Shown here: piece by piece, positions 1 to 62,933 of the stretch | Numbering within the stretch: the first letter of the stretch is position 1 | How the letters are laid out: the number at the start of each line of letters is the position of its first letter | NCBI GenBank assembly: GCA_016876035.1 | Contig: VGOE01000003.1 | Location: 1 to 62,933, forward strand | Direction of reading: 5' to 3' | From: Chloroflexota bacterium | GTDB taxonomy: Bacteria; Chloroflexota; Dehalococcoidia; UBA2247; RBG-13-53-26 | Length of the DNA: 62,933 nt | Position numbers and translations under genes: made by a program | The notes under the pieces: model-generated | Database searches by the model: none | Seen by the model: only the letters and a program-made list of their open reading frames with translations | What the model was told of the DNA's origin: nothing

Positions 1-124
1 ACTGGGTGTAGGCAATCTGATGGCGTCGGCATACCTCGCTTATCGTGGCCCCCGACCCCCTCCCCTCCTCCACTACCCTCAGCTTCTCTTCAGCACTCAT
101 GTGCCTACCTTGACTTCTCTCCAC
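1..124 (-). mobile_element. IS3-family-like transposase OrfA, 5' part (runs off left edge)
   Basis: Manual translation from GTG at 124: MERSQGRHMSAEEKLRVVEEGRGSGATISEVCRRHQIAYTQ, an HTH_Tnp_1-type pattern. SD GGAGGGAG and TATAAT (148-153) lie upstream; a possible TG- IS end is near 174. Not in the ORF track. Confidence 0.75.
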
Positions 125-926
125 AGTATTACTCCCTCCTATCGATCATTATACTTCCCCAGGAGGGCCTAACATTTTTCCTCAAAGCTGATTGTCCGAC
201 TTCCATTGAAGCACAACAAGATGTTCCCCATCATGCTTCTTAGCGCGACGGCTCCCGCTTTTGTTTCGTGCAGAGGGCAAGGTGATAACAGTGTTAGTCT
301 GGAACCACCAGCCACGAAGTTAGACCAAAGTCCAGGATGCCCAGGGCAGTAGGGACGTCCGCCTCAAGATTCCGGGGAGTGAAGTCCCTGTATCAACCCC
401 AATCGAGCATAGCGACGGTTCACTCGAATTAGCTGCTAACCTTGAGTGCGGCTAAAGGTGACGCGGCAGCGAGATGGTGTTTCTCTTTGCCTAGCGCCTT
501 TGGGAGAACACCAACTTCGTCCAGACACGATTCCAGCAGAGTGTTGCCCCATGTGGCGTACCAACCACAACAGATCACCTATCCCCTTGACGGCCAGGGG
601 AATATCGTATATCATGGGCGCAAACAAGAAAGGGGCAATATAATAAGTTCAGCCAGCGACCGGGCAGAGCATTCCTTCATCAGTAACATCTGAAGTGGAG
701 ATTCTGGTTCAGGAGCCTGTTTCAGTAGTGCCGGTGTCGTGCCCGAGTCAGACTGTTCTCCAGCCTCCGGTAGCTTCGGGCGAACGTTAGACGCACACTC
801 TTTGAGTCTTTGTTCGTGTTGCACCAGGTGCATAGGTATCGTTAGTGGAACCAGAAATGTGATAGTTACTATAGTCATAGTGGTGAACAGGGATAAGTAT
901 AGGTTATTCTTGAAAGGAGACGTGAC

Positions 927-3077
927 ATGAATTCTGAGAAGCGGGTGCAAATAATCGCCAGTGATTCTGGTGGCACCATGACCGACATGATGGTAGTGGA
1001 CACAGAGGGAAATTTCGCTATTGGCAAGGCGGCGACCACACCTCAAGATCAATCCCTGGGTTTCTGGGAATCTGTAGCCGATGCGCTGGAACACTGGGAA
1101 ATAGATTTCAACAAAGAGGCTAAGAATATCCTGCCGGGCGTGGAGGCCGCCGTCTACAGTGGCACTACTATGATGAATGCCGTTCTCACCGCGACAGGCC
1201 GGAAGGTTGGAGTGATCTACCAGCGTGGTGATGAAGATGTCTTCCTTCATGAGCGCAGCGCCGGTAAGTGGAAGGGGTACTCATACCAGGACACTCTCCA
1301 CCACGTTACTCATCATGGTAATAGTCCCCTGGTTCCGCGTCGCTTGGTGAAGGGGGTCGAAGGCCGCATAGACATGTTCGGGGCCGAGGCCATTCCTTTG
1401 TATGCAGATATGGCCCGAAAAGCTGTGGAAGAGTTGCTGGGCGAGAACGTAGACGCTATCGTTGTCTGCCTCTTGCAGTCTTTCATCAACCCGGCACACG
1501 AGCTAAGAGTCGCTGAAATAGCCGAGGAGGTGATGACCAAACGTGGCCAGAAGGTGCCGCTATATTTGTCTCATCGATTGTGCCCGATCATGAGAGAAGT
1601 GGGCCGCCTGAATACAGTGGTGCTTCATGCCTATGTGGCCGAGCCTGGACGCGAACAGCTTTTCAAAATAGAGAAAAGGCTACAGGGTGCTGGCTACAAG
1701 CACCCCCTGCAGATAGTGCTGGCGCATGGCGGTCTGAGTAACATTCGTTACCCACGCCTGTATGAAGGGGTCTTCTCTGGGCCTATTGGCGGCCTGATGG
1801 GTGCCCGTTATCTGTCCAAGGCCATAGGTATTGACAACTGGGTCTGCTCCGACATGGGGGGGACCAGCTTTGATGTGGGCCTTATCAGGGGAGGGCAGCC
1901 GCTCATCGATCGCGAGGTGGTCGTCAACCGCAGGATCTATAACATTCCGACTTTGCAGATGGATAGCATAGGGGCGGGGACCGGCATGTACGTTACCATA
2001 GACCCGATTACGAAAAGGATAAATATTGGTCCGGAAAGTGCTGGGGCCGACCCTGGTCCTGTCTGCTATGAGATGGGCAACGAAATCCCCACGGTCATGG
2101 ATTGTGTGCTGATAATGGGAATTCTCAACCCTGATTACTATCTGGGAGGCAAGAAGAAGCTTAACAAACAGAAGGCTCTCAAAGCGGTTAAGGAGAAATG
2201 CGCCGATCCACTGGGTGTTGATGTCTATTATCTTGCTGATGGGGTGTGCAAGCTGATTAACAGCAGAATGAAGGAGCATATCAGATCCGTGCTCTACGCT
2301 CGAGGTTTCTCGCCGGCGGGCTTCAATCTATTGTGCTATGGTGGGGCGGGCCCCATGCACCTAGCTGGATACACTGAGGACCTGCCGTTCCACGGGGTGG
2401 CCACTATGCCCTGGGCTGCGGGATTCTCTTCCTTTGGCTGTGCCGTCGAGGACATCAGCCACCGTTATCAGAAGTCAACCCACGTCCTCATCCCGTATGA
2501 AGCTGACGATGCCTACAAGCTAATGATGGGGCAGATGATGCTGAATACTGGCTGGGAAGAACTGGAGAAGCAGGCGGCTGCGGATTTCACAGCCGAGGGT
2601 TTGCCATGGAAGCAAGCAAGCACCCAGCAGATCGCCTACGTGCGCTATGGCGGGCAGTTGGAAGACCTCGAGGTGATCTCGCCTGTGTCGCGTATTAACA
2701 GTTCCGAAGATATGGATAAACTTCTGGCGGCCTTCGAGGCTCTGTATGAGAGGGTATATGCTGGCGTGGCCAAGCATGAGCGGGCGGGTTTTCAAATCCT
2801 GGAGTTGGGACTCACGGCCAGTGTCCCAAAAGTCAAACCCAAGCTGGTGAAGCGACCGCTGGAGGGTAGGAAACCGCCTCGTGAGGCGATAAAGGGAGAG
2901 AGGGAGGTCTACTACAATGGGGTGTGGGAAAGGGCCGCCATATATGAGATGGACAAGCTGAGGCCAGGAAACGAAGTCAGCGGATTGGCTGTGGTCGAGG
3001 CTCCTGCTACCACCCTCTTCCTGCCTCCCGGAAGACGAATTAGGATGGACGAATGGACATTGATGTGGCTTACGTAA
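927..3077 (+). CDS. acxA: Acetone carboxylase beta subunit-like (hydantoinase/oxoprolinase A family)
   Basis: 716 aa; DSGGTMTD..GKAATTP, SGPIGG, DMGGTSFD, SAGADPGPVCY and GGAGPMH motifs; SD AAGGAG. Confidence 0.85.
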   Translation: MNSEKRVQIIASDSGGTMTDMMVVDTEGNFAIGKAATTPQDQSLGFWESVADALEHWEIDFNKEAKNILPGVEAAVYSGTTMMNAVLTATGRKVGVIYQRGDEDVFLHERSAGKWKGYSYQDTLHHVTHHGNSPLVPRRLVKGVEGRIDMFGAEAIPLYADMARKAVEELLGENVDAIVVCLLQSFINPAHELRVAEIAEEVMTKRGQKVPLYLSHRLCPIMREVGRLNTVVLHAYVAEPGREQLFKIEKRLQGAGYKHPLQIVLAHGGLSNIRYPRLYEGVFSGPIGGLMGARYLSKAIGIDNWVCSDMGGTSFDVGLIRGGQPLIDREVVVNRRIYNIPTLQMDSIGAGTGMYVTIDPITKRINIGPESAGADPGPVCYEMGNEIPTVMDCVLIMGILNPDYYLGGKKKLNKQKALKAVKEKCADPLGVDVYYLADGVCKLINSRMKEHIRSVLYARGFSPAGFNLLCYGGAGPMHLAGYTEDLPFHGVATMPWAAGFSSFGCAVEDISHRYQKSTHVLIPYEADDAYKLMMGQMMLNTGWEELEKQAAADFTAEGLPWKQASTQQIAYVRYGGQLEDLEVISPVSRINSSEDMDKLLAAFEALYERVYAGVAKHERAGFQILELGLTASVPKVKPKLVKRPLEGRKPPREAIKGEREVYYNGVWERAAIYEMDKLRPGNEVSGLAVVEAPATTLFLPPGRRIRMDEWTLMWLT

Positions 3078-3117
3078 CGCTTCTCACGACAGAAATGATT
3101 TCTATAAGGAGGTCAAG

Positions 3118-5322
3118 GTGGCTAAACGTACCAAACGTAAGGGAATAGGAGATGGCGGGAGAACCCTTAAGCAGATGCTTGAGGATAACAGAAGGCTTCT
3201 AAGGGAGACAGGCTGTTATGCTGGCATAACTGAGCCTCATGTGTTAAGAGATGACCCGGTCAAGGCTGAGCTTTTTCAGTGGCGCCTGCTATCGTCGCTC
3301 ATATCCGGCCGCCAGACTGCCAGAATGATCTCTGGGTCGCCGTATGTTCGCGAGATGGCCGAGCTCTGCATGGGCCTCTACACGCCGGAAGGCGACAATG
3401 TGCTCCAATCTACCGGAATCCAGGTGCATGTCCGCCTGATGGGGGACAACGTAACCTGGATGATAGGAAACAACTATGAGGAAGATGTAGGGATAAACGA
3501 GGGCGACTTATTTGTGGCCAATGACCCAGTGATAGCTGGTGTACATTCGGTGGACGTCTATGACATTATGCCTATCTTTTGGGAGGATGGGCTTGTTGCC
3601 TGGGTGATTACTGTGATCCACGAAATGGACTGTGGGGGAGTCAGCCCGGGCTGTATGCCTGTCACTGCTGTGGAGCGGGGTGCAGATGGCCTGAAGTTCT
3701 GCTGCGAAAAGATGGGAACCGATGACAAGATCAGGCGTGATTTTGAGATCAAGATAGAGATATCGCTTGACCTTGCTGCTCACTTCCTCTTGGATCGCAA
3801 AAGCGCTGTTGCCTCCAATATCCGTGTCCGGGAAGAAGTTAAGAACATCATACGGGAATATGGCGTGGACTACTTCAAGAAAGCTACAAGGGAGCTTATC
3901 GAGGAAGAGCGGCGTAACCAGATCGCCCGCATAAAGCAGCGCACTGTTCCGGGGCGCTACCGTGATGTGGTGCCATTGGAACTCTACATGGCCCGGGTGC
4001 CAGTATCCTGGCTGCCAGCCAAGAAGGATGTCCTGCGGTTAATCCCTATGCAGATGGATATCCTACCCGAAGGCCGCCTGGTACTTGATTTCGATGGAGC
4101 AGGTGAGTGGGGCTGGCACTCCATGAATGTAACGCCAAAAGGCCTCTGGGGCGGGCTGTCCATATGTATTGTGCAGGCATTGTCTTATGACGGCCGTGGT
4201 AACCTAGGGTCCCTCCTGCCTTGTGAGATAAAGACGCCGACCGTTGACTCCATTCTTAATCCCAGCCAGATTAAGAAGTTGGCTACAAATTATCCGTGGG
4301 CACCGAAGTTAGATATCTTTAGCTTGTGGTGTGGCACGCTGGGTACTGCCTTTTACATGCGCGGCTTCAGAGAAGAAGTGTTCAACTGCGTGTCCAGCTC
4401 CGGGTGGCAACTGGCTGGGTACGACCAGTTTGGAAACAAGCGGCCCATGCAGGCTGGCGGAATTGGCAACTTTGGAGGCGGTGCCACCGGAGTAGGCGAC
4501 GGGGTGGATACTGGGGCTTGGATGGCTACCCCTGAGACGGATTTGGGCAACTGGGAGGTGTGGGAGCTGTTTGTGCCTCAGCTATTCATGTCCAGGATAC
4601 TTGAACCATATTCGGTGGGTTACGGCAGGTACCGCTCTGGCGTAGCTATACCGAGCATGGATATGCTTCACAGGTTTAGCGAGGGGATAGGCAGTGCTGC
4701 TATCGGTTGTGGTCATGATCGTATCCTGCCTAACATCGGCTTGTTCGGTGGATACCCTGGAGGAAAGCGGAACACCTTCCTCGTCCGCTACCACAACTTC
4801 GAGGATATGATTGCCAAGAGGCTGCCATTGATCCACGAGATAGGTAATCCACGGGAGTTCAAGAACCAGAAGTACGCTGACGTGATCTACTTTGACTACA
4901 CGGTAGGCGCAGTCGAGGTTCGTGACAAAGACTTGACTGTCGCGGATAACGGATCGGCAGGTGGTCTTGGCGATCCCATTGAAAGGGATCCGGCACTTCA
5001 GAAGGCAGACCTGGACACTGGTCTCACCAACGCGGAGATCAGCAGGAATGTGTACTGCATTGAGGCTCGCTATGACGAGAAAGCGAAAGAATGGAAAATC
5101 GACGAGGGAGCCACCAAGAAACTGCGTGAAGCGAAGCGCAAGGAACGCTTGTCCAGAGGAGTGCCAGTGGAGGTGTGGTGGCAGACGTCCCGACAACGTG
5201 TGCTAAAGAAGAACATGGACCCGCTTCTTATTGAAATGTACCACAGCAGTATGAAGCTAAGTCAGAAGTTCACACAGGAGTTCAAGGACTTCTGGAGTTT
5301 GCCTGACGATTTCGCTCTATGA
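3118..5322 (+). CDS. acxB: Acetone carboxylase alpha subunit-like (hydantoinase B family), divergent
   Basis: 734 aa; N-terminal GG.TLKQ, SP.V.E..ELC..LY, VHSVD, VIHEMD, GEWGWH, PE.D.G..E.WE and GGLGDPIERDP; C-terminal F..FWSLP; GTG start with SD AAGGAGG. Confidence 0.8.
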   Translation: MAKRTKRKGIGDGGRTLKQMLEDNRRLLRETGCYAGITEPHVLRDDPVKAELFQWRLLSSLISGRQTARMISGSPYVREMAELCMGLYTPEGDNVLQSTGIQVHVRLMGDNVTWMIGNNYEEDVGINEGDLFVANDPVIAGVHSVDVYDIMPIFWEDGLVAWVITVIHEMDCGGVSPGCMPVTAVERGADGLKFCCEKMGTDDKIRRDFEIKIEISLDLAAHFLLDRKSAVASNIRVREEVKNIIREYGVDYFKKATRELIEEERRNQIARIKQRTVPGRYRDVVPLELYMARVPVSWLPAKKDVLRLIPMQMDILPEGRLVLDFDGAGEWGWHSMNVTPKGLWGGLSICIVQALSYDGRGNLGSLLPCEIKTPTVDSILNPSQIKKLATNYPWAPKLDIFSLWCGTLGTAFYMRGFREEVFNCVSSSGWQLAGYDQFGNKRPMQAGGIGNFGGGATGVGDGVDTGAWMATPETDLGNWEVWELFVPQLFMSRILEPYSVGYGRYRSGVAIPSMDMLHRFSEGIGSAAIGCGHDRILPNIGLFGGYPGGKRNTFLVRYHNFEDMIAKRLPLIHEIGNPREFKNQKYADVIYFDYTVGAVEVRDKDLTVADNGSAGGLGDPIERDPALQKADLDTGLTNAEISRNVYCIEARYDEKAKEWKIDEGATKKLREAKRKERLSRGVPVEVWWQTSRQRVLKKNMDPLLIEMYHSSMKLSQKFTQEFKDFWSLPDDFAL

Positions 5323-5331
5323 GGTGAAGAG

Positions 5332-5892
5332 ATGGAATATAGCAAACAGGATTTGAAAGACCTATACGACGGCAAGCTTCCTTGGGAGAAGGTCAAGGAG
5401 ATCATGAGTCGGCCCAAGGACGACGACCGGTTTGACAAGTATGTCGAGATACTCCAAGAGCGCGTGAAATGGCCCGAGAGAATTCTGCTGCCGATCGGAG
5501 AGCACCTCTACATCGTTGAAAAGGGTGGAGAGCGGATTGTGAAATGCGATTGCGGACACGAGTTCGGTGACTACAGACGGAACTGGAAGCTGAGCGCTCT
5601 CATCTTTGCAAGAGACACCCGTGAGAAGCTGGAAGAGATATATCCAGGTGTAAGGTGCCCTGACCCAAACTTTTGTGAAGTACGAGAGTATTGTTGTCCT
5701 GGCTGCGCTAGCCTACTCAAGGTGGAGAGCGTACCGGTGGGCTACCCGATCATTTTTGATTTTCTTCCGGACATAGACGCTTTCTATCGCGACTGGCTTG
5801 GAAGACCTCTTTCGAACGAGAAGGAGTTCAAAGATGTGAGCTACGGGGTCACCAGGGAATGGGGCCGGCAGCATGATCGGACCTGCCGCTGA
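5332..5892 (+). CDS. acxC: Acetone carboxylase gamma subunit-like
   Basis: 186 aa; CDCGHEFG...NWK and REYCCPGC Zn motifs, P.GYP.IFDF.PDID.FY..WLG. Confidence 0.85.
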   Translation: MEYSKQDLKDLYDGKLPWEKVKEIMSRPKDDDRFDKYVEILQERVKWPERILLPIGEHLYIVEKGGERIVKCDCGHEFGDYRRNWKLSALIFARDTREKLEEIYPGVRCPDPNFCEVREYCCPGCASLLKVESVPVGYPIIFDFLPDIDAFYRDWLGRPLSNEKEFKDVSYGVTREWGRQHDRTCR

Positions 5893-6211
5893 GGAATCTC
5901 GACAGAAAAGTGATAGGTCTTAAGCAGGTATAGCCTGCAAACCGATTGTGCGTCAACAGGCGGTTGATTAAGAGGTCGCCAGGGCTTAGCCTCGGATGTG
6001 ATTCGGGTAAGAGAGCAGAAGATGAAACTGCTTCTATGGAGCGGAAGAGGCTGTTTACAAAATGGTCGTTATTTTGAGGACTTTTGGGACCTGCGTGAAG
6101 CTAAGAGACTTCAGAAACCCCGAAGAAGTTGCAGATGAAGAAGCTTAGAGGTGCTCAAAATCAAAGCTAAATTGAGAACTAAACAGCCCATAGAAGGGAG
6201 GGAGGAGAGAC

Positions 6212-7432
6212 GTGAGCCGTATTGCGAAAACCGTAACGGTGTTGCTGCTGGTCCCGGTGCTTCTGGCGGGTCTTTTCGTAGGCTGTGCTAATGGTAAAGA
6301 AGCCGAAGGTGTGACCATCACCATAGGAGAACTGACTGATCTTACAGGGCCAGCCTCGACCGCCTTGAGGCCAATACACTATGTAATTGAGGATGTAATC
6401 AGGCACTACAATGATGAAGCAGTCATCCCTGGGGTGAAAATAAAGCTGGCTACTTATAATACCCATTATGACCCTGCCAGGACACTGCCTGGGTGGGACT
6501 GGCTGAAAGGCAAGGGAGCAAAGTTTGTGATCACAATAATGGCAGCGGATGCTTTGCTGCTGAAGTCTCGTGCTGAAGAAGAGAAGACGCCGATAAGTTG
6601 CATGGGTACAACTATAGAACTGTTGGAGCCTCCTGGATGGGTATTTTCCTTCTCCACTACGCCTGGATGGAATACCAAGACTATCCTGAAATGGATTGCA
6701 GAGCATGAATGGGATGGCCAACAGCCTGCCAAAATTGGCTATTGTGGTTGGGCGCAGCCCCACGACCAAGAAGTAGCGAAAGCGATGAGGGAGTATTGCC
6801 AGGAGTACCAGGGGCAGTTTGAGCTCGTCGGTACCTATCTGCCACCTGTGGGAACAATGTCCTTCGTAAGTGAGGCACAGAAGTTGAAGGGTTGTGATTA
6901 CGTGTTCTCGGTGGCAGGAATGGCCGTTGGAAATGTCATGAGGGACTACTTCGCTGTGGGTGGCAAGGGAAAGCTTGTGGATCCGGTGGGTGTCCTGTCC
7001 GCTGACCAGGGTTATCTCAGTGACCTGCTCGGCTGGAGTGCCATCGACGGATGGCTGACCATTCTTACGGCTCTAACCTTTACGACTCGTACAAGCATAA
7101 CCACCTTCCTGTATGACCTGCTTCGCAGATATCGCTCCCCGGCGCAGGTGGAGAGAATCATGCACGATGGCGGCTACGCTGCGCCGGGTCACCAGGTGAT
7201 TCCGATGCTCGAAGTTCTGAAGAAGGCAGCGCAAGAGGTGGGGATCGAGAACCTTGACGGCCAAGCCTACTACAATGCAGCGCTGACATATAAGACAACG
7301 TGGGAGGACTACCCTGAATGGGGTTTCAGCAACACGAAGCGGTATTTGATGAATCAACTGGCGATACATAAATACAGCGCAGAGAAGAAGGACCTGGTCT
7401 GGGTTAGCGGATGGGAGCCCATTGTAAAATGA
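6212..7432 (+). CDS. Lipoprotein ABC-type solute-binding protein (LivJ/PBP1 fold), orphan
   Basis: Signal peptide with lipobox FVGC; TIGELTDLTGPAS and YNTHYDPAR motifs; paralog of 29352 and 33992. Confidence 0.8.
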   Translation: MSRIAKTVTVLLLVPVLLAGLFVGCANGKEAEGVTITIGELTDLTGPASTALRPIHYVIEDVIRHYNDEAVIPGVKIKLATYNTHYDPARTLPGWDWLKGKGAKFVITIMAADALLLKSRAEEEKTPISCMGTTIELLEPPGWVFSFSTTPGWNTKTILKWIAEHEWDGQQPAKIGYCGWAQPHDQEVAKAMREYCQEYQGQFELVGTYLPPVGTMSFVSEAQKLKGCDYVFSVAGMAVGNVMRDYFAVGGKGKLVDPVGVLSADQGYLSDLLGWSAIDGWLTILTALTFTTRTSITTFLYDLLRRYRSPAQVERIMHDGGYAAPGHQVIPMLEVLKKAAQEVGIENLDGQAYYNAALTYKTTWEDYPEWGFSNTKRYLMNQLAIHKYSAEKKDLVWVSGWEPIVK

Positions 7433-7447
7433 TCTAATGGGATTAGC

Positions 7448-7471
7448 CCTGAAAAAATTCCGTTTTTCAGG
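7448..7471 (+). terminator. Hairpin after SBP
   Basis: CCTGAAAAA-6nt-TTTTTCAGG, a perfect 9-bp inverted repeat 15 nt after the stop. Confidence 0.5.
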
Positions 7472-7479
7472 AGGCGACA

Positions 7480-7760
7480 GATTCGCTGGTGAGGGTCCGG
7501 GCATGTCTTCCACTGAAGATGTGGTTGGACTTCTTCAGGGAGAACCACAGTAGTCTGCGGGATGAAGGTAGTTCAAGGCTAAATGCGGCCGCTCCTCATC
7601 ATAATACCTCCCCACTCTCCCAAGAACTCCCGCCCTTGGTGGAACTTTCCCACCTCGCTATTGCCGAGGGCTTCCTCACCCACACTGCGGTGATAGCACT
7701 CCATCTTGCCATTGGACTCAGGATGCCTCACACAGATAGGCATTCCCCTGAGACCCAGAG
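7480..7760 (-). pseudogene. IS3-family transposase OrfB (integrase core) C-terminal remnant
   Basis: Manual translation: LGLRGMPICVRHPESNGKMECYHRSVGEE...W / RYYDEERPHLALNYLHPADYC / PEEV. This matches HPxSNGxxERxHRT and YNxxRxHxxLxYxxP, with two frameshifts and an upstream stop. Confidence 0.7.
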
Positions 7761-7808
7761 CCTACCTCGAGATGTTATAAATGTTTCTGCGCATTGAGCG
7801 GAATGGGT

Positions 7809-7838
7809 ATTGACATGATCCATATCAAGTGTTATAAT
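7809..7838 (+). promoter_or_regulatory. Sigma70 promoter of hspR-dnaK with overlapping HAIR-like operator
   Basis: TTGACA 7810-7815, 17 bp spacer, TATAAT 7833-7838. ATTGACA-N7-TATCAAG (7809-7829) has HAIR geometry (CTTGAGT-N7-ACTCAAG). Confidence 0.7.
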
Positions 7839-7890
7839 ATGAAAATGATAAGTCGGTGCGGGTAACTGCGCCGAAAGGACTCAAGGAAAG

Positions 7891-8235
7891 ATGAGAGAGG
7901 TTTCTGGCGTTTACGTCATGAGGGTAGCTTCGATGCTGACGGGGATGCACCCGCAGACCTTGCGTAGATATGAGCGAGTGGGGCTGGTGAGACCGTCGCG
8001 CAGTAATATGCTGCGGCTGTACTCGGACGAGGACGTTGCCCGCCTCAAAATGATTAAGCACCTGGTGGATGAGGTGGGGTTGAACCTGGCTGGCGTAGAA
8101 CTGGCGCTCACCATGTATGACAGTATCCTCGATATGAAGAGGGAACTGGCTGCGGCTGAGATTGATGGTGAGTTGGGACAGCGGCTGACGGATCTGCTCG
8201 ATGAGATGCTGGAGACTCTGGGGGTAGAGCAATAA
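7891..8235 (+). CDS. hspR: MerR-family heat-shock repressor HspR-like
   Basis: YVMRVASMLTGMHPQTLRRYERVGLVRPSR..RLYS..D...L..I..L..E.GLNLAGV; lies directly upstream of dnaK. Confidence 0.8.
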   Translation: MREVSGVYVMRVASMLTGMHPQTLRRYERVGLVRPSRSNMLRLYSDEDVARLKMIKHLVDEVGLNLAGVELALTMYDSILDMKRELAAAEIDGELGQRLTDLLDEMLETLGVEQ

Positions 8236-8300
8236 GCGGTACTCAACAAGACCGAGAACGAGTCGTAGCTGAATATACCCGATGACAAGGAGGCAAAGAG

Positions 8301-10208
8301 ATGGGAAAGGCTGTCGGAATTGATCTAGGAACTACTTTCAGTGAAGTGGCAGTGGTGCAGGGTGGGGAACCGGTGGTTATTCCTTCTGCTGAAGGCGGTA
8401 ACACCATTCCTTCGGTAGTGGCCATAAGCAAGACTGGGGAACGACTGGTAGGGCAAGTAGCCAGGCGTCAGGCGATCGTGAATCCAGAGAATACTGTTTA
8501 CAGCATCAAGAGATTCATGGGTCGTAGGTGGGGAGAGCCAGCGGGGCGAGAGTTGCCGGTGGAGGAAGATGCCCGCCGTAAGACCTACAAGGTGACGAAG
8601 GCACCTAACAACGATGTGCGGGTGTTGATGGGAGGCAAAGAGTACAGTCCGCCGGAAATATCGGCCATGATTCTGCAGAAGTTGAAGACAGATGCGGAGG
8701 CTTACCTGGGTGAGCCGGTCACGGACGCAGTGATCACGGTGCCGGCTTACTTCAATGACTCCCAACGGCAGGCAACCAAAGACGCTGGCAAAATCGCTGG
8801 TCTCAACGTGCTGAGAATAATCAATGAGCCAACGGCGGCCGCTCTGGCCTACGGATTGGATAAGAAGGGAGAGGAGAGGATCGCTGTCTATGACCTGGGT
8901 GGTGGTACCTTTGATATCTCTATTCTGGAGATTGGCGAGGGCACCTTCCAGGTCAAGTCTACCAGCGGTGATACTCATCTGGGTGGTGATGACTTTGACC
9001 AGAGAGTCATGGACTGGCTATGCGACGAGTACAAGCGAGACCAGGGTGTAGACCTGAGGCAGGATAAGATGGCTCTACAGCGGCTTAAGGAAGCTGCCGA
9101 GAAGGCCAAAATTGAGCTCTCCACCGTCCAGCAGACGGAGATAAACCTTCCCTTTATTACGGCTGATGCCAGCGGCCCGAAGCATCTGAACATTACCCTG
9201 ACTCGGGCGAAGCTGGAGCAGTTGGTAATGGACCTGGTGGATAAGACCCTGGGCCCCTGTCGCCAGGCCCTGACTGATGCTGGGAAGACCTCAGCCCAGA
9301 TTGACGAGGTGATCCTCGTTGGCGGTCAGACGAGAATGCCCCTGGTGCAGAAAAAGGTGAAGGAATTTTTCGGTAAAGAACCGAACAAGGGCGTTAACCC
9401 GGATGAGGTAGTAGCCATCGGGGCTGCTATCCAAGCCGGGGTTCTCAAGGGAGAGGTCAGGGATGTACTGCTTCTGGATGTGACCCCTCTTACCCTGGGT
9501 ATTGAAACCCTGGGTGGGGTGATGACACCGCTTATCACCCGCAATACCACCGTTCCCACCGCCAAGAGTGAGGTATTCACCACGGCAGCAGATAGCCAAC
9601 CCAGCGTGGAGATACATGTACTCCAGGGTGAGCGACCCATGGCGAAGGAGAACAAAACCATCGGACGTTTCATGCTGGATGGCATTCTGCCGGCACCGAG
9701 AGGCATGCCGCAGATCGAGGTCACCTTCGATATAGATGCCAACGGCATTCTGAACGTGTCGGCCAGAGATAAAGGCACCGGACGCGAACAAAAGATCACT
9801 ATCACGGCTTCCTCCGGTCTCTCCAAGGAAGAGGTGGAAAAGATGGTGCGGGAGGCGGAGTTACACGCTGATGAGGACCGCAGGAAGAGGGAAGAGGCGG
9901 AAACCAGGAACATGGCCGATAACATGGCCTACAACGCCGAGAAGACCATGCGGGAACAGGGCGACAAGATACCGGCCGACCTGCGCTCGGAAGTCGAGGG
10001 CAAGATCGCTGGAGTCCGCACGGCACTCCAGGGTACGGATGCCCAGCAGGTACGGCGCGCCGTGGATGAACTGCAAGCGTCGCTTCAGAAAGTGGGCGCC
10101 GCTGTCTACGGCCAGGCCGGTGCGGGTGCAGGCAGACCTCCTGGCGATGCACCTCCGGGGGAACCGCCGCCTGATGGCACGGTGGAAGGGGAGTTCAGAG
10201 AGGTATAA
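8301..10208 (+). CDS. dnaK: Chaperone DnaK (Hsp70)
   Basis: [42 protein letters not shown] and C-terminal EGEFREV. Confidence 0.98.
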
Positions 10209-10351
10209 GGCCGGCTTCCCCGTGTGAAACTTCCATCACAGGCAGGTTTCTAGTTCCTGCGGTATAGTAGCCTCAGAAGTCCCTGTGTGGCGTTGCCAGG
10301 AGGAGGCTAGCTCAAGACTCGTTACTTACGCTGGTGCTGCTGCATCGTCTG

Positions 10352-10394
10352 CGGTGACTCATATGTGAGGATTCCATCTGCATGTGAGTCACCG
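10352..10394. terminator. Strong hairpin between convergent dnaK and KamA-like genes
   Basis: CGGTGACTCATATG-15nt-CATGTGAGTCACCG, 13 of 14 pairs perfect plus one G-U. Confidence 0.5.
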
Positions 10395-10478
10395 TTCTCG
10401 CAACCGCTCCGGAATGGGAAAACCCCGAGTGACTGGTATTAGACTTGAATAGCAACGGCTCCCAGAAAGGCTTCCGTT

Positions 10479-11819
10479 TCACACCACGGCCAGTTCATAA
10501 TCAGCCTCAATTCCCTCAGCCTTAAGTATAGCGTCAAGTTCATCCTGGAAGAAGAACTTCGCTTCTCCAAAGGCCGGCTTCAGATCCGTATACCAGGTAG
10601 CATTCTCATCATACTCGGCAAAGAAAGGACGGGCGACCCAGTCAGGGTTTCTGCCCTGAATCATTCTGAAGGTCAGAGCCTTTCTGCCCTGTATCTCAGC
10701 TACACCTAGAATCTGGACTTTCCCCGGAACGCAAGACATACTCGGTCCACGCACGGTCCTGCATATTCCACTAACTGATTGATAAGCCTGTCTGAAAATT
10801 CGCCAGGCTTCCACCAGCGGAACAGAGAAATAATGCTGTGCTCCAGTGTCTCTGGCGATGAACATATAGTATGGTATGCAATCCAGGGCAACTTGTCTTC
10901 GCAACATGTCCGCCCAGACCTCAGGTGAGTTATTGATATGTCGTAACACAGGAGACTGGGTTCTTATCACAGCACCTGTCTCAAGAATTCTACCAATTGC
11001 ATCTTTGACGGCACTTCCCTCAAGCTCAACGGGATGATTGAAGTGGGCCATAAATGCCAGATGTTTTCCCGCTTGCTTGACTTCCCTAAAAAGGTTTAAC
11101 AACTCCACGGCATCATCGTCTGTCAAGAATCTGTAGGGCCAATAAGCAAGGGCCTTGGTGCCTATCCTTATATTACGAAGATTCGATAGATTTGATTCAA
11201 GCAAGGGTCTAATGTAAGTAGAGAGTATCCTCGCTTTCATCACCAGCGGGTCTCCGCCTGTGAATAACACATCAGTAACCTCAGGATGCTCTGATATGTA
11301 TTGCACGAGTGACTGCGACTCTCTAGATGCGAACTTCAATTCATCCATCCCTACAAATTGTGGCCAGCGAAAACAAAATGTGCAGTACGCGTGACAGGTT
11401 TGTCCCTGACTCGGAAAGAACAAAACGGTCTCCCGATATTTATGCTGGAGGCCACGCAGCTTTTCCCCGCCTAACACGGGTATGTTGTGCTCCCTTTGTC
11501 CGGCAGGATGCGGATTCAATTGATGTCTTATTTCGTTCGCCAATGTATTTATCTCTGATTTGTCCGCGCCTGATTCAAATAAAGACTCCATTCTTCTGTA
11601 ATGATGGGGTAAGAGCATATCCTTTTGTGGAAATGTCATAATGAATATCGGGTCATCCGGTACCTTCGACCAATCAATTAGATGGTCGGTCACATAGTTG
11701 TTTGTTTTGAAAGGCAATACCGAGCCGACTATTTCAATGGCACGGATTTGTTCATCCGAAAGGTGCTTGATCTGAGGCATCGATCTCAAATTGCTCATCG
11801 TGTAGGATTTGTACTTCAT
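10479..11819 (-). CDS. KamA-family radical SAM protein (lysine 2,3-aminomutase-like)
   Basis: HKYRETVLFFP, CHAYCTFCFR (CX3CX2C), VLFTGGDP, IRIGTK, IPYYMF, GPSMS..PGK; visibly more AT-rich than neighbours. Confidence 0.85.
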   Translation of the reverse strand: MKYKSYTMSNLRSMPQIKHLSDEQIRAIEIVGSVLPFKTNNYVTDHLIDWSKVPDDPIFIMTFPQKDMLLPHHYRRMESLFESGADKSEINTLANEIRHQLNPHPAGQREHNIPVLGGEKLRGLQHKYRETVLFFPSQGQTCHAYCTFCFRWPQFVGMDELKFASRESQSLVQYISEHPEVTDVLFTGGDPLVMKARILSTYIRPLLESNLSNLRNIRIGTKALAYWPYRFLTDDDAVELLNLFREVKQAGKHLAFMAHFNHPVELEGSAVKDAIGRILETGAVIRTQSPVLRHINNSPEVWADMLRRQVALDCIPYYMFIARDTGAQHYFSVPLVEAWRIFRQAYQSVSGICRTVRGPSMSCVPGKVQILGVAEIQGRKALTFRMIQGRNPDWVARPFFAEYDENATWYTDLKPAFGEAKFFFQDELDAILKAEGIEADYELAVV

Positions 11820-12079
11820 TTAAGCCTCCTACTCATAGATTTTCTTTTGGGCAGCACACCATCAGTTGAAGGCGACGAGCTATCAACCGGTGATGTTATT
11901 GAACTGCAACTGGCAGCTGAGCCAATCACCAGTAATTGTGTTTGCCACGCTATCGTAAATGACCCCAGACGAGGAAACCCTGGCAAAGCCTTTGTCCGTG
12001 GCAAGCTTCAGGAAAGCTCAGCCGGAGCCGACAGATACCATCAATATCAACAAGGTACGGGACCCAGGGAGTTGAGGGG

Positions 12080-13426
12080 CTAGCCGGGCATCATCTCGGG
12101 TAACTCTTCCAGGGCGGACTCCACTTGCTCCTCCAGAAAAGGCTGGTCTGCCACTGCGCCAGCAAGGAAGTCCCTGAAGGTAACAAGATCAAGATTACTG
12201 TTGGTGCTTAAGACAAACAGGATGTTCTTGCGTTCGCCTTTTTCTCTGCAAGCTATGGCTTCATCCATAACCGCCTTGACTGTGTACGAGGACTCAGGAG
12301 AGCATACAAACCCCTCGGCCTGAGCAAAGGCCACCGCAGCCTCAAGAGCCTGACCTTGCGTGTAGGCTTTGGCTTCGATCTGTTTTTCTCTGTACAAGGC
12401 GCTGATCAGCGGCGATATGCCGTGGTAACGCATGCCGCCAGCGCGGATGCCCGGGGGCATGAAGCTGTGGCCGAGGGTGTACATCTTTAGCAAGACGGAT
12501 AGACCCTCGGCGTCTGCGTAGTCATAGGCGTAACGCCCTTTGGAAAGGCTTGGAGCGGCCGATGCTTCCACTGCGATCATCCGTCTCCCCTCCCTCCGCT
12601 CGCGGTAGAAAGGCAAAATAAGACCTCCGAAAGCGCTACCCCCACCCACAGCGCCGCAAATAATGTCAGCATCAGCACCTGCCCGGCGTAGCTGGAGTCG
12701 GGCTTCAAGTCCGATAACAGTTTGATGCAGCAAAACATGATTCATTACTGTGCCCCAGGCAAATTTCACATCATCGCGGACGCTAGCCTCTTCAAAGGCC
12801 TCGCTCAAAGCAATACCCAAGCTGCCAGGGCTTTGGGGGTATTGCGAGCGTATTTTCTTTCCTGTGCGCGTGTCCTCGCTGGGGCTCGGAATCACCTCGG
12901 CTCCCAGTATCTCCATGATGGCTCGCCCGTAGAGCTTCTCCTCAAAGCTGGCCCTAACCATGTACACTTTGCAGCGGATGTTGAAGTAATTGCAGGCGAT
13001 GGCCAGCGAGGCACCCCATTCTCCATTCGCCGTGGCTGTAACAATGCCTTTTGCACCCTCGCGGCTCGCGTAGTATGCTTGGGCCACGGCAGTATTGAAC
13101 TCGTAGCTGCCTGACGGACTACCACCCTCGTACTTGTAGAAGATTCGAGCAGGCGTTCCCAGTCTCTTTTCGAACCTCTCAGCTCGGAAGAGAGGCGTCG
13201 GCCTCCATTCGGAATACACTTGGCGAACCTCATGGGGGATAAGCATGAATCGTTCCCCCGTGTCCAATTCCTGCTGAATGATGGCCAATGGGGCTAGTGA
13301 TCTAAGGTCATGCGGGCTCAGGGGGTAGCCGCTGGGACTCATTGGTGGGGGCAGCTTGAACCCCAAGTCGGGGATGACGTTATACCACTTATCTGATAGC
13401 TCCTTGGCGTCGAGCGAGATTCTCAT
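12080..13426 (-). CDS. TrpB2-like (tryptophan synthase beta-like) protein lacking the Schiff-base lysine
   Basis: Full TrpB2 scaffold (WYN, WRPTPL.RA, YKYEG, HVLLHQTVIG, GGGS, KMYTLGH, RYHG), but GSYEFNTA instead of GSHKPNTA. Confidence 0.85.
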   Translation of the reverse strand: MRISLDAKELSDKWYNVIPDLGFKLPPPMSPSGYPLSPHDLRSLAPLAIIQQELDTGERFMLIPHEVRQVYSEWRPTPLFRAERFEKRLGTPARIFYKYEGGSPSGSYEFNTAVAQAYYASREGAKGIVTATANGEWGASLAIACNYFNIRCKVYMVRASFEEKLYGRAIMEILGAEVIPSPSEDTRTGKKIRSQYPQSPGSLGIALSEAFEEASVRDDVKFAWGTVMNHVLLHQTVIGLEARLQLRRAGADADIICGAVGGGSAFGGLILPFYRERREGRRMIAVEASAAPSLSKGRYAYDYADAEGLSVLLKMYTLGHSFMPPGIRAGGMRYHGISPLISALYREKQIEAKAYTQGQALEAAVAFAQAEGFVCSPESSYTVKAVMDEAIACREKGERKNILFVLSTNSNLDLVTFRDFLAGAVADQPFLEEQVESALEELPEMMPG

Positions 13427-13453
13427 GCCAATGCCTCCTCTTCAAAGGGATGC

Positions 13454-13518
13454 TTGACAAATCGTGTATGTAAGTGTATGATCACTTACATGCTAGCACC
13501 TAATTGTTTGCCTGTCAA
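13454..13518. promoter_or_regulatory. Overlapping divergent sigma70 promoters with a 24-bp palindromic operator
   Basis: Plus strand: TTGACA 13454-59, N17, TATGAT 13477-82. Minus strand: TTGACA 13518-13, N17, TAGCAT 13495-90. Palindrome ATGTAAGTG-TATGAT-CACTTACAT at 13468-13491. Confidence 0.7.
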
Positions 13519-13579
13519 TATCCAGTTCAAGGGGACGCAAAGATCTGGGCCGCTTGAGACTCAGACATTCGTCGGAGGT

Positions 13580-13694
13580 GCTAGTTCCGCGTAACAACCG
13601 AGATTCTTCTCCCGCCTCAGGCGGGCGGATCAGAATGACACCTGCGGACCTGTCACCCTGAACGTAGCGAAGGGTCTCATGTTACGAAGCACTA
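13580..13694 (+). repeat. REP/BIME-like palindromic dispersed repeat, copy 1
   Basis: GAGATTCTTCTCCCGCCTCAGGCGGGCGGATCAGAATGACA...TGTCACCCTGAACGTAGCGAAGGGTCTC; inverted near-identical copy at 30578-30704. Confidence 0.8.
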
Positions 13695-13727
13695 GTAGGG
13701 GATAAGCAGAATTGGTCAGGGGCCTGT

Positions 13728-14345
13728 ATGAGTCAGATTAGAGAGACCAGCGAAATCCGGCAGCAGCAAATTGTGGAGGCTGCACGCAGCATTGTTACTG
13801 CTCGGGGTATAGAGGCCCTGACCATTCGCGAGATAGCCAAGGAAGTAGGCATTTCAGAGGCCGATATCTACCGGCACTTTGCCAGCAAGAAGGTAATCCT
13901 CCTATTTCTCATTGAGGATGTTGAGAAAACGCTGATGGAGATGGTGGAGCGAGCTGCTTCTGAGGAGCGAGAGCCGGTACAGAGCTTGGAAAATGTGCTC
14001 AAGGCTCACCTGTCCTACGTGGAGCAGCGGCGCGGTGTCTCCTTGTTAGTGGTTGCTGAGACCCTTCGTCTGGCCGACAAAGACCTGCGAAAGAGGATGT
14101 TTGAAGTTGTGAACCGCTACATAGGGCGCATCGCGGAGATCCTGGCCCAGGGCGTGAGATCGGGACACGTCAGAAAGGATATAGACCTGGATACTGCCGC
14201 CCTGACTTTTTTCGCCCTGGTTCACGCTACGGTTACTCTATGGGCCCTCAGCGACGCTAGTTTTTCGCTTACAGAGAGGCATGAGTCTCTATGGGAGTCG
14301 TATCTTGCAGGCATTGCCGAAAAGGCTTTTGAATCAGGGCCATAA
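13728..14345 (+). CDS. TetR/AcrR-family transcriptional regulator
   Basis: RQQQIVEAA...GIEALTIREIAKEVGISEADIYRHFASK HTH. Confidence 0.92.
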   Translation: MSQIRETSEIRQQQIVEAARSIVTARGIEALTIREIAKEVGISEADIYRHFASKKVILLFLIEDVEKTLMEMVERAASEEREPVQSLENVLKAHLSYVEQRRGVSLLVVAETLRLADKDLRKRMFEVVNRYIGRIAEILAQGVRSGHVRKDIDLDTAALTFFALVHATVTLWALSDASFSLTERHESLWESYLAGIAEKAFESGP

Positions 14346-14523
14346 GGGTGGTAGAATGCACCTATGGCAAAGCCCTGGTATTAGCGAAGCCTCCGGGTAA
14401 ATCACAGGTATTGTCCAGTCATAACGCAAGACATCGATTTTTTGCGGATAACAACATTATGCTACTCTGGGAATTTGTGTGTTTGGTGACGAAGCCTAAC
14501 TGTCGGCGACAAAGAGGTGCCTG

Positions 14524-15858
14524 ATGCTAACACAAGATGTTGAAATGCGAGACGTACTTATTGCACTAGCTATTGCTCTGCCCACTTTCCTTGCTGCCGG
14601 ACTCTTTTATTACAGCCTGCGGCATTTAGCGCGCCGGCTGGCAGCCAAGACGACGACAGTCCTGGACAACATGCTGGTAGAGGCTCTGCAATGGCCTGTT
14701 CTCGTAGGCATAGTCTTGGCGGGGATCTATTTTTCTGTCCTTTCCCTCCCCTGGAAGGAATCTGCAGACTTCGAAATCAGGAGAGGTTTCTATGTAGCAT
14801 TCTATGTCCTGGCAGCTTACGGAGGCGCAACGCTGTTAGACGCCCTGTTTCGGTGGTTCAAGCTGGAGGTGGCCCCTAAAACCGCCACCGCCCTGGATGA
14901 CTGGATTATTGGTTTCCTCAGATTACTTACGCCAGTCATCGCTGCCTTCTTAGCGCTGCTGGGCTGCTTGGGACTATTTGACATTGAAACAGAGGGGATT
15001 AAGGACTGGCTGGTGAAACATGGAACACGTATTGGCCTTGTCATCTTCATTTCAGTGGCTGTGCTTTTCTTCCTCGGCATCGCTCTGCCTCGTGGCATAA
15101 AAGCCTTTGTGCTCAGGGAGGCTACGGGACAACCTGAAGAGGAGATACAAAAGAGGACGCAGACTCTGACCCGTGTATTGGTAGCTACAGGGCAGGTCTT
15201 CATCATCCTGATAGCCATCTTCATCATCTTGTCTGAGGTGGGCATAAACATCGCTCCTGCCCTGGCGGGGGTTGGGGTAATCGGTATCGCCGTCGGCTTT
15301 GGTGCTCAGAGCCTGATCAAGGATATCATTGCTGGCCTTTTCATAGTACTGGAGAACCAATATCGCGTGGGCGATGTGGTCGGTATAGCTGACAAGCGAG
15401 GCCTGGTAGAGCAGATCAACCTGCGACGCACGGTACTCAGGGACATGGATGGCATCGTTCATTCGGTGCCCAATGGAGAGATAAGGGTAGCCAGCAATTT
15501 CACCAAGGAGTGGTCTCGGGTCAACCTGAACATCAGTGTTGCCTACGGAACAGACCTGGACCGCGCCATTGCGGTCATTAACCGGGTCTGCGGGGAGATG
15601 GCGGCAGACCCGCAGTGGGCGCCTCTGATTCTCAAGACCCCGGAGGTACTGCGAGTTGACAACCTTGGAGCCTCAGGCATTGAGCTCAAGGTCGTGGGTG
15701 ACACCAAGCCGATCCAGCAGTGGGCGGTGATGGGGGAAATCCGCAAAAGGGTGAAGAAAGCCTTCGATGAGGAAGGCATCGAGATACCGTGGCCTCATAC
15801 CAAGGTCTACTTCGGCAATACCCCTCTCCCCCCTACATGGCCGGAGGGAGAAGGATAG
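14524..15858 (+). CDS. Mechanosensitive channel MscS family with extended N-terminal TM region
   Basis: GVIGIAVGFGAQSLIKDIIAGLFI, YRVGDVV, VPNGEI..ASNFT, GIEIPWPH. Confidence 0.92.
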   Translation: MLTQDVEMRDVLIALAIALPTFLAAGLFYYSLRHLARRLAAKTTTVLDNMLVEALQWPVLVGIVLAGIYFSVLSLPWKESADFEIRRGFYVAFYVLAAYGGATLLDALFRWFKLEVAPKTATALDDWIIGFLRLLTPVIAAFLALLGCLGLFDIETEGIKDWLVKHGTRIGLVIFISVAVLFFLGIALPRGIKAFVLREATGQPEEEIQKRTQTLTRVLVATGQVFIILIAIFIILSEVGINIAPALAGVGVIGIAVGFGAQSLIKDIIAGLFIVLENQYRVGDVVGIADKRGLVEQINLRRTVLRDMDGIVHSVPNGEIRVASNFTKEWSRVNLNISVAYGTDLDRAIAVINRVCGEMAADPQWAPLILKTPEVLRVDNLGASGIELKVVGDTKPIQQWAVMGEIRKRVKKAFDEEGIEIPWPHTKVYFGNTPLPPTWPEGEG

Positions 15859-15868
15859 GGGGTGGGCA

Positions 15869-17344
15869 ATGTGGACGAAGGAAAGTCTGCGAGAGTTGGT
15901 AAGGACTAAGCTCGGCGATTACCTTTTCATCGTCGTATCCAACAGGGAGCCCTATATCCATGTTTACGCCGGCTCTGAGATCAAGTGCGAGGTGCCGGCC
16001 AGTGGGCTCACGGTAGCCCTCGATCCGGTGATGCAGGCTTGCGGAGGAACCTGGATAGCTCATGGTAGCGGCGATGCTGACCGCGAGGTGGTTGACGAGC
16101 AAAATAAGGTCGCTGTCCCTCCGGAGGAGCCCCGATATTCCTTAAGGCGGGTGTGGCTCTCCAAGGAGCAAGAGGACGGCTACTACTTTGGCTTCTCCAA
16201 TGAAGCTCTCTGGCCGCTGTGCCACATATCCTATACTCGCCCAATGTTCAACGAATCTGACTGGGAGACTTATAAAGAGGTGAACCAGCTTTTCGCCGAT
16301 AACATCCTTGATGAAGTAGCGGACAGGAGAGCCTTTGTCTTTGTGCAGGACTATCATTTAACACTCTTACCTAGATTCATCAAGGAGAAGAACCCCAACG
16401 TCATAATTGCCCAGTTCTGGCATATTCCCTGGCCTAACCCGGAAGCCTTCCGCATCTGCCCCTGGCAAAAGGAAATCCTCGAGGGGCTGCTGGGAAATGA
16501 CCTGCTGGGGTTCCACATCCGCTACCACTGCAACAATTTCTTGGATACTGTAGATCGGGCGCTGGAAACGCGGGTAGACCGGGAAAGGTACGAGGTCAAT
16601 AGAGGCGGCAAGAAGACTACAGTTTGTCCTTTCCCTATTAGCGTTGACTTTGAGGACATCTCGAGGGAGGCCCAAGGAGAAGACATAACAACAGAGATTA
16701 GAAGGTTAAAGAGCAGGCTGGGTCTGCGAGATGAACTGGTGGGCCTTGGCCTGGATCGCATCGACTACACCAAAGGCATCCCGGACAGGCTGCGGGCCTT
16801 TGATCGTTTCTTGGAGAAGTATCCTGGTTACAAAGAACGAGTGGTCTTCATTCAGGCGGGCGTCCCTAGCCGCAGTCACATAGGCGCTTATAAGAGGCTG
16901 AACGAAGAGATAGATAACCTAATAGAGGAAGTGAACTGGAAGCATGCCTTCGGGCACTGGAGGCCGGTGATCTACCTTCGTGAGCACCTGTCGCCCACCA
17001 CGCTGATGGCACTACGCCGCATTGCCAGTTTCTGCGTCGTCAGTTCGCTGCACGACGGGATGAATCTGGTAGCCAAAGAGTTTGCGGCCAGCCGCTTCGA
17101 TGAGGACGGTGTGCTCATCCTCAGCCCCTTCACGGGGGCTGCCAGGGAACTGACCGATGCCCTGCTGGTGAATCCCTATGCCACTGACCATTTCGCTGAA
17201 GCTATCAATAAGGCACTGGAGATGCCCCAGTCAGAGAGACAGAGACGGATGCGGAAAATGCGGCAGGTGGTGCAAGAGAACAATATCTACAAATGGGCCG
17301 CGGCCATAATATCGGAGCTGGTGAAATTTGAATTTGGAGAATGA
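15869..17344 (+). CDS. otsA: Trehalose-6-phosphate synthase
   Basis: VSNREP, GL..AL, GFSNE.LWPLCH, QDYHL, FWHIPWP, DRIDYTKGI, DGMNLVAKE; ATG 15869 chosen over the track start 15767. Confidence 0.93.
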   Translation: MWTKESLRELVRTKLGDYLFIVVSNREPYIHVYAGSEIKCEVPASGLTVALDPVMQACGGTWIAHGSGDADREVVDEQNKVAVPPEEPRYSLRRVWLSKEQEDGYYFGFSNEALWPLCHISYTRPMFNESDWETYKEVNQLFADNILDEVADRRAFVFVQDYHLTLLPRFIKEKNPNVIIAQFWHIPWPNPEAFRICPWQKEILEGLLGNDLLGFHIRYHCNNFLDTVDRALETRVDRERYEVNRGGKKTTVCPFPISVDFEDISREAQGEDITTEIRRLKSRLGLRDELVGLGLDRIDYTKGIPDRLRAFDRFLEKYPGYKERVVFIQAGVPSRSHIGAYKRLNEEIDNLIEEVNWKHAFGHWRPVIYLREHLSPTTLMALRRIASFCVVSSLHDGMNLVAKEFAASRFDEDGVLILSPFTGAARELTDALLVNPYATDHFAEAINKALEMPQSERQRRMRKMRQVVQENNIYKWAAAIISELVKFEFGE

Positions 17345-17347
17345 CCA

Positions 17348-18148
17348 TTGCAGCATCTCTTCTCTGTTTGGCCTGAGGTTGCCCAGCGCCTCAAAGCCGC
17401 ACGGGGTGTGCTACTTTTCTCTGACTACGATGGCACCCTTACGCCTATCGTGGATAGGCCGGAGCTGGCAGACTTGCCAGCAGAAACGAGGCGACTTCTG
17501 CGAGCTTTGGCTCACCGGCACCGCTTCACAGTTGGCATCATCAGCGGTCGGGCGCTATCGGATCTCAAGCACAGGGTCGGCATCGAGAGCATTGTCTATG
17601 CTGGCAACCACGGGCTGGAAATCGAGGGGCCGGGCATTAGCTTTATCAACCCGCTGGCGGAGGAGATGAAGCCTGTGTTGCGCCTGATACACCAGGCATT
17701 GAGCAAGGCGCTGGCTACGGTGAGAGGTTCTCTAGTTGAGGACAAGGGTCTTAGCTTGAGCGTGCACTACCGCCGGGTGGAGGAAAAGGAAGTGGAGAAA
17801 GCCAAAACCATCTTCGAACGCATCCTGCACGTACCTCGCCTATCGGGGATGATCAAGGTTACTTCGGGGAAAAAGGTTCACGAGGTAAGGCCAGCGGTAG
17901 ACTGGGATAAGGGCAAAGCCATAAAATTGCTTATGAGGAGATATGGCAAAGGGGGGAGGAGAAGCGGGCTGTTGCCTATCTATCTGGGTGATGACTTAAC
18001 CGACGAGGATGGCTTTAGAGCTATTGAACGCTACGGAGATGGCCTCACCGTATTCGTGGGTGGAGAGAATGACAGCACCGTGGCGCGCTATTTCTTAAGG
18101 TCACCACATGACGTGGAGAGATTCTTGAGCATGCTGCTTGATCTGTAA
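17348..18148 (+). CDS. otsB: Trehalose-6-phosphate phosphatase (HAD)
   Basis: FSDYDGTLTPI, IISGR, YAGNHG, GKKVHEVRP, WDKG.A, YLGDDLTDEDGF; TTG start. Confidence 0.92.
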   Translation: MQHLFSVWPEVAQRLKAARGVLLFSDYDGTLTPIVDRPELADLPAETRRLLRALAHRHRFTVGIISGRALSDLKHRVGIESIVYAGNHGLEIEGPGISFINPLAEEMKPVLRLIHQALSKALATVRGSLVEDKGLSLSVHYRRVEEKEVEKAKTIFERILHVPRLSGMIKVTSGKKVHEVRPAVDWDKGKAIKLLMRRYGKGGRRSGLLPIYLGDDLTDEDGFRAIERYGDGLTVFVGGENDSTVARYFLRSPHDVERFLSMLLDL

Positions 18149-18159
18149 AAAGGCAGAAA

Positions 18160-19536
18160 ATGACGGAATTTACCTGGCACGATGCAGTTATCCCTGTGGC
18201 TGTCTTCCTGGCCACCCTTATTGCCACAGTCTGGTTGAGACAGGTTGGCTACAGCGCTCTCAAGCGGTGGATGGAGAAAATCCAGTGGCAGGGCGACGAG
18301 CTCCTGCTCCAGGCCCTCAGAGGGCCTTCGATTCTTTGGTGTCTGCTGATAAGCGCTGGGTTGGCAGTGGCAGTATCGGATTTATCCACGAGGTGGAAGG
18401 ATGACGCAGCAGATGGCTTGTGGACCCTTTTGATCCTCTCCCTTGGCCTCACTGCTCTCAATCTGGCTGGCAAGTTCATCCCGTTTTACGGAGAGAGGTG
18501 GAAGCTTCCCCGGAACGTTATCTCTCTCAGCAACAACGTGGCCCGCGTTGTTATTCTAATTGTGGCAGGATTGATGCTGCTGGATGTCTGGGGAGCACCC
18601 ACAAGCCCTGTGTTGCTGGTCATAGCCATAGCAGCCATAGCCGCGTTGCTAGCCTCCAGGGGAGCACTCCCTAACCTTTTCGCCTGGTTTCAGCTCAGCG
18701 CCACCGGACATATTAAGGTCGGCGACTACATTAAGCTGGAGACCGGTGAGGAAGGCTACGTTATGGAAATGGACTGGAGAAACACCAAAATCAAAGCCCT
18801 GGATGAAAGCACCGTTCTTATCCCAAACAGCAAACTGATGCATTCTACCGTAATAAACTATGGGCGGCCGCTGAAAAAGGCGAAGGAGCCGTTCCGTTTC
18901 TACTCCAGGGTTCACCTCAAGGAGCTGACCGGGCTAACGGCGAAAAACCTCCAGGAGCTAGCAACCATTCTGAAAACGGTACCTGACCCGATCATCTACT
19001 ATCATACCCATCAGTTTCTGGAGGAGCATCACTACCTCACCCCTGAGCCTGCTAACGACTTTGCCCTCTGGGTAAGGGACGCCCTCGGCAATGAGGTTTT
19101 GGGAGAGAGACTCGCGGCTATTGATACCTTTGAATTCGCCGCCCTGGGAGCTCTGCGAGAGAGACTGGTCGCCATCATTGAGGAACACCTGACCCTGGAA
19201 GCCCAGTATGGCGATGGCCACCGAAACGCTCCGGAGGGGAGAGAGTTTCACTTCATTAAGTCAGTGAGCGCAATTCTGTCCACCCCTTATGTTGTCCGCG
19301 ACCTGAGGGAGTTTGTGGAAGCGTTGCGAAAAATCAGCCTTGGCGCTCTTTACTTCCATGTTTTTGAGTCCAGACTGCGGTTAAGCAGAGGCTCAAACGA
19401 TTTCTCCATCTGGATAGAAGAGAGCCTGGGTGACAAGGAGCTTGCGGGGGAGATCGCCCGGCTCGACCCCTATAACTATACGCTGGAGGGACTGAGATCG
19501 TCACTGATACGGATTATCGAAAAACGCATCAAGTAA
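18160..19536 (+). CDS. MscS TM/beta domain fused to DUF5752 tandem-repeat domain
   Basis: N-terminal TM helices plus IKVGDYIKL..G.V....WR.T.I....STVLIPNS, then two repeats of F.F...L.EL...L..V....(I/L)Y(Y/F)H....NDF..W....LG...L. Confidence 0.8.
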   Translation: MTEFTWHDAVIPVAVFLATLIATVWLRQVGYSALKRWMEKIQWQGDELLLQALRGPSILWCLLISAGLAVAVSDLSTRWKDDAADGLWTLLILSLGLTALNLAGKFIPFYGERWKLPRNVISLSNNVARVVILIVAGLMLLDVWGAPTSPVLLVIAIAAIAALLASRGALPNLFAWFQLSATGHIKVGDYIKLETGEEGYVMEMDWRNTKIKALDESTVLIPNSKLMHSTVINYGRPLKKAKEPFRFYSRVHLKELTGLTAKNLQELATILKTVPDPIIYYHTHQFLEEHHYLTPEPANDFALWVRDALGNEVLGERLAAIDTFEFAALGALRERLVAIIEEHLTLEAQYGDGHRNAPEGREFHFIKSVSAILSTPYVVRDLREFVEALRKISLGALYFHVFESRLRLSRGSNDFSIWIEESLGDKELAGEIARLDPYNYTLEGLRSSLIRIIEKRIK

Positions 19537-20750
19537 GGATTTCCGACTACGAGGCCATTGTTGGCCGCAGCACTATTGAGGAGTTACGGCTGCTGGCCAG
19601 CAAGCTCTCAGGAAAGGTAATCCAGAACATAAACTCCACCTTCAGTGGTGGTGGCGTGGCTGAGATTTTGAGCCGTATGGTGCCCCTTCTGGGGCAATTA
19701 GGAGTGAATGCTCACTGGAATGTTATTAAGGGCAGCGAGGAGTTCTTCCAGGTAACCAAGAAATTTCACAATGCCCTCCATGGCAGGGCAGAACAGATTT
19801 CCCCCCAGGACTTCTCTGTCTTTCTGGAAATAAGCGAGAAGAACATTCAGGAGTTGAGCCTGCAAGGAGACGTCATCTTCGTCCATGATCCCCAGCCGGC
19901 GGCACTCGTCAAAAGGAAGAAGGAGATAGGGAAGCAATGGATATGGAGATGTCATATCGACGTTTCCAGGCCTAACGAGGAAGTGTGGAACTTCCTCCTT
20001 CCCTTTGTAGTCCAGTATGATGCGGCAGTCTTCTCCTCTCCATCCTTCTCCCGTGAGCTTCCCATACGTCAGTTTCTCGTCTCACCGTCCATAGACCCCT
20101 TGAGCGACAAGAACAAGGAACTTCCCCAGGACGCCATTGATGCTGTCCTGTCCAAGTATGGCATCCCAAAGGATAAGCCAATAGTCACCCAGGTCTCCCG
20201 CTTCGACTATCTCAAGGATCCCGTGGGCGTCATTCAGGCTTTTAAGATGGTTAAGAAAAGCGTAGGCTCAACACTCGTGTTGGCTGGTGGCACTGCCACC
20301 GATGATCCTGGGTCAGACAAGGTGCTGGCTGAGGTAAAGGACAGAGCGGAGGGTGATCCCGATATCCATGTGCTGTTAATTCCGCCTGGTAGTGACATAG
20401 AGATCAACGCACTGCAAAGGGGTAGCACTGTGGTGGTGCAAAAATCATTGAAAGAAGGCTTCGGCCTCACTGTGAGCGAAGCCCTGTGGAAATCAAAGCC
20501 TGTGGTGGCCTCTGCCGTAGGGGGGATACCGCTTCAGGTGAAGAATAGATTCACCGGTCTCCTTTCCCACGGCATTGAAGGGACAGCCTATGCCATCAGG
20601 CAACTTCTTACCAATCAGGAGTATGCCAGGTGGCTAGGGCAGAACGGCAGGGAACATGTCAGGCAGAATTTTCTTATCACCCGTCACTTGAGGGACTACC
20701 TGCTCCTGTTCCACTCCCTCGGCCATCCTGAGGACGTTATCTATCTCTGA
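19533..20750 (+). CDS. treT: Trehalose glycosyltransferring synthase TreT (GT4); conserved N-terminus lacks a canonical start
   Basis: NINSTFSGGGVAEIL, FVHDPQP, WRCHID, QVSRFDYLKDP, EGFGLTVSEA. The homologous frame extends about 40 codons upstream of the track start 19656, to GTA at 19533. Confidence 0.85.
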   Translation, partial: VRISDYEAIVGRSTIEELRLLASKLSGKVIQNINSTFSGGGVAEILSRMVPLLGQLGVNAHWNVIKGSEEFFQVTKKFHNALHGRAEQISPQDFSVFLEISEKNIQELSLQGDVIFVHDPQPAALVKRKKEIGKQWIWRCHIDVSRPNEEVWNFLLPFVVQYDAAVFSSPSFSRELPIRQFLVSPSIDPLSDKNKELPQDAIDAVLSKYGIPKDKPIVTQVSRFDYLKDPVGVIQAFKMVKKSVGSTLVLAGGTATDDPGSDKVLAEVKDRAEGDPDIHVLLIPPGSDIEINALQRGSTVVVQKSLKEGFGLTVSEALWKSKPVVASAVGGIPLQVKNRFTGLLSHGIEGTAYAIRQLLTNQEYARWLGQNGREHVRQNFLITRHLRDYLLLFHSLGHPEDVIYL

Positions 20751-20871
20751 GGAACCTGTAGGTTGAGCACCTCGCTTCTGGAGAGATTTGACTTCGTGGG
20801 CGGCTGTGCTGGCTCCGGAGCGGTAAGGTCAGTTTTCAGACGTTAGAGGTCCGCCTAGCGAGTGATGAAGT

Positions 20872-23574
20872 ATGGAAAGTAACAATAAGCCGGCAAGATG
20901 GCATAACCTTGGTATCGAGGAGACCTTAAGAACCCTCGATTCGGATCCATCTGGTCTTTCGGAGACCGAAGCCCAGAAGCGACTGCATCAGTATGGGCCA
21001 AATGAGCTTACGGAAAAGGGCAAGACCTCGCCCTTCCTTGTTTTCTTGCGTCAATTCGCCAGCCCTCTCATCTATATCCTGCTTGTTGCCGCCGTAGTTG
21101 AACTGGCCGCCATGCACAAGCCTACCGACGCCGCCGTGATACTGGCTGTGGTCACCATCAATTCTATCATCGGTTTCGTGCAGGAGAGCCGCGCCGAACG
21201 GGCTATGGAAGCTCTCAAACGGCTGGCTGTGCCCCATGCCAAGGTGCTAAGGCAGGGTACCGTTACCAGGATTTCTGCCAGCCAGTTGGTCCCCGGTGAC
21301 GTCATTCTACTTGAAGCCGGAGACAAGGTTCCCGTGGACGCCAGGCTTATTGAGGCGGCCAATTTATCAGTGGACGAGTCCATCCTTACCGGCGAATCCG
21401 TTCCGGTGGAGAAATTCATCGGCGCTATTGATGGTGAGGCAACGGTAGCTGACATGGGCAATATGGCACACATGGGCTGTGCCGTGGTCAATGGCCGTGG
21501 AGTGGCCGTGGTCACTGCTACCGGCATGAATACCGAAATTGGGAAGATTACCGCCCGGGTGCAGGAGACCAAGCCCCCACCCACTCCCCTCCAGCGAAAT
21601 GTGGCGAGGCTGGGGCGCTATATCGGGATTCTGGTGCTCAGCATTATTGCAGTGCTTATCCTCATCGGGGTGGCTGAGGGGTATAGCCTTGAAGAGATGT
21701 TCACCCTGGCCGTAGCCGCCGCCGTTTCCGCCATTCCGGAAGGTCTCCCGGTCATGGTGACTGTAGTCCTGGCTTTGGGGATGAGACGAATGGCAAAAAG
21801 GCACGCCCTTATCCGGAAATTGACGGCGGTGGAGACAATGGGTGCCGTTACCGCCATATGCTCAGACAAGACGGGCACGCTAACCGAAAGCGAGATGACG
21901 CTTCGCCAGGTATACCTTTGTGGCAGGACGATAGAAATCACTGGGGCTGGATACCGCCCAGAGGGGGAGTTTCTGGAAAACGGTCAGAAAATTGACCCTC
22001 AAAAGGATGAAAGCCTTTCCCTGGCTCTTAGAATCAGCGCCTTGTGTAATGACTCGACGCTGAAATCAGATGGTGATAAGCACCAACTTCTTGGTGATCC
22101 CACCGAGGGAGCCTTACTGGTGGCTGCCCTTAAGGCGGGGTTGAGTCAGAAGGCATTGCAGGAGGAGCAGCCGCGACTGGCCGAACTGCCCTTCTCGAGC
22201 GAGAAGCGCTACATGGCAACTCTCCATCCCTGTCAGGATGGCCTGGCAGTGGTTTATGTGAAGGGGTCGGTAGACAAGGTGCTGGCGATGAGCCGGCGGA
22301 TACTCGAAAACGGGGTTCCACATGAACTATCCGCCGAGAAGAAGGATGATATTGAGCAGAAAAACCTGCAGATGGCATCGAAAGCGCTGCGAGTGATGGC
22401 GCTGGCTTATGCCGACTGTTCTCCTGCCCCGGAGCAGCTCTCTCATGAACATCTTGATGGCTCTCTGACCCTGGTTGCCCTGGTGGGAATGATTGATCCT
22501 CCCCGACAGGAGGCTAAGAAGGCGGTTGCCGACTGTAAACGCGCTGGTATTAAGGTAATGATGATAACCGGTGACCAGAAGGCGACGGCGGTAGCCATTG
22601 CCGAAGAACTTAGCCTTCCTCCTGGCGAAGCGGTGACCGGCCTGGAACTGGGCCAGATGAGTGATGAAGAACTCAACAACAGGGTAGAGCGCATCTCCGT
22701 CTTCGCCCGCGTTGAGCCTATACACAAACTGAGAATAGTCAATGCCATGAAGTCGAGGGGATATACTGTGGCTGTGACCGGAGATGGAGTGAATGATGGC
22801 CCTGCACTGAGAGCAGCCGATATCGGGATAGCCATGGGCATTAAAGGCACCGATGTGGCGCGTGAAGCTTCGGATATGGTGCTCACCGACGATAACTTTG
22901 CCTCCATCGTTGCTGCGGTGGAGGAGGGAAGGGTTATTTTCGGCAATATCCGTCGTTCTGTTTTCTATCTTCTGAGCACGAGTGCGGGTGAGATATTTAC
23001 CTGGCTCATCGCTATCTTGGCTGGTTTTCCCTTGCCCGTGGTCGCTGTCCAGATTCTGTGGATCAACCTGGTTACTGATGGTGTGTGCACCATACCGCTG
23101 GGTCTGGAACCCAAGCACAGTAACGTGCTGGAAGAACCGCCGCGGCGGCACAAGGCAGGAATCGTCTATAAGGGGATGCTGTGGAGAATCGCCTTTATTG
23201 CCCTGTTCATGTCCTTGGGGACCTTCCTCATCTTCCGGTGGGAGTTACCACGGGTGGGGCTGGAAGAAGCCCGGACAATTGCTTTCTGTATGCTGGTAGC
23301 TTTCCAGTGGTTCAACGCCCTCAACGCCCGTTCTGATCAGCAGTCTCTTTTCAAGCTGGGTCTATTCAGCAATCGCTTGCTTCTTGGTGGAATAGGGCTG
23401 GCTATCATACTGCAGGCAATGGTCATCTATGCCCCACCGTTCCAGAGGCTATTCCATACCGTGCCTTTAGGCTTCGGGGACTGGGGAGTCGTTGTTTTGA
23501 TGGCGGGTGGCATCTTGGTCATTGAAGAGCTACGCAAGTTAGTAGCTCCTCGGCTTTTCGTCCGTGGGAAATAG
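20872..23574 (+). CDS. Cation-transporting P-type ATPase (type IIA, Ca2+-like)
   Basis: LTGES, IPEGLP, CSDKTGTLT, KGS, MITGD, TGDGVND, QILWINLVTDG. Confidence 0.93.
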   Translation: MESNNKPARWHNLGIEETLRTLDSDPSGLSETEAQKRLHQYGPNELTEKGKTSPFLVFLRQFASPLIYILLVAAVVELAAMHKPTDAAVILAVVTINSIIGFVQESRAERAMEALKRLAVPHAKVLRQGTVTRISASQLVPGDVILLEAGDKVPVDARLIEAANLSVDESILTGESVPVEKFIGAIDGEATVADMGNMAHMGCAVVNGRGVAVVTATGMNTEIGKITARVQETKPPPTPLQRNVARLGRYIGILVLSIIAVLILIGVAEGYSLEEMFTLAVAAAVSAIPEGLPVMVTVVLALGMRRMAKRHALIRKLTAVETMGAVTAICSDKTGTLTESEMTLRQVYLCGRTIEITGAGYRPEGEFLENGQKIDPQKDESLSLALRISALCNDSTLKSDGDKHQLLGDPTEGALLVAALKAGLSQKALQEEQPRLAELPFSSEKRYMATLHPCQDGLAVVYVKGSVDKVLAMSRRILENGVPHELSAEKKDDIEQKNLQMASKALRVMALAYADCSPAPEQLSHEHLDGSLTLVALVGMIDPPRQEAKKAVADCKRAGIKVMMITGDQKATAVAIAEELSLPPGEAVTGLELGQMSDEELNNRVERISVFARVEPIHKLRIVNAMKSRGYTVAVTGDGVNDGPALRAADIGIAMGIKGTDVAREASDMVLTDDNFASIVAAVEEGRVIFGNIRRSVFYLLSTSAGEIFTWLIAILAGFPLPVVAVQILWINLVTDGVCTIPLGLEPKHSNVLEEPPRRHKAGIVYKGMLWRIAFIALFMSLGTFLIFRWELPRVGLEEARTIAFCMLVAFQWFNALNARSDQQSLFKLGLFSNRLLLGGIGLAIILQAMVIYAPPFQRLFHTVPLGFGDWGVVVLMAGGILVIEELRKLVAPRLFVRGK

Positions 23575-23840
23575 AGAGGAGAAGAGGGAGTGGTGATTCA
23601 CCGAGGGGCAATCCGTCAAGGATTGGCGGACTTCACCAAGAGAGAGCTTATGGTTCTGCTTCCCGTGGTATACGGAAGGCACAATCTGCCTGTATTGGCT
23701 GGCTTTCCTTTGGGGTTATCAAGCAACAGAATGGTAAAAATGTAGTAAGGAGGTCTTGTCTAGATTATAGAAGGTGGTAGAAATCTAACCGCTGGGTTGA
23801 CCAGACAAAGCCTGACCAACCCGGCCCCAGGAGTAAGGTT

Positions 23841-26441
23841 ATGGATATAAACAGATTTACGGAGAAGGCCCAGGAAGCTATTGCGGTTGCCCAGAAACTG
23901 GCAGCAGAAAGAAATCACACCCAGATTGAGGTGGTGCATTTGCTCTATGCTCTGGTTGACCAGGAGGGCGGTGTTGTTCCTCAAATCCTGGGCAAGCTGG
24001 GAGTGGATGCTGCTCAGGTTAAGCAACAGCTATCGGGCGAGCTACAGCGCTTACCGCGGGCCCATGAGCCAGCACGAGCCTTTCCGTCCCAAAATTTGGG
24101 CCAGGTCCTGGAAGGTGCTGAGAAAGAGGCGGCCACCTTCAAGGACGAGTACATCAGCACGGAACACTTGCTTCTGGCCATTGTGGAACTGGATGCTGGT
24201 GCTGCTGGCCGTCTGCTAAAGGGCTACGGGATAACCAGGGATCGCATTTACCAGGTGCTGGCCTCAATACGCGGCGGGCAGCGGGTGACAGATGCCAGCC
24301 CCGAAGGCAAATACCAGGCCCTGGAGAAATATGGCCGTGACCTGACCGAGATGGCCCGACGGGGCAAACTCGATCCGGTTATTGGACGGGATGATGAGAT
24401 CAGGCGGGTGATCCAGGTGCTGTCCCGACGTACCAAGAATAACCCTGTGCTCATTGGCGAGCCAGGGGTGGGTAAGACGGCGATTGCTGAGGGCCTGGCC
24501 CAGCGGATTGTGCGAGGTGATGTTCCCGAAGGTTTGAAGAACAAGCGGATTGTGGCTCTGGACCTGGGGGCACTGGTCGCAGGCTCCAAGTACCGTGGCG
24601 AGTTCGAGGAGAGGCTCAAAGCGGTGCTGAAGGAGATCCAGCAATCCGAAGGTCAGGTGGTAATGTTCATTGACGAACTGCATACGGTAGTGGGCGCTGG
24701 AGCGGCCGAAGGCGCTATCGATGCCTCCAACATGCTCAAGCCCATGCTGGCCCGCGGTGAGCTGCACTGCATTGGCGCTACCACCCTGGATGAGTACCGC
24801 AAGCACATAGAAAAGGATGCCGCTCTGGAGAGGCGCTTCCAGCCGGTGCTGATTGGCGAGCCTTCTGTAGAGGGCACCATCTCCATACTGCGTGGCCTGA
24901 AGGAGCGCTACGAAGTCCACCACGGCGTGCGCATCAAGGACTCTGCTCTGGTGGCCGCCGCGGTGCTGTCTCACCGCTACATCAGTGATCGCTTTCTGCC
25001 CGACAAGGCCATAGACCTGGTAGACGAAGCCGCTTCCAAGCTGCGCATCGAGATAGACAGCCTGCCAGCGGAACTGGACGAGGTGAACCGCCGCGTGATG
25101 CAGTTAGAAATTGAGAGAGAGGCCCTCAAGAAAGAGAAGGACGATGCCTCCCGAGATAGGCTGGCCGAGCTAGAGAAAGAGCTGGCCAATCTGAAGGAGG
25201 AGAGCACCCGTCTCAACGCTCAGTGGCAGGCGGAGAAAGAGGATATCCAGGCGTTGCAACAGCTTAAAGAGAGGATAGAGCAGGTTCGCCATCAGATAGA
25301 GCTTGCGGAGCGATCCGCCAACTATGAGCAGGCAGCCCAGTTGAAATACGGTGCGCTGGCGGAGATGGAAAGACAGTTAAAAGAGAAAGACGAGCAATTT
25401 TCGGCCAAGAAAGGGCAGCGTTTGCTGAAAGAGGAGGTGGATGAGGAGGATGTGGCTGAGGTAGTGTCCCGCTGGACGGGTATACCGGTGAGCCGTCTGA
25501 TGGAGGGTGAAATCCAGAAGCTGCTCCAGATGGAAGATCGGCTGCACCTCCGGGTAGTGGGCCAGGACGAAGCCCTGACGGCCGTGGCCAACGCCATCCG
25601 CCGCGCCCGGGCTGGCCTTCAGGACCCGAACCGGCCCCTGGGCAGCTTCATTTTCCTGGGGCCGACCGGCGTCGGCAAGACGGAGCTGGGGCGGGCGCTG
25701 GCGGAGTTCCTCTTTGATGACGAGCGGGCCATGGTGCGGCTGGATATGTCGGAGTACATGGAGAAACATACCGTCTCCCGCCTCATCGGTGCTCCTCCTG
25801 GATATGTGGGGTATGAGGAGGGGGGGCAACTGACCGAGGCGGTACGGCGCAAGCCTTACAGCGTCATACTGCTGGACGAGATAGAGAAAGCTCACCCAGA
25901 TGTCTTCAATGTGCTGCTTCAGATACTGGATGACGGTCGGCTGACTGACGGGCATGGCCGCACGGTGGACTTTCACAATACGGTGCTTATCATGACCAGT
26001 AACCTGGGCAGCCAGTGGATTGTAGACCTTGGCCCCGGTCAGGATGCGGAGATAAAGCGGCGGGTGATGGAGGCCCTGAAAGCCCAGTTCCGCCCCGAGT
26101 TTCTCAACCGGGTGGACGAGGTGATAATCTTCCATCAGCTCACGCGGGAACACCTGATGAAGATTGTGGATATCCAGCTTGCCAGCCTGAAGAAACGGCT
26201 GGCCGACCGGCACATTGACATCGAGCTTACGCCGGCAGCCAAAGAATTCCTGGTGAAAGAGGGCTATGATCCAGTCTACGGGGCGCGGCCCCTGAAGCGC
26301 ACTATCCAGCGTCTCGTTCTGGACCCTCTAGCGGTGGAAGTGCTGAGGGGCGGGTTCAAGGATGGTGACACGGTCGTCGTTGATGCCAAGCGGGGCAACG
26401 TTTCGTTTTCCAGAAAAAAGGAGGCGTCCGTCTCCGTGTGA
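23841..26441 (+). CDS. clpB: Disaggregase ClpB
   Basis: Clp-N repeats, GEPGVGKT, coiled-coil M domain, [19 protein letters not shown]. Confidence 0.97.
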
Positions 26442-26484
26442 GGCGTCCTGAGCAGATTGGACTGTCTGTATTAGACGACAGTAG

Positions 26485-26507
26485 GGGAGGGGCTTGCCCC
26501 TCCCTTT
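26485..26507 (+). terminator. Probable intrinsic terminator after clpB
   Basis: GGGAGGGG-CTTG-CCCCTCCC followed by TTT. Confidence 0.6.
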
Positions 26508-26619
26508 CGTTATCTTGGTCTTGGTCGGAATACTCTATCGACACCGGATTCTTCAGCGCTCAGCTTACGCCTTTGCGTGGCAAGAATCCCACGCCCATTT
26601 TCTGGAAAACGCGGTTATC

Positions 26620-26628
26620 TGCTATAGT
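26620..26628 (+). promoter_or_regulatory. Extended -10 promoter for recD2
   Basis: TGcTATAGT, 23 nt upstream of GTG 26652. Confidence 0.45.
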
Positions 26629-26651
26629 AGTTGCTGCGGGGGATAAAACGT

Positions 26652-28862
26652 GTGGCCAAGAGCGTCAAGACGAGAGGCAGCGACGGCTCCAGCCTGGAAG
26701 GCGTCCTCGATCGGATAGTGTATTTCAATGAGGACAATAACTTCACTGTGGCCAAACTCCGCGTGGGCGACGGCCCGCAACTGGCCACCATAGTAGGAAA
26801 TATTCTGTCTCCCACCCCTGGCGAGACGCTGCGGGTGAAGGGGGAGTGGACCGTCGATCCCAAGTTCGGGAGGCAGTTCCGGGTGGAAAGCTGCCTTACG
26901 GTGCTGCCGTCAACCATCACCGGCATTGAGAAATACCTTAGCTCAGGGCTGGTGCCGGGTATTGGCCCGGAACTGGCCAGAAGGCTGGTAGCCACCTTTG
27001 GAATAGAGACCCTGGAGGCTATCGAGGAAGGCGTGCAGAGGATTCAGGAGGTGGATGGCATCGGGCCGGTGAGGGCACAGCGGATCGTCAAGGCCTGGCA
27101 GGGCCAGAAGCAGGTCAGGGACATCATGGTATTTCTTCAGGGGCATGGAGTAGGGCCTGCCTACAGCGCCAAGATATACAGAGCCTACGGCGATAAGGCT
27201 ATAGCGATAGTCAAGGAGAACCCCTACCGGCTGGCGCTGGACATCAGCGGTATCGGCTTCAAGACGGCGGACAGAATTGCCCGCGCTATGGGCATTGACC
27301 CTGCCTCCCAGACGAGGGCTGAGGCTGGCATCATCCACCTGCTCAATGAACTGGTCAGCGACGGGCACACCTATTGCCCTTACGAAGAGCTGATAGACCA
27401 GGCGGCTTCGATGCTGGAAGTGGAGAGAGAGGTTCTGGATAGGGCGCTGACATCGCTCTCCGTGCAGGGGCGGGTAGTAATTGAGGAGGGACAGGGGGAC
27501 AGGGCTGTGTACCTGACGCCGCTTCATGTGGCTGAAATGAACGTGGCCAGGAGGCTGACGGCCTTACTGAAGTGGCCCAAACAGCTTCCGCATCTTGATC
27601 TGGAAAGGGCTATTGAATCTGCGCAGCGGACTAGCGGCATAAAGCTGGCTGACATGCAAAGAGAGGCCTTGAGAAAAGCCATCCAGAAAAAGGCACTGGT
27701 GCTCACTGGGGGGCCGGGGACGGGGAAGACAACGCTGGTGAAAAGCCTTATTCAGATACTGGGGATTGGCGGGCAGCGCGTTGTGCTGGCCTCGCCTACG
27801 GGAAGGGCGGCTAAGAGGCTGTCAGAGGTCACCTGCATGGAGGCGAAGACCATCCATCGCCTGCTGGAGTACAGCCGCTCCGAGGGCGGTTTCAGGCGGA
27901 ACGAAGATAATCCTTTGAACGCTGACCTGGTTATAATCGATGAGGCGTCAATGCTGGACATCCTGCTCATGAATCACCTCTTGAAGGCCATACCGCCAGC
28001 AGCCAGCCTGCTACTGGTCGGGGACATTGACCAGCTTCCGTCGGTGGGGCCAGGCAACATATTGAAGGACATCATTGCTTCAGGATGCGTGGAGACGACC
28101 AGGCTCAATCACATTTTTCGACAGGCGCAGGAGAGTCTAATCGTGGTCAATGCACACCGGGTCAACAGCGGGAAGTTTCCTGAGATCAAGTCGGGCAAAG
28201 AGGAGGCCACCGATTTCTATTTCATTGAGAGGGAGGAGCCGGAAAAGGTGCTGGAGCTGGTGAAGGAACTTTGCGCTACCAGGCTGCCACGGGCTTTCAA
28301 CCTGAACCCCGTGGACGATATCCAGGTGATGACGCCGATGCACAAAGGCGTGGTGGGTGTTGCCAATCTGAACGCCGAACTTCAGAACCTCCTCAACCCC
28401 TCCGGGCGGGAAGTTGCCCGTGGGGGGAGGGTCTTCCGGATTGGCGACAAAGTGATGCAGATCAGGAACAACTACGATAAAGACGTCTACAATGGGGATA
28501 TTGGCCGCATAGAGACGATGAATTTGGAGGATCAAAGCCTCCAGGTCAGGTTTGAGGATAGGTCGGTGAGCTACGACTGGAACGAGCTGGATGAGCTGGT
28601 GCTGGCCTATGCCATCTCCATTCACAAGTCCCAGGGCAGTGAATATCCGGCGGTAATAGTGCCTATTCTGACCCAGCATTATGTTATGCTGCAGCGCAAT
28701 CTGCTGTATACAGCTATAACCAGAGGTAAGAAACTGGTGGTGCTGGTGGGCAACAAGCGCGCCATCTATATGGCTATTAAGAACAGCAAGGTACAGCACC
28801 GATATACCAACCTGGCGGCCCGACTGGGGGCCTGCGTGGGAGAGAGTGGCTTCAAGGGTTGA
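26652..28862 (+). CDS. recD2: ATP-dependent RecD-like DNA helicase RecD2
   Basis: N-terminal OB/HhH region, GGPGTGKTT, IIDEASM, VGDIDQLPSVG, AYAISIHKSQGSE, LYTAITR. Confidence 0.93.
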   Translation: MAKSVKTRGSDGSSLEGVLDRIVYFNEDNNFTVAKLRVGDGPQLATIVGNILSPTPGETLRVKGEWTVDPKFGRQFRVESCLTVLPSTITGIEKYLSSGLVPGIGPELARRLVATFGIETLEAIEEGVQRIQEVDGIGPVRAQRIVKAWQGQKQVRDIMVFLQGHGVGPAYSAKIYRAYGDKAIAIVKENPYRLALDISGIGFKTADRIARAMGIDPASQTRAEAGIIHLLNELVSDGHTYCPYEELIDQAASMLEVEREVLDRALTSLSVQGRVVIEEGQGDRAVYLTPLHVAEMNVARRLTALLKWPKQLPHLDLERAIESAQRTSGIKLADMQREALRKAIQKKALVLTGGPGTGKTTLVKSLIQILGIGGQRVVLASPTGRAAKRLSEVTCMEAKTIHRLLEYSRSEGGFRRNEDNPLNADLVIIDEASMLDILLMNHLLKAIPPAASLLLVGDIDQLPSVGPGNILKDIIASGCVETTRLNHIFRQAQESLIVVNAHRVNSGKFPEIKSGKEEATDFYFIEREEPEKVLELVKELCATRLPRAFNLNPVDDIQVMTPMHKGVVGVANLNAELQNLLNPSGREVARGGRVFRIGDKVMQIRNNYDKDVYNGDIGRIETMNLEDQSLQVRFEDRSVSYDWNELDELVLAYAISIHKSQGSEYPAVIVPILTQHYVMLQRNLLYTAITRGKKLVVLVGNKRAIYMAIKNSKVQHRYTNLAARLGACVGESGFKG

Positions 28863-29230
28863 CGGTTCAGTGTAGCGAGAACACAGCTCGGCGACATTGA
28901 ATGCCTTGCCTTATTTGTCCTGCGACACGTTAACTGCCTCTTGCGTCAGTCCTCCTTAAGCCCTATCTTACTTGCGCAGACGCATAGTAGAATCGCCTGC
29001 GATTGCGCCACGGGGTGAGAGACCAAAGGGGTGGCTGAGGTGAATCTGATCCAGCCACCCCATACCGCCGCCCATCATTCAGAAGTGCCAGGAGCGGCAA
29101 GAGCGTGATTTCAGCCAAAATCCCTTTCCCGCTGCTGGTCATTGACACTGTTTCTGTTGAGGCGCAACCACCAAGCCCAGCCCGTGTAACTGAGATTCAT
29201 GGAGATGGCAAGAGGTAAGGCAGACGGGGT

Positions 29231-29259
29231 TTGACATACCTCGTATGACGATGTATAGT
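29231..29259 (+). promoter_or_regulatory. Sigma70 promoter for SBP
   Basis: TTGACA 29231-36, N17, TATAGT 29254-59; contains CATAC-N3-GTATG and a repeated CGTATGA. Confidence 0.6.
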
Positions 29260-29351
29260 ACGTATGAATAGGAGCAAGGAAACAAAGTTGCACAGAGTAA
29301 TGATAGCGTGAACCACGTCAAGAAACAGCCTCATTGGCTAAAGAAGAAGAT

Positions 29352-30590
29352 ATGGCTGGCATAAGGGATAGGGCTGTAGCTTGCTTTCTGGTCTTAGTCC
29401 TACTGGTCACCTTTAGTTCTGGCTGCATCGGCAAAACTGAGGCAGGGCCGACTATCCGGATCGGGTACATTACGGATGTTACGGGACCAGGGGCACCGGT
29501 CCTCGTCCATTTCACCTTGTTGCTCGAAGATCTTGTCAGATATTACAATGATGAACACCTCATACCGGGGGCAAAGATAAAGGTCATCACCTGTGATACC
29601 AAGGCGGACGCCTCCAGGTATATACCTGCCTATGACCTGGTCAGGAAGCGAGGAGCACAAGTCATCGTCGTTTGTTTGCCGGACGCAGCGGAAATACTGG
29701 AACCCTTTGCCAAAAGAGACGGTGTACCATTAGCTGTCATGCCGAGCACTCAAACCTTGGTAGACCCACCGGGATGGGCCTTTTGCTTCTCATACCCTCC
29801 TGCCTATGCCATGAAGTCCCTACTGAAATGGATCAGTGAACAGCCTTGGGATTACTCGAAGGGGCCTCGCAAGATCGGCCTTGTAAGCTGGAATGAGCCT
29901 TACGCCGTAGATGGGGAGAAAGGAGTAAAAGACTATTGCCAGGCTCACACGGATCAGTTTCAGTACGTTGCTGGCTTGTTGTCTCCCATGGGAGCGATTA
30001 CGTGGTCTGGCGAGGTTAGAAAGGTAGAAAGCTGCGATTATGTGGTTATTCCCAACGTCCCTATGGCAATGGGCACTTTCGTGATAGAGTTTCGAGCTAA
30101 GAACACAAAGGCAGTCCTCATTGGCACAGATGCAGTAGCTGCCGCCCAAGACTACCTGGTTAAGATGTGCGGCTGGAAAGCCGTTGACGGATCCTTGGTT
30201 ATTAGTTTCACGCCGTTGTGGGGAGAGCGGTATTCGCTGGTCACAAAAGCCACGGAGATCCTGTACAGGTACCGCGCCGAAGCAGCCGATAAGATCATTA
30301 GTTCCGGCTTGGGGTACCTTGGCGGGTTCCACAGCATGTACACTTTCTTCGAGCTTTTGCGGGAGGCAGTTCGACGGGTGGGAATCCAGGACTTTGATGG
30401 TCAGGCTTTCTACAACAAAGCCGTAGACTTTGCCATAACCTGGGAGGGTTACCCGGAATGGGGCTTCACGCCGACAACGCGGTACGCGGTCAAACACACA
30501 GCGATATACAGATTCATGGCTATCCTGCAAAGTCCGGTAAGAGTTAGCGACTGGCTGCCAGTGATAGATGAGAGGGGTAGTGCTTCGTAA
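29352..30590 (+). CDS. Lipoprotein ABC-type solute-binding protein (LivJ/PBP1 fold), orphan
   Basis: Lipobox SSGC; IGYITDVTGPGA; W.GYPEWGF; paralog of 6212 and 33992. Confidence 0.8.
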   Translation: MAGIRDRAVACFLVLVLLVTFSSGCIGKTEAGPTIRIGYITDVTGPGAPVLVHFTLLLEDLVRYYNDEHLIPGAKIKVITCDTKADASRYIPAYDLVRKRGAQVIVVCLPDAAEILEPFAKRDGVPLAVMPSTQTLVDPPGWAFCFSYPPAYAMKSLLKWISEQPWDYSKGPRKIGLVSWNEPYAVDGEKGVKDYCQAHTDQFQYVAGLLSPMGAITWSGEVRKVESCDYVVIPNVPMAMGTFVIEFRAKNTKAVLIGTDAVAAAQDYLVKMCGWKAVDGSLVISFTPLWGERYSLVTKATEILYRYRAEAADKIISSGLGYLGGFHSMYTFFELLREAVRRVGIQDFDGQAFYNKAVDFAITWEGYPEWGFTPTTRYAVKHTAIYRFMAILQSPVRVSDWLPVIDERGSAS

Positions 30591-30704
30591 CATGAGACCC
30601 TTCTCCTTCCCTTCAGGAAAGATCATGGTGACAGTGCCATAAGTGTCATTCTGATCCGCCCGCCTGAGGCGGGAGAAGAATCTCGGTTGTTACGTGGAAG
30701 TAGC
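30578..30704 (-). repeat. REP/BIME-like palindromic dispersed repeat, copy 2 (inverted)
   Basis: 30644-30704 is the reverse complement of about 13580-13640 (2 mismatches). 30578-30602 is the exact reverse complement of 13670-13694. The repeat overlaps the SBP stop codon. Confidence 0.8.
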
Positions 30705-30868
30705 TAACCAACTGAGGGAAGGCGACTGAACATCATCAGAGGGCGCAAAGTGCGTCACCACCCCCCTGAGTCCTCCAGACCCCGACATAGTGTCGTCGCA
30801 GCAGCCGCACAGTGTGTCATTCCTGCGTGCCTGGGTAGCTCTATTGCTAAGTCTCTCACTGCACTGGC

Positions 30869-31270
30869 TCACCCGATTCTCCAGTCCTTGTAGCCCTGAC
30901 GGATGATAGCCAGGTACTCCTGGGAAGGCGCCGCTTCTTCTGACTGTTGAGGCTTAATATAGGTTACTGCCTCGATAAATTCATCGTCGGCAGTTATCAC
31001 CTTCACATTCATTCGGTTATGTGTGCGGGGATAATCCTCATGTTTGTCCAGAAGTTCCAGGTCTTTGGCTGAGATTTCGTAGACTGCCCCTTTGACCTTG
31101 GCCCCCTGGGATATTCGCAAGGTGGCCACTGCACCGCGCCACTTCCTTGACCAGCCTGTGAATATTATCTTGTAGTTTGGCAGTATAGCCGTGAATTTTG
31201 GCTTGGCGGTAGGACAGCGCTCTGCCATGTACTTCAGACTGAGATATGGACCATAGGCAAAATAATACAT
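30869..31270 (-). CDS. Gamma-glutamylcyclotransferase family protein
   Basis: MYYFAYG..L, G.VYEI....L..LD.HE.YP; ATG at 31270. Confidence 0.8.
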   Translation of the reverse strand: MYYFAYGPYLSLKYMAERCPTAKPKFTAILPNYKIIFTGWSRKWRGAVATLRISQGAKVKGAVYEISAKDLELLDKHEDYPRTHNRMNVKVITADDEFIEAVTYIKPQQSEEAAPSQEYLAIIRQGYKDWRIG

Positions 31271-31327
31271 TGCACAACCAGACATCACACTGACATGTTT
31301 GTGAAATCAGACACTGGTAGTGGCTTG

Positions 31328-33283
31328 CTACAGAGCAAGTCCAACGCCAAACCCTTCAGCGACGGCTTCTGCTATCCCCCGGGGCTCGACACAATCCCCG
31401 ATGGGGTAAATAGGTATAGTGCTCTCAAGGTTCTCCAGAAGCGCTCTATTCGGCCTATCACCAGAGGCGAGTACCACATTGTCAGCGGCGATAGTCTTCT
31501 CCTTCTTCTCCTTAGTGATAATGACCAGGCCTCCCCCCGTCACCTCCCGGCATTGTATGCCCGTCAGAACCACTACTCCCTTGTCGGCCAGCCTGGCCAG
31601 CAACAGGTTCCTCAGGGCCAGGGGCATCCGGCCTGCCACCTCGTCCAGCATTTCCACAATCGTTACCTTCTTGCCCTGTTGCGCCAGGTACTCGGCTGTC
31701 TCACACCCCACCAGCCCACCCCCAACAATAGCTACCGTGTCCCCTACTTCAGCGCCGTTCAGCACGTCCTTGGCCGTAACGACGTTGGCGCTATCGATTC
31801 CTGAAATACGAGGCATAGCAGTGGTTACCCCTGTGGCCAAGACCACGGTGTCTGGCCTGGCCTCCGCTATCAGTCCAGCCGTAACTTCAAAGCCCAGCTT
31901 AATATTGACGCCTCTCTTGACCATTTGGGCCCTCATGTAGTCGATGAAACCCACAAGATTGTCTTTGTGCGGCGGGACGATGGCTTGAAGCAATTGTCCG
32001 CCCAGCTTCTCTTGCTTCTCGTAGAGCGTCACGTGATGACCCCTTAGTGCAGCTAGCCTGGCTGCCTCCATGCCGGCCGGGCCACCACCTACCACAAACA
32101 CCCTCTTGCTTCTCTCGGCTGGCTTGATCTCATCAAAATGTCGTTCTTTGCCTGCCGCCGCATTAACGGAACAGATTATGCCCTGTCCTTTGACCGTCTG
32201 ATTATCGATGCACCGTAGGCAGCCTATACACGGTCTGATCTCGTCCACTCGCCCTGATGCTGCTTTGTTGGGGAGATCAGGATCAGCGATCAGGCCCTTG
32301 CCTATAGCAATGAGGTCTGCCTGGCCCTCTTGCAGCACCTTCTCCGCCAACTGTGGAGTCATCCTGCTAGCCACGATGAGTGGGATTTTCACCACTTTCT
32401 TCAACTCCTCCACAATCGGGATGAGAGCCCCGGGCTGTTCGGCAGTCGACGGGGGCAGATGAGGGCTGATACCCCACCCCATACCACCTATCTCCAGAGC
32501 GTCGACCCCTGCTTCCTCGGCCATTTGAGCAAATTGCTGTCCCTCCTCGAAAGTGATCCCCGACCCAGGCCCGAATTCTATGACGCTGATCTTGCATAGC
32601 AGGGGATAGTCCCCTCCGACCACACCTCTGATTGCTCCGATGATTTCTAACAGAAACCTGGCTCGATTTCTCAAACTGCCTCCGTACTCATCCTGGCGGA
32701 TATTAGCTGTGGAAGACAGGAACTGAGCTATCAGGTAGTAGCCTGTGCTGTGGATCTCTATGCCATCGAAGCCTGCCCTCTTGGCCCGCTGTGCTCCCTG
32801 GGCGAACTTGCGAACCAATTGTTTGATCTCCCCCGCCGTGAGTTCCCTGGGCATCTCGCCTTCATAAGCCACATAAGTTCCGTAGGGCATAGGAACCGGC
32901 GAAGGGGCGACTGGTTGAATGCCAGTAATCGATGACTTGGCCCCTCTCCCTGCATGCTGTAGCTGCAACACTGCTTTGGCCCCGTGCTGGTGGATAGTCT
33001 CTGCCAGCCGGCTCAAACCAGGGATGAACCTATCGTCATCTATGGCTAACTGGTAGGCGGTAGTCTTACCTACAGGCGAATCGACACAGGTTGTCTCTAC
33101 AATCACCAGGCCGACACCACCTTTCGCTCGTTCCCTGTAGTGACACCTGACTTCCTCTGTAACGTGACCGTCAGAAGTGCCCATGTTCGTACCCATTGGC
33201 GGCATCACAATACGGTTCTTGAGTTCCATTCGCCTGATGTGTGTTGGCTCAAACAGCTTCTGGAAACGTGCCGCGCTGCTCAA
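31328..33283 (-). CDS. NADH:flavin oxidoreductase (OYE TIM barrel + Fe-S + FAD/NAD domain; FadH/BaiCD-like)
   Basis: LKNRIVMPPM, QLQHAGR, AGFDGIEIH, DEYGGSL.NRARF, CIGCLRC..C, VGGGPAG, VGGG.VG.E; TTG start at 33283 with SD AGGAGGAGG. Confidence 0.9.
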   Translation of the reverse strand: MSSAARFQKLFEPTHIRRMELKNRIVMPPMGTNMGTSDGHVTEEVRCHYRERAKGGVGLVIVETTCVDSPVGKTTAYQLAIDDDRFIPGLSRLAETIHQHGAKAVLQLQHAGRGAKSSITGIQPVAPSPVPMPYGTYVAYEGEMPRELTAGEIKQLVRKFAQGAQRAKRAGFDGIEIHSTGYYLIAQFLSSTANIRQDEYGGSLRNRARFLLEIIGAIRGVVGGDYPLLCKISVIEFGPGSGITFEEGQQFAQMAEEAGVDALEIGGMGWGISPHLPPSTAEQPGALIPIVEELKKVVKIPLIVASRMTPQLAEKVLQEGQADLIAIGKGLIADPDLPNKAASGRVDEIRPCIGCLRCIDNQTVKGQGIICSVNAAAGKERHFDEIKPAERSKRVFVVGGGPAGMEAARLAALRGHHVTLYEKQEKLGGQLLQAIVPPHKDNLVGFIDYMRAQMVKRGVNIKLGFEVTAGLIAEARPDTVVLATGVTTAMPRISGIDSANVVTAKDVLNGAEVGDTVAIVGGGLVGCETAEYLAQQGKKVTIVEMLDEVAGRMPLALRNLLLARLADKGVVVLTGIQCREVTGGGLVIITKEKKEKTIAADNVVLASGDRPNRALLENLESTIPIYPIGDCVEPRGIAEAVAEGFGVGLAL

Positions 33284-33436
33284 ATATGCACCTCCTCCTG
33301 TGATGATGACCACCCAGTGCTTCCGGCACCGGCAAGTCGATCAGTATCTTTTGGAACGCCTGAATAGCCAGCACTGTTGCCCGCGGATAGTGCTGTCTTA
33401 GCTATCCGCCGCCCATGTTACTGGTATCGGCCCCTA

Positions 33437-33721
33437 CTATTCGGCTGTCTTTGACTCGTCCGATCCGATCTTGCTTTGCCTAATTCCCTGAATCAGGGAA
33501 ACGATCCACGACAGTCCGTACAGCACCCCTCCCGCCACAATCGTCATCATCAAGCCAAAGAAGATGATTGATACTGTCTCTTTTGTAGTAGCAAAGGTAC
33601 GATCGGCATAGTTGCTGGCTGCGAAGCTCGTGTATATCAACCCGCAGGCCCATGCCAGGACTGCCAGAATTCGAAGCAAAGACACGATTGTCAGGCCAAT
33701 CTCTGGTTTTCGACTACCCAT
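33437..33721 (-). CDS. Small hypothetical membrane protein (2 TM)
   Basis: Two hydrophobic segments; SD GGGGTG and extended -10 TGcTATAAT (33773-33765). Confidence 0.6.
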   Translation of the reverse strand: MGSRKPEIGLTIVSLLRILAVLAWACGLIYTSFAASNYADRTFATTKETVSIIFFGLMMTIVAGGVLYGLSWIVSLIQGIRQSKIGSDESKTAE

Positions 33722-33900
33722 TTTCACCCCCTTCGTGGGTTTATGGTGGCAAAACTTCTGCGAGATTATAGCATACGCAGGCCGCCTTGGATAGGAATGA
33801 AAGTGAGGTTGCTACCACCCGGTGATAAACAGTTTGGGTGGGCCTCCGGTTTCGGAAAATGCCAAGCGAGCCAATGTGGGCGTCTTTTTGCATAAGACAA

Positions 33901-33930
33901 GGCCGTCTGAAGTATGCTCCTCAGACAGCC
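33901..33930 (-). terminator. Hairpin downstream of minus-strand SBP
   Basis: GGCCGTCTGA-10nt-TCAGACAGCC, 9 of 10 pairs. Confidence 0.4.
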
Positions 33931-33991
33931 TCGAGCAGCTACCAGGGTAGTTGGCTACATAAGCCTTGATGGTCGGCTGCTGAATTCCCTC

Positions 33992-35239
33992 TTAATCTAC
34001 GCCCGGCAGCCAGTCGCTGATCGTGACGTAATCCTTCACATCGCCGCCCACAAATTTGGTTATCAGAGAGCGATCCATTAGCTTGCGTCTGGTCTCGCTA
34101 AAGCGGAATTCGGGACATCCTGCCCAGATGGGGCTCGTAGTCTTGTAGTTTAGGGCGGCATCATAGTAGGCCTTTCCATTGAAATTCTCCGCTCCTACAT
34201 TCTTCACTGCCTGCGCCAAAACCTCCAGTATGCCCGTCATCATGAAAGCCGGACCCACGTAACTGTTACCTGAAGCAAGGATGTCCTGAGCTTCCCCCGC
34301 TGAGTGGTATCTGTGAACCAGTGTTGTAGCCAGTTGCACAATAGGGTTCTCCGTGTCAGTCCAGTAGTAAGAGTTGGCAGTGGAATAGCATCCGTCAAGC
34401 AGGTCCCAGCCAACCATTTGCACGTACATCCTTTGGAAAGAACCCATGCTCCCACAGCAGTCCAGAATCGTGGCCTGGGAGCCAGTGGGTCGAAGGTCCC
34501 TCAAGAAAGGAGCCATGATATTGCCGGAGGGGATCGCTATGTAATCGCACTTCTTGTCTTTCAGTTTCTTCGCTTCACTTGTGAAGTTCAACGTGCCCAC
34601 GGGGCTAACAACGCGGCCGACGTAGTCATACTCATTCGGATGGGCATCGAGGTATGCCTCTATCGCCTTGGTCACGTTTATGGATTGCGTGTCATCCCAG
34701 GCGAATATGCCAATCTTAGGAGTCCCCTGTCCTTTTTGGGGCCAGTCATTTTCAACAATCCAACGCAAGAGGATCTTCGCAGAATCTTCGTTAGTATTCG
34801 AAAAGCCGAATACCCATCCCGGGGGGGTAAACATCTCCGGGCTACCAGCCATGGCAGCCAGGACGATCTTGTCTCGCGCGGCAAAAGGTTTCAACATCAA
34901 CGGTGTGTCCGCGATAATACCGATAATTATTTTATCCCCCTTCTCCTTGCACCAGTCATAGCCCAACGAGTACCTGGATGGATCGAACTTGGTATCGTAG
35001 GGATCGAGCTTTAGCTTCACTCCGGGGATAATTTTTTCATCATTATAGTACCTGATCATGTCCTCGGTTATGAAAGTAATCTGTCTCAGCGCTGGTGAGG
35101 CTGCCCCCGTAAAGTCCGTCAGTTGTCCTATGCGGATAGTCACCACGCCTTTCTCGCCATTACCACAGCTTAAGGAAAGCGGCACCAGCATAACCAGTAC
35201 CAAAAGAAAAGCCACAACCATTCTGAACTTGCACTTCAC
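33992..35239 (-). CDS. Lipoprotein ABC-type solute-binding protein (LivJ/PBP1 fold), orphan
   Basis: Lipobox LSLSC; IGQLTDFTGAAS, YDTKFDPSR; paralog of 6212 and 29352. Confidence 0.8.
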   Translation of the reverse strand: MKCKFRMVVAFLLVLVMLVPLSLSCGNGEKGVVTIRIGQLTDFTGAASPALRQITFITEDMIRYYNDEKIIPGVKLKLDPYDTKFDPSRYSLGYDWCKEKGDKIIIGIIADTPLMLKPFAARDKIVLAAMAGSPEMFTPPGWVFGFSNTNEDSAKILLRWIVENDWPQKGQGTPKIGIFAWDDTQSINVTKAIEAYLDAHPNEYDYVGRVVSPVGTLNFTSEAKKLKDKKCDYIAIPSGNIMAPFLRDLRPTGSQATILDCCGSMGSFQRMYVQMVGWDLLDGCYSTANSYYWTDTENPIVQLATTLVHRYHSAGEAQDILASGNSYVGPAFMMTGILEVLAQAVKNVGAENFNGKAYYDAALNYKTTSPIWAGCPEFRFSETRRKLMDRSLITKFVGGDVKDYVTISDWLPGVD

Positions 35240-35635
35240 TTGCGCCTCCTTTTCGTCATGCCTTCCTTGGGAGATTTCCTAATTCCCAATAAATAGTCCA
35301 GGAGGTATTGCAGATGCCAAACACCTTTCTGCGGGCTGAGCATAACATGCCCGTCCGCTGGGTGTCAACTAGTTTTTTCAACCCTCAAATCGGTGATGGA
35401 GACCAATACTGCCTTGGTTGCCTCCCTACTGGATTGCCTATCCTTCATCTTTACGAAGGATCGCCACAATAGAACAAAGATGCACTCATTCCCAGTAATG
35501 CTGTGTTCACGCAGTCCTTTTTGGTGTTCAGCCGAACAGGTCTGTGCCTTGGTAACCAAGTCGCCCCATTGCCCGCCATGGCCCAGACAGATTATGTGGG
35601 AGATAGAGGCACAACCCCGAGAATGGCCCCCAAAA

Positions 35636-35664
35636 TTGACGGGCAGTTAGGGTCAGTCTATAAT
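35636..35664 (+). promoter_or_regulatory. Sigma70 promoter for NMO-like gene
   Basis: TTGACG 35636-41, N17, TATAAT 35659-64. Confidence 0.65.
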
Positions 35665-35738
35665 GGCCTGCCAGCGGGACTCTTGCAAACGACATACCAG
35701 ATGCGAGACAAAATCGGAAATATCACGGAGGCAAGATA

Positions 35739-36920
35739 ATGAAAGACGCCGCAATTTCAAGTAAGGCACGAAAGAAAGCCAAGCAAAGGATTCTCCGCAC
35801 GAAACTGTGTGACATGCTGGAGATCGAGTACCCCATTATCCTTGCGGGCATGGGTGGCTATGCTGGGCCTACCCTCGCGGCCGCAGTATCCAACGCCGGC
35901 GGACTGGGTGTCCTCGGCTGCGGAGGGATGCCGATTGATATATTGGTGGGCATGATTAAGAAGACCAAAAGCCTGACCAATAAGCCTTTTGGTGTGGATG
36001 TGCTGATGCCCTTCGGAGCGCCCGCGCCCGGCACTGAGATCCCCACCATTGAATTACCTGAGAGGCAGGTTGCCTTCACAGAGCAGTTGAGGAAAGAATT
36101 CGGAATCCCCAAGCCAAAGCATTCCAGGCCAGCAGACTTCTTCGATGTGGACCTGATGCAAAAGACGGTCGAAGTATGCTTCGAGGAGCGTGTCCCCGTT
36201 TTTGTCGCCGGGCTTGGCAATCCAGGCTGGATGATACCGCGGGCTCATGCTCAAGGGATGAAGGTCCTCGCCTGTGTTGGCAACGTGAGAAGCGCTCGCC
36301 GCGTAGCGGAGGGCGGTGTGGATATCGTTGTCGCTGCGGGATACGAAGGCGGAGGACACACCGGCCGGATCGGCACTATGGCGCTCATCCCCCAGGTCAT
36401 AGATGCTGTCTACCCTACGCCCGTGGTGGCTGCCGGGGGCATAGCCGACGGTAGAGGGGTGGCTGCCGCTTTAGCGCTGGGAGCCTGTGGGGTATGGGTG
36501 GGCACTGCCTTCATAACCTCGCATGAAGCCCATGTCGACGCTATTGAGTTGGGCCTTATGGCTCAGTGGGAGGTTGATTACTGGAAGCAGAGAATCCTCG
36601 AATGTACTGAAGAGGATACGGTGGTGACCCGATCCTATTCTGGCAAAACGATGCGCAACCTGAAGAACAAGTGGATCCAGGCGTGGGAAAGGCCAGATGC
36701 ACCCCCCACGCTCCCTATGCCGCTACAGTTCATGCTCTGCTGGGATCTGATGGAAGGCGCCAGGGAAGCCAAAATCAAGGACATTCTGCTTTGGCCCACC
36801 GGGCAGATCGGAGGAATGATCAAGGAACTGAAGAGCGCCAAGCAGATCGTCGATGAGATGGTGGACGGGGCCACCAAGATTTTGCAGGAGACGCTTCCCG
36901 CTGAGGTGACCACAAAATAA
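35739..36920 (+). CDS. Nitronate monooxygenase / FabK-like FMN enzyme
   Basis: EYPIILAGMG, AAAVSNAGGLG, PFGVD, GYEGGGHTG, AAGGIADGRG..AALALGA.GVW.GT.F. Confidence 0.88.
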   Translation: MKDAAISSKARKKAKQRILRTKLCDMLEIEYPIILAGMGGYAGPTLAAAVSNAGGLGVLGCGGMPIDILVGMIKKTKSLTNKPFGVDVLMPFGAPAPGTEIPTIELPERQVAFTEQLRKEFGIPKPKHSRPADFFDVDLMQKTVEVCFEERVPVFVAGLGNPGWMIPRAHAQGMKVLACVGNVRSARRVAEGGVDIVVAAGYEGGGHTGRIGTMALIPQVIDAVYPTPVVAAGGIADGRGVAAALALGACGVWVGTAFITSHEAHVDAIELGLMAQWEVDYWKQRILECTEEDTVVTRSYSGKTMRNLKNKWIQAWERPDAPPTLPMPLQFMLCWDLMEGAREAKIKDILLWPTGQIGGMIKELKSAKQIVDEMVDGATKILQETLPAEVTTK

Positions 36921-37511
36921 CAGTACGCGCCTAAGGCTCAACTCAAGGGGAACCGGCAGTTTCCGGATGGGGAGGACCCTGAGAAATACATGTAAGACAA
37001 TTTGTGTTCAGCAAGCCATCTGCCTAACTCCTGTTCCTGGCTGTGCCTTGAAGATTTGCTGCGTTTCGCGGGAAGCCCGGATGGGATGTTTACTTGTCAT
37101 TGCGAGGCACAAAGTGATATTGTTATGACAGTGGACTTGGTCAGTTTCATTACAAAAAGCTACGCGCCAGATAGGCTAGATTGGTGATTGAGATAAAAGT
37201 GTTCTTTGTTGCATCTCTATTATTACTGATTATTATCAAGGTCGTCTCAGGCCACTGGGGGCGATCACTGTACTTGAAGAACCTATGGTGGCACGCTGTA
37301 TCGCCTTGCTATCGACCAGAAAATCCTTATAAAAACCTTATAATTGCCCCTTGCATTTTTACGCCACCTTTATGATTTTGGGGTTACAATAGGAGCGTTT
37401 GACCAGGTCGGGAGGCAGTGTGTTTCCTTGGCCAGGAGCCGAAAGCATGCCATTACACGTTAGGTACTACTCAAGCTGGCGCAAATAGTTATCACATGAG
37501 GAGAGGGTAAA

Positions 37512-39500
37512 GTGGATACAAGCCAATATGATGAGCCTAAGATCGGGGTTTACGTTTGTCATTGCGGCACCAATATCGCCGGCAGTGTTGATGTAGGACA
37601 GGTAACTGAATTTGCCCGAGGGCTGGAAGGGGTAGTAGTATCCCGAGATTATAGTTTTGTGTGCTCTGATCCAGGGCAGAAGCTGATCCGGGAGGACATC
37701 CTTCAGCTAGGAATCAATCGGGTTGTGGTGGTAGCCTGTTCCCCTCGTCTACACGAGCAGACATTCCGCGGTGTATTGAAGGAGAGCGGGCTTAACCCCT
37801 ATATGCTGCAGCAAGCTAATATCAGAGAGCAGTGTTCTTGGCTTCATGAGCCAGGGGAGTCGGCCACTGAGAAGGCGAAGAGGTTGGTTAGAGCAGCAGT
37901 GAAGCGAGTTGCGCTGCATCACCCTTTGGAGCAGAGAGCAGTGCCAATTTTCCCCGCTACTCTGGTGGTCGGAGGCGGTATTGCTGGTATTCAGGCTGCT
38001 CTAGAGATCGCCAATTCCAACCACCTGGTGTATCTAGTGGAAAGGGAGTCCAGCATTGGAGGGCATATGGCGCAGTTCGACAAGACCTTCCCCACTCTGG
38101 ACTGCGCCGCGTGTATCCTCACCCCTAAAATGACTGACGTTGCCCGTCATCCTTACATCAGGCTGTTAACCTACAGCGAGGTGGTTGACATCTCAGGGTA
38201 TATAGGCAACTTCACCGTCAAGATCAAGCGTAAGGCGCGCTACGTGAATGAGGAAAAATGCACCGGCTGTGGTATTTGCCAGGAGAAGTGTCCGTGGACG
38301 ACATTAAGTGAGTTCGAGGTCGGCTTGAGTTTGAGGAAGGTCATTTATACCACTTCACCTCAAGCAGTGCCCAACATACCTGTTATTGATCGTGAGCGTT
38401 GTGTTTACTTCTCCAAGGGAACCTGCCGCGCCTGTGAACGCTTCTGTGAACCAAAAGCTATCAATTTCAAGCAGGAAGATATGTTGATAGAGCTGCAAGT
38501 TGGCTCTGTTATAGTGGCTACCGGATACGATACCTTTGAGCCTACCCGCGTCACGCAGTACGGCTATGGTAACTACCCCAACCTTTTCACCAGCTTGGAG
38601 TTCGAGCGGATGTGCAGCCCGTCCGGGCCAACCGGCGGTAAATTGAAACTAGCAGACGGTCGGGAACCACAGAGCATGGCCATTATCCATTGTGTAGGCA
38701 GCCGAGATAAGAATTTCAATGCCTACTGTTCTCAGATATGCTGTATGCATGCCCTGAAGTATTCCCACCTGTTCAAGGAGAAGACCGGTGGCGATGTCTA
38801 TCAAATGTATATTGATATGCGTTGCACGGGGAAAGGGTATGAAGAATTCTATGATCGGGTTCAGAAAGAGGGAGTCAACTTCGTCAGGGGCAAGGTAGCC
38901 AATGTCACTGACCGTGCCCTTGCACCTGAGGAGGAAGGAAAACTGATTGTTACCTGTGAGGATACCCTGTTGGGCAACATCGTCCGTGTCCCGGTAGATA
39001 TGGTGGTATTGTGCATAGCTGTGGAGCCGCGCAGGAATGCTGAGCAGCTAGCCCAAATATTTCGTTTGGGACGGGGCCAGGACGGGTTCTTCCTAGAGCG
39101 ACACCCGAAATTGGATCCGGTGGCTACCATGTTCGAGGGTGTATTTGTAGCGGGGTGTTGCCAGGGTCCTAAAGATATACCTCATACAGTGGCTCAAGCC
39201 TCAGCGGCCGCTGCTCGGGCTCTGGCTATGATTGCCCGAGGCAAAGTGGAAATTGAAGCAGTGACTGCTTCTGTTGATGAAAAGCGGTGCTCAGGATGCC
39301 GGTTGTGCAACGCACTCTGCCCATATGAAGCTGTCTCCTTTGATGAAGATGCCAAAGTGTCGCGGGTGTCTCAGGTTCTTTGTAAGGGGTGTGGTACATG
39401 TGCTGCGGCTTGCCCGAGCAACGCTATCTCCGTCCAGAACTTCACTCCAGCCCAGATCACAGCAGAAATTGAGGGACTGCTAGCCACGGTGAACGTCTAG
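37512..39500 (+). CDS. hdrA: Heterodisulfide reductase subunit A
   Basis: CHCGTNIAG, ACSPRLHE, NIREQCSW, GGGIAG, DKTFPTLDCAACIL, inserted 2x[4Fe-4S], SLEFER, HCVGSR...CS..CC, C-terminal 2x[4Fe-4S]. Confidence 0.95.
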   Translation: MDTSQYDEPKIGVYVCHCGTNIAGSVDVGQVTEFARGLEGVVVSRDYSFVCSDPGQKLIREDILQLGINRVVVVACSPRLHEQTFRGVLKESGLNPYMLQQANIREQCSWLHEPGESATEKAKRLVRAAVKRVALHHPLEQRAVPIFPATLVVGGGIAGIQAALEIANSNHLVYLVERESSIGGHMAQFDKTFPTLDCAACILTPKMTDVARHPYIRLLTYSEVVDISGYIGNFTVKIKRKARYVNEEKCTGCGICQEKCPWTTLSEFEVGLSLRKVIYTTSPQAVPNIPVIDRERCVYFSKGTCRACERFCEPKAINFKQEDMLIELQVGSVIVATGYDTFEPTRVTQYGYGNYPNLFTSLEFERMCSPSGPTGGKLKLADGREPQSMAIIHCVGSRDKNFNAYCSQICCMHALKYSHLFKEKTGGDVYQMYIDMRCTGKGYEEFYDRVQKEGVNFVRGKVANVTDRALAPEEEGKLIVTCEDTLLGNIVRVPVDMVVLCIAVEPRRNAEQLAQIFRLGRGQDGFFLERHPKLDPVATMFEGVFVAGCCQGPKDIPHTVAQASAAAARALAMIARGKVEIEAVTASVDEKRCSGCRLCNALCPYEAVSFDEDAKVSRVSQVLCKGCGTCAAACPSNAISVQNFTPAQITAEIEGLLATVNV

Positions 39501-39527
39501 CTGTGTCAGGAAGAAGGAGGAGGAAAA

Positions 39528-39980
39528 GTGGCTGAGTTTGAACCCAAGATAGTTGCCTTTTTATGCAACTGGTGCTCCTATGCCGGAGCAGATTTGGCAG
39601 GGACTTCGCGCATGAAGTGCCTGCCTAATGTGATTTCTATTCGACTTATGTGCAGCGGAGGACTGGACCCTACTTACGTTTTGAAGGCATTCAAGGAAGG
39701 GGCTGACGGGGTCCTGGTTTGCGGTTGCAACCCTGGTGATTGCCACTACCTTGAAGGGAACTACAAAGCATTGCGGCGTGTCTCCTTGCTGCAGAGAATG
39801 CTGCCACACTTCGGCGTCGAGCCGCGGCGTCTCCAATTGCACTGGGTGTGCGCTTCCTGTGGCGATGAATTTGTTACTGTCGTTAACGAAATGACTAATG
39901 AATTGAAGAGGTTGGGACCAATCAAGCGCGAGAGTTGGATGCCAGCAGCAGAGGAACATCATGCAATGGCACCGGGCTAA
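39528..39980 (+). CDS. mvhD: MvhD-type [2Fe-2S] subunit (copy 1, extra cysteines)
   Basis: FEPKIVAFLCNWCSYAGAD, MCSG, GADGVLV.GC.PGDCHY..GN. Confidence 0.92.
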   Translation: MAEFEPKIVAFLCNWCSYAGADLAGTSRMKCLPNVISIRLMCSGGLDPTYVLKAFKEGADGVLVCGCNPGDCHYLEGNYKALRRVSLLQRMLPHFGVEPRRLQLHWVCASCGDEFVTVVNEMTNELKRLGPIKRESWMPAAEEHHAMAPG

Positions 39981-40155
39981 GGCATAGTTTTGGGACCTGA
40001 TTGGCTGCTTCATGGATCGTTTCTCTAAGCTGGCTAAATTGTGATCGGCAGGTTATGGTAGAATTAATACAGAGGGAGTTGGGAAGCTCAGATTCGAAGC
40101 TCGAATCAAGCCCTTGAAAATGAGTAGTCTCAGTTGACCGAGGAGGTGAAGGAAA

Positions 40156-40821
40156 ATGACAAAGTGGCAGTGTGTGCAATGTGGTTACTTCTTCGACGGA
40201 ACGAGACCGCCGGAACCATGCCCTGGCTGTAAGTCAGCTTGCAGCTACACCGATGTCACCTGCTATCGCCCTGAATGTGGTGGCCCCGTGAATGCCGACC
40301 CTATGCTTCTGGGCATGATTACCAAGCGTACTGGATTAGCCGCCCCTCTACGTCCCTCACAGACGGCTGCCCCGCAGGAGGTAGTCTATGCAGAGAAAGT
40401 GAGCAAGGAAATCCTATTTCAGGGGCTGAGCGAAAAGGAGATACAGCAGGTATTGGCCACTGGTGAAATTAAGACCTATGAACCTGGCGATGTCGTGTTT
40501 AAGGAAGGCGCTGAGTCAGTGCATATCTACATTGTCGAGCAAGGGAAACTGGCCGTGCTGGCTCCAGAAGGGAAAACCGCCTATCTAGCTTCAGACGGAG
40601 ATGTTCTTGGTTGGTCGAGTTTGATGCTGCCCTACAAGCGGACTGCTTCAGCCAACGCCCTGGAAAAAAGCCGTGTTGTTGTCATCGACCACACCAAACT
40701 GCAAGACTTTTGCGCCCAGAACCCATCTATAGGCTACAAGATCACGCAAAACGTCGGGCGGATTATGGCTGCCAGGATGAGGACTGCCAAAGCGATGTCA
40801 GTGGATTTGGTCTACGGCTAA
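40156..40821 (+). CDS. Rubredoxin-like Cys domain fused to cyclic-nucleotide-binding domain
   Basis: WQCVQCGY...PPEPCPGC...DVTCYRPECG, then LFQGLSE.E, Y..G.VVF.EG, G.VLGWSSL...RTASA; no HTH. Confidence 0.75.
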   Translation: MTKWQCVQCGYFFDGTRPPEPCPGCKSACSYTDVTCYRPECGGPVNADPMLLGMITKRTGLAAPLRPSQTAAPQEVVYAEKVSKEILFQGLSEKEIQQVLATGEIKTYEPGDVVFKEGAESVHIYIVEQGKLAVLAPEGKTAYLASDGDVLGWSSLMLPYKRTASANALEKSRVVVIDHTKLQDFCAQNPSIGYKITQNVGRIMAARMRTAKAMSVDLVYG

Positions 40822-41004
40822 GGCAGCAATGAGAATTCAGTTGTCGGCTTTTGGAAGAGGTGGAAAATTTTTAGCCTCTTTTCGAGTTGGCGCATCTCCA
40901 GTCGGCGCATTCAATGAATGACTTCATGACATGCTATGGCACTCCGGTGGGGTTTACAACTGCCCACGTTTTGTGGGTACTTTCTTTGAAGGGAGCGTAG
41001 GAGT

Positions 41005-42153
41005 ATGAATGCAGTCGTGCCCTATAAGGAAGCGGTGGACGCTGTAACAGAGGCAGGCGGTGAAGCGCTGAAGCAATGCTATCAGTGCGGTCTGTGTACT
41101 GGCATCTGCCCCTGGAATCTGGTTAGAAGCTTCCCCACCCGCAAGCTAATCCATCAGGCACAGCTCGGCGTAGTCGACTTCGAAGGTGAGGACACCTGGA
41201 TATGTGCCACCTGCCGGGCCTGCGTGGTCCGCTGCCCACGCGAGGTAGCCATCATCGATATTATGAAAGCCCTGCGTGGAGTGATAGTGGAGATGGGAGC
41301 TGGCTACTGTCCCGAGTCACTCCGGGTCACATTGAAAAACATCGCCGGTGCCGGTAACCCGCTGGGAGAAGCTCCCGAAGATAGAACGGCTTGGACAAGG
41401 GACCTGAAGGTGAAGACCTTTGCCAAGGGCACCAATGTACTGTATTTTTCCTGCTGTATCCCGGCCTATGATCCTAACATCAGAAGGGTAGCTCGTGCCA
41501 CAGCCAACATCCTTAACAAAGCAGGTGTTGACTTCGGCATCCTGGGTTCCAAGGAAAGCTGCTGTGGCGAAAGCGTGCGCAAGGCGGGAAACGAAAGCCT
41601 TTTCCAGAAGCTGGCGCAGAGCAATATCAGTGCTTTTGTCGATAACGATGTCAATAGAATCGTGGTGAGCTCGCCTCACTGCTATCATTCTTTCAAAAAC
41701 GAATATCCTGCGCTGGGGGGCAAGTTTGAAGTAATGCACTTCACTCAATATCTGGCACAGCTTATCCGTGATGGTAGACTCAAGCTAACCAAAGAAGTCA
41801 AAGCAAAGGTCACCTATCATGATCCATGTTATCTTGGGCGTCACAACGATGTGTACGACGAGCCGAGAGAGGTCTTAAGAAGCATCCCCGGACTGGAGCT
41901 GGTAGAGATGGCCGACCATCGTGAAAATAGCTTTTGTTGTGGTGGTGGTGGCGGAAGGATTTGGATGGAGACCAAGAAGGGAGAGAGGCTTTCCGACCTC
42001 AGGTTGGAGCAGGCTGAAGCGACGGGGGCGAGTATATTGGTGGCTGCCTGTCCCTACTGCATAGCTAATTTTGAGGATAGCGTATTAACAATGGACAAGG
42101 GCGCTGCTATTCAGGTTAAGGACATCTCGGAATTGGTTCAAGAGGCAGTGTAA
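41005..42153 (+). CDS. HdrD/GlpC-like Fe-S protein (2x[4Fe-4S] + two CCG domains)
   Basis: CYQCGLCTGICP, CATCRACVVRCP, ESCCGE, SPHC, YHDPCYLGR, CCGGGGG, ACPYC. Confidence 0.9.
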   Translation: MNAVVPYKEAVDAVTEAGGEALKQCYQCGLCTGICPWNLVRSFPTRKLIHQAQLGVVDFEGEDTWICATCRACVVRCPREVAIIDIMKALRGVIVEMGAGYCPESLRVTLKNIAGAGNPLGEAPEDRTAWTRDLKVKTFAKGTNVLYFSCCIPAYDPNIRRVARATANILNKAGVDFGILGSKESCCGESVRKAGNESLFQKLAQSNISAFVDNDVNRIVVSSPHCYHSFKNEYPALGGKFEVMHFTQYLAQLIRDGRLKLTKEVKAKVTYHDPCYLGRHNDVYDEPREVLRSIPGLELVEMADHRENSFCCGGGGGRIWMETKKGERLSDLRLEQAEATGASILVAACPYCIANFEDSVLTMDKGAAIQVKDISELVQEAV

Positions 42154-42268
42154 GCTGTCTCTTGGGTCAGATCGATATTACCAGTTGCAGCTACCACGGG
42201 GAATGCGAGACAAACCTTAGCAAAGACCGCAAAACGGTTTAGCCTATTTGGCGGAATGCGTATTATGC

Positions 42269-42676
42269 ATGTCTAAGAGAAAGATCGCTCTGATGGACTT
42301 CGACCAACTGATTGGAAGGTTGAGGTTCAACCTGGAGAGTGCCAGGAGCGCGATAGAACATGGGGACAGCCGAGAACCCGAGGATCGGGAAGGTCTCCGA
42401 GACTATGTTAACAAGATCGAAGAGAGTATCCAAAAGCTCGAGCTGGCAAAGCAGCTATCACAAAAAGGCAGGCTGAATGGAGAAGATGTAGGAAGGGCGA
42501 TGAGTATTACCTGCTTCGGAAACATCGGCTACTGCTGCGGGCTGAAGAAAGCATGTGTTTGGAGAGATGCTTGCCGCCAAGCCTTGGGGATAGATGATGA
42601 TACTTACACTGAAGTCAAAGAGGCAGTAATTCAGGACATTCTCGAGCGTGCTAATCGGATGGACAGCGGAACTTAG
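42269..42676 (+). CDS. Hypothetical protein with Cys-rich motif resembling one repeat of methanogenesis marker domain 9
   Basis: TCFGNIGYCCGLKKACVWRDACRQALGIDDDTYTEVK; N-terminal coiled-coil-like region. Confidence 0.6.
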   Translation: MSKRKIALMDFDQLIGRLRFNLESARSAIEHGDSREPEDREGLRDYVNKIEESIQKLELAKQLSQKGRLNGEDVGRAMSITCFGNIGYCCGLKKACVWRDACRQALGIDDDTYTEVKEAVIQDILERANRMDSGT

Positions 42677-42850
42677 CACTTAGTCTGTTCAAGCCTTCGG
42701 ATACGGCCGTAGTCATAGTTAGTCAATGGCTAAAGGGAGCCCGGGCCGTAAGCGTTTATGGATCATTTGCTAGACTATCTGATTGTGAGGCAAGAGATCA
42801 ACAAACTCGACGTTGACACTCATGTTGAAGAGTGACTGGAGGTTAGAGAA

Positions 42851-44641
42851 GTGTGGATAACTGAAGATAAAGGGGTTGCCCGTGTTGAAGAGGCAGTAAA
42901 GCAATTTCTGCCACCTTGCCAGATCAAGTGTCCTATCAATGAAGATATCCAGCGCACAAATGTGCTCATCTCACTCCTTCCGGAGGATCTGGACTCGGCA
43001 AGGGAGGGGATTATCCAGATAAGCGATCACCTCTATGACAAGAACCCTTTCTTCAACATCTGCGGTTACATTTGCGGATTGTGTGAACTTGAGTGCAATT
43101 ACAAGATCAAGGGAGGTGCAGTCAGAAGAAGACTCCTCAAGAGATTTTTGTCTGATGTCTACACCTATCATCTCCCTGAGAAAAATGAACTGAATATCGT
43201 TAAGGACAAGGAGAATGTGGCTGTCATAGGCGGTGGGCCGGGTGGCTTGATGTGCGCCTATATCTTGAGCAAGAAGGGGTATAGGGTAACCATCTTCGAG
43301 GCGTCCAACCGCCTGGGTGGAGCGCTGTGGCTGATACCGAGCTATCGTTTACCCGAAGCTGTTTTGCAGACAACGCTGAACAATCTGATCAGGATTGCCG
43401 CTCTGGATGTTAGGTTTGGTGCAAAGCTGGGTGAGGGCAGGCTGACGATAGATAGGCTTAGAAACGAAGGTTACAGGGCAATTTTTCTGGCAAAAGGGAC
43501 ACCTTACCCCAGAGTGCTGACGTTCGATGGAGAGACAGTACCAGGGCAGGATCTTTCTGGGGTAATGTATGGGCATACTCTTCTTTACGAGGTTAGCCAC
43601 GGCAACATCGGGAGGGACTATTTTGAGGGGAAAAAACTGATAGTCATTGGCGGTGGGAACGTAGCCTTTGACGTTGCCAGAACGGCAAAGCGATTGGGAG
43701 GCGATGTGACTATCGTCTGTCTGGAATCTGAGGACAAGACCTCCAAGGACGGTATTCCTGCTGACGATGAAGAAATTACCGCGGCGTGGGAAGAGGGGTT
43801 AAGGATCGTTTATTCCCGTGGTGTACAGAAGATTATCGGGCAACATGGGAGATTCAAGGGCCTTGTCTGTCCGAGGTGTGTCGGTGTGTTTGATGAGACC
43901 GGATTCAACCCCAAGTTTGATTGCAGCGACTGCATTGATCTTGAAGGGGACACGCTCGTAATCACGGTAGGACAGATACCCGATAGGGCCTTTCTAAATA
44001 GAGAAGGCCTTCTGGATGAGAAAGGCCGACTTGTGGTAGACCCCATCACACTGCAGAGCTTGAGGAGAGGCTTCGTGTTCATAGGCGGGGATGTGAGGAG
44101 GATCGGCTTTATGGTCGAAGCCATGAAGGAAGGCATGGTGGCTGCCGACTCCATAGAGAGGTATTTGAGAGGCCTGGATATGAGGGAAGGCAGGAAGAGG
44201 GAATATGAAGGCTATGGGATTCCTTTGAGGAAATCGTACAAGCCTGAGGTGGAAGTGGCCTGGATACCACCAGAAAAGAGGATGCACTTCCAACTGTTTG
44301 AGAAGGGCCTTACGTTGAAAGAGGCGATTGAAGAGGCCAAGAGGTGCCTCACTTGCGGCCCCTGTGTCTCGTGTAAGGCCTGTATATCGATTGGTTTCGA
44401 GAAGTCACTGTATGCTGTTGAAGTAGACGAGCAAAGATGTAGTGGTTGCGGCATATGCGTATATGCATGCAATTATGATTCAGCCAGGCTAAGAATGGTT
44501 GAAGGGAAGACCCTCTCTACCACCGATATGTTCAGATGCAAGTCGTGTGGTATGTGTGTCGTGGCCTGCCCTTCACATGCCAGGAAGCTGGTTGACGACG
44601 ATACTGAGCGAAGGATCGAAAGTGCGTTGGCAATTCTATGA
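42851..44641 (+). CDS. GltD/NfnB/SudA-like FAD oxidoreductase with C-terminal 2x[4Fe-4S] ferredoxin
   Basis: PPCQIKCP, ICGYICGLCELEC, IGGGPGG, IPSYRLP, IGGGNVAFD, EAKRCLTC, CSGCGICVYAC, CKSCGMCVVACP. Confidence 0.85.
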   Translation: MWITEDKGVARVEEAVKQFLPPCQIKCPINEDIQRTNVLISLLPEDLDSAREGIIQISDHLYDKNPFFNICGYICGLCELECNYKIKGGAVRRRLLKRFLSDVYTYHLPEKNELNIVKDKENVAVIGGGPGGLMCAYILSKKGYRVTIFEASNRLGGALWLIPSYRLPEAVLQTTLNNLIRIAALDVRFGAKLGEGRLTIDRLRNEGYRAIFLAKGTPYPRVLTFDGETVPGQDLSGVMYGHTLLYEVSHGNIGRDYFEGKKLIVIGGGNVAFDVARTAKRLGGDVTIVCLESEDKTSKDGIPADDEEITAAWEEGLRIVYSRGVQKIIGQHGRFKGLVCPRCVGVFDETGFNPKFDCSDCIDLEGDTLVITVGQIPDRAFLNREGLLDEKGRLVVDPITLQSLRRGFVFIGGDVRRIGFMVEAMKEGMVAADSIERYLRGLDMREGRKREYEGYGIPLRKSYKPEVEVAWIPPEKRMHFQLFEKGLTLKEAIEEAKRCLTCGPCVSCKACISIGFEKSLYAVEVDEQRCSGCGICVYACNYDSARLRMVEGKTLSTTDMFRCKSCGMCVVACPSHARKLVDDDTERRIESALAIL

Positions 44642-44656
44642 ATCAAGAGGGGGCAA

Positions 44657-45076
44657 ATGGGGCATTATGAACCTAAGATAGTCTGTTTCTCGTGCAAGTT
44701 CGGCTGGGGATACCTGGGCGATGATGCTGCGCTCTCCCGCCAGATAAAGAACTGGATTCCTATAATTTGCTCCGGGAAGATTGATAGTACTCACATTCTG
44801 GACGCTTTCAAGCGGGGGGCTGACGGTGTTCTTGTACTCGGTTGTCCCGAAGGCAATTGCCATTACCAGGACGGCAATTTCGAGGCCAGGAAGAGGGTCT
44901 ATCTTCTCCAAAAGATGCTTGAGCCCTATGGAATAGAAAAGGAGAGGCTCCGCATAGTACTGTCAACGGATCCTGGTGGTACGCAGATACCGCAGCTTAT
45001 TAAGGAGATGAGTGACAGAATTGAAAAGCTTGGCCCACTGAAGAAGATAAAGGGCAAAGCTGCTCTAGTGGTCTAA
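44657..45076 (+). CDS. mvhD: MvhD-type [2Fe-2S] subunit (copy 2, divergent)
   Basis: YEPKIVCFSC, ICSGKID, GADGVLVLGCPEGNCHY.DGN, GIEKERL. Confidence 0.85.
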   Translation: MGHYEPKIVCFSCKFGWGYLGDDAALSRQIKNWIPIICSGKIDSTHILDAFKRGADGVLVLGCPEGNCHYQDGNFEARKRVYLLQKMLEPYGIEKERLRIVLSTDPGGTQIPQLIKEMSDRIEKLGPLKKIKGKAALVV

Positions 45077-45094
45077 GGGGGAAAGGAAACGAAG

Positions 45095-46072
45095 ATGGCA
45101 GAGAAACCGAAGGTTGCTATTTGCTGGCTTGGGGGCTGTGGCGGCTGCGATGAAGCGGTGGTCGATATCAATGAGGTAATCCTGCGTGTTGTAGACGCCG
45201 TTGACCTGATACTCTGGCCAGTGGCGCTGGATTTCAAGTACCATCACATTGAGGCCATGAAAGATGGTGAGATCGCCTTGAGTGTGATCAATGGACATGT
45301 CAGGAATTCAGATCACAAAGAGATAGCGGAATTACTTCGCAGAAAGTCCCAGTTGGTACTCGCTTTTGGGGCTTGTGCCTGTTTTGGAGGAACACCTGGG
45401 CTAGCAAACTTGACCACCAAAGAGGACATCTTTAACTGGGTGTATCGTGATGCTCCAACCGTGGTTAACCCAAAAGGAAACCACCCTCAACCCAAAGTCA
45501 GTGTTGACGGGAAAGAATTAACGTTACCAGAATTCTACGAACACGTCTATGCTCTGAATCAGGTGATTGATGTCGACTACTACCTCCCGGGCTGCCCACC
45601 GCCTCCTGATCTAGTAGTCAATGCTATAACTGCTGTCCTGGAAGCCAAGCTGCCCCCCAAGGGTTCGACTTTGGCACCGCATAAGGCTTTGTGTGATACC
45701 TGCCCGCGAAACAAGACAAAACCGGCTAAGATTGCTATAAGTGACATCAAGAGGATTCATGAGGTTGAGGCTGACCCTAATTCCTGCTTTTTGGTGCAGG
45801 GGATACTCTGCCTGGGGCCCGCAACGCGCGCAGGCTGTGGGGAGGCTTGCATAGACATAAACATCCCCTGTCGTGGGTGTTTTGGCCCCGTGGAGGGAGT
45901 GGCTGATGCTGGGGCAAAGTTTGCTTCTGCCTTGGCGTCGATCATCGACGTAGAGGATGAAGAAGAGGTAAAGAAGAGTATCGACACGATTGACGATGTT
46001 ATCGGCTACTTCTATCGTTTTTCCTTACCCTCTTCCATTTTGGGCAAGAAAGATCTCAAGAAGACTATTTGA
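45095..46072 (+). CDS. mvhG: Group 3c [NiFe]-hydrogenase small subunit
   Basis: WLGGCGGC, GACA.FGG, YLPGCPP, CDTC, CF...G.LCLGPATR.GC...C.....PCRGCFGP. Confidence 0.92.
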   Translation: MAEKPKVAICWLGGCGGCDEAVVDINEVILRVVDAVDLILWPVALDFKYHHIEAMKDGEIALSVINGHVRNSDHKEIAELLRRKSQLVLAFGACACFGGTPGLANLTTKEDIFNWVYRDAPTVVNPKGNHPQPKVSVDGKELTLPEFYEHVYALNQVIDVDYYLPGCPPPPDLVVNAITAVLEAKLPPKGSTLAPHKALCDTCPRNKTKPAKIAISDIKRIHEVEADPNSCFLVQGILCLGPATRAGCGEACIDINIPCRGCFGPVEGVADAGAKFASALASIIDVEDEEEVKKSIDTIDDVIGYFYRFSLPSSILGKKDLKKTI

Positions 46073-46084
46073 GGAGCGCTGAAA

Positions 46085-47548
46085 ATGACCAGAAAAGTGA
46101 CCATAAACCCGATTACCAGGCTTGAGGGTCATGGTAAGATCGAAGTCTTCCTCGATGACAAGGGTGGGGTGAGAGATGCCTACTTTCAGGTGGTAGAGTT
46201 GAGGGGCTTTGAAAGGTTCTGCCTGGGAAGGCCAGCGGAGGAGATGCCGAGGATTGTTCCGAATATATGTGGCGTTTGCCCTACGCCGCATAACATGGCA
46301 TCCACAAAGGCACTGGATGACCTGTACGGCGTTGAGCCCACGCCGACTGCCAAGCTAATCAGGCAACTCCATTACAATGCCTTCTACGTGGAAGACCATT
46401 ACATCCACTTCTTCTTCCTGGCTGCACCCGATTTCGTGGTTGGACCGGACGCTGACCCTGCTGAGAGGAACATCGTCGGCGTAATCCAAAAGGTCGGGTT
46501 GGAGATCGGCGGCAAGGTGATCGATATCCGAAAAAGGTGCCGAGATATAATCAGGCTCATTGCCAGTAAGCCATGCCATCCCGAAGGTGGATTGCCCGGC
46601 GGAGTTTCGAGGGGAATCACTGCCGAGGAACGGGAATGGATACGCAAGACTGCTGACGATTCTGTGGAATTTGCCCAGTTTGCCCTGAAGCTGTTCAAGA
46701 ATGTTGTCCTTGATAACAAGCACTACCTCGATCTGGTACTTAGTGATGCCTACAAGCTACAGACCTACTACATGAGTCTTGTCGATGAGAATAAGAAGGT
46801 GAATCTCTATGAGGGTAAGTTAAGAGTCGTGGATCCTCGCGGAAAGGAACACGCCCTTTTTGATCCGCATGACTACATTGATTACATAGGTGAATGGGTA
46901 GAGCCCTGGACGTATATAAGGTTGACTCATCTGAGAAAGGTAGGCTGGAGCGGTTTGATTGAGGGTGATAAGACATCGCTGTACCGTGTTGGCCCTCTTG
47001 CCCGACTCAATGTAGCTGAAGGTATGGCCACGCCCCTAGCCCAGAAGGAGTATGAGCAGATGCATAAGACGCTGGGAGGCAGACCGAGTCACCATACCTT
47101 GGCTTTCCACTGGGCCAGACTGATCGAGGCACTTCAGGCTGCTGAAGATATGCAGAAAATTGCTAATGACCCCATGCTGACTGGCAAGGACCTGCGTAAT
47201 TTGAATTACAGGTTGAAGAAAGTTGGCGTCGGTTGCGTTGAGGCGGCTCGGGGAACATTGATCCATCATTATGAGACGGATGACAATGGAATAATAACCA
47301 GGGTGAACCTCATAGTGGCCACCCAGCACAATGCAGCCCCTATGTGTCTATCGGTGAAAAAGGCGGCTATGGAGTTCGTCAAGGACCACAAGGTGAAAGA
47401 GGGTATGCTGAACATGGTGGAAATGGCCTTCAGGCCTTACGACCCGTGTCTTGCCTGTGCGACGCATGCGCTTCCGGGTGAAATGCCCCTGAACATCAAT
47501 ATAAGGGACAAAGACGGCAGCATAGTCCAAACACTCAAGAGGCCGTAG
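46085..47548 (+). CDS. mvhA: Group 3c [NiFe]-hydrogenase large subunit
   Basis: PITRLEGH, ICGVCP..H, EA.RG.L.HHY, YDPCLACATH plus a cleavable C-terminal tail. Confidence 0.92.
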   Translation: MTRKVTINPITRLEGHGKIEVFLDDKGGVRDAYFQVVELRGFERFCLGRPAEEMPRIVPNICGVCPTPHNMASTKALDDLYGVEPTPTAKLIRQLHYNAFYVEDHYIHFFFLAAPDFVVGPDADPAERNIVGVIQKVGLEIGGKVIDIRKRCRDIIRLIASKPCHPEGGLPGGVSRGITAEEREWIRKTADDSVEFAQFALKLFKNVVLDNKHYLDLVLSDAYKLQTYYMSLVDENKKVNLYEGKLRVVDPRGKEHALFDPHDYIDYIGEWVEPWTYIRLTHLRKVGWSGLIEGDKTSLYRVGPLARLNVAEGMATPLAQKEYEQMHKTLGGRPSHHTLAFHWARLIEALQAAEDMQKIANDPMLTGKDLRNLNYRLKKVGVGCVEAARGTLIHHYETDDNGIITRVNLIVATQHNAAPMCLSVKKAAMEFVKDHKVKEGMLNMVEMAFRPYDPCLACATHALPGEMPLNINIRDKDGSIVQTLKRP

Positions 47549-47891
47549 CTCAGAGTATCTTCTGCCCTGACACCACATTCTAGCCCATCTTGGGTGGGAT
47601 AGTAGGGAGCGCCCCATCCACCTGGGATAACGCTAGGCAGTTGGACGTTTTGCCTCACATTCCTCCATGGTAATTCTATTACCTTCAGGAAGTTTCTTAT
47701 GAATCGTCTGAGTGCACAGCCTTGAACTGTTGTGCAATGCGTTATAATATTAGATTGTGGTAGGTGGGGGGTTGCATAGTATGGCTAAGAGAGGACGCCG
47801 ATTAGACGAGAACAGAAATCAAGGAAGTTGGAGGGAGCTGTTTACAAGATATTTGGAACCCCCCCTTTGGCTATCGATGTTTTAGGCACAA

Positions 47892-48113
47892 ATGAAATAC
47901 ACTGTCATAATCGAGAAAGGTAGTGAATCGGGCTACGTGGCTTATGCTCCTGCCCTGAAGGGCTGCATCTCCCAGGGTGCAACTAGGGAAGAAACCCTGA
48001 GGAACATAAAGGAAGCCATTGAAGCCTATGTCGAAGCTCTGCTTGAGGATGGGCTGCCTGTCCCTACAGAGGTAGGCAAACATACTGTGGAGCTTGAGGT
48101 TCCCACTAGGTGA
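47892..48113 (+). CDS. hicB: HicB-family antitoxin (short, no DNA-binding domain)
   Basis: YVAYAPALKGCISQG.TREE.L.NIKEAI..Y.E.L; 73 aa. Confidence 0.9.
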   Translation: MKYTVIIEKGSESGYVAYAPALKGCISQGATREETLRNIKEAIEAYVEALLEDGLPVPTEVGKHTVELEVPTR

Positions 48114-48343
48114 CCAAGCTACCTCGGGGATTGTCTGGCAAAGAAGTGATCAAGGTGCTAGAGAGGGCGGGGTTCTATATCAAAAGGCGCAAGGGAAGCC
48201 ATGTTGTAATGCGCAGAGACAATCCTTTTACTCAGGTCGTAGTGCCAGACCATAATAATAAGAGCCTTGATACCGGAACGCTAGCGTGGATACTCGATGG
48301 GGCTAACCTATCAGTCCAAGAGTTTACAAAACTTATTAACTAG
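48110..48343 (+). CDS. hicA: HicA-family toxin (mRNA interferase)
   Basis: LSGKEVIK.L...GF...RRKGSH, VVVPDH, GTL..IL; GTGA overlap with hicB. Confidence 0.9.
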   Translation: MTKLPRGLSGKEVIKVLERAGFYIKRRKGSHVVMRRDNPFTQVVVPDHNNKSLDTGTLAWILDGANLSVQEFTKLIN

Positions 48344-48366
48344 TCCTTGCAGTTGCGCAAGGTAGC

Positions 48367-49734
48367 ATGGTTGGGGCCACTTCTTGCTTTGAGTGCTGTC
48401 CGGACGCCACAAAGGTCAGTCGTTTCCGTTTCTCGCTGCCACCATCTGTGATGCGCTCTTTGTTCATCAACCCAGTCGTCCATGTAAGACAAGCCCACAG
48501 GACTAGACGGGCGGCAATCGCCGCCATAGCTGCCTTCGGGGCTATTCTGGCTGGTGTGTTCCTGATGTCGGCTGTCCATGATGCGGCACTTAGTGCGGTA
48601 CTTGGCACGGTGGCACTAGCTTGTCTTGGAGCTGTCATTGGCCCTTTTACGGGAGGCAATGAAGCAGAATGGATTAGGTATCTAGAGACGTTAGTGAGGA
48701 CTGAGAGAGACAGGCTACTGGCAATACTGAACACTATGGGAGAGGGAGTGGCTATCATTGGGCCAGACTACAAGATACGCTTTATGAATCCAAGCATGTT
48801 AAGAGAATTCGGCGACGGTGTCGGTAGCTATTGTTATAAGCATCTCCATGGCTTCGATGAGCCATGCGATGAGATGTGCAGGTTACGGGAGGTCATAATT
48901 GGTTCAACTGAGAGGTCGGAATATCACTTTCCAGACGGGAGAATATATGAAGTAGTATCGTCGCCCTTTGCTGATTCCGACCAGGTGTCTTGTATGCTGG
49001 CCACTTTCAGAAACATCACCCATCAGAAGCTGGTCGAGCTTGAGCTTGTCAAACTTAACCAGCTTAAATCAGAACTTCTATCCAATGTCTCTCACGAACT
49101 CCGATCACCATTGACCTCGATAAAGGGGATCATCAGCAGCCTGTTGCAAGAAGACATAGGGTGGGATAACGAGTCACGGAAGATGCTTTTGATTGGAATG
49201 AGCGAGGAGACGGATAGGTTGGCGAGCCTGGTTACCAATTTGCTCAACATGAGCAAATTGGATGCCGGTGTTTGGGGGCCAGAGAGGGATCGCTGTAGTG
49301 TCCCGGAGATTGTCACTGAGACGCTGGAACGCCAGAAGTGGGTTAGCAAGGATCATATATTTGAAACCGAGTTCGCCCCGGACTTACCAGAAGTCTTCGC
49401 CGACTCTAACCAGATAAAGCAAGTTTTGATCAACTTGCTGGAGAACGCGGTGGCTTACTCCGAGGAAGGAACTAAGATAGTGGTCGAGGCAAAGAGGATC
49501 AATAACGAAGTGGAGGTGACCGTATCTGACCAGGGTGTTGGAATCCCGCCGGGGGAGCTGGAGAAGATATTTGACAAGTTCTATCGGGGTACACAGAAGC
49601 GTCGGCGTCCTGGGGGTACCGGGCTGGGCCTGGCTATTGGCAGAGCCATTGTTCTGACCCATGGCGGGCGCATATGGGCCGAAAGTGAAATCGGCCGCGG
49701 CTCCACCTTCCATTTCACTTTGCCGGCTATCTAG
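48367..49734 (+). CDS. Membrane PAS-domain sensor histidine kinase (orphan); start uncertain
   Basis: Two TM segments, PAS-like region, SHELRSPL, QVL.NLLENA, DQG.GI, GTGLGL. Confidence 0.88.
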   Translation: MVGATSCFECCPDATKVSRFRFSLPPSVMRSLFINPVVHVRQAHRTRRAAIAAIAAFGAILAGVFLMSAVHDAALSAVLGTVALACLGAVIGPFTGGNEAEWIRYLETLVRTERDRLLAILNTMGEGVAIIGPDYKIRFMNPSMLREFGDGVGSYCYKHLHGFDEPCDEMCRLREVIIGSTERSEYHFPDGRIYEVVSSPFADSDQVSCMLATFRNITHQKLVELELVKLNQLKSELLSNVSHELRSPLTSIKGIISSLLQEDIGWDNESRKMLLIGMSEETDRLASLVTNLLNMSKLDAGVWGPERDRCSVPEIVTETLERQKWVSKDHIFETEFAPDLPEVFADSNQIKQVLINLLENAVAYSEEGTKIVVEAKRINNEVEVTVSDQGVGIPPGELEKIFDKFYRGTQKRRRPGGTGLGLAIGRAIVLTHGGRIWAESEIGRGSTFHFTLPAI

Positions 49735-49762
49735 CAAAGTACGCTGGACAAGGGGGTTATCT

Positions 49763-49945
49763 GTGGCGGATGCGGCCATACTGGCAGCCGCAGCGGCAGC
49801 TCAGCCCGATTACTTCGTCACTGGTGACGCCGACTTCCTTGAAAACTCAGGCATTAGAAGAGAGACGGGCCTGCGAATCGTATGGCCAGCGCAGTTCCTG
49901 AACCTGTTGGAAGATGAGGTGAACCATGAGAGAAGGAGAGCTTGA
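49763..49945 (+). pseudogene. PIN-domain (VapC-like) toxin C-terminal fragment
   Basis: DAAILAAA.AAQPDYFVTGD.DFL...RIVWP.QFL; N-terminal acidic residues are absent and the upstream frame overlaps the kinase. Confidence 0.65.
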
Positions 49946-50018
49946 GCTATTTCCCAAAAGGGGGCGTGTCAAATCGGGGGTTTCGGTTTTGGCTGTGGCA
50001 AGGTATAATAGTGTCATC

Positions 50019-50468
50019 ATGAAGGTAATCTTTCTCAAAGATGTGGGTAGAGTAGCCAGGGCAGGTGACATAAAGGAAGTGGCCGATGGTTACGGCAGGA
50101 ACTTCCTGCTCCCTAAGAAGCTGGCTATGCTGGCGACGCCTTCAGCCATCAAGGCAGCGGAGGTGCACATTCAGAAGGAGCGGGAGCAGGAACAGCACTT
50201 TGCCACTGAGGCGGAGAAACTGGCCCAGCAACTGGAGGGGGTTGCTGTCACTTTCAAGGCAAAAGTGGCGGAACAGGACCATCTTTACGGCTCTATCAGG
50301 GACAGCGATATCGCTGATGAGCTGAGCAAACTGACTGGCCTCGATATCGACAAGAAGAAGATACAGTTGGAAGAGCCTATCCGTCTTCTGGGAGAGCATG
50401 CGGTAGTAGTCAGGTTGAGCAAAGACCTGACCGCCACGATAAAAGTTATTATTGCCCCGGAGGAGTAG
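50019..50468 (+). CDS. rplI: 50S ribosomal protein L9
   Basis: MKVIFLKDV...[20 protein letters not shown]; 149 aa from ATG 50019. Confidence 0.97.
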
Positions 50469-50469
50469 T

Positions 50470-51873
50470 GTGGCGGATAACGGAAGGTTGCCTCCGCACA
50501 ATGTTGAGGCGGAAGAGGCGGTAATCGGCTCCCTTCTTGTTGACCCCGAGGCCATTGTTAAGGTAAGTGACTTCCTCAAGCCCGAGGCCTTCTACCGAGA
50601 GAAGAACCAGTGGCTGTACAGCGCTTGCCTGTCTCTCTATGACCGAAGTGAGGCCATAGACCAGATCAGTGTGGCCCAAGAGTTGGCCAGAAAAGGCAGG
50701 CTGGAGCAGGTTGGCGGCCCGGGTTATCTCAGCCACCTGGTCTCGGTGTTGCCTACCTCCGTTCACGTTGAACATTATGCGCAGATTGTGCACCGCCTGG
50801 CGCTAATGCGCCGGCTTATTGCTGCTGGCGGGCAAATTGCTGCCATAGGCTATGAAGCAGATCCCGATGTGGATGCAGCCCTGAGCAAGGCAGAGGACGT
50901 CCTGTACCGGCTGCGCCAAGGTGAAATCCACCGCGACTTTGTCCACATACGTCCCATTCTCGATCAGTACTTTGAGCAGACCGGTGTGTCTCCTCCACTG
51001 ACCGCGGTCTCCGGACGTCCCTCACCGGTGCTTACCGGCTTCGGTGGCCTGGACGAGCTTCTGGGTGGCCTACAGCGCTCCGACATGATCGTGCTGGCAG
51101 CAAGGACAAGCCTGGGCAAGTCTAGCCTGGCCCTGAACATTGCCAGGAATGCCGCTGTGAATCAGGGGGCCCATGTGGCCATCTTCAGCTTGGAGATGTC
51201 CAAGGAGCAGATAGTGCAGCGTCTTCTGGCCAGTGAGGCAGAGGTGGACTTGCAGCGCATCAAGAGGGGATATTATAGCATTCCAGAAGAGAAAAGGGTG
51301 ATGCAGGCTGCGGGTGTCCTTTCGCAAGCGCCAATCTATGTGGACGACTCGCCAATCCTGAGGGTAACAGCGATGCGCGGTAAGGCACGTCGCTTGGATC
51401 ATCAGGAAGGTATTGACCTTATCGTTGTGGACTACTTGCAGTTGATCCGGGGGGATAGCAGAACTGAAAACAAGGTTCAGGAGATCAGCGAAATCTCCCG
51501 CTCCCTCAAGGCGCTGGCGCGGGAGCTAGACGCTCCTGTCATGGCACTATCCCAGCTAAGCAGAGCGGTGGAAACGCGCACGCCCCATATCCCACAGCTC
51601 TCCGATCTGAGAGAGAGTGGTAGCATTGAGCAGGACGCTGACATTGTCATGTTTATCTACAGGGAAGATGTCTATTACAAGAAGGAGGAGTGGGATAGGC
51701 AGTTCCCTGATAAGCAATATCCCGAGGGTCTGGCTACCATAAAGATAGCGAAGCATCGCCACGGGCCAACAGAGGATCGAGCATTGAGGTTTCGCCAGAA
51801 TATCGTCAAGTTTGAGAGCTACCTGGAGGCAGCGGAGATTGAACAACCAACCCTTCCGCGGTTTTCCACCTAG
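50470..51873 (+). CDS. dnaB: Replicative DNA helicase
   Basis: PPHNVEAE, LAARTSLGKS, FSLEMS, VDYLQL, LSQLSR, DLRESGSIEQDAD, IAKHRHGP. Confidence 0.97.
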   Translation: MADNGRLPPHNVEAEEAVIGSLLVDPEAIVKVSDFLKPEAFYREKNQWLYSACLSLYDRSEAIDQISVAQELARKGRLEQVGGPGYLSHLVSVLPTSVHVEHYAQIVHRLALMRRLIAAGGQIAAIGYEADPDVDAALSKAEDVLYRLRQGEIHRDFVHIRPILDQYFEQTGVSPPLTAVSGRPSPVLTGFGGLDELLGGLQRSDMIVLAARTSLGKSSLALNIARNAAVNQGAHVAIFSLEMSKEQIVQRLLASEAEVDLQRIKRGYYSIPEEKRVMQAAGVLSQAPIYVDDSPILRVTAMRGKARRLDHQEGIDLIVVDYLQLIRGDSRTENKVQEISEISRSLKALARELDAPVMALSQLSRAVETRTPHIPQLSDLRESGSIEQDADIVMFIYREDVYYKKEEWDRQFPDKQYPEGLATIKIAKHRHGPTEDRALRFRQNIVKFESYLEAAEIEQPTLPRFST

Positions 51874-52552
51874 GCTGAGTTTCACTCCAATCCCTAACCT
51901 TTTCTTTGCCAGGTTGCTTCCTGAGATGGACAGCCTGGCTGAGGTGAAGCTGGTCCTCCACATTTTCTGGCGGCTGTACCAGAAGCGGGGTGCCCTGAAG
52001 TTTGTCACCTACAAAGAGCTTGTGGCTGACAAGACCCTGAGGGTCGGCCGGGATGAGGCGGGCGATCTTGATGGGGCACTGCGCAGTGCCCTGGAGTCGG
52101 CGGTAGAGCGTGGTGTCCTCCTGCACCTGGTGCTGGAAAGAGACGGGGGGTGGGAAGAAGTCTACTTTGTTAATACCGAAGCCAACAGGCAGGCCGTTGC
52201 TAAGATACAAAACGGTGAGCTATCTCTGGGGGCGCTGCCTCAGCCCCAGCCCCACATAGAAGAAGAGAAACCCAACATCTTTGCTCTGTACGAGCAGAAC
52301 ATCGGCCTGCTTACCCCGATGATTGCCGAGGAGCTAAAAGAAGCGGAGAGGCTTTATCCTGCCTCCTGGATTGAGGAGGCCTTCAAGGAGGCCGTCAGTC
52401 TAAACAAACGCAGTTGGCGTTACATCGCTCGCATACTAGAACGCTGGGCCACGGAAGGCAAAGGTAGTGGAGAGTCTGGGAGAGATCCTAAAAAGAAGAG
52501 GGATCCCAGCCGGTACTTCCAGGGAAAGTACGGGCACCTGGTCAAACGCTGA
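51839..52552 (+). CDS. dnaD: DnaD-domain protein
   Basis: GFP...FTPIPNLFF N-terminus; IF.LYEQNIG.LTP, WIEEA..EA...N.RSW.YI..ILERW. Confidence 0.85.
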   Translation: MNNQPFRGFPPRLSFTPIPNLFFARLLPEMDSLAEVKLVLHIFWRLYQKRGALKFVTYKELVADKTLRVGRDEAGDLDGALRSALESAVERGVLLHLVLERDGGWEEVYFVNTEANRQAVAKIQNGELSLGALPQPQPHIEEEKPNIFALYEQNIGLLTPMIAEELKEAERLYPASWIEEAFKEAVSLNKRSWRYIARILERWATEGKGSGESGRDPKKKRDPSRYFQGKYGHLVKR

Positions 52553-53876
52553 ATCGCCGGAGGAACCGCCGCCCTGCCCTCGCTGCAAGGGGGCTGGATT
52601 TGTTCATCCTAGGCTGGATTCCGGTGGCACTGACTACACCCGGGTGGTACCCTGCCAGTGCACCCAGGGGGGGCTGGAGAAAAACCGCCTGGCGCGCCTT
52701 CAGCGGTACAGCAACCTGGGCGCGCTGACCCGTCTTACCTTCGAAAGCCTGACGCTCCCGGGCAGAAGCGGTGATCCCACCAACCAGGAAAGGTTTCTTC
52801 ATGCCTACCGGGCAGCCGTCGCCTTTGCCCAGAAGCCTAAAGGCTGGCTGGTGTTCATGGGGCCCAGTGGCTGTGGCAAGACCCATCTGGCGGCTGCCAT
52901 TGCTAACCACCTGCTTTCTCAGGGCGAGCCGGCTTTCTTCATCGGTGTGTCCGATCTGCTCGATCACTTGCGATCGACCTTCAACCCAGGAAGCGATATC
53001 TCCTACGATGTCCTTTTTGAGCAGGTGCAGAATGCCCCCGTGCTGATCCTGGATGATCTGGGCACCCAGACCAGCACCCCTTGGGCGCAGGAGAAGCTGT
53101 TCCAGATTATTAACCACCGCTTTAGTGCCCAGTTGCCCACAGTGATAAACATAGCTGCTGGGACATCTCTGGAGGGACTGGAGGAGCGCTGGTACACCCG
53201 CCTGACTGACCCCACTCTTTCCCAGGTATACCTTGTGGAGGAAAAGGGATCCCCTCTGCTGGATTATTCAGGCATTCTGGCACTGGAGTTACTCAGCAGC
53301 ATGACTTTTGAGAATTTCGATCCGAAGAGGATCAATCTTCCTTTGGAGCATCGGCAGAACCTGGAGCAAGCCTTTCGGCTGGCTCGGGGCTTTGCTGCAT
53401 CTCCGGATGGATGGTTGATATTTGAGGGAGAGAACGGCTGTGGTAAGACTCATCTGGCTGCCGCTATCGCCAACTACCGGCTCAGGCAGGGCAACCCGAT
53501 CTTTTTTGTCGTTGTCCCTGACTTTCTAGACCATCTCAGGTCTACCTTCAGCCCGGAAAGCAAGGTCACTTATGATGAAGTCTTTGAAAGGGTGAAGACG
53601 GCCCCTCTTCTCATTTTGGATGACTTTGGGGAGCACACCAGCACCCCGTGGGCTCAGGAGAAGCTTTACCAATTGATCAACTATCGGTATAACTCCCGCC
53701 TTCCGATGGTGGTCACCACATGCTGCACTCTGGAGGAAATTGAACCTCGCATTAGCTCACGTCTGGCAGACCCCCGCCTCAGCACGGTATTCACTATCAT
53801 GGCCCCTGACTATAGAGCCGATCGATCTAGCACAAGGAAGGCTAAGGGCGAGCAGCGACACGGTCGAAAAGCGTAG
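52467..53876 (+). CDS. dnaC: DnaC/IstB-like helicase loader with two tandem AAA+ domains
   Basis: CPRCKG..VVPCQC Zn site; GPSGCGKTHLA/LILDDLG and GENGCGKTHLA/LILDDFG. Confidence 0.85.
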   Translation: MESLGEILKRRGIPAGTSRESTGTWSNAESPEEPPPCPRCKGAGFVHPRLDSGGTDYTRVVPCQCTQGGLEKNRLARLQRYSNLGALTRLTFESLTLPGRSGDPTNQERFLHAYRAAVAFAQKPKGWLVFMGPSGCGKTHLAAAIANHLLSQGEPAFFIGVSDLLDHLRSTFNPGSDISYDVLFEQVQNAPVLILDDLGTQTSTPWAQEKLFQIINHRFSAQLPTVINIAAGTSLEGLEERWYTRLTDPTLSQVYLVEEKGSPLLDYSGILALELLSSMTFENFDPKRINLPLEHRQNLEQAFRLARGFAASPDGWLIFEGENGCGKTHLAAAIANYRLRQGNPIFFVVVPDFLDHLRSTFSPESKVTYDEVFERVKTAPLLILDDFGEHTSTPWAQEKLYQLINYRYNSRLPMVVTTCCTLEEIEPRISSRLADPRLSTVFTIMAPDYRADRSSTRKAKGEQRHGRKA

Positions 53877-53923
53877 CTCCCTGTGCGGGCAGCGCGCCAG
53901 GGAAACCGCGCCCAGGTTTCCGT

Positions 53924-54901
53924 CTAATAACCGGGCGTCAGCGACGACAGATGCTTGATCCTCTTCAGCATGTTGGGGTGGGTGCTCAGCATCTCCAGCA
54001 TCTTGTCCCCGGTACTCAGACGGACGGTTTTAGATCGCAGCGCCGCCAGTTCGTTGGCGTCTATGGTGCCGCTCATGTTGGTGTCAACTTGAGAGAGTTC
54101 CCTGACCTCATTCCAGGCGCGGGAAGGGTCATTGATGAAGAAAGCCTTAACCCCCTCTATCTCCTTCATCTCCGCGCTGCCCTTCTGGCGGGCATTACTG
54201 TAGACCAGCTTGTAAAGAGCGGTAGCGAGGTGGTGAGGGCCATTCCCCAGTTTGACACTTCCTCTATCGGCGTAGTACTCGCGGATGCGAGAGCCATAGA
54301 GCACCAGCAGGTTGGTGATGAAGTAGACTACAAACGCGCCCAGGCCAATGAGCACGGCGTAGCCGGCACCGTTCCTTCTGCCGCCAAACATGCCGCGAAA
54401 CATAAAGGTCAGGGCGATCCAATACATGATGAGCGGGATGACGGACAGCAGGGTGATGACTAACATATCCCGGTGTTTGATGTGGCAAATTTCATGCCCC
54501 ATGACAGCCTTGAGTTCATCCTTGCTCAGCAGCCTCATGATTGCTGGGGTAACGCAGACGCGCCCGTCTGCATGTGTCCGCCCGAAAGCAAAGGCGTTGG
54601 GTGGTGCTTTTGAGAGCTGGGAGATGCCCACTTTGGGTTTGGGAATTCCAGCCCTCTCCGCCTCCTCGGCTACCATCCTATGTAGCTCCGGCTCTTCCTT
54701 TTCAGACACCCACTTCACCCTCATGGTCCAGCCTACTATGGACGGGCCGATCAAGTACTGTATGAAAAGAAGGATAAATCCTATAACGAGAAAGGCTATG
54801 GGGTTGAAGCCGCTAACAGCCACCCCGATACCGGTGATCACCCCGTAGAGAATGGCGAAAAGCAGCGCCACTAATAGATACATCCTCGTTCTCAGCCACA
54901 T
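53924..54901 (-). CDS. htpX: HtpX (M48) membrane zinc metalloprotease with EF-hand-like insert
   Basis: PNAFAFG, HEICH, REYYAD, STHP...RI; DTNMSGTIDANEL loop. Confidence 0.92.
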   Translation of the reverse strand: MWLRTRMYLLVALLFAILYGVITGIGVAVSGFNPIAFLVIGFILLFIQYLIGPSIVGWTMRVKWVSEKEEPELHRMVAEEAERAGIPKPKVGISQLSKAPPNAFAFGRTHADGRVCVTPAIMRLLSKDELKAVMGHEICHIKHRDMLVITLLSVIPLIMYWIALTFMFRGMFGGRRNGAGYAVLIGLGAFVVYFITNLLVLYGSRIREYYADRGSVKLGNGPHHLATALYKLVYSNARQKGSAEMKEIEGVKAFFINDPSRAWNEVRELSQVDTNMSGTIDANELAALRSKTVRLSTGDKMLEMLSTHPNMLKRIKHLSSLTPGY

Positions 54902-55113
54902 ATTATGTTATCCCTCCCGACGAGTTTGGTCTTGAACTTCAGACCTTACTTACACTTACTATTATAACGTCCCGCCAAAACACTTGACCAGCGGCAATCC
55001 TCCCATTGACTTGGCACTCCCGGCCATCGGCATAATCAATTTTACCACATCTTGTAGAGCTGTGCTTTCAAAATTGAAGTCCGATAGCATCCGCTATAGA
55101 ATAAGGAACCAGA

Positions 55114-56391
55114 ATGAGCAAAATCTCCATAGAATCCCTGGGTTGCAAGCTGAACCAGGCGGAGACCGAGTCTTTTGCCTGGCGCCTTCTCGGCAAGGGG
55201 TACCAACTAGCTGAATCGGCCGAAGAGGCCGATATCTATGTGCTCAATACTTGCACTGTCACCCACGTTGCCGATCGTAAGGCGCGCCACTTGCTGAGGT
55301 CAGCGCAACGCGCTAACCCGCAAGCGTTGATCGTGGCCGTAGGCTGCTATGCTCAGCGAGCACCGGAGGAGTTGCGTCAACTGGGTGTAGTTGACCTCAT
55401 TCTGGATAATCAAGAAAAGGAGCGCCTGGCAGAAGTTCTAACTGACAGGAGCGCCCCGATCGGCAAAGGACGACAAGGGCCAGTCATGGGCCATCAGGGC
55501 CGCAGCCGTTCGCTGATCAAGATTCAGGAGGGCTGCAACAGCTTTTGCTCTTTTTGTGTAGTGCCCTACACGCGGGGTAGGGAGCGCAGCCGGCCATGGC
55601 CGGAAGTGCTTCATGAGGTCAGGGAAAGAGAGGACGCAGGCTACAAGGAAGTGATCCTCACTGGGACCAAGATAGGAACCTACCGATGGAATGGGGAGAG
55701 CCACGGTGGGCTGGTGCGGTTGATCGGAAGCATTTTGGAGGAAACGAATGTAGAGCGGCTGCGTCTTTCCTCTCTTCAGCCTCAGGACTTGACCCCTGAG
55801 CTGATAGATTTGTGGGCTGATGATCGCCTTTGTCCGCATTTACACCTTCCCCTGCAAAGTGGCAGCCAGGCAATGCTAGAGCGTATGGGCCGGGGATATT
55901 CTCTTATTGAGTATGAGAGGGCAGTATGCCGCGCTTGTCAGGCGATCCCCAACTTGGCCATCACTACCGATGTCATGGTTGGCTTCCCTGGTGAAGGGGA
56001 GAAGGAATTCGAGGAGAGCTATCGTTTCTGTGAGAGGATGGGCTTTGCCAAGATTCACGTTTTCCCCTATTCGGCACGCTGCGGAACGGCGGCAGCCACA
56101 CTCCCTGGTCAGGTCAACGGAAGGGTGAAGAGAGACCGCTCCCAACAGATGCTGGCCCTGGCTGAGCAAAGCGCGCGATGCTTCAGGGAAGGGTTCCTGG
56201 GCCAGACTATGACGGTCTTGTGGGAAAGCCAACTGGATGAGGGAATTTGGGGTGGGCTTACTGCCAATTACCTGCGGGTGTTTGCCCGAAGCGAGGAAGA
56301 CCTGACTAATCGCCTTCTGAAAGCGAAGCTGGTGGCGGAGCAGGCTCAGGGGCTGATGGGAGAGCTTGCCCAGGAGGATAGAGATGGGTGA
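55114..56391 (+). CDS. mtaB: tRNA t6A37 methylthiotransferase
   Basis: LGCKLNQAET, NTCTVT, GCYAQ, KIQEGCNSFCSFC, HVFPYS.R.GT.A, TRAM-like C-terminus. Confidence 0.9.
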   Translation: MSKISIESLGCKLNQAETESFAWRLLGKGYQLAESAEEADIYVLNTCTVTHVADRKARHLLRSAQRANPQALIVAVGCYAQRAPEELRQLGVVDLILDNQEKERLAEVLTDRSAPIGKGRQGPVMGHQGRSRSLIKIQEGCNSFCSFCVVPYTRGRERSRPWPEVLHEVREREDAGYKEVILTGTKIGTYRWNGESHGGLVRLIGSILEETNVERLRLSSLQPQDLTPELIDLWADDRLCPHLHLPLQSGSQAMLERMGRGYSLIEYERAVCRACQAIPNLAITTDVMVGFPGEGEKEFEESYRFCERMGFAKIHVFPYSARCGTAAATLPGQVNGRVKRDRSQQMLALAEQSARCFREGFLGQTMTVLWESQLDEGIWGGLTANYLRVFARSEEDLTNRLLKAKLVAEQAQGLMGELAQEDRDG

Positions 56392-56692
56392 CATATTGGA
56401 TGAAGTCTCTTCAGTGATAGAGTGCAAAGAATGCCCGTGGTATAAAGCTTGTGTCATGCCCATGAGATTTGCGACTGAGGACCTGGTGCGCGAGATGCGG
56501 CTAATGGCCCCGGGGTCAGGCTTTGACCAGATGAGAGAACAGGAATTCCGCAATCTGATAATGAACATGGCCGCCGTAGCACAGAATGTGCTCCTGGAGG
56601 GCTGTCCCGTTTTTGTCAGAAGGCTGAAATCGAGTCCCCGGCTGGCGGAGCAGATGAAGAAGCTGATGCAGAGTTGGGGTAGTGAGGGGTAA
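56384..56692 (+). CDS. Cys-containing hypothetical protein
   Basis: CKECPWYKAC...GCP; overlaps the mtaB stop, SD AGGAGG. Confidence 0.7.
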   Translation: MGDILDEVSSVIECKECPWYKACVMPMRFATEDLVREMRLMAPGSGFDQMREQEFRNLIMNMAAVAQNVLLEGCPVFVRRLKSSPRLAEQMKKLMQSWGSEG

Positions 56693-56908
56693 AGAAGCTA
56701 TTTCGATGTAGTGACCACCATGGATCCCTGTTCGGGCGGCCCGTGGATGGGTACGGTACTTTCTGGAGAGACACTTCACGCGAGGAAGGATCACAATGAT
56801 GTTTGTAATCAATCTCGTGCACAACTGCGGGTCAAATCGCACGCTTGACGCCACCCTTTGAGATGATGATAGTATAATCAATAATCAAACCTAGTTAGGA
56901 GGGATGAA

Positions 56909-57250
56909 ATGGAGAAATGGATTCTGAATGTGGAGACCAATTGTGCCGACTCCGCAAGAGAGAAGGAGTTCAACGAATGGTACGACAAAGTTCATCTGCC
57001 TGATATCTTGCACATACCGGAGGTGGTGCGAGCTTCCAGATATGAATGCGCCGATCCTTCCGAAGGGCAGGCGAAGTTTCTGGCCATATACGAAATAGAA
57101 ACCAAAGACCTCGGTGAGACGATGGCAGCGTTGGGAGAGCGATTGGAGGCGATAACGAGAGAGGGTCGGATGTCTGATCTATGTATACTTGTCGGCACAC
57201 GCATGTACAAGCAGATAACGGCTCCAGTTCAGAAAAGAAAGGCCAAGTAG
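56909..57250 (+). CDS. EthD/DUF4286-like dimeric alpha-beta barrel protein
   Basis: EFNEWYDKVHLPD.L..P.V..A.RY, FLAIYEIE; SD AGGAGG. Confidence 0.75.
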   Translation: MEKWILNVETNCADSAREKEFNEWYDKVHLPDILHIPEVVRASRYECADPSEGQAKFLAIYEIETKDLGETMAALGERLEAITREGRMSDLCILVGTRMYKQITAPVQKRKAK

Positions 57251-57308
57251 GAAGAAGGCAATATCTCTGAGAGTAGTCCGAAGTTCTACGAGGCACCGGT
57301 GGGGTGGG

Positions 57309-57365
57309 GCGCTCGAGTCTGCTCATAATTGAGCGTCTTAAGGTCAGGGTTCAAGTCCTGCGTGT
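57309..57365 (+). other. Degenerate tRNA-like remnant (CAT loop and T-arm-like)
   Basis: CTCATAA loop and GGTTCAAGTCC T-arm, but no D-arm or acceptor stem and broken stems. Confidence 0.25.
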
Positions 57366-57627
57366 TTGAGCTTTTTCAAGAGAGCTGGCATAGGGATGAC
57401 ATCCCTATCCTGAAGCTTACACCCGGAGGTGCACCACAGTATACTATCACCCCTGCTTGAAAAGCCAAGAAGCCATAGCCGGGAATGCGGGGCCGTGGAC
57501 GGCAGTAGCAAGCCTTGGTAATATCGATCTCGTGTTGCTATTGCCGTATCGCTGATGTTCTTTGGCGGATCACATGCGCGCATGGACAACAAGCGATGAC
57601 CCGTGATATTGTCGGAGTTGATAAGCT

Positions 57628-57819
57628 ATGCTTCTCCTGATGGAAGTGCTAACACCAGAGGTGGGCCGGAATCCTGACGAGCTGATCCGGCAGGTCAAGG
57701 CTTTCCAGCACGTGCGGGCCACGGGCGAAGTGACTCCTTCGGGTTGGCAACCGGGACAGATCACGCTCAAGCCAGGGCCAGCCCTTGTGGGCAGGGTCTG
57801 GGAGGTGTGGAAGCCATAG
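57628..57819 (+). pseudogene. Peroxiredoxin (AhpC/PrxU-like) C-terminal fragment
   Basis: MEVLTP.VGRN..E.IRQ..AFQHVR.TGE.TPSGW.PG..TLKPGP.LVG.VW..WK; in-frame TAA at 57622 and no N-terminal peroxidatic domain. Confidence 0.7.
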
Positions 57820-58036
57820 CCAACTTAATGCCTGTCTGATAACAGTTTCGTCCGGCATAGTAATTGGTACCGGGGTGAGAATCAGGACGGACCACGCGGA
57901 GTGGCGAACCTGGTCTTTACAGCCGTACTGGTGTCTCCTTGGGTTGTCCGATCTGTGGCCGTGGTCTACGTTTTTCTAATCTATGGGTTTTACTGGCTGG
58001 TAGGTCCAAGATTGGCTGATTCTTTCCGATTGGTGT

Positions 58037-58855
58037 CTAGGCAAGGAAGTTTAACAACTGTGATCCAACCCATAGTGATGGCACCAATATCAATGCAAGT
58101 TTGTGCACCCGGTCAGCATCAGATGTCTGCTTCCTGTCCACATAGTAGAGAGCAACCAGCGTGCTCACAAGCGATGCTGTTAGGGCAAAGTAATTCAGCA
58201 GCATGAAGCGGTCACCCAAGGTGAGGTAACCCAGTGGGGGCAGCGATGAAGTCATATTCAAATGGAAGAGGACAGCACCGGTGAATGCCCCCGTATTCAA
58301 AGTCAATCGTGGAATAATCTTGTCCGGCGACAAGACTAGAGACAGCAGGCCAACTATGGCAATAACCAGCGCCGGAAGAATGGTTTTCAAGATAGCAGCT
58401 AATGGCGAGCGGTGGATTTGAATGCTGAAGACATAGCGCGAAAAAGTGGTACCATAGGGTTCATAGTAGTGCTCGTCAAGGTCAGCTTTCCACCCGTCAA
58501 TCGCCCATCCGGCAATCTTCACTGACGGGTCTAAGCCACTATCCTCGAGGCTTACCTGATATACTTGAGTGCGGGCCGTTTGCTCTTTATCCTCCAGTTC
58601 GATAATCAGGTTGTGGTGGTCAAAGGGGTAACGGCTGAGATTCAAATTGCTGGCAAGAGAAGCCTGAATCCGGTAGAATTTCTCTGTCGGCTCATCAACC
58701 GACTTGTCTATCGATGTGGCGCGACCATTGGAGAACTCGAAGTTCCCGGGGCTAGAGGGCTCATCAGAAGAAAAGGAGAGGTAGAAGTCAATGGTAAAAG
58801 CTCCTGTGGATGTATCCAGCTTGCCAACATTGAGAACATAAACCCCCACTTTCAC
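58037..58855 (-). CDS. Pentameric ligand-gated ion channel (GLIC/ELIC-like); signal peptide separated by in-frame TAG
   Basis: V.VGVY, F..DFYL, YPFD, GW, M1 Pro (ILPAL), M2-M3 LPPLGYLT..D, four TM helices; upstream in-frame signal to about 59029. Confidence 0.85.
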   Translation of the reverse strand: MKVGVYVLNVGKLDTSTGAFTIDFYLSFSSDEPSSPGNFEFSNGRATSIDKSVDEPTEKFYRIQASLASNLNLSRYPFDHHNLIIELEDKEQTARTQVYQVSLEDSGLDPSVKIAGWAIDGWKADLDEHYYEPYGTTFSRYVFSIQIHRSPLAAILKTILPALVIAIVGLLSLVLSPDKIIPRLTLNTGAFTGAVLFHLNMTSSLPPLGYLTLGDRFMLLNYFALTASLVSTLVALYYVDRKQTSDADRVHKLALILVPSLWVGSQLLNFLA

Positions 58856-59240
58856 AACCTTCGGTCCCTGTTCGGGCTGGTTGAGAGAGAGCTGTGTTCC
58901 ATTGTCGGACGGAACCTACGCTTCCGTAGGCTCGAGACAACCTGCGAGACATATGAGGGAACTGAATATGCTAAAGAGAAACAGGAGCGCTAAGACCTGT
59001 GGGAGTCGTTTCGTTCTAATATTTGCTACCGAAGATGAAATATATACTGCTGGATGGGTGAGTGTCAAAATACAAATCGCCGGCTAGCTACACCAGCGGC
59101 TATCACTAATATATAATTGTGCTGTTGGTACAGTAGATTATTGCCTTGAAAACTGCTGAGGGAAGACCCTTTCAATGCTTGACCGGTAGTCCTGCGCACC
59201 AGATAGGATGAAAGGGACGACATAGATAAGGAGGTAGAAG

Positions 59241-60458
59241 ATGGCCATGGCACTCGAAGGTATAAGAGTTCTGGACTGGACACAGTTCCAGCAGGGCCCG
59301 GTGTCAACCATGCTTCTGGGCGATTTGGGTGCTGATGTGATCAAGATAGAGGATCGCGTTACCGGCGACCGAGGGAGGGGTGTGATGAGGGTGGGTGGGA
59401 GCAGTGTAGCCGAAAGCTTGACGCAACGGGACCCTTATTTTGAGATCGGGAACCGGAACAAGAGAAGCATCACCCTCGACCTGAAGAAGGACAGAGGCAA
59501 GGAAATCGTCTACAAGCTCGTGGAGAAGTCGGACGTTTTCGTTCACAACTTTCGTTCTGATACGGTGGAAAGACTGGGGCTGGACTACAAGACTCTCTCT
59601 AAGCACAGCAGGCGGCTGATATATGCCCAGGCCTCGGGATGGGGATCGAAAGGCCCAGACAAGGACGCCCCAGGCTTCGACTCCGCTGGACTGGCCAGAT
59701 CCGGCTTCTGGACGCTCCTCACTGAGCCGGGCCGTGATCCGCAGTATCCCCAGGGAGGGATAGCCGACCAAATGGGAGCCATGACGATGGCCTTCGGCGT
59801 ACTGGCTGCACTGGTACACAGAGAGAGAACGGGAATGGGACAGAAGGTAGATGCCTCAATACTAGGAGGAATAAGTTTTCTGGTGGCCTATCCCTTGACT
59901 TTCTACACCATGTGTGGCATTCCTCCGCTGTTTGTTAACAGAGATACCCCCTGGAACCCGCTTTATAACCAATACAAGTGCAGTGACGGCAGATGGATTG
60001 CAGTGATTCTTGTGCCACCAGACCAGTATTGGCCTGCTTTCTGTAAGGCGATGGGGCTTCAGGAACTGGAGACAGACCCTCGCTTCGACAGCATAGATAC
60101 CAGGCAGAATAATTCACAAGAGTTGATCAGAATTCTGGATGAAAGATTCGCCACCAGGCCAAGTCAGGAATGGGCAAAGATGCTGCGTCAGCACGACCTT
60201 GTGTTCTCAATCATCAACACCGTTGAGGAATTCGCTAATGACCCTCAGTCCCTGGCGAATGAATACGTCACTGAGTTCGATCATCCCGTTTGGGGTAGGA
60301 TCAAGGTGGCAGGTTTTCCCGTCGATTACAGCAAGACCCCTTGCTCCATAAGGAGGGAGGCCCCCGAGTTTGGCCAGCATACCGAGGAAGTACTTAGGGA
60401 TGTATTGGGCTATACTTGGGAGGGAATCAGCCAGTTGAAAGATGAGGAGGTCATTTAG
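59241..60458 (+). CDS. Family III CoA-transferase (CaiB/BaiF)
   Basis: LEGIRVLD....GP....LGDLGADVIKIE, NRNKRSITLDLK, conserved Asp (GIADQMG), APEFGQHT. Confidence 0.93.
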   Translation: MAMALEGIRVLDWTQFQQGPVSTMLLGDLGADVIKIEDRVTGDRGRGVMRVGGSSVAESLTQRDPYFEIGNRNKRSITLDLKKDRGKEIVYKLVEKSDVFVHNFRSDTVERLGLDYKTLSKHSRRLIYAQASGWGSKGPDKDAPGFDSAGLARSGFWTLLTEPGRDPQYPQGGIADQMGAMTMAFGVLAALVHRERTGMGQKVDASILGGISFLVAYPLTFYTMCGIPPLFVNRDTPWNPLYNQYKCSDGRWIAVILVPPDQYWPAFCKAMGLQELETDPRFDSIDTRQNNSQELIRILDERFATRPSQEWAKMLRQHDLVFSIINTVEEFANDPQSLANEYVTEFDHPVWGRIKVAGFPVDYSKTPCSIRREAPEFGQHTEEVLRDVLGYTWEGISQLKDEEVI

Positions 60459-60476
60459 GTCTGAAGGAGGTAACAG

Positions 60477-62684
60477 GTGGCTAAGATGAGTACGGGCAAG
60501 ACGGACAAGGGGACGAGGATAGTCCCGACTGCGGCCTGTTATGACTGCGGCGGGCGATGTGTTATCAAGGTGCATGTTAAGGAGGGCGTTGCTTTAAGGG
60601 TAGAGACGGATGACGGTGAGGAGCCGCAGTTAAGGGCCTGTGCCCGTGGGCATGCCTTGCGCTGGCAAGAATATTCCCCTGAGCGCCTTCGCTTCCCTCA
60701 GAAGAGGGTGGGCCAGAGGGGCGAAGGCAAATTTGAGCGCATATCGTGGGATGAGGCGCTGGATAAAGTAGCCAGCGAGCTCGTACGTATCAAGCAGACC
60801 TACGGTCCCAAGGCTATCCTGGCCTTGACCCTTTCCGGTGGTGTGGGCACGCTCCACACCGGCAACATGACCCTGCGCCAGCTTCTCAGTAGCTTTGGCG
60901 GTTACACCTCTGCCTGGGGTGACGCTTCGGCAGAGGGTGCTGTCTTCGCTGCTAGAGCCACTTATGGCACGCTAACAAATGGCAATACCAGGGATGATCT
61001 GGTCAACTCACGGCTCATCATCCTCTGGGGGCTGAACCCGGCTACCTCTATCTACAGTACCAATACCAGCCTGTATCTGGTGCAAGCCAAAGAGGCTGGT
61101 GCCAGGATCGTCGTTGTTGACCCCAGATACAGCAATACGGCTGCACTCCTGGCCGACCAGTGGATCCCCATTAGGCCAGGAACAGACACTGCTGTGATGG
61201 CTGCCATGGCTTATGTTATGATCAACGAAAATCTCCACGACCAGCCCTTCCTCGATAAATACACCCTCGGCTTTGATAGGTTCAGAGACTATGTGATGGG
61301 GTTGGAGGATAGCGTTCCCAAGACGCCAGCATGGGCTGAAGCCAAAAGCGGTGTTCCCGCCAACACCATAGTAGCGCTGGCGCGTGAGTACGCCACCACC
61401 AAGCCATCGGCACTTATTCCTGGATTTGCTCCGGGCCGGAGTGCCTTTGGTGAGCAGTTTCATCGCATGTCTTCTACCCTGGCTGCCATGACTGGCAACG
61501 TTGGCATCCATGGTGGCTGTGCCGCCGGTTTCGAACGGCCCCTCATTGGGCCCATGGTCCCGCCTGGCTTCGCTAAGCATTTTGAGGGTGGCCCGTACGA
61601 GGAGCGCTTAAGACAACTGGATGTCTCCCGCCGTCTCCGCAGGCAACCCCATGCTTGCCACCTGTGGGATTTTGTACTTAAGGGAACGGCAGGGGGCTAC
61701 GCCACAGACCTGACAATGGCTTACATTGCCTTCGCCAACCCTCTGAACCAGTTCCCAAATATCAACAAAGGGGTTGAGGCGCTGAAGAAACTGGAGTTTG
61801 TCGTCGTCCACGAGCAATTCATGACGCCTACGGCCAGGTTCGCCGATATCCTGCTGCCCGTGACTACGGTTTGGGAGAGAAACGATTTCGCCCGCCCCTG
61901 GCTTGGGGGATCCTATTTCCTCTATATGAACAAGGCGGTCGAGCCGCCGGAGGATGTCAAGTCCGATTTTGAAATATGCCGCGAGTTGGCAATAAGGCTG
62001 GGCGTCCAGAATACTTATTTTGAGATGTCGGAAGAGGAAGCCATAGGCCGACTAGTGGAAGCCATGGAAGATGTGATGCCGGAGATTGGCGACTACCAGA
62101 AATTCAAAGGGAGGGGAGTGCATAAGATGAAGCCGCCTGGTCCGGTGATCAGCTTCAAAAAGCAAATCGAGGACCCGGACAATAATCCCTTCCCCACGCT
62201 GTCCGGGAGGATAGAAATCTACTCCCAGCTTATTGCTGATCTGAATAATCCCAATACCCCACCCGTTCCCAAGCATATTGACACCTGGGAAGGCCCAGAA
62301 GACCCGCTGGCCAAGAAATACCCCTTGCAACTTATGACCGTCCATCAAAAGAACAGGGCACACTCATGCTTCGACAACAATCCCCTGTTGAGGGAGATAG
62401 AGCCGCAAAGCCTGCTGCTGAGCAGAAAGGATGCTGAATCTCGAGGCATCAAGGACGGAGAAGCCGTCAGGGTTTTCAATGACCGCGGGGAGACTGTCAT
62501 TCGAGCCAGGGTGACTGAGTGCATCATGCCCGGCGTGGTATCCCTGGGCGAAGGTGCCTGGTATAAGCCTGATGGCCAAGGGAGGGATCGGGCGGGCAGC
62601 CCTAACATGCTAACCCGCGACAGCTATGCGCCTGGCGGTGCCTTTCCATTCAACACAGCCTTGGTAGAGGTGGAGAAGGTTTAA
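60477..62684 (+). CDS. Mo/W-bisPGD oxidoreductase catalytic subunit (DmsA-like, no Tat signal)
   Basis: CYDCGGRC...C [4Fe-4S], ERL..P..R.G.RG.GKF.RISWDEA, GDAS (Ser ligand position), IRPGTD.A, ADI.LP, HS. Confidence 0.9.
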   Translation: MAKMSTGKTDKGTRIVPTAACYDCGGRCVIKVHVKEGVALRVETDDGEEPQLRACARGHALRWQEYSPERLRFPQKRVGQRGEGKFERISWDEALDKVASELVRIKQTYGPKAILALTLSGGVGTLHTGNMTLRQLLSSFGGYTSAWGDASAEGAVFAARATYGTLTNGNTRDDLVNSRLIILWGLNPATSIYSTNTSLYLVQAKEAGARIVVVDPRYSNTAALLADQWIPIRPGTDTAVMAAMAYVMINENLHDQPFLDKYTLGFDRFRDYVMGLEDSVPKTPAWAEAKSGVPANTIVALAREYATTKPSALIPGFAPGRSAFGEQFHRMSSTLAAMTGNVGIHGGCAAGFERPLIGPMVPPGFAKHFEGGPYEERLRQLDVSRRLRRQPHACHLWDFVLKGTAGGYATDLTMAYIAFANPLNQFPNINKGVEALKKLEFVVVHEQFMTPTARFADILLPVTTVWERNDFARPWLGGSYFLYMNKAVEPPEDVKSDFEICRELAIRLGVQNTYFEMSEEEAIGRLVEAMEDVMPEIGDYQKFKGRGVHKMKPPGPVISFKKQIEDPDNNPFPTLSGRIEIYSQLIADLNNPNTPPVPKHIDTWEGPEDPLAKKYPLQLMTVHQKNRAHSCFDNNPLLREIEPQSLLLSRKDAESRGIKDGEAVRVFNDRGETVIRARVTECIMPGVVSLGEGAWYKPDGQGRDRAGSPNMLTRDSYAPGGAFPFNTALVEVEKV

Positions 62685-62828
62685 CCCTTTGATTGATCCT
62701 GTGTCGCCTGATAAAGAAACAATCTTTGGCCAATATGGAGATTGCCCTCTATTCAGAGCACTGTCGCAACAACCATAAACCGGGACTACCCTTCAGTTTT
62801 GCAATGAAGTGAAAGATCTGATTCTGTA

Positions 62829-62858
62829 TTGCATTCAAGATGACAGTTAATATATAAT
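62829..62858 (+). promoter_or_regulatory. Sigma70-type promoter
   Basis: TTGCAT 62829-34, N18, TATAAT 62853-58. Confidence 0.5.
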
Positions 62859-62878
62859 ATTGCCATGGAGGTGATTCC

Positions 62879-62933
62879 ATGGCAAGAAGAGCCCGGTTTT
62901 CGGATGAGGAAGTAACAAGAGCATGTGAACTCA
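62879..62933 (+). CDS. 5' end of an unidentified gene (runs off right edge)
   Basis: SD GGAGGTG, then ATG: MARRARFSDEEVTRACEL. Confidence 0.55.
   Translation, partial: MARRARFSDEEVTRACEL

Follow-up and report, generated by a model that had tools for sequence, protein, structure and literature searches.

The four-gene operon GltDFd-MvhD2-MvhG-MvhA is best explained as encoding an Mvh-type (group 3c-like) [NiFe] hydrogenase, soluble and cytoplasmic, whose electron exit is an NAD(H)-binding flavoprotein. The operon lies in the window, the whole stretch of 62,933 nucleotides that was analysed, and its host is an uncultured Dehalococcoidia bacterium. Because the hydrogenase is joined to an NAD-binding flavoprotein rather than to a heterodisulfide reductase, its most likely role is simply to interconvert H2 and NADH. 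We infer a reversible H2:NAD+ oxidoreductase that prefers NAD over NADP and does not bifurcate electrons, a reading that we hold to be reasonably probable.

Organization of the operon

The first-pass annotation had described mvhD2-mvhG-mvhA genes following a 596-aa GltD/NfnB-like protein, and all of these elements were found. The four genes occupy positions 42851-47548, all on the + strand, with intergenic gaps of 12-18 bp:

42851..44641, + strand: GltDFd, 596-aa iron-sulfur flavoprotein, predicted diaphorase subunit (GTG start; Pfam and NCBIfam matches)
44657..45076, + strand: MvhD2, 139-aa FlpD-family subunit, predicted [2Fe-2S] adaptor between MvhG and the flavoprotein tail (PF02662 FlpD, 107 bits)
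45095..46072, + strand: MvhG, 325-aa [NiFe]-hydrogenase small subunit of the long, three-cluster Mvh/Vhu type (Oxidored_q6; VhuG model, 213 bits)
46085..47548, + strand: MvhA, 487-aa [NiFe]-hydrogenase large subunit (NiFeSe_Hases; VhuA model, 400 bits)

Residues 1-319 of MvhG, which contains 14 cysteines, align with positions 1-284 of the 286 in the VhuG model. MvhA, whose matches among solved structures include 7t2r_D (1.4e-116) and MvhA 5odc_F (4.4e-113), carries the motifs RLEGH, C62-x2-C65 and DPC455-x2-C458-x2-H, the last followed by a 26-residue C-terminal extension. C62/C65 and C455/C458 are the predicted Ni-Fe ligands, and the extension is predicted to be cleavable. MvhD2 keeps the four cysteines that it has in common with MvhD1, a second FlpD-family protein encoded upstream.

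The flavoprotein subunit

Pfam matches in GltDFd are Fer4_20 (residues 21-104), Pyr_redox_2 (122-428) and Fer4_7/dicluster (529-577). Two Rossmann folds are marked by the FAD motif GGGPGG at residue 127 and by GGGNVA, predicted to bind NAD(H), at residue 267. Among solved structures, NfnA (9n5u_A) and NfnL (5jca_L) match it best in sequence. An AF2 model (pLDDT 90.6, pTM 0.88) was compared with solved structures using Foldseek, and NfnA of NfnABC/StnABC was the best match over the full length (TMq 0.75). Residue conservation was scored in 43 orthologs and in 119 homologs. The elements discussed below are as follows:

43133..43147, + strand: LLKRF motif containing K97 (alignment with NfnA and NfnL)
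43715..43738, + strand: VCLESEDK, end of the beta-2 strand in the nucleotide-binding fold (alignments with NfnA/NfnL and relatives)
44261..44383, + strand: permuted NfnB N-terminal segment, residues 471-511, ending in R498-C499-x2-C502 ('RCLTC') and then C505-x2-C508-x2-C511
44438..44572, + strand: two CxxCxxCxxxC(P) motifs, C530-C540 and C563-C573, of the HdrA-type 2x[4Fe-4S] domain (alignments, conservation)

The GltD/NfnB-type Fe-S motifs that had been assigned to the N-terminus were found only in part. The domain itself is present (Fer4_20) and has six cysteines (C23, C27, C71, C75, C78, C82), but the canonical first 'RCxxC' is missing from it. Residues 471-502 align instead with the N-terminus of Thermotoga maritima NfnB (4ylf_B residues 13-57, E 8.8e-5), and GltDFd is therefore circularly permuted relative to NfnB/GltD. 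R498, C499 and C502 are invariant in the 119 sequences, and the permuted segment is predicted to give two ligands to the FAD-proximal cluster. K97, also invariant in this set, aligns with Lys165 of T. sibiricus NfnA and with a Glu of NfnL, which are the non-Cys ligands of the FAD-proximal [4Fe-4S] cluster in those proteins (PMC12018979); K97 probably has the same role in GltDFd.

The proposed C-terminal 2x[4Fe-4S] domain is likewise present, with a fuller count of 13 rather than eight conserved cysteines in this region, namely C499/502/505/508/511 and those of the two CxxCxxCxxxC motifs. C505/508/511 are invariant in orthologs and missing in relatives linked to MetVF; confined to a part of the family that includes the hydrogenase-linked subfamily, they could serve a fifth cluster or a second electron branch. 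Overall, 16 universally conserved cluster ligands, both glycine-rich dinucleotide motifs and K97 are kept, and these ligands would be enough for four clusters.

Conservation of the operon and predicted docking of MvhD2

Synteny was surveyed in 48 related loci from one-per-species genomes, with counts limited to loci that had room for the gene in question. Downstream of GltDFd, MvhD was present in 43/44 loci, MvhG in 42/42 and MvhA in 37/37, mostly in Dehalococcoidia but also in one deltaproteobacterial MAG. This conservation is far beyond chance. In 21 of 28 related loci, mvhA is followed after ca. 190 bp by a histidine kinase gene and then by one for a receiver-only protein. The window's own kinase, a possible regulator, is just 30% identical to a representative from these loci:

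48367..49734, + strand: sensor histidine kinase (PAS, HisKA and HATPase_c domains)

In four further loci from other lineages (L056; L061 of Syntrophorhabdus; L062 of Deltaproteobacteria; L063), GltD, Fd and MvhD form single polypeptides of ca. 700-740 aa, encoded directly 5' of the small and large hydrogenase subunit genes and often accompanied by HycI. With the large subunits of L056 and L063, the window MvhA shares 67-71% identity. Of the MvhD domains in the four hydrogenase-linked fusions, three show 49-53% identity to MvhD2 and that of P0123 shows 38%; MvhD2 and these domains have a common CxxCKFGWxY signature and a 5-residue deletion. The presence of flavoprotein-MvhD fusions next to hydrogenase genes is strong evidence that MvhD2 acts on the tail of the flavoprotein.

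The tail itself is HdrA-like, as had been suggested. It is 36% identical to the C-terminus of the window's HdrA over 75 residues (E 1e-10), in an end-to-end alignment that runs through the last residue, and among solved structures it is closest to the HdrA C-terminal domain (5odc_A 575-632). In the fused relatives, the Fd tail and MvhD together match the HdrA2 model (ca. 565-773) as a single unit. In the solved Mvh-Hdr complex, the MvhD [2Fe-2S] cluster is close enough to an HdrA [4Fe-4S] cluster for electron transfer (PMC5861303). The C-terminal 2x[4Fe-4S] domain of GltDFd is thus predicted from its sequence to be the docking and electron-entry site for MvhD2. Conserved synteny and fusions both uphold the view that MvhD connects this hydrogenase to a GltD/NfnB-type flavoprotein and not to HdrA.

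The fused GltD-Fd-MvhD module also adjoins the methylene-THF reductase genes MetV/MetF in Brocadia (anammox), Dehalococcoidia and others. Some relatives carry the JGI label 'formate dehydrogenase (NADP+) beta subunit', and in Moorella, sfrB2 encodes the 76-kDa beta subunit of the NADP-dependent Fdh (PMC13040438). The module is probably a general diaphorase, acting as a simple NAD(P)H diaphorase for MetVF and for Fdh. A fusion to a receiver domain also occurs among relatives (P0121).

Bifurcation

The first-pass annotation had also raised the idea of a new bifurcating hydrogenase. [quoted passage not shown] The H2 potential lies between those of NAD+ and ferredoxin. The model of GltDFd shows the fold of NfnL (5jca_L, TMt 0.78), and since the FAD of NfnL is the bifurcating site in NfnSL (PMC12018979), the fold alone would allow bifurcation. 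The invariant K97 is suggestive as well: the K165E substitution in NfnA nearly abolished bifurcating activity, though the cluster concerned is remote from the bifurcation site (PMC12018979). C505/508/511 might, in addition, form the further cluster of a second branch.

However, GltDFd has one flavin only, which is also the NAD site, and no second flavin subunit is encoded in the operon. Neither a ferredoxin-docking element nor a second branch was identified. The closest full-length solved relatives are NfnA/StnC subunits, in which the module does not bifurcate: in NfnA of NfnABC, which GltDFd resembles in fold, electrons run through it along one linear mid-potential path (NADPH-FAD-A7-A6-A3...), bifurcation takes place elsewhere (PMC12018979), and the module is a plain input wire for NAD(P)H. 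The diaphorase role of the module with MetVF, and probably Fdh, points the same way. Related genomes encode a Bfu-type NiFe HydABCSL next door, so another bifurcating enzyme would be redundant. We found no positive evidence for bifurcation and consider it unlikely.

Hdr genes upstream of the operon

A separate HdrA-MvhD1 pair had been noted about 3 kb upstream; it was confirmed, 2.9 kb from GltDFd and outside the conserved core, with three further genes in between:

37512-39500, + strand: HdrA, 662 aa, HdrA2-like (NCBIfam HdrA2 model, 834 bits)
39528-39980, + strand: MvhD1, 150 aa (NCBIfam HdrA2 model, 167 bits)
40156-40821, + strand: cNMP-binding protein with rubredoxin-like N-terminus
41005-42153, + strand: HdrC/HdrB-fusion protein with two CCG domains
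42248-42676, + strand: 142-aa Cys-containing protein, weak methanogenesis-marker-9 match

HdrA-MvhD1, the HdrC/B fusion and the GltDFd operon all fall within 10 kb of the same strand, and the window encodes no second hydrogenase. An HdrA-MvhD1-HdrCB set without its own hydrogenase could belong to a shared or larger complex. MvhGA might dock alternately on MvhD2-GltDFd and on MvhD1-HdrA-HdrCB, or all might form one complex; in that case HdrA-based bifurcation would be the reaction that matters physiologically, taking electrons from NADH and/or H2 and passing them to a disulfide and ferredoxin, much as proposed for HdrL, Moorella HdrA and type III HdrA. There are precedents in methanococci, where MvhAG reportedly competes with FdhAB for Hdr-bound MvhD (PMC6085437), and in HdrA proteins with inserted GltD domains beside mvhADG, which have been hypothesised to be NADH-linked (PMC12054007). 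Hdr genes also adjoin the operon in four related loci, all from close relatives: L013 and L030 have counterparts of both the HdrC/HdrB-fusion protein and the 142-aa protein, and L011 and L043 have an HdrCB-like gene.

Yet of the 31 related loci that extend 5 kb or more upstream of the operon, only 3 have Hdr genes there, and the Hdr genes of L011 and L043 are encoded on the other strand. Gaps between the upstream neighbours are 94-183 bp, versus 12-18 bp inside the operon. No Hdr genes occur near the fused three-gene versions (L056, L061-L063), and L032 has a separate mvhD1-type mvhDGA set. We judge a shared complex to be rather improbable. The related suggestion that two MvhD adaptors select the partner holds insofar as MvhD2 has the signature and deletion of the fusion MvhD domains, while MvhD1-type copies accompany HdrA. 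It is weakened by the scarcity of upstream Hdr genes, by the complete second mvhDGA set of some genomes (L032) and by a GltDFd variant (L057) that is followed by an MvhD1-type protein.

The nucleotide-binding loop

The second dinucleotide loop of GltDFd reads GGGNVAFDVARTAKRLGGDVTIVCLESEDKTSKDG, versus ...VVYR-RSK / ILYRRTRK in the NADPH-binding NfnA and NfnL. It has C-L-E, with Glu292, where NADPH binders have Arg-Arg, and then an unusual 5-residue insert. The first-pass observation that the loop is of the VCLE(S) and not the YRR type was borne out: E292 is at least 90% conserved in alignment A3, nearly all hydrogenase-linked members keep the VCLE-type loop and the insert, and YRR is found in a minority clade. 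MetVF-linked relatives have the same CLE and lack the insert. NAD(H) binders classically carry an acidic residue where beta-2 ends, and the conserved VCLE with its insert in place of YRR argues for NAD(H) over NADP. Glu292 and its loop are predicted to set this preference. An H2:NAD(P)+ enzyme, also among the functions first proposed, is the best-supported reading.

That the altered loop instead disables nucleotide binding, the FAD reducing another acceptor (polysulfide or a small oxidant, for example) or GltDFd merely relaying electrons to ferredoxin, appears very unlikely: the loop is unlike that of every characterised relative, GltD-family enzymes such as SudA use acceptors promiscuously in vitro, and the receiver-domain fusion and the conserved downstream two-component pair hint at a regulatory or sensing side, but the second Rossmann fold, GGGNVAxD included, is conserved and has a model pLDDT >90, the loop residue is acidic, and the insert-free CLE of MetVF-linked relatives fits NADH-dependent methylene-THF reduction.

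Known systems and proposed function

The arrangement matched no characterised complex of the HdrL or Hyl type. GltDFd is not HdrL because it lacks the HdrA flavin domain, and the Hyl/Bfu complex was rejected because no NuoF-like subunit is encoded in the window. To call the system undescribed was nevertheless an overstatement: Mvh1 of Syntrophobacter fumaroxidans (Sfum_3535-37), which we liken to the operon from its published description, has already been described with a subunit containing FAD- and NAD+-binding domains (PMC5947623). No biochemical characterisation of any member of the arrangement was found in the searchable literature. The GltDFd-hydrogenase arrangement is widespread and built from known parts.

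In the proposed mechanism, H2 would be split at the Ni-Fe site of MvhA, and electrons would pass through three [4Fe-4S] clusters of MvhG to the [2Fe-2S] cluster of MvhD2. From there they would enter the two [4Fe-4S] clusters of the HdrA-type tail of GltDFd and continue through two [4Fe-4S] clusters of its NfnL-type domain to FAD, the cofactors and their order being those expected from the subunits. Hydride transfer from FAD to NAD+ would complete a reversible, bifurcation-free reaction, H2 + NAD+ = NADH + H+. The H2 pressure would set its direction, either towards H2 uptake or, at low H2, towards NADH-driven H2 release.

Results

Gene identities in the window were taken from an ORF listing and profile searches, which bore out the observation of the first-pass annotation that a gene for a GltD-like flavoprotein is followed by mvhD2, mvhG and mvhA. 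The flavoprotein, here called GltDFd, forms with these genes a four-gene operon that lies downstream of a set of hdr genes.

Genes of the hydrogenase operon and its surroundings
37512-39500, + strand: HdrA, 662 aa (HdrA2 model, 834 bits)
39528-39980, + strand: MvhD1 (FlpD, 172 bits)
40156-40821, + strand: cNMP-binding protein whose N-terminus is rubredoxin-like, located between the hdr genes and the operon
41005-42153, + strand: HdrC/HdrB-fusion protein (HdrCB) with two CCG domains
42248-42676, + strand: 142-aa protein with a weak methanogenesis-marker-9 match
42851-44641, + strand: GltDFd flavoprotein, 596 aa
44657-45076, + strand: MvhD2 (FlpD, 107 bits)
45095-46072, + strand: MvhG, 325 aa
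46085-47548, + strand: MvhA, 487 aa
48367-49734, + strand: sensor histidine kinase, downstream of the operon

Intergenic gaps are 12-18 bp inside the operon (15 bp between the GltDFd and MvhD2 genes) and 94-183 bp among the upstream genes. A promoter and terminator scan of positions 36900-48500 returned 11 and 8 sites, respectively, versus 9.9 and 9.8 expected from shuffled sequences, and is uninformative on transcription units. The 142-aa protein has a Cys-rich C-terminus (CFGNIGYCCGLKKACVWRDAC) and no Pfam match. Two small overlapping ORFs, a HicB antitoxin-like one (47892-48113) and a HicA/YcfA-type toxin-like one (48110-48343), lie between mvhA and the histidine kinase gene; most of the related loci have only ca. 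190 bp between mvhA and the kinase gene, which would make the pair a possible insertion. Neither a hydrogenase maturation protease nor a receiver protein was found in the window, unlike the loci of relatives, where HycI-like genes are present.

Several other gene groups were recorded in the window. Positions 927-5892 encode Hydantoinase_A, Hydantoinase_B and an acetone carboxylase gamma subunit, resembling an acetone carboxylase or hydantoinase-type ATP-dependent carboxylase. A compatible-solute cluster (14524-20750) encodes an MscS-like channel, trehalose-6-phosphate synthase (GT20), trehalose phosphatase, another MscS domain protein that carries a DUF5752 fusion, and a TreT-like trehalose synthase. 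An Fe-S flavoprotein resembling Old Yellow Enzyme and 2,4-dienoyl-CoA reductase (Oxidored_FMN and Pyr_redox_2 domains; 31328-33313, minus strand) and an NMO/FabK-like enoyl reductase (35739-36920, plus strand) are possible consumers of NAD(P)H.

To survey gene order, 48 related loci were collected by scanning one-genome-per-species contigs. Almost all, including the close relatives, are from Dehalococcoidia (Chloroflexota) MAGs; one "delta proteobacterium" MAG matched at 63% identity. When the window proteins were searched against these loci with tblastn, the order noted in the first-pass annotation proved to be kept: wherever enough sequence was available, the flavoprotein gene was directly followed by an MvhD2-type gene (43 of 44 loci), mvhG (42 of 42) and mvhA (37 of 37). 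HdrA or HdrCB-like genes, in contrast, lie upstream in only three of the 31 loci whose upstream sequence reaches 5 kb or more; in two loci, L011 and L043, the Hdr genes sit on the opposite strand. We therefore conclude that the conserved unit is the four-gene operon and not the operon plus Hdr.

Among loci with enough downstream sequence, mvhA is followed by a histidine kinase gene in 21 of 28, and by a receiver-only response regulator gene in 22. Two homologous flavoproteins, P0121 (724 aa) and P0430 (824 aa), carry a fused receiver domain. The downstream kinase and receiver genes, together with these fusions, suggest that the diaphorase of this hydrogenase may be under phosphorylation-dependent control.

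In many relatives, a Bfu-type NiFe HydABCSL cluster, absent from the window, adjoins the operon (L016, positions 63-7807; L019 and L021; on the opposite strand in L020, L024, L025, L028, L032, L038, L042 and L044). Its genes are for a NuoE-like subunit, a NuoF-like subunit of 1064 aa that is fused to a GltD-like domain, a NuoG/molybdopterin-like subunit, and small and large subunits of 178 and 488 aa, respectively. One of these loci, L032 (JAUWQP010000001.1), whose flavoprotein is 71% identical to that of the window and which gave no blastn match to the window, has a second mvhDGA set, of the MvhD1 type, 2 kb downstream of the GltDFd operon.

Among proteins of solved structure, GltDFd matched best NfnA of a Bfu-type NfnABC (9n5u_A; E 9e-53, query residues 20-442) and P. 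furiosus NfnL, from NfnI (5jca_L). Its final 60 residues correspond to the ferredoxin domain at the C-terminus of HdrA (5odc_A, 575-632), and are 36% identical, up to the final residue, to the C-terminus of the window's own HdrA. Pfam searches detected Fer4_20 (27.4 bits; cut-off 25.8) and Pyr_redox_2 (101 bits). GltDFd thus combines an alpha-helical domain for two [4Fe-4S] clusters with FAD and NAD(P)H Rossmann domains, as in the NfnB/NfnL-GltD fold.

In 43 orthologs, C23, C27, C71, C75, C78, C82, C499, C502, C505, C508, C511 and the cysteines of two CxxCxxCxxxC motifs are invariant. An alignment of 119 sequences that included distant relatives left K97, C75, C78, C82, R498, C499, C502 and the eight ferredoxin cysteines invariant, and C23, C27, C71 and E292 at least 90% conserved; the C505/C508/C511 motif is missing in relatives linked to MetVF. 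In the alignment, the counterparts of K97 are Lys165 in T. sibiricus NfnA and a Glu in NfnL, the non-Cys ligands of the FAD-proximal cluster in these proteins (PMC12018979). The universally conserved ligands number 16 (C23, C27, C75, C78, C82, K97, C499, C502 and the eight ferredoxin cysteines) and would fit four [4Fe-4S] clusters.

The canonical N-terminal CxxCx4Cx3CP motif is not found at the start of GltDFd, which begins at the third Cys (PPC23xxxC27P) and whose N-terminus is without the usual "RCxxC". The corresponding "RCLxC" segment is found at residues 498-502, behind the flavin domains, as is also the case in NfnA/StnC-type subunits, and the N-terminus of T. maritima NfnB (4ylf_B 13-57) aligns at residues 471-512 (E 8.8e-5). 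Since the N-terminal segment of NfnB is relocated in this way, we regard GltDFd as a circular permutant of the NfnB/GltD plan. In the DNA, positions 44261-44383 (residues 471-511) encode the relocated "...EA.RCL.C", followed by a vestigial-looking copy of the next two cysteines (GPC505VSC508). Such a copy is the footprint that would be expected from a duplication-based circular permutation.

An AF2 model of GltDFd, built from the 119-sequence alignment, had a pLDDT of 90.6 and a pTM of 0.88. Foldseek ranked NfnA/StnC first over the whole length (TMq 0.71-0.75), and NfnL, DPD and GltD next for the core, with core TMt values of 0.78 for NfnL (5jca_L; rmsd 2.9 Å), 0.77 for 4ylf_B and 0.74 for GltD (6s6s_E).

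The second Rossmann fold retains GGGNVAxD. After its beta-2 strand, NfnA and NfnL read V-Y-R-R-S/T, whereas GltDFd reads V-C-L-E-S-E-D-K-T-S-K-D-G; the Arg pair that binds the 2'-phosphate of NADPH (the YRR of VYRR or LYRR) is thus replaced by VCLESEDK. An acidic residue at the end of beta-2 is the classical determinant of NAD(H) binding, and GltDFd is probably specific for NAD(H). Nearly every hydrogenase-linked relative, whether split or fused, shows the "CLE + DKxSKDG" signature; relatives linked to MetVF have "CLE" but no insert, and "YRR" is kept in small clades (the P0123 group and P0133).

The large subunit, MvhA, contains RLEGH at position 12 and, as Ni-Fe ligand motifs, C62-x2-C65 near its N-terminus and DPC455-x2-C458-x2-H near its C-terminus, the latter with a C-terminal extension of 26 residues behind it; such a pair of CxxC motifs and a cleavable extension are features of group 3c. 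Its best NCBIfam model was VhuA (400 bits; cut-off 800), and MvhG scored 213 bits with the VhuG model (cut-off 450). Among solved large subunits, the Bfu-type 7t2r_D was marginally first (1.4e-116), followed by MvhA of 5odc_F (4.4e-113) and by 5xf9_D (5.5e-97). MvhG, with 325 aa and 14 Cys, covers positions 1-284 of 286 of the VhuG model and is of the long, three-cluster small subunit type. A separate FlpD subunit is present, MvhD2 scoring 107 bits on PF02662, above the cut-off. In gene context, the hallmark HdrABC partner of group 3c is replaced by GltDFd, which is the conserved partner gene (43 of 44 loci, versus three of 31 with Hdr upstream). Judged by its subunit types, the operon hydrogenase is probably an Mvh enzyme (group 3c-like), but one that departs from the class in its predicted partner.

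A search of 1.84 billion representative proteins revealed natural fusions, of ca. 690-740 aa, in which a GltD-type flavoprotein, a ferredoxin tail and FlpD form a single chain. Their domain order (GltD, 2x[4Fe-4S] ferredoxin, FlpD) is identical to that of the window, where it is split over two adjacent genes, and they reach 44% identity (P0123). In the fusions, the tail together with the MvhD domain aligns as a single unit to the C-terminal portion of the HdrA2 model, from about position 565 to 773. The model of one fused protein, P0432, had a pLDDT of 89.3 and a pTM of 0.89, with only the linker disordered; Foldseek searches with it returned no additional match.

The gene for the fused protein directly precedes those for the hydrogenase small and large subunits in L056, L061 (Syntrophorhabdus), L062 (Deltaproteobacteria) and L063, often with HycI, and no Hdr genes were found near these four three-gene versions. 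The large subunits of L061 and L062 are 66-68% identical to an MvhD1-type-linked MvhA and 53-54% identical to MvhA of the window; monophyly of the GltD-linked hydrogenases is thus not supported, and the modules have been exchanged. At other loci (L050, L052, L053, L054 and L060; Brocadia, Dehalococcoidia and an archaeal-looking contig), the fused protein is encoded beside MetV (DUF5981) and MetF. The archaeal-looking contig also has CODH/ACS genes, and in L054 a gene for a cNMP-binding histidine kinase lies between metV and metF. The MetV/MetF-linked fusions look like a distinct type of NAD(P)H-dependent methylene-THF reductase. Many relatives bear the JGI name "formate dehydrogenase (NADP+) beta subunit"; going by this naming, the beta subunit of the Moorella formate dehydrogenase presumably has an FlpD domain. 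From gene context, the GltD-Fd-MvhD unit is predicted to work with a distinct catalytic subunit as its NAD(P)H-linked electron module.

The first-pass annotation had proposed that two MvhD adaptors select the partner. In keeping with this, the identity of MvhD2 to the MvhD domain is 49-53% for three hydrogenase-linked fusions and 38% for the fourth, P0123, and MvhD2 has in common with them a CxxCKFGWxY motif and a 5-residue deletion; its identity to MvhD1 is 42%. A strict rule is broken, however, by L057 (601-2775), where the genes behind a receiver-flavoprotein fusion are those for an MvhD1-type MvhD and a small subunit.

Discussion

The best-supported reading of the operon is a linear wire that would act as a reversible H2:NAD+ oxidoreductase. 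Electrons would pass from the Ni-Fe site through three MvhG clusters, the [2Fe-2S] cluster of MvhD2 and the two tail clusters of GltDFd to its two NfnL-type clusters, FAD and, finally, NAD+. Direction, cofactor content and nucleotide specificity are given here as we infer them. The fusions, the conserved synteny and the homology of the tail and MvhD to HdrA-MvhD argue for this path, as do the full-length structural match to NfnA, the single flavin, and the reuse of the module with MetVF and probably with formate dehydrogenase. In HdrA-MvhD, electrons can pass directly between the MvhD cluster and an HdrA cluster as judged from their distance (PMC5861303), and the NfnA module provides a non-bifurcating NADPH-FAD-A7-A6-A3 path (PMC12018979).

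In this genome, MvhGA may also be shared with the upstream HdrA-MvhD1-HdrCB module; Hdr adjacency, however, is not a conserved feature. The first-pass annotation had left open an H2:NAD(P)+ enzyme or a new bifurcating hydrogenase, and it is the former that our results favor. Bifurcation, or confurcation, would have the permuted NfnL-type FAD of GltDFd-MvhD2-MvhGA couple H2 with both NAD+ and ferredoxin, with the FAD flanked by the Lys-ligated cluster and by an extra cluster from C505/C508/C511. Such a mechanism would be compatible with the NfnL fold of GltDFd, its non-Cys cluster ligand and its additional Cys motif, but nothing speaks positively for it, and we consider it improbable. If true, it would define a previously unrecognised [NiFe] hydrogenase type and add a fifth architecture for bifurcation, one widespread among Dehalococcoidia and the syntrophic Desulfobacterota.

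A match to an already characterised HdrL- or Hyl-type complex was also checked, and none was found: GltDFd is without the HdrA flavin domain, which rules out HdrL and type III HdrA; the window is without a NuoF/NuoE subunit, which rules out Hyl/Bfu; and no PyrK-like partner of the NfnA/NfnS type, with FAD and [2Fe-2S], is encoded among the ten annotated genes at 35739-47548, which rules out NfnAB/NfnSL. The HdrA2 model matches only residues 520-582 of GltDFd (38 bits), and the hdrA_Methbact model only the dinucleotide motif at 116-162. When HydC, HydB and HydA of L016 were searched against the window with tblastn, only the GltD-like part, MvhG and MvhA matched, and neither a second hydrogenase nor a NuoF-like gene was found; NuoF-like FMN/NAD and NuoE-like [2Fe-2S] Pfam domains occur in none of the annotated window ORFs.

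The operon has the same MvhA, MvhG and MvhD subunit types as MvhADG-HdrABC of hydrogenotrophic methanogens (5ODC and relatives), and the same placement of an HdrA-type C-terminal ferredoxin domain immediately before MvhD in gene or domain order. It differs in having neither HdrB/C nor the thioredoxin-reductase-like flavin domain and inserted ferredoxin domain of HdrA; the flavin domain of GltDFd is instead of the NfnL/GltD type, with a predicted NAD(H) site. Heterodisulfide chemistry is not implied, and bifurcation is not expected. The best full-length matches of GltDFd among solved structures are NfnA of NfnABC and StnC of StnABC, from the Bfu-family transhydrogenases (9N5U, 9BOV, 8OH5; E 9e-53, TMq 0.75), which share with it the permuted "RCxxC" and a Lys instead of Glu as non-Cys ligand of the FAD-proximal cluster. 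The NfnA module works as an NAD(P)H-FAD-cluster wire, but NfnA binds NADPH (YRR-type loop), extends into a NuoG/Fdh-like domain and has as partner the NuoF/NuoE-like NfnBC, the site of bifurcation, whereas the wire of GltDFd ends in an HdrA-type tail that would meet MvhD and the hydrogenase. Groups 3d (Hox/SH) and 3b (sulfhydrogenase) and NiFe-HydABCSL (7T2R) have a similar large subunit and the same predicted overall reaction, H2 with NAD(P). Their diaphorases, however, are NuoF/NuoE/NuoG-like (FMN) or AsrAB-like and not GltD-type, MvhD is absent, and the small subunit is of a short kind, with 178 aa in the Bfu-type L016 cluster versus 325 aa in the window.

The CO2/formate and H+/H2 couples have nearly equal potentials. 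The NADP-dependent formate dehydrogenase of Moorella thermoacetica, consisting of an alpha subunit and a 76-kDa beta subunit, SfrB2, likewise pairs a catalytic subunit of low potential with a diaphorase that is a GltD-type NAD(P)H flavoprotein, but the partner is a molybdo- or tungstopterin formate dehydrogenase and not a hydrogenase, and the nucleotide is NADP (PMC13040438). HdrL and type III HdrA-type proteins also combine a GltD-type NAD(P)H module with HdrA-type Fe-S domains and a following MvhD (PMC2702500, PMC9430772, PMC12054007), and the type III HdrA cluster, which has been hypothesised to be NADH-linked, also has mvhADG (PMC12054007). These proteins retain the HdrA flavin domain, and thus at least two flavins, and are thought to bifurcate, whereas GltDFd has only the GltD-type flavin and the HdrA tail.

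By its published description, "Mvh1" of Syntrophobacter fumaroxidans (Sfum_3535-3537) resembles the fused three-gene version of Syntrophorhabdus and Deltaproteobacteria MAGs and, unlike the split window genes, is presumably fused. It is only listed in proteome and transcriptome papers, without enzymology. On this description, a cluster of this general kind may already be present in published annotation. A full-text literature search for a GltD-type diaphorase with MvhDGA, or for its enzymology, surfaced only these mentions and the type III HdrA hypothesis, and no characterising paper. DsrL, an NAD(P)H:acceptor oxidoreductase of dissimilatory sulfur metabolism, likewise serves a partner enzyme as NAD(P)H diaphorase, and joins a C-terminal 2x[4Fe-4S] ferredoxin domain to an Fe-S flavoprotein core of the NfnB/GltD kind; compared by description, it differs in that its partner is DsrAB and that it has no MvhD, and a DsrL model was not among the NCBIfam matches listed.

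We regard the operon enzyme as a probable NAD(P)-linked soluble [NiFe] hydrogenase, a widespread and uncharacterised variant built up from modules already known. Its "Fd tail + MvhD" unit appears as a portable connector, linking one diaphorase to hydrogenase, methylene-THF reductase and, probably, formate dehydrogenase. S. fumaroxidans is cultured and may carry a related cluster (Mvh1), so it is possibly a testable host, if sequence confirms this.

The finding matters mainly because it changes the reading of "group 3c" hydrogenases in Chloroflexota and syntrophs. In genomes and metagenomes, these enzymes are routinely read as "Hdr-linked, electron-bifurcating", yet for many Mvh-type enzymes, from Dehalococcoidia, Syntrophorhabdus, Deltaproteobacteria and other groups, the partner that is conserved is an NAD(H)-type flavoprotein. 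If our reading is true, functional calls made from hydrogenase class alone would be wrong for this clade, and these organisms would have a direct H2/NADH valve, with consequences for how syntrophs re-oxidise NADH when H2 is low and for the supply of NADH from H2 in subsurface Chloroflexota.

Follow-up and report, generated by a model that had tools for sequence, protein, structure and literature searches.

An interrupted minus-strand gene in the window (the whole 62,933-nt stretch of DNA that was analysed) is very probably a very young pseudogene of a Dehalococcoidia-family pLGIC. Relative to its homologs the gene carries two lesions, each of them a single transition: the start codon ATG has become ACG, and a Gln codon has presumably become TAG. 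Both belong to the consensus sequence of a natural lake population, and the 292 codons that follow the second lesion are open to the end. We regard the locus as an ordinary pseudogene, and not as a novel type of channel or a case of recoding.

Translation of the minus strand from 59098 to 58037 gives a single frame, which reads VANIRTKRLPQVLALLFLFSIFSSLICLAGCLEPTEA up to an amber codon and then VPSDNGTQ...KVVKVGVY...NFLA up to the terminator. The amber codon is the sole break in this frame, and the residues that directly follow it are VPSDNGTQLSLNQPEQGPKVVKVGVYVLNVGKLDT. The mechanical list of open reading frames (ORFs) divides the frame into a 272-aa ORF, from GTG 58855 to TAG 58037, and a 50-aa ORF upstream of it, from TTG 59068 to TAG 58916. 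Followed upstream past TAG 58918-58916, the 272-aa called ORF (58855-58037) extends in frame into the 32 codons of a signal peptide. An earlier note made from the letters of this DNA had reported the in-frame upstream peptide, the amber codon and a LAGC tetrapeptide at 58948-58937, and it was correct to the base. The GTG at 58855 matches the V of the VKVGVY motif conserved in the homologs, and NCBI places the start at a GTG two codons further on, which gives a product of 270 aa. The annotated GTG start is an annotation artefact, since it lies inside the conserved beta1 strand. The features of the gene are collected in Table 1.

Table 1. Features of the interrupted channel gene, in positions of the window.
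Feature	Position	Strand	Basis
Sigma-70-like promoter of the channel gene, TTGACA-N18-TATATT	59039..59068	-	Promoter scan, 11/12; conserved at homolog loci
ACG, mutated start codon, ancestral ATG	59012..59014	-	Opposite the homolog ATG; ATG unitig in run X7
Signal peptide, 32 codons, (M>T)KRLPQVLALLFLFSIFSSLICLAGCLEPTEA	58919..59014	-	Translation; homologous signal peptides in relatives
LAGC, lipobox-like tetrapeptide within the signal peptide	58937..58948	-	Fits [LVI][ASTVI][GAS]C
TAG, premature amber codon in place of the Gln at +1 of the signal-peptidase site	58916..58918	-	Gapless codon alignment
Intact pLGIC body, 292 codons: variable linker, beta-sandwich ectodomain, four TM helices	58040..58915	-	
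GTG, gene-caller start of the 272-aa protein P0001	58853..58855	-	Inside the conserved beta1 strand
YPFD, Pro-loop signature ('Cys-loop' position), no flanking cysteines	58619..58630	-	Invariant in the 58-sequence alignment
M1	58405-58334	-	
M2	58318-58250	-	
M3	58219-58136	-	
M4	58126-58043	-	
TAG, terminator of the gene	58039-58037	-	

The channel family is a genuine family of prokaryotic pLGICs of the GLIC-like kind, on the combined evidence of a sequence profile, an AF2 model and a Foldseek search. A profile of 58 members matched GLIC in the PDB with E-values of 1.4e-28 to 1e-26, over the ectodomain and M1-M4 and at ~21% identity. The AF2 model, built on the 58-member alignment (pLDDT 93.5, pTM 0.83), has nine strands that form a beta-sandwich and then four helices, and the top 50 Foldseek matches in the PDB were all pLGICs, with TM scores of 0.77-0.83 (0.78-0.83 for GLIC). 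Taken alone, the window protein reached 13.9 bits with the Pfam model PF02932 (Neur_chan_memb), against a cut-off of 28.1 bits, and did not match PF02931 (Neur_chan_LBD); among the 58 family members, PF02931 was matched by 34 and PF02932 by 27 (E<0.01). The Pro-loop residues Y96-P97-F98-D99 and the M1 proline P181 are invariant in the 58-sequence alignment, and the former motif pairs with the YPFD of GLIC. The assignment to the pLGIC type in the earlier note thus agrees with profile, fold and structural matches. Its wording 'Cys-loop-type' is too broad if taken strictly: cysteine is entirely absent from the 292 residues of the mature sequence, and the channel is therefore not strictly a 'Cys-loop' one. 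Of the features that define Cys-loop receptors sensu stricto, the two cysteines 13 residues apart that flank the beta6-beta7 loop are missing, and only the YPFD Pro-loop motif is there.

A search of a large protein database returned ~390 homologs, most of them ~325 aa long and from Dehalococcoidia and Chloroflexota, and many of the matches span 95-98% of the read-through query. When mature domains were compared, the 60 closest relatives were 62-82% identical to the window protein, and nearly all were 315-335 aa long; the few relatives with a named source derive from Chloroflexi, Dehalococcoidales or SAR202 MAGs. GTDB genomes hold copies in Dehalococcoidia and Dehalococcoidales at 69-74% identity, as well as remoter ones in DPANN and Methanosarcinales archaea. 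The entries of this family are labelled 'hypothetical protein' in all sources, and no consistent synteny was found when the neighbourhoods of the homolog loci were examined. As for characterised channels, GLIC (the proton-gated pLGIC of Gloeobacter violaceus; PDB 3eam/4hfi), ELIC, sTeLIC and DeCLIC have the same architecture, namely a signal peptide, a beta-sandwich ectodomain and M1-M4, and they are also alike in their very short M3-M4 loop, their YPFD Pro-loop and the lack of Cys-loop cysteines. Compared with GLIC and other prokaryotic pLGICs, however, the family is distant and uncharacterised and has a slightly shorter ectodomain, and the window copy appears to be genetically inactivated. 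Within the Dehalococcoidia/Chloroflexota pLGIC clade (P0002-P0059), the window copy has the same precursor length, the same layout of promoter, leader and start, and the same type of signal peptide, AxA↓Q (the arrow marks the signal-peptidase site); it differs in having ACG for ATG, TAG for Gln, and LAGC where its nearest relative has AGW.

A homologous signal peptide is found at the N-terminus of practically every full-length relative. These sequences begin with M-[KR]-[KR]- and continue with a hydrophobic core, usually V/A-x-A and then Q/E/N, a variable linker of 15-25 residues, and (G)P-x-V-K-V-G-V-Y. Of the 102 N-termini that could be anchored, 89 contain a hydrophobic run of 10 residues or more. 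Tasneem et al. likewise described an N-terminal signal peptide in all of the bacterial pLGICs that they found (PMC549065). In the window signal peptide a basic n-region is followed by a long h-region, and the c-region closes with T-E-A, a -3/-1 site of the signal peptidase I type. Its closest homolog, P0002, has the same 53 codons before VKVG and can be aligned without a gap, at ~40% identity over the 53 codons by our own count; the upstream peptide is therefore not a chance ORF.

Some relatives have been deposited without a signal. For P0010 (L016), P0052 (L017) and P0063 (L018), the DNA contains in each case an ATG further upstream in the same frame, together with the whole of a signal peptide, so that these are mis-called starts for which a downstream codon was chosen. 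We thus rejected the proposition that signal-less homologs exist, as only one locus, L019, is truly broken. Its gene, P0058 (388-1310), comes from another metagenome and has frameshifts towards both ends, where the signal peptide meets the linker and again inside M3; it is either an independent pseudogene of the same pLGIC family or a product of indel errors in the contig. These results bear on several statements of the earlier note. The need of an export signal is borne out by the N-terminal signal found across the family and by the survey cited above, and both translation and homolog alignment confirm that an in-frame amber codon severs the signal from the body. Homologs starting at the KVGVY region without a signal had been named there as the observation that would speak against it; those called so have a full signal upstream in frame.

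In the gapless alignment with P0002, the stretch LAGCLEPTEA, the amber codon and VPSDNGT fall on TAGWLGPVAAQSQSGNDT, and the TAG lies opposite CAA (Gln) in L004. Gln is a recurrent +1 residue after the AxA site in the family (VAA↓Q, VQA↓Q, ALA↓Q), encoded by CAA or CAG in the homologs. The direction of the mutation was presumably from Gln to TAG.

The ancestral start codon is the one that now reads ACG (59014-59012), exactly opposite the ATG of the homologs. The start context is ATG AGA CGG CTT in L004, ATG AAA CGA in L006, or ATG CTG CGA, and in the window it is ACG AAA CGA CTC. When the region 5' of the gene was compared between the window and the loci of P0002, P0008 and P0007, TTGACA was invariant, the -10 box (TATAT) was conserved and a short leader followed; the promoter scan identified the window element as sigma-70-like, with 11 of 12 matches. 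The earlier note had listed GTA 59029 and ATT 59020 as the only start-like codons; neither of them is the ancestral start, and TTG 59068, a canonical start-like codon, is in frame as well. We considered this TTG as a candidate for the true start and rejected it, as the homologs start ~18 codons later; translation from it is unlikely because it is part of the -35 hexamer of the conserved promoter.

A low-abundance related strain in lake sample X7 retains the start ATG. In this run, a 178-nt unitig at 2.6x, which covers 58937-59089, differs from the window at three positions: G>A at 59013 of the plus strand, which makes ATG of the ACG in the coding strand, CCA>CCG, which is synonymous, and one change in the leader. 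The unitig diverges abruptly just after the LAGC codon and continues on the coding strand as TGTGCTTCAATGGAAGTCGGACAAT. If these 25 unaligned bases lead back into the window sequence at all, they do so with a length difference of 11 nt, and the ATG-bearing strain may itself be frameshifted or have another linker.

The body of the gene is as conserved as that of intact homologs, and its inactivation would therefore be very recent. Among the 25 closest homologs, 116 columns reach a conservation of 95% or more. The window body departs from them at one (V>L), and intact homologs treated alike depart at 0-11, most of them at 0-3. No further stop or frameshift is present in the 292 codons. A less likely alternative is that some selection still acts on the body. 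Two observations speak against the pseudogene: the undecayed body is also compatible with continued selection on some product, and the lesions both fall within the initial 10% of the gene, which is somewhat surprising if decay is purely neutral. Our run search found no RNA runs containing the stretch. Ordinary young bacterial pseudogenes similarly combine the loss of a start with a nonsense mutation in a frame that is otherwise open, here with a peroxiredoxin fragment as a neighbour. Nothing essential sets the window locus apart from them; its lesions are fixed in the consensus of several samples from one lake population. Recent pseudogenisation, one of the explanations offered in the earlier note, is thus consistent with the two lesions seen against intact homologs and with the undecayed body. 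The two others it offered are not supported: there is no repeat tract for phase silencing, and for both phase silencing and programmed read-through the second lesion removes the start codon, TAG being moreover a normal stop in the window.

The following course of events would account for these observations. The ancestral gene would have been transcribed from the sigma-70-type promoter with a leader of ~25 nt, and its precursor of ~325 aa would have begun with a cleavable signal peptide, joined by a short variable linker to a beta-sandwich ectodomain of the GLIC-like kind, with four TM helices behind it. The lineage that is dominant in the lake samples would then have acquired two transitions within the first 33 codons. 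ATG>ACG would have abolished the start codon, and CAG or CAA>TAG would have put a stop in place of the Gln that directly follows the signal-peptidase site. Each lesion by itself would block the synthesis of an exportable precursor. As for a product initiated at the internal GTG, it would begin inside beta1, with no signal to move the ~170-residue ectodomain across the membrane. Loss of function is therefore the probable outcome.

Four other readings of the locus were weighed, and even together they are unlikely. As MAG consensus sequences can contain errors, the TAG and the ACG might have arisen as errors of sequencing or assembly, or as artefacts of a minor allele in one MAG. We judged the reality of the lesions at the consensus level, from assembled contigs. 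The Logan contigs of five lake-water metagenomes, at 19-34x, have zero differences from the window across 58000-59300, both lesions included, and the independently assembled JGI contig L001 matches the window at 100% identity along 1.5 kb. A narrower search of DNA runs gave the same runs again. Moreover, both changes are substitutions, not homopolymer indels. This identity in five metagenomes at such depth means that the lesions are not an assembly error, which was rejected, and that they represent the consensus of the natural lake population; an artefact of either kind is extremely unlikely. The reading frame conserved on either side of an in-frame TAG would also be expected if TAG were a sense codon, by way of pyrrolysine or of a genome-wide amber reassignment. 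However, TAG terminates 13 of the 36 Pfam-supported ORFs of the window at normal protein length, among them the channel gene itself at the usual C-terminus of the family, and the homologs have Gln at the site rather than a conserved TAG. The window was scanned and contains no tRNA, no Rfam family, no read-through or recoding RNA element and no pyl-like gene, and no other domain-supported gene in it is split by TAG. Its sole pair of same-frame ORFs separated by a TAG (37512-39500 and 39528-39980, plus strand, with TAG plus 27 nt between them) encodes an HdrA-like Fe-S flavoprotein and a complete MvhD (FlpD; positions 1-123 of 123 of the Pfam model); both look complete and are adjacent genes rather than a recoded fusion. 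Recoding of TAG, whether genome-wide or local, was thus rejected, as TAG is a frequent genuine terminator here. From the window and the homolog comparison, TAG is not avoided, there is no pyl gene or suppressor tRNA, and the TAG is not conserved at the site. The probability of a sense codon is practically negligible.

The two remaining readings assume that some product is still made. A truncated, signal-less protein of 270-272 aa, started at GTG 58855 or 58849, might have retained some function. Its ORF is open and conserved and is annotated in this form in three sources, and a GAAGG motif lies a few bases upstream of the GTGs. Yet these GTGs encode conserved V residues of the beta1 motif VKVGVY, the apparent Shine-Dalgarno motif corresponds to the conserved GP-K/A-V coding sequence of the homologs, and no intact homolog starts there, those called so being mis-called. 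Furthermore, it is established that a pLGIC ectodomain cannot reach the outside without an export signal (see also PMC549065). We regard such a protein as a slim possibility. Low or conditional expression of the full precursor would instead combine initiation at ACG 59014 or ATT 59020 with amber read-through by a suppressor or near-cognate Gln-tRNA, possibly followed by lipid anchoring at LAGC. The frame is perfectly kept across both lesions, the body is fully conserved, the promoter is intact, and LAGC is a textbook lipobox. Nevertheless, two inefficient events would be needed in series, TAG is the most used stop of the window and ends this very gene, no tRNA or read-through element is present in the window, and all other family members have a plain ATG and Gln, which leaves this a very slim possibility. 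It is tempting to speculate that a throttled lipobox-bearing precursor is produced through a non-AUG start and read-through, or that on/off alleles, i.e. the ATG and the ACG/TAG strains, represent a selected polymorphism. The former would make the protein the first lipid-anchored prokaryotic pLGIC, with expression dependent on suppression, but we consider either highly improbable.

Under the preferred reading of a young pseudogene, the question of whether the ancestral protein was lipidated can still be asked. At the end of the h-region, the LAGC tetrapeptide fits the lipobox pattern [LVI][ASTVI][GAS]C, with the Cys at position 26 of the precursor. In common with the precursors of bacterial lipoproteins (Lgt/LspA substrates), the window sequence combines a basic n-region with a hydrophobic core and the lipobox L-A-G-C; unlike in those precursors, the Cys is not conserved in the orthologs, and a conserved signal peptidase I site follows 6 residues later. 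The search for homologs bearing such a lipobox, suggested by the earlier note, gave one strict and eight broad matches among 102 N-termini, and the column itself is not conserved. It holds Cys in five close homologs, with ILGC, ILGC, VLGC and FGC in P0004, P0005, P0007 and P0008, respectively, and Trp in the nearest relatives (AGW in P0002, LGW in P0003). The homolog at L016 reads VLEC, and a Glu at -1 is incompatible with a lipobox. In contrast, the AxA↓Q site of the signal peptidase I type is kept 6-9 residues downstream in all of these relatives, also in the Cys-bearing ones, and corresponds to T-E-A and the former Gln in the window. Processing in the family thus looks like that by signal peptidase I. 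Lipidation of the ancestral window protein is a weak idea and is no family trait, and the description 'lipid-anchored' in the earlier note is not sustained. Neither lgt nor lspA was found among the Pfam-annotated ORFs of the window, and our literature search for lipoprotein-type pLGICs found nothing relevant.

The importance of the locus beyond annotation is small. The 270-272-aa 'hypothetical protein' in public databases should be flagged as what it very probably is, the body of a pseudogenised pLGIC, and several intact relatives have been deposited with mis-called starts that remove their signal peptides. Dehalococcoidia hold a large, well-conserved and entirely uncharacterised GLIC-like clade, of which intact members such as P0002 are reasonable targets for structural and functional work. 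The locus also appears to be a clean example of a very recent gene loss that is fixed in a lake population, with a co-occurring strain that keeps the start codon.

As for the surroundings of the gene, a 63-aa ORF at 57628-57819 on the plus strand matches only the C-terminal domain of 1-Cys peroxiredoxins (PF10417), and in the three plus-strand frames of 57200-57830 no AhpC/TSA (thioredoxin-fold) domain could be detected upstream of it (57250-57630). This ORF looks like the remnant of a second gene, directly beside the broken channel gene. On the other side, a family III CoA-transferase gene (59241-60458, plus strand) adjoins the channel gene and is divergent from it. A CoA-transferase gene also adjoins the channel gene at the SAR202 homolog locus (L017 1-787), on the same strand, and the adjacency may be a coincidence because the orientation differs between the two loci. 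The divergent intergenic region that the channel and CoA-transferase genes of the window have in common contains a terminator-like element, i.e. a GC-rich hairpin followed by a T-rich run (59078-59098, minus strand), immediately upstream of the -35 box. The window is otherwise ordinary chromosome, with genes for DnaK, ClpB, DnaB, ribosomal protein L9, trehalose synthesis, and MscS-like, acetone-carboxylase-like and Hdr/Mvh-like proteins. The HdrA-like/MvhD pair mentioned above lies within an Hdr/Mvh/[NiFe]-hydrogenase-like cluster at ~37.5-47.5 kb. Finally, the plus-strand segment 14524-23574 encodes an MscS-like channel, a trehalose-6-P synthase, a trehalose phosphatase, a fusion of an MscS-like protein with DUF5752, a TreT-like glycosyltransferase and a P-type cation ATPase, and this cluster looks like an osmotic-stress island.
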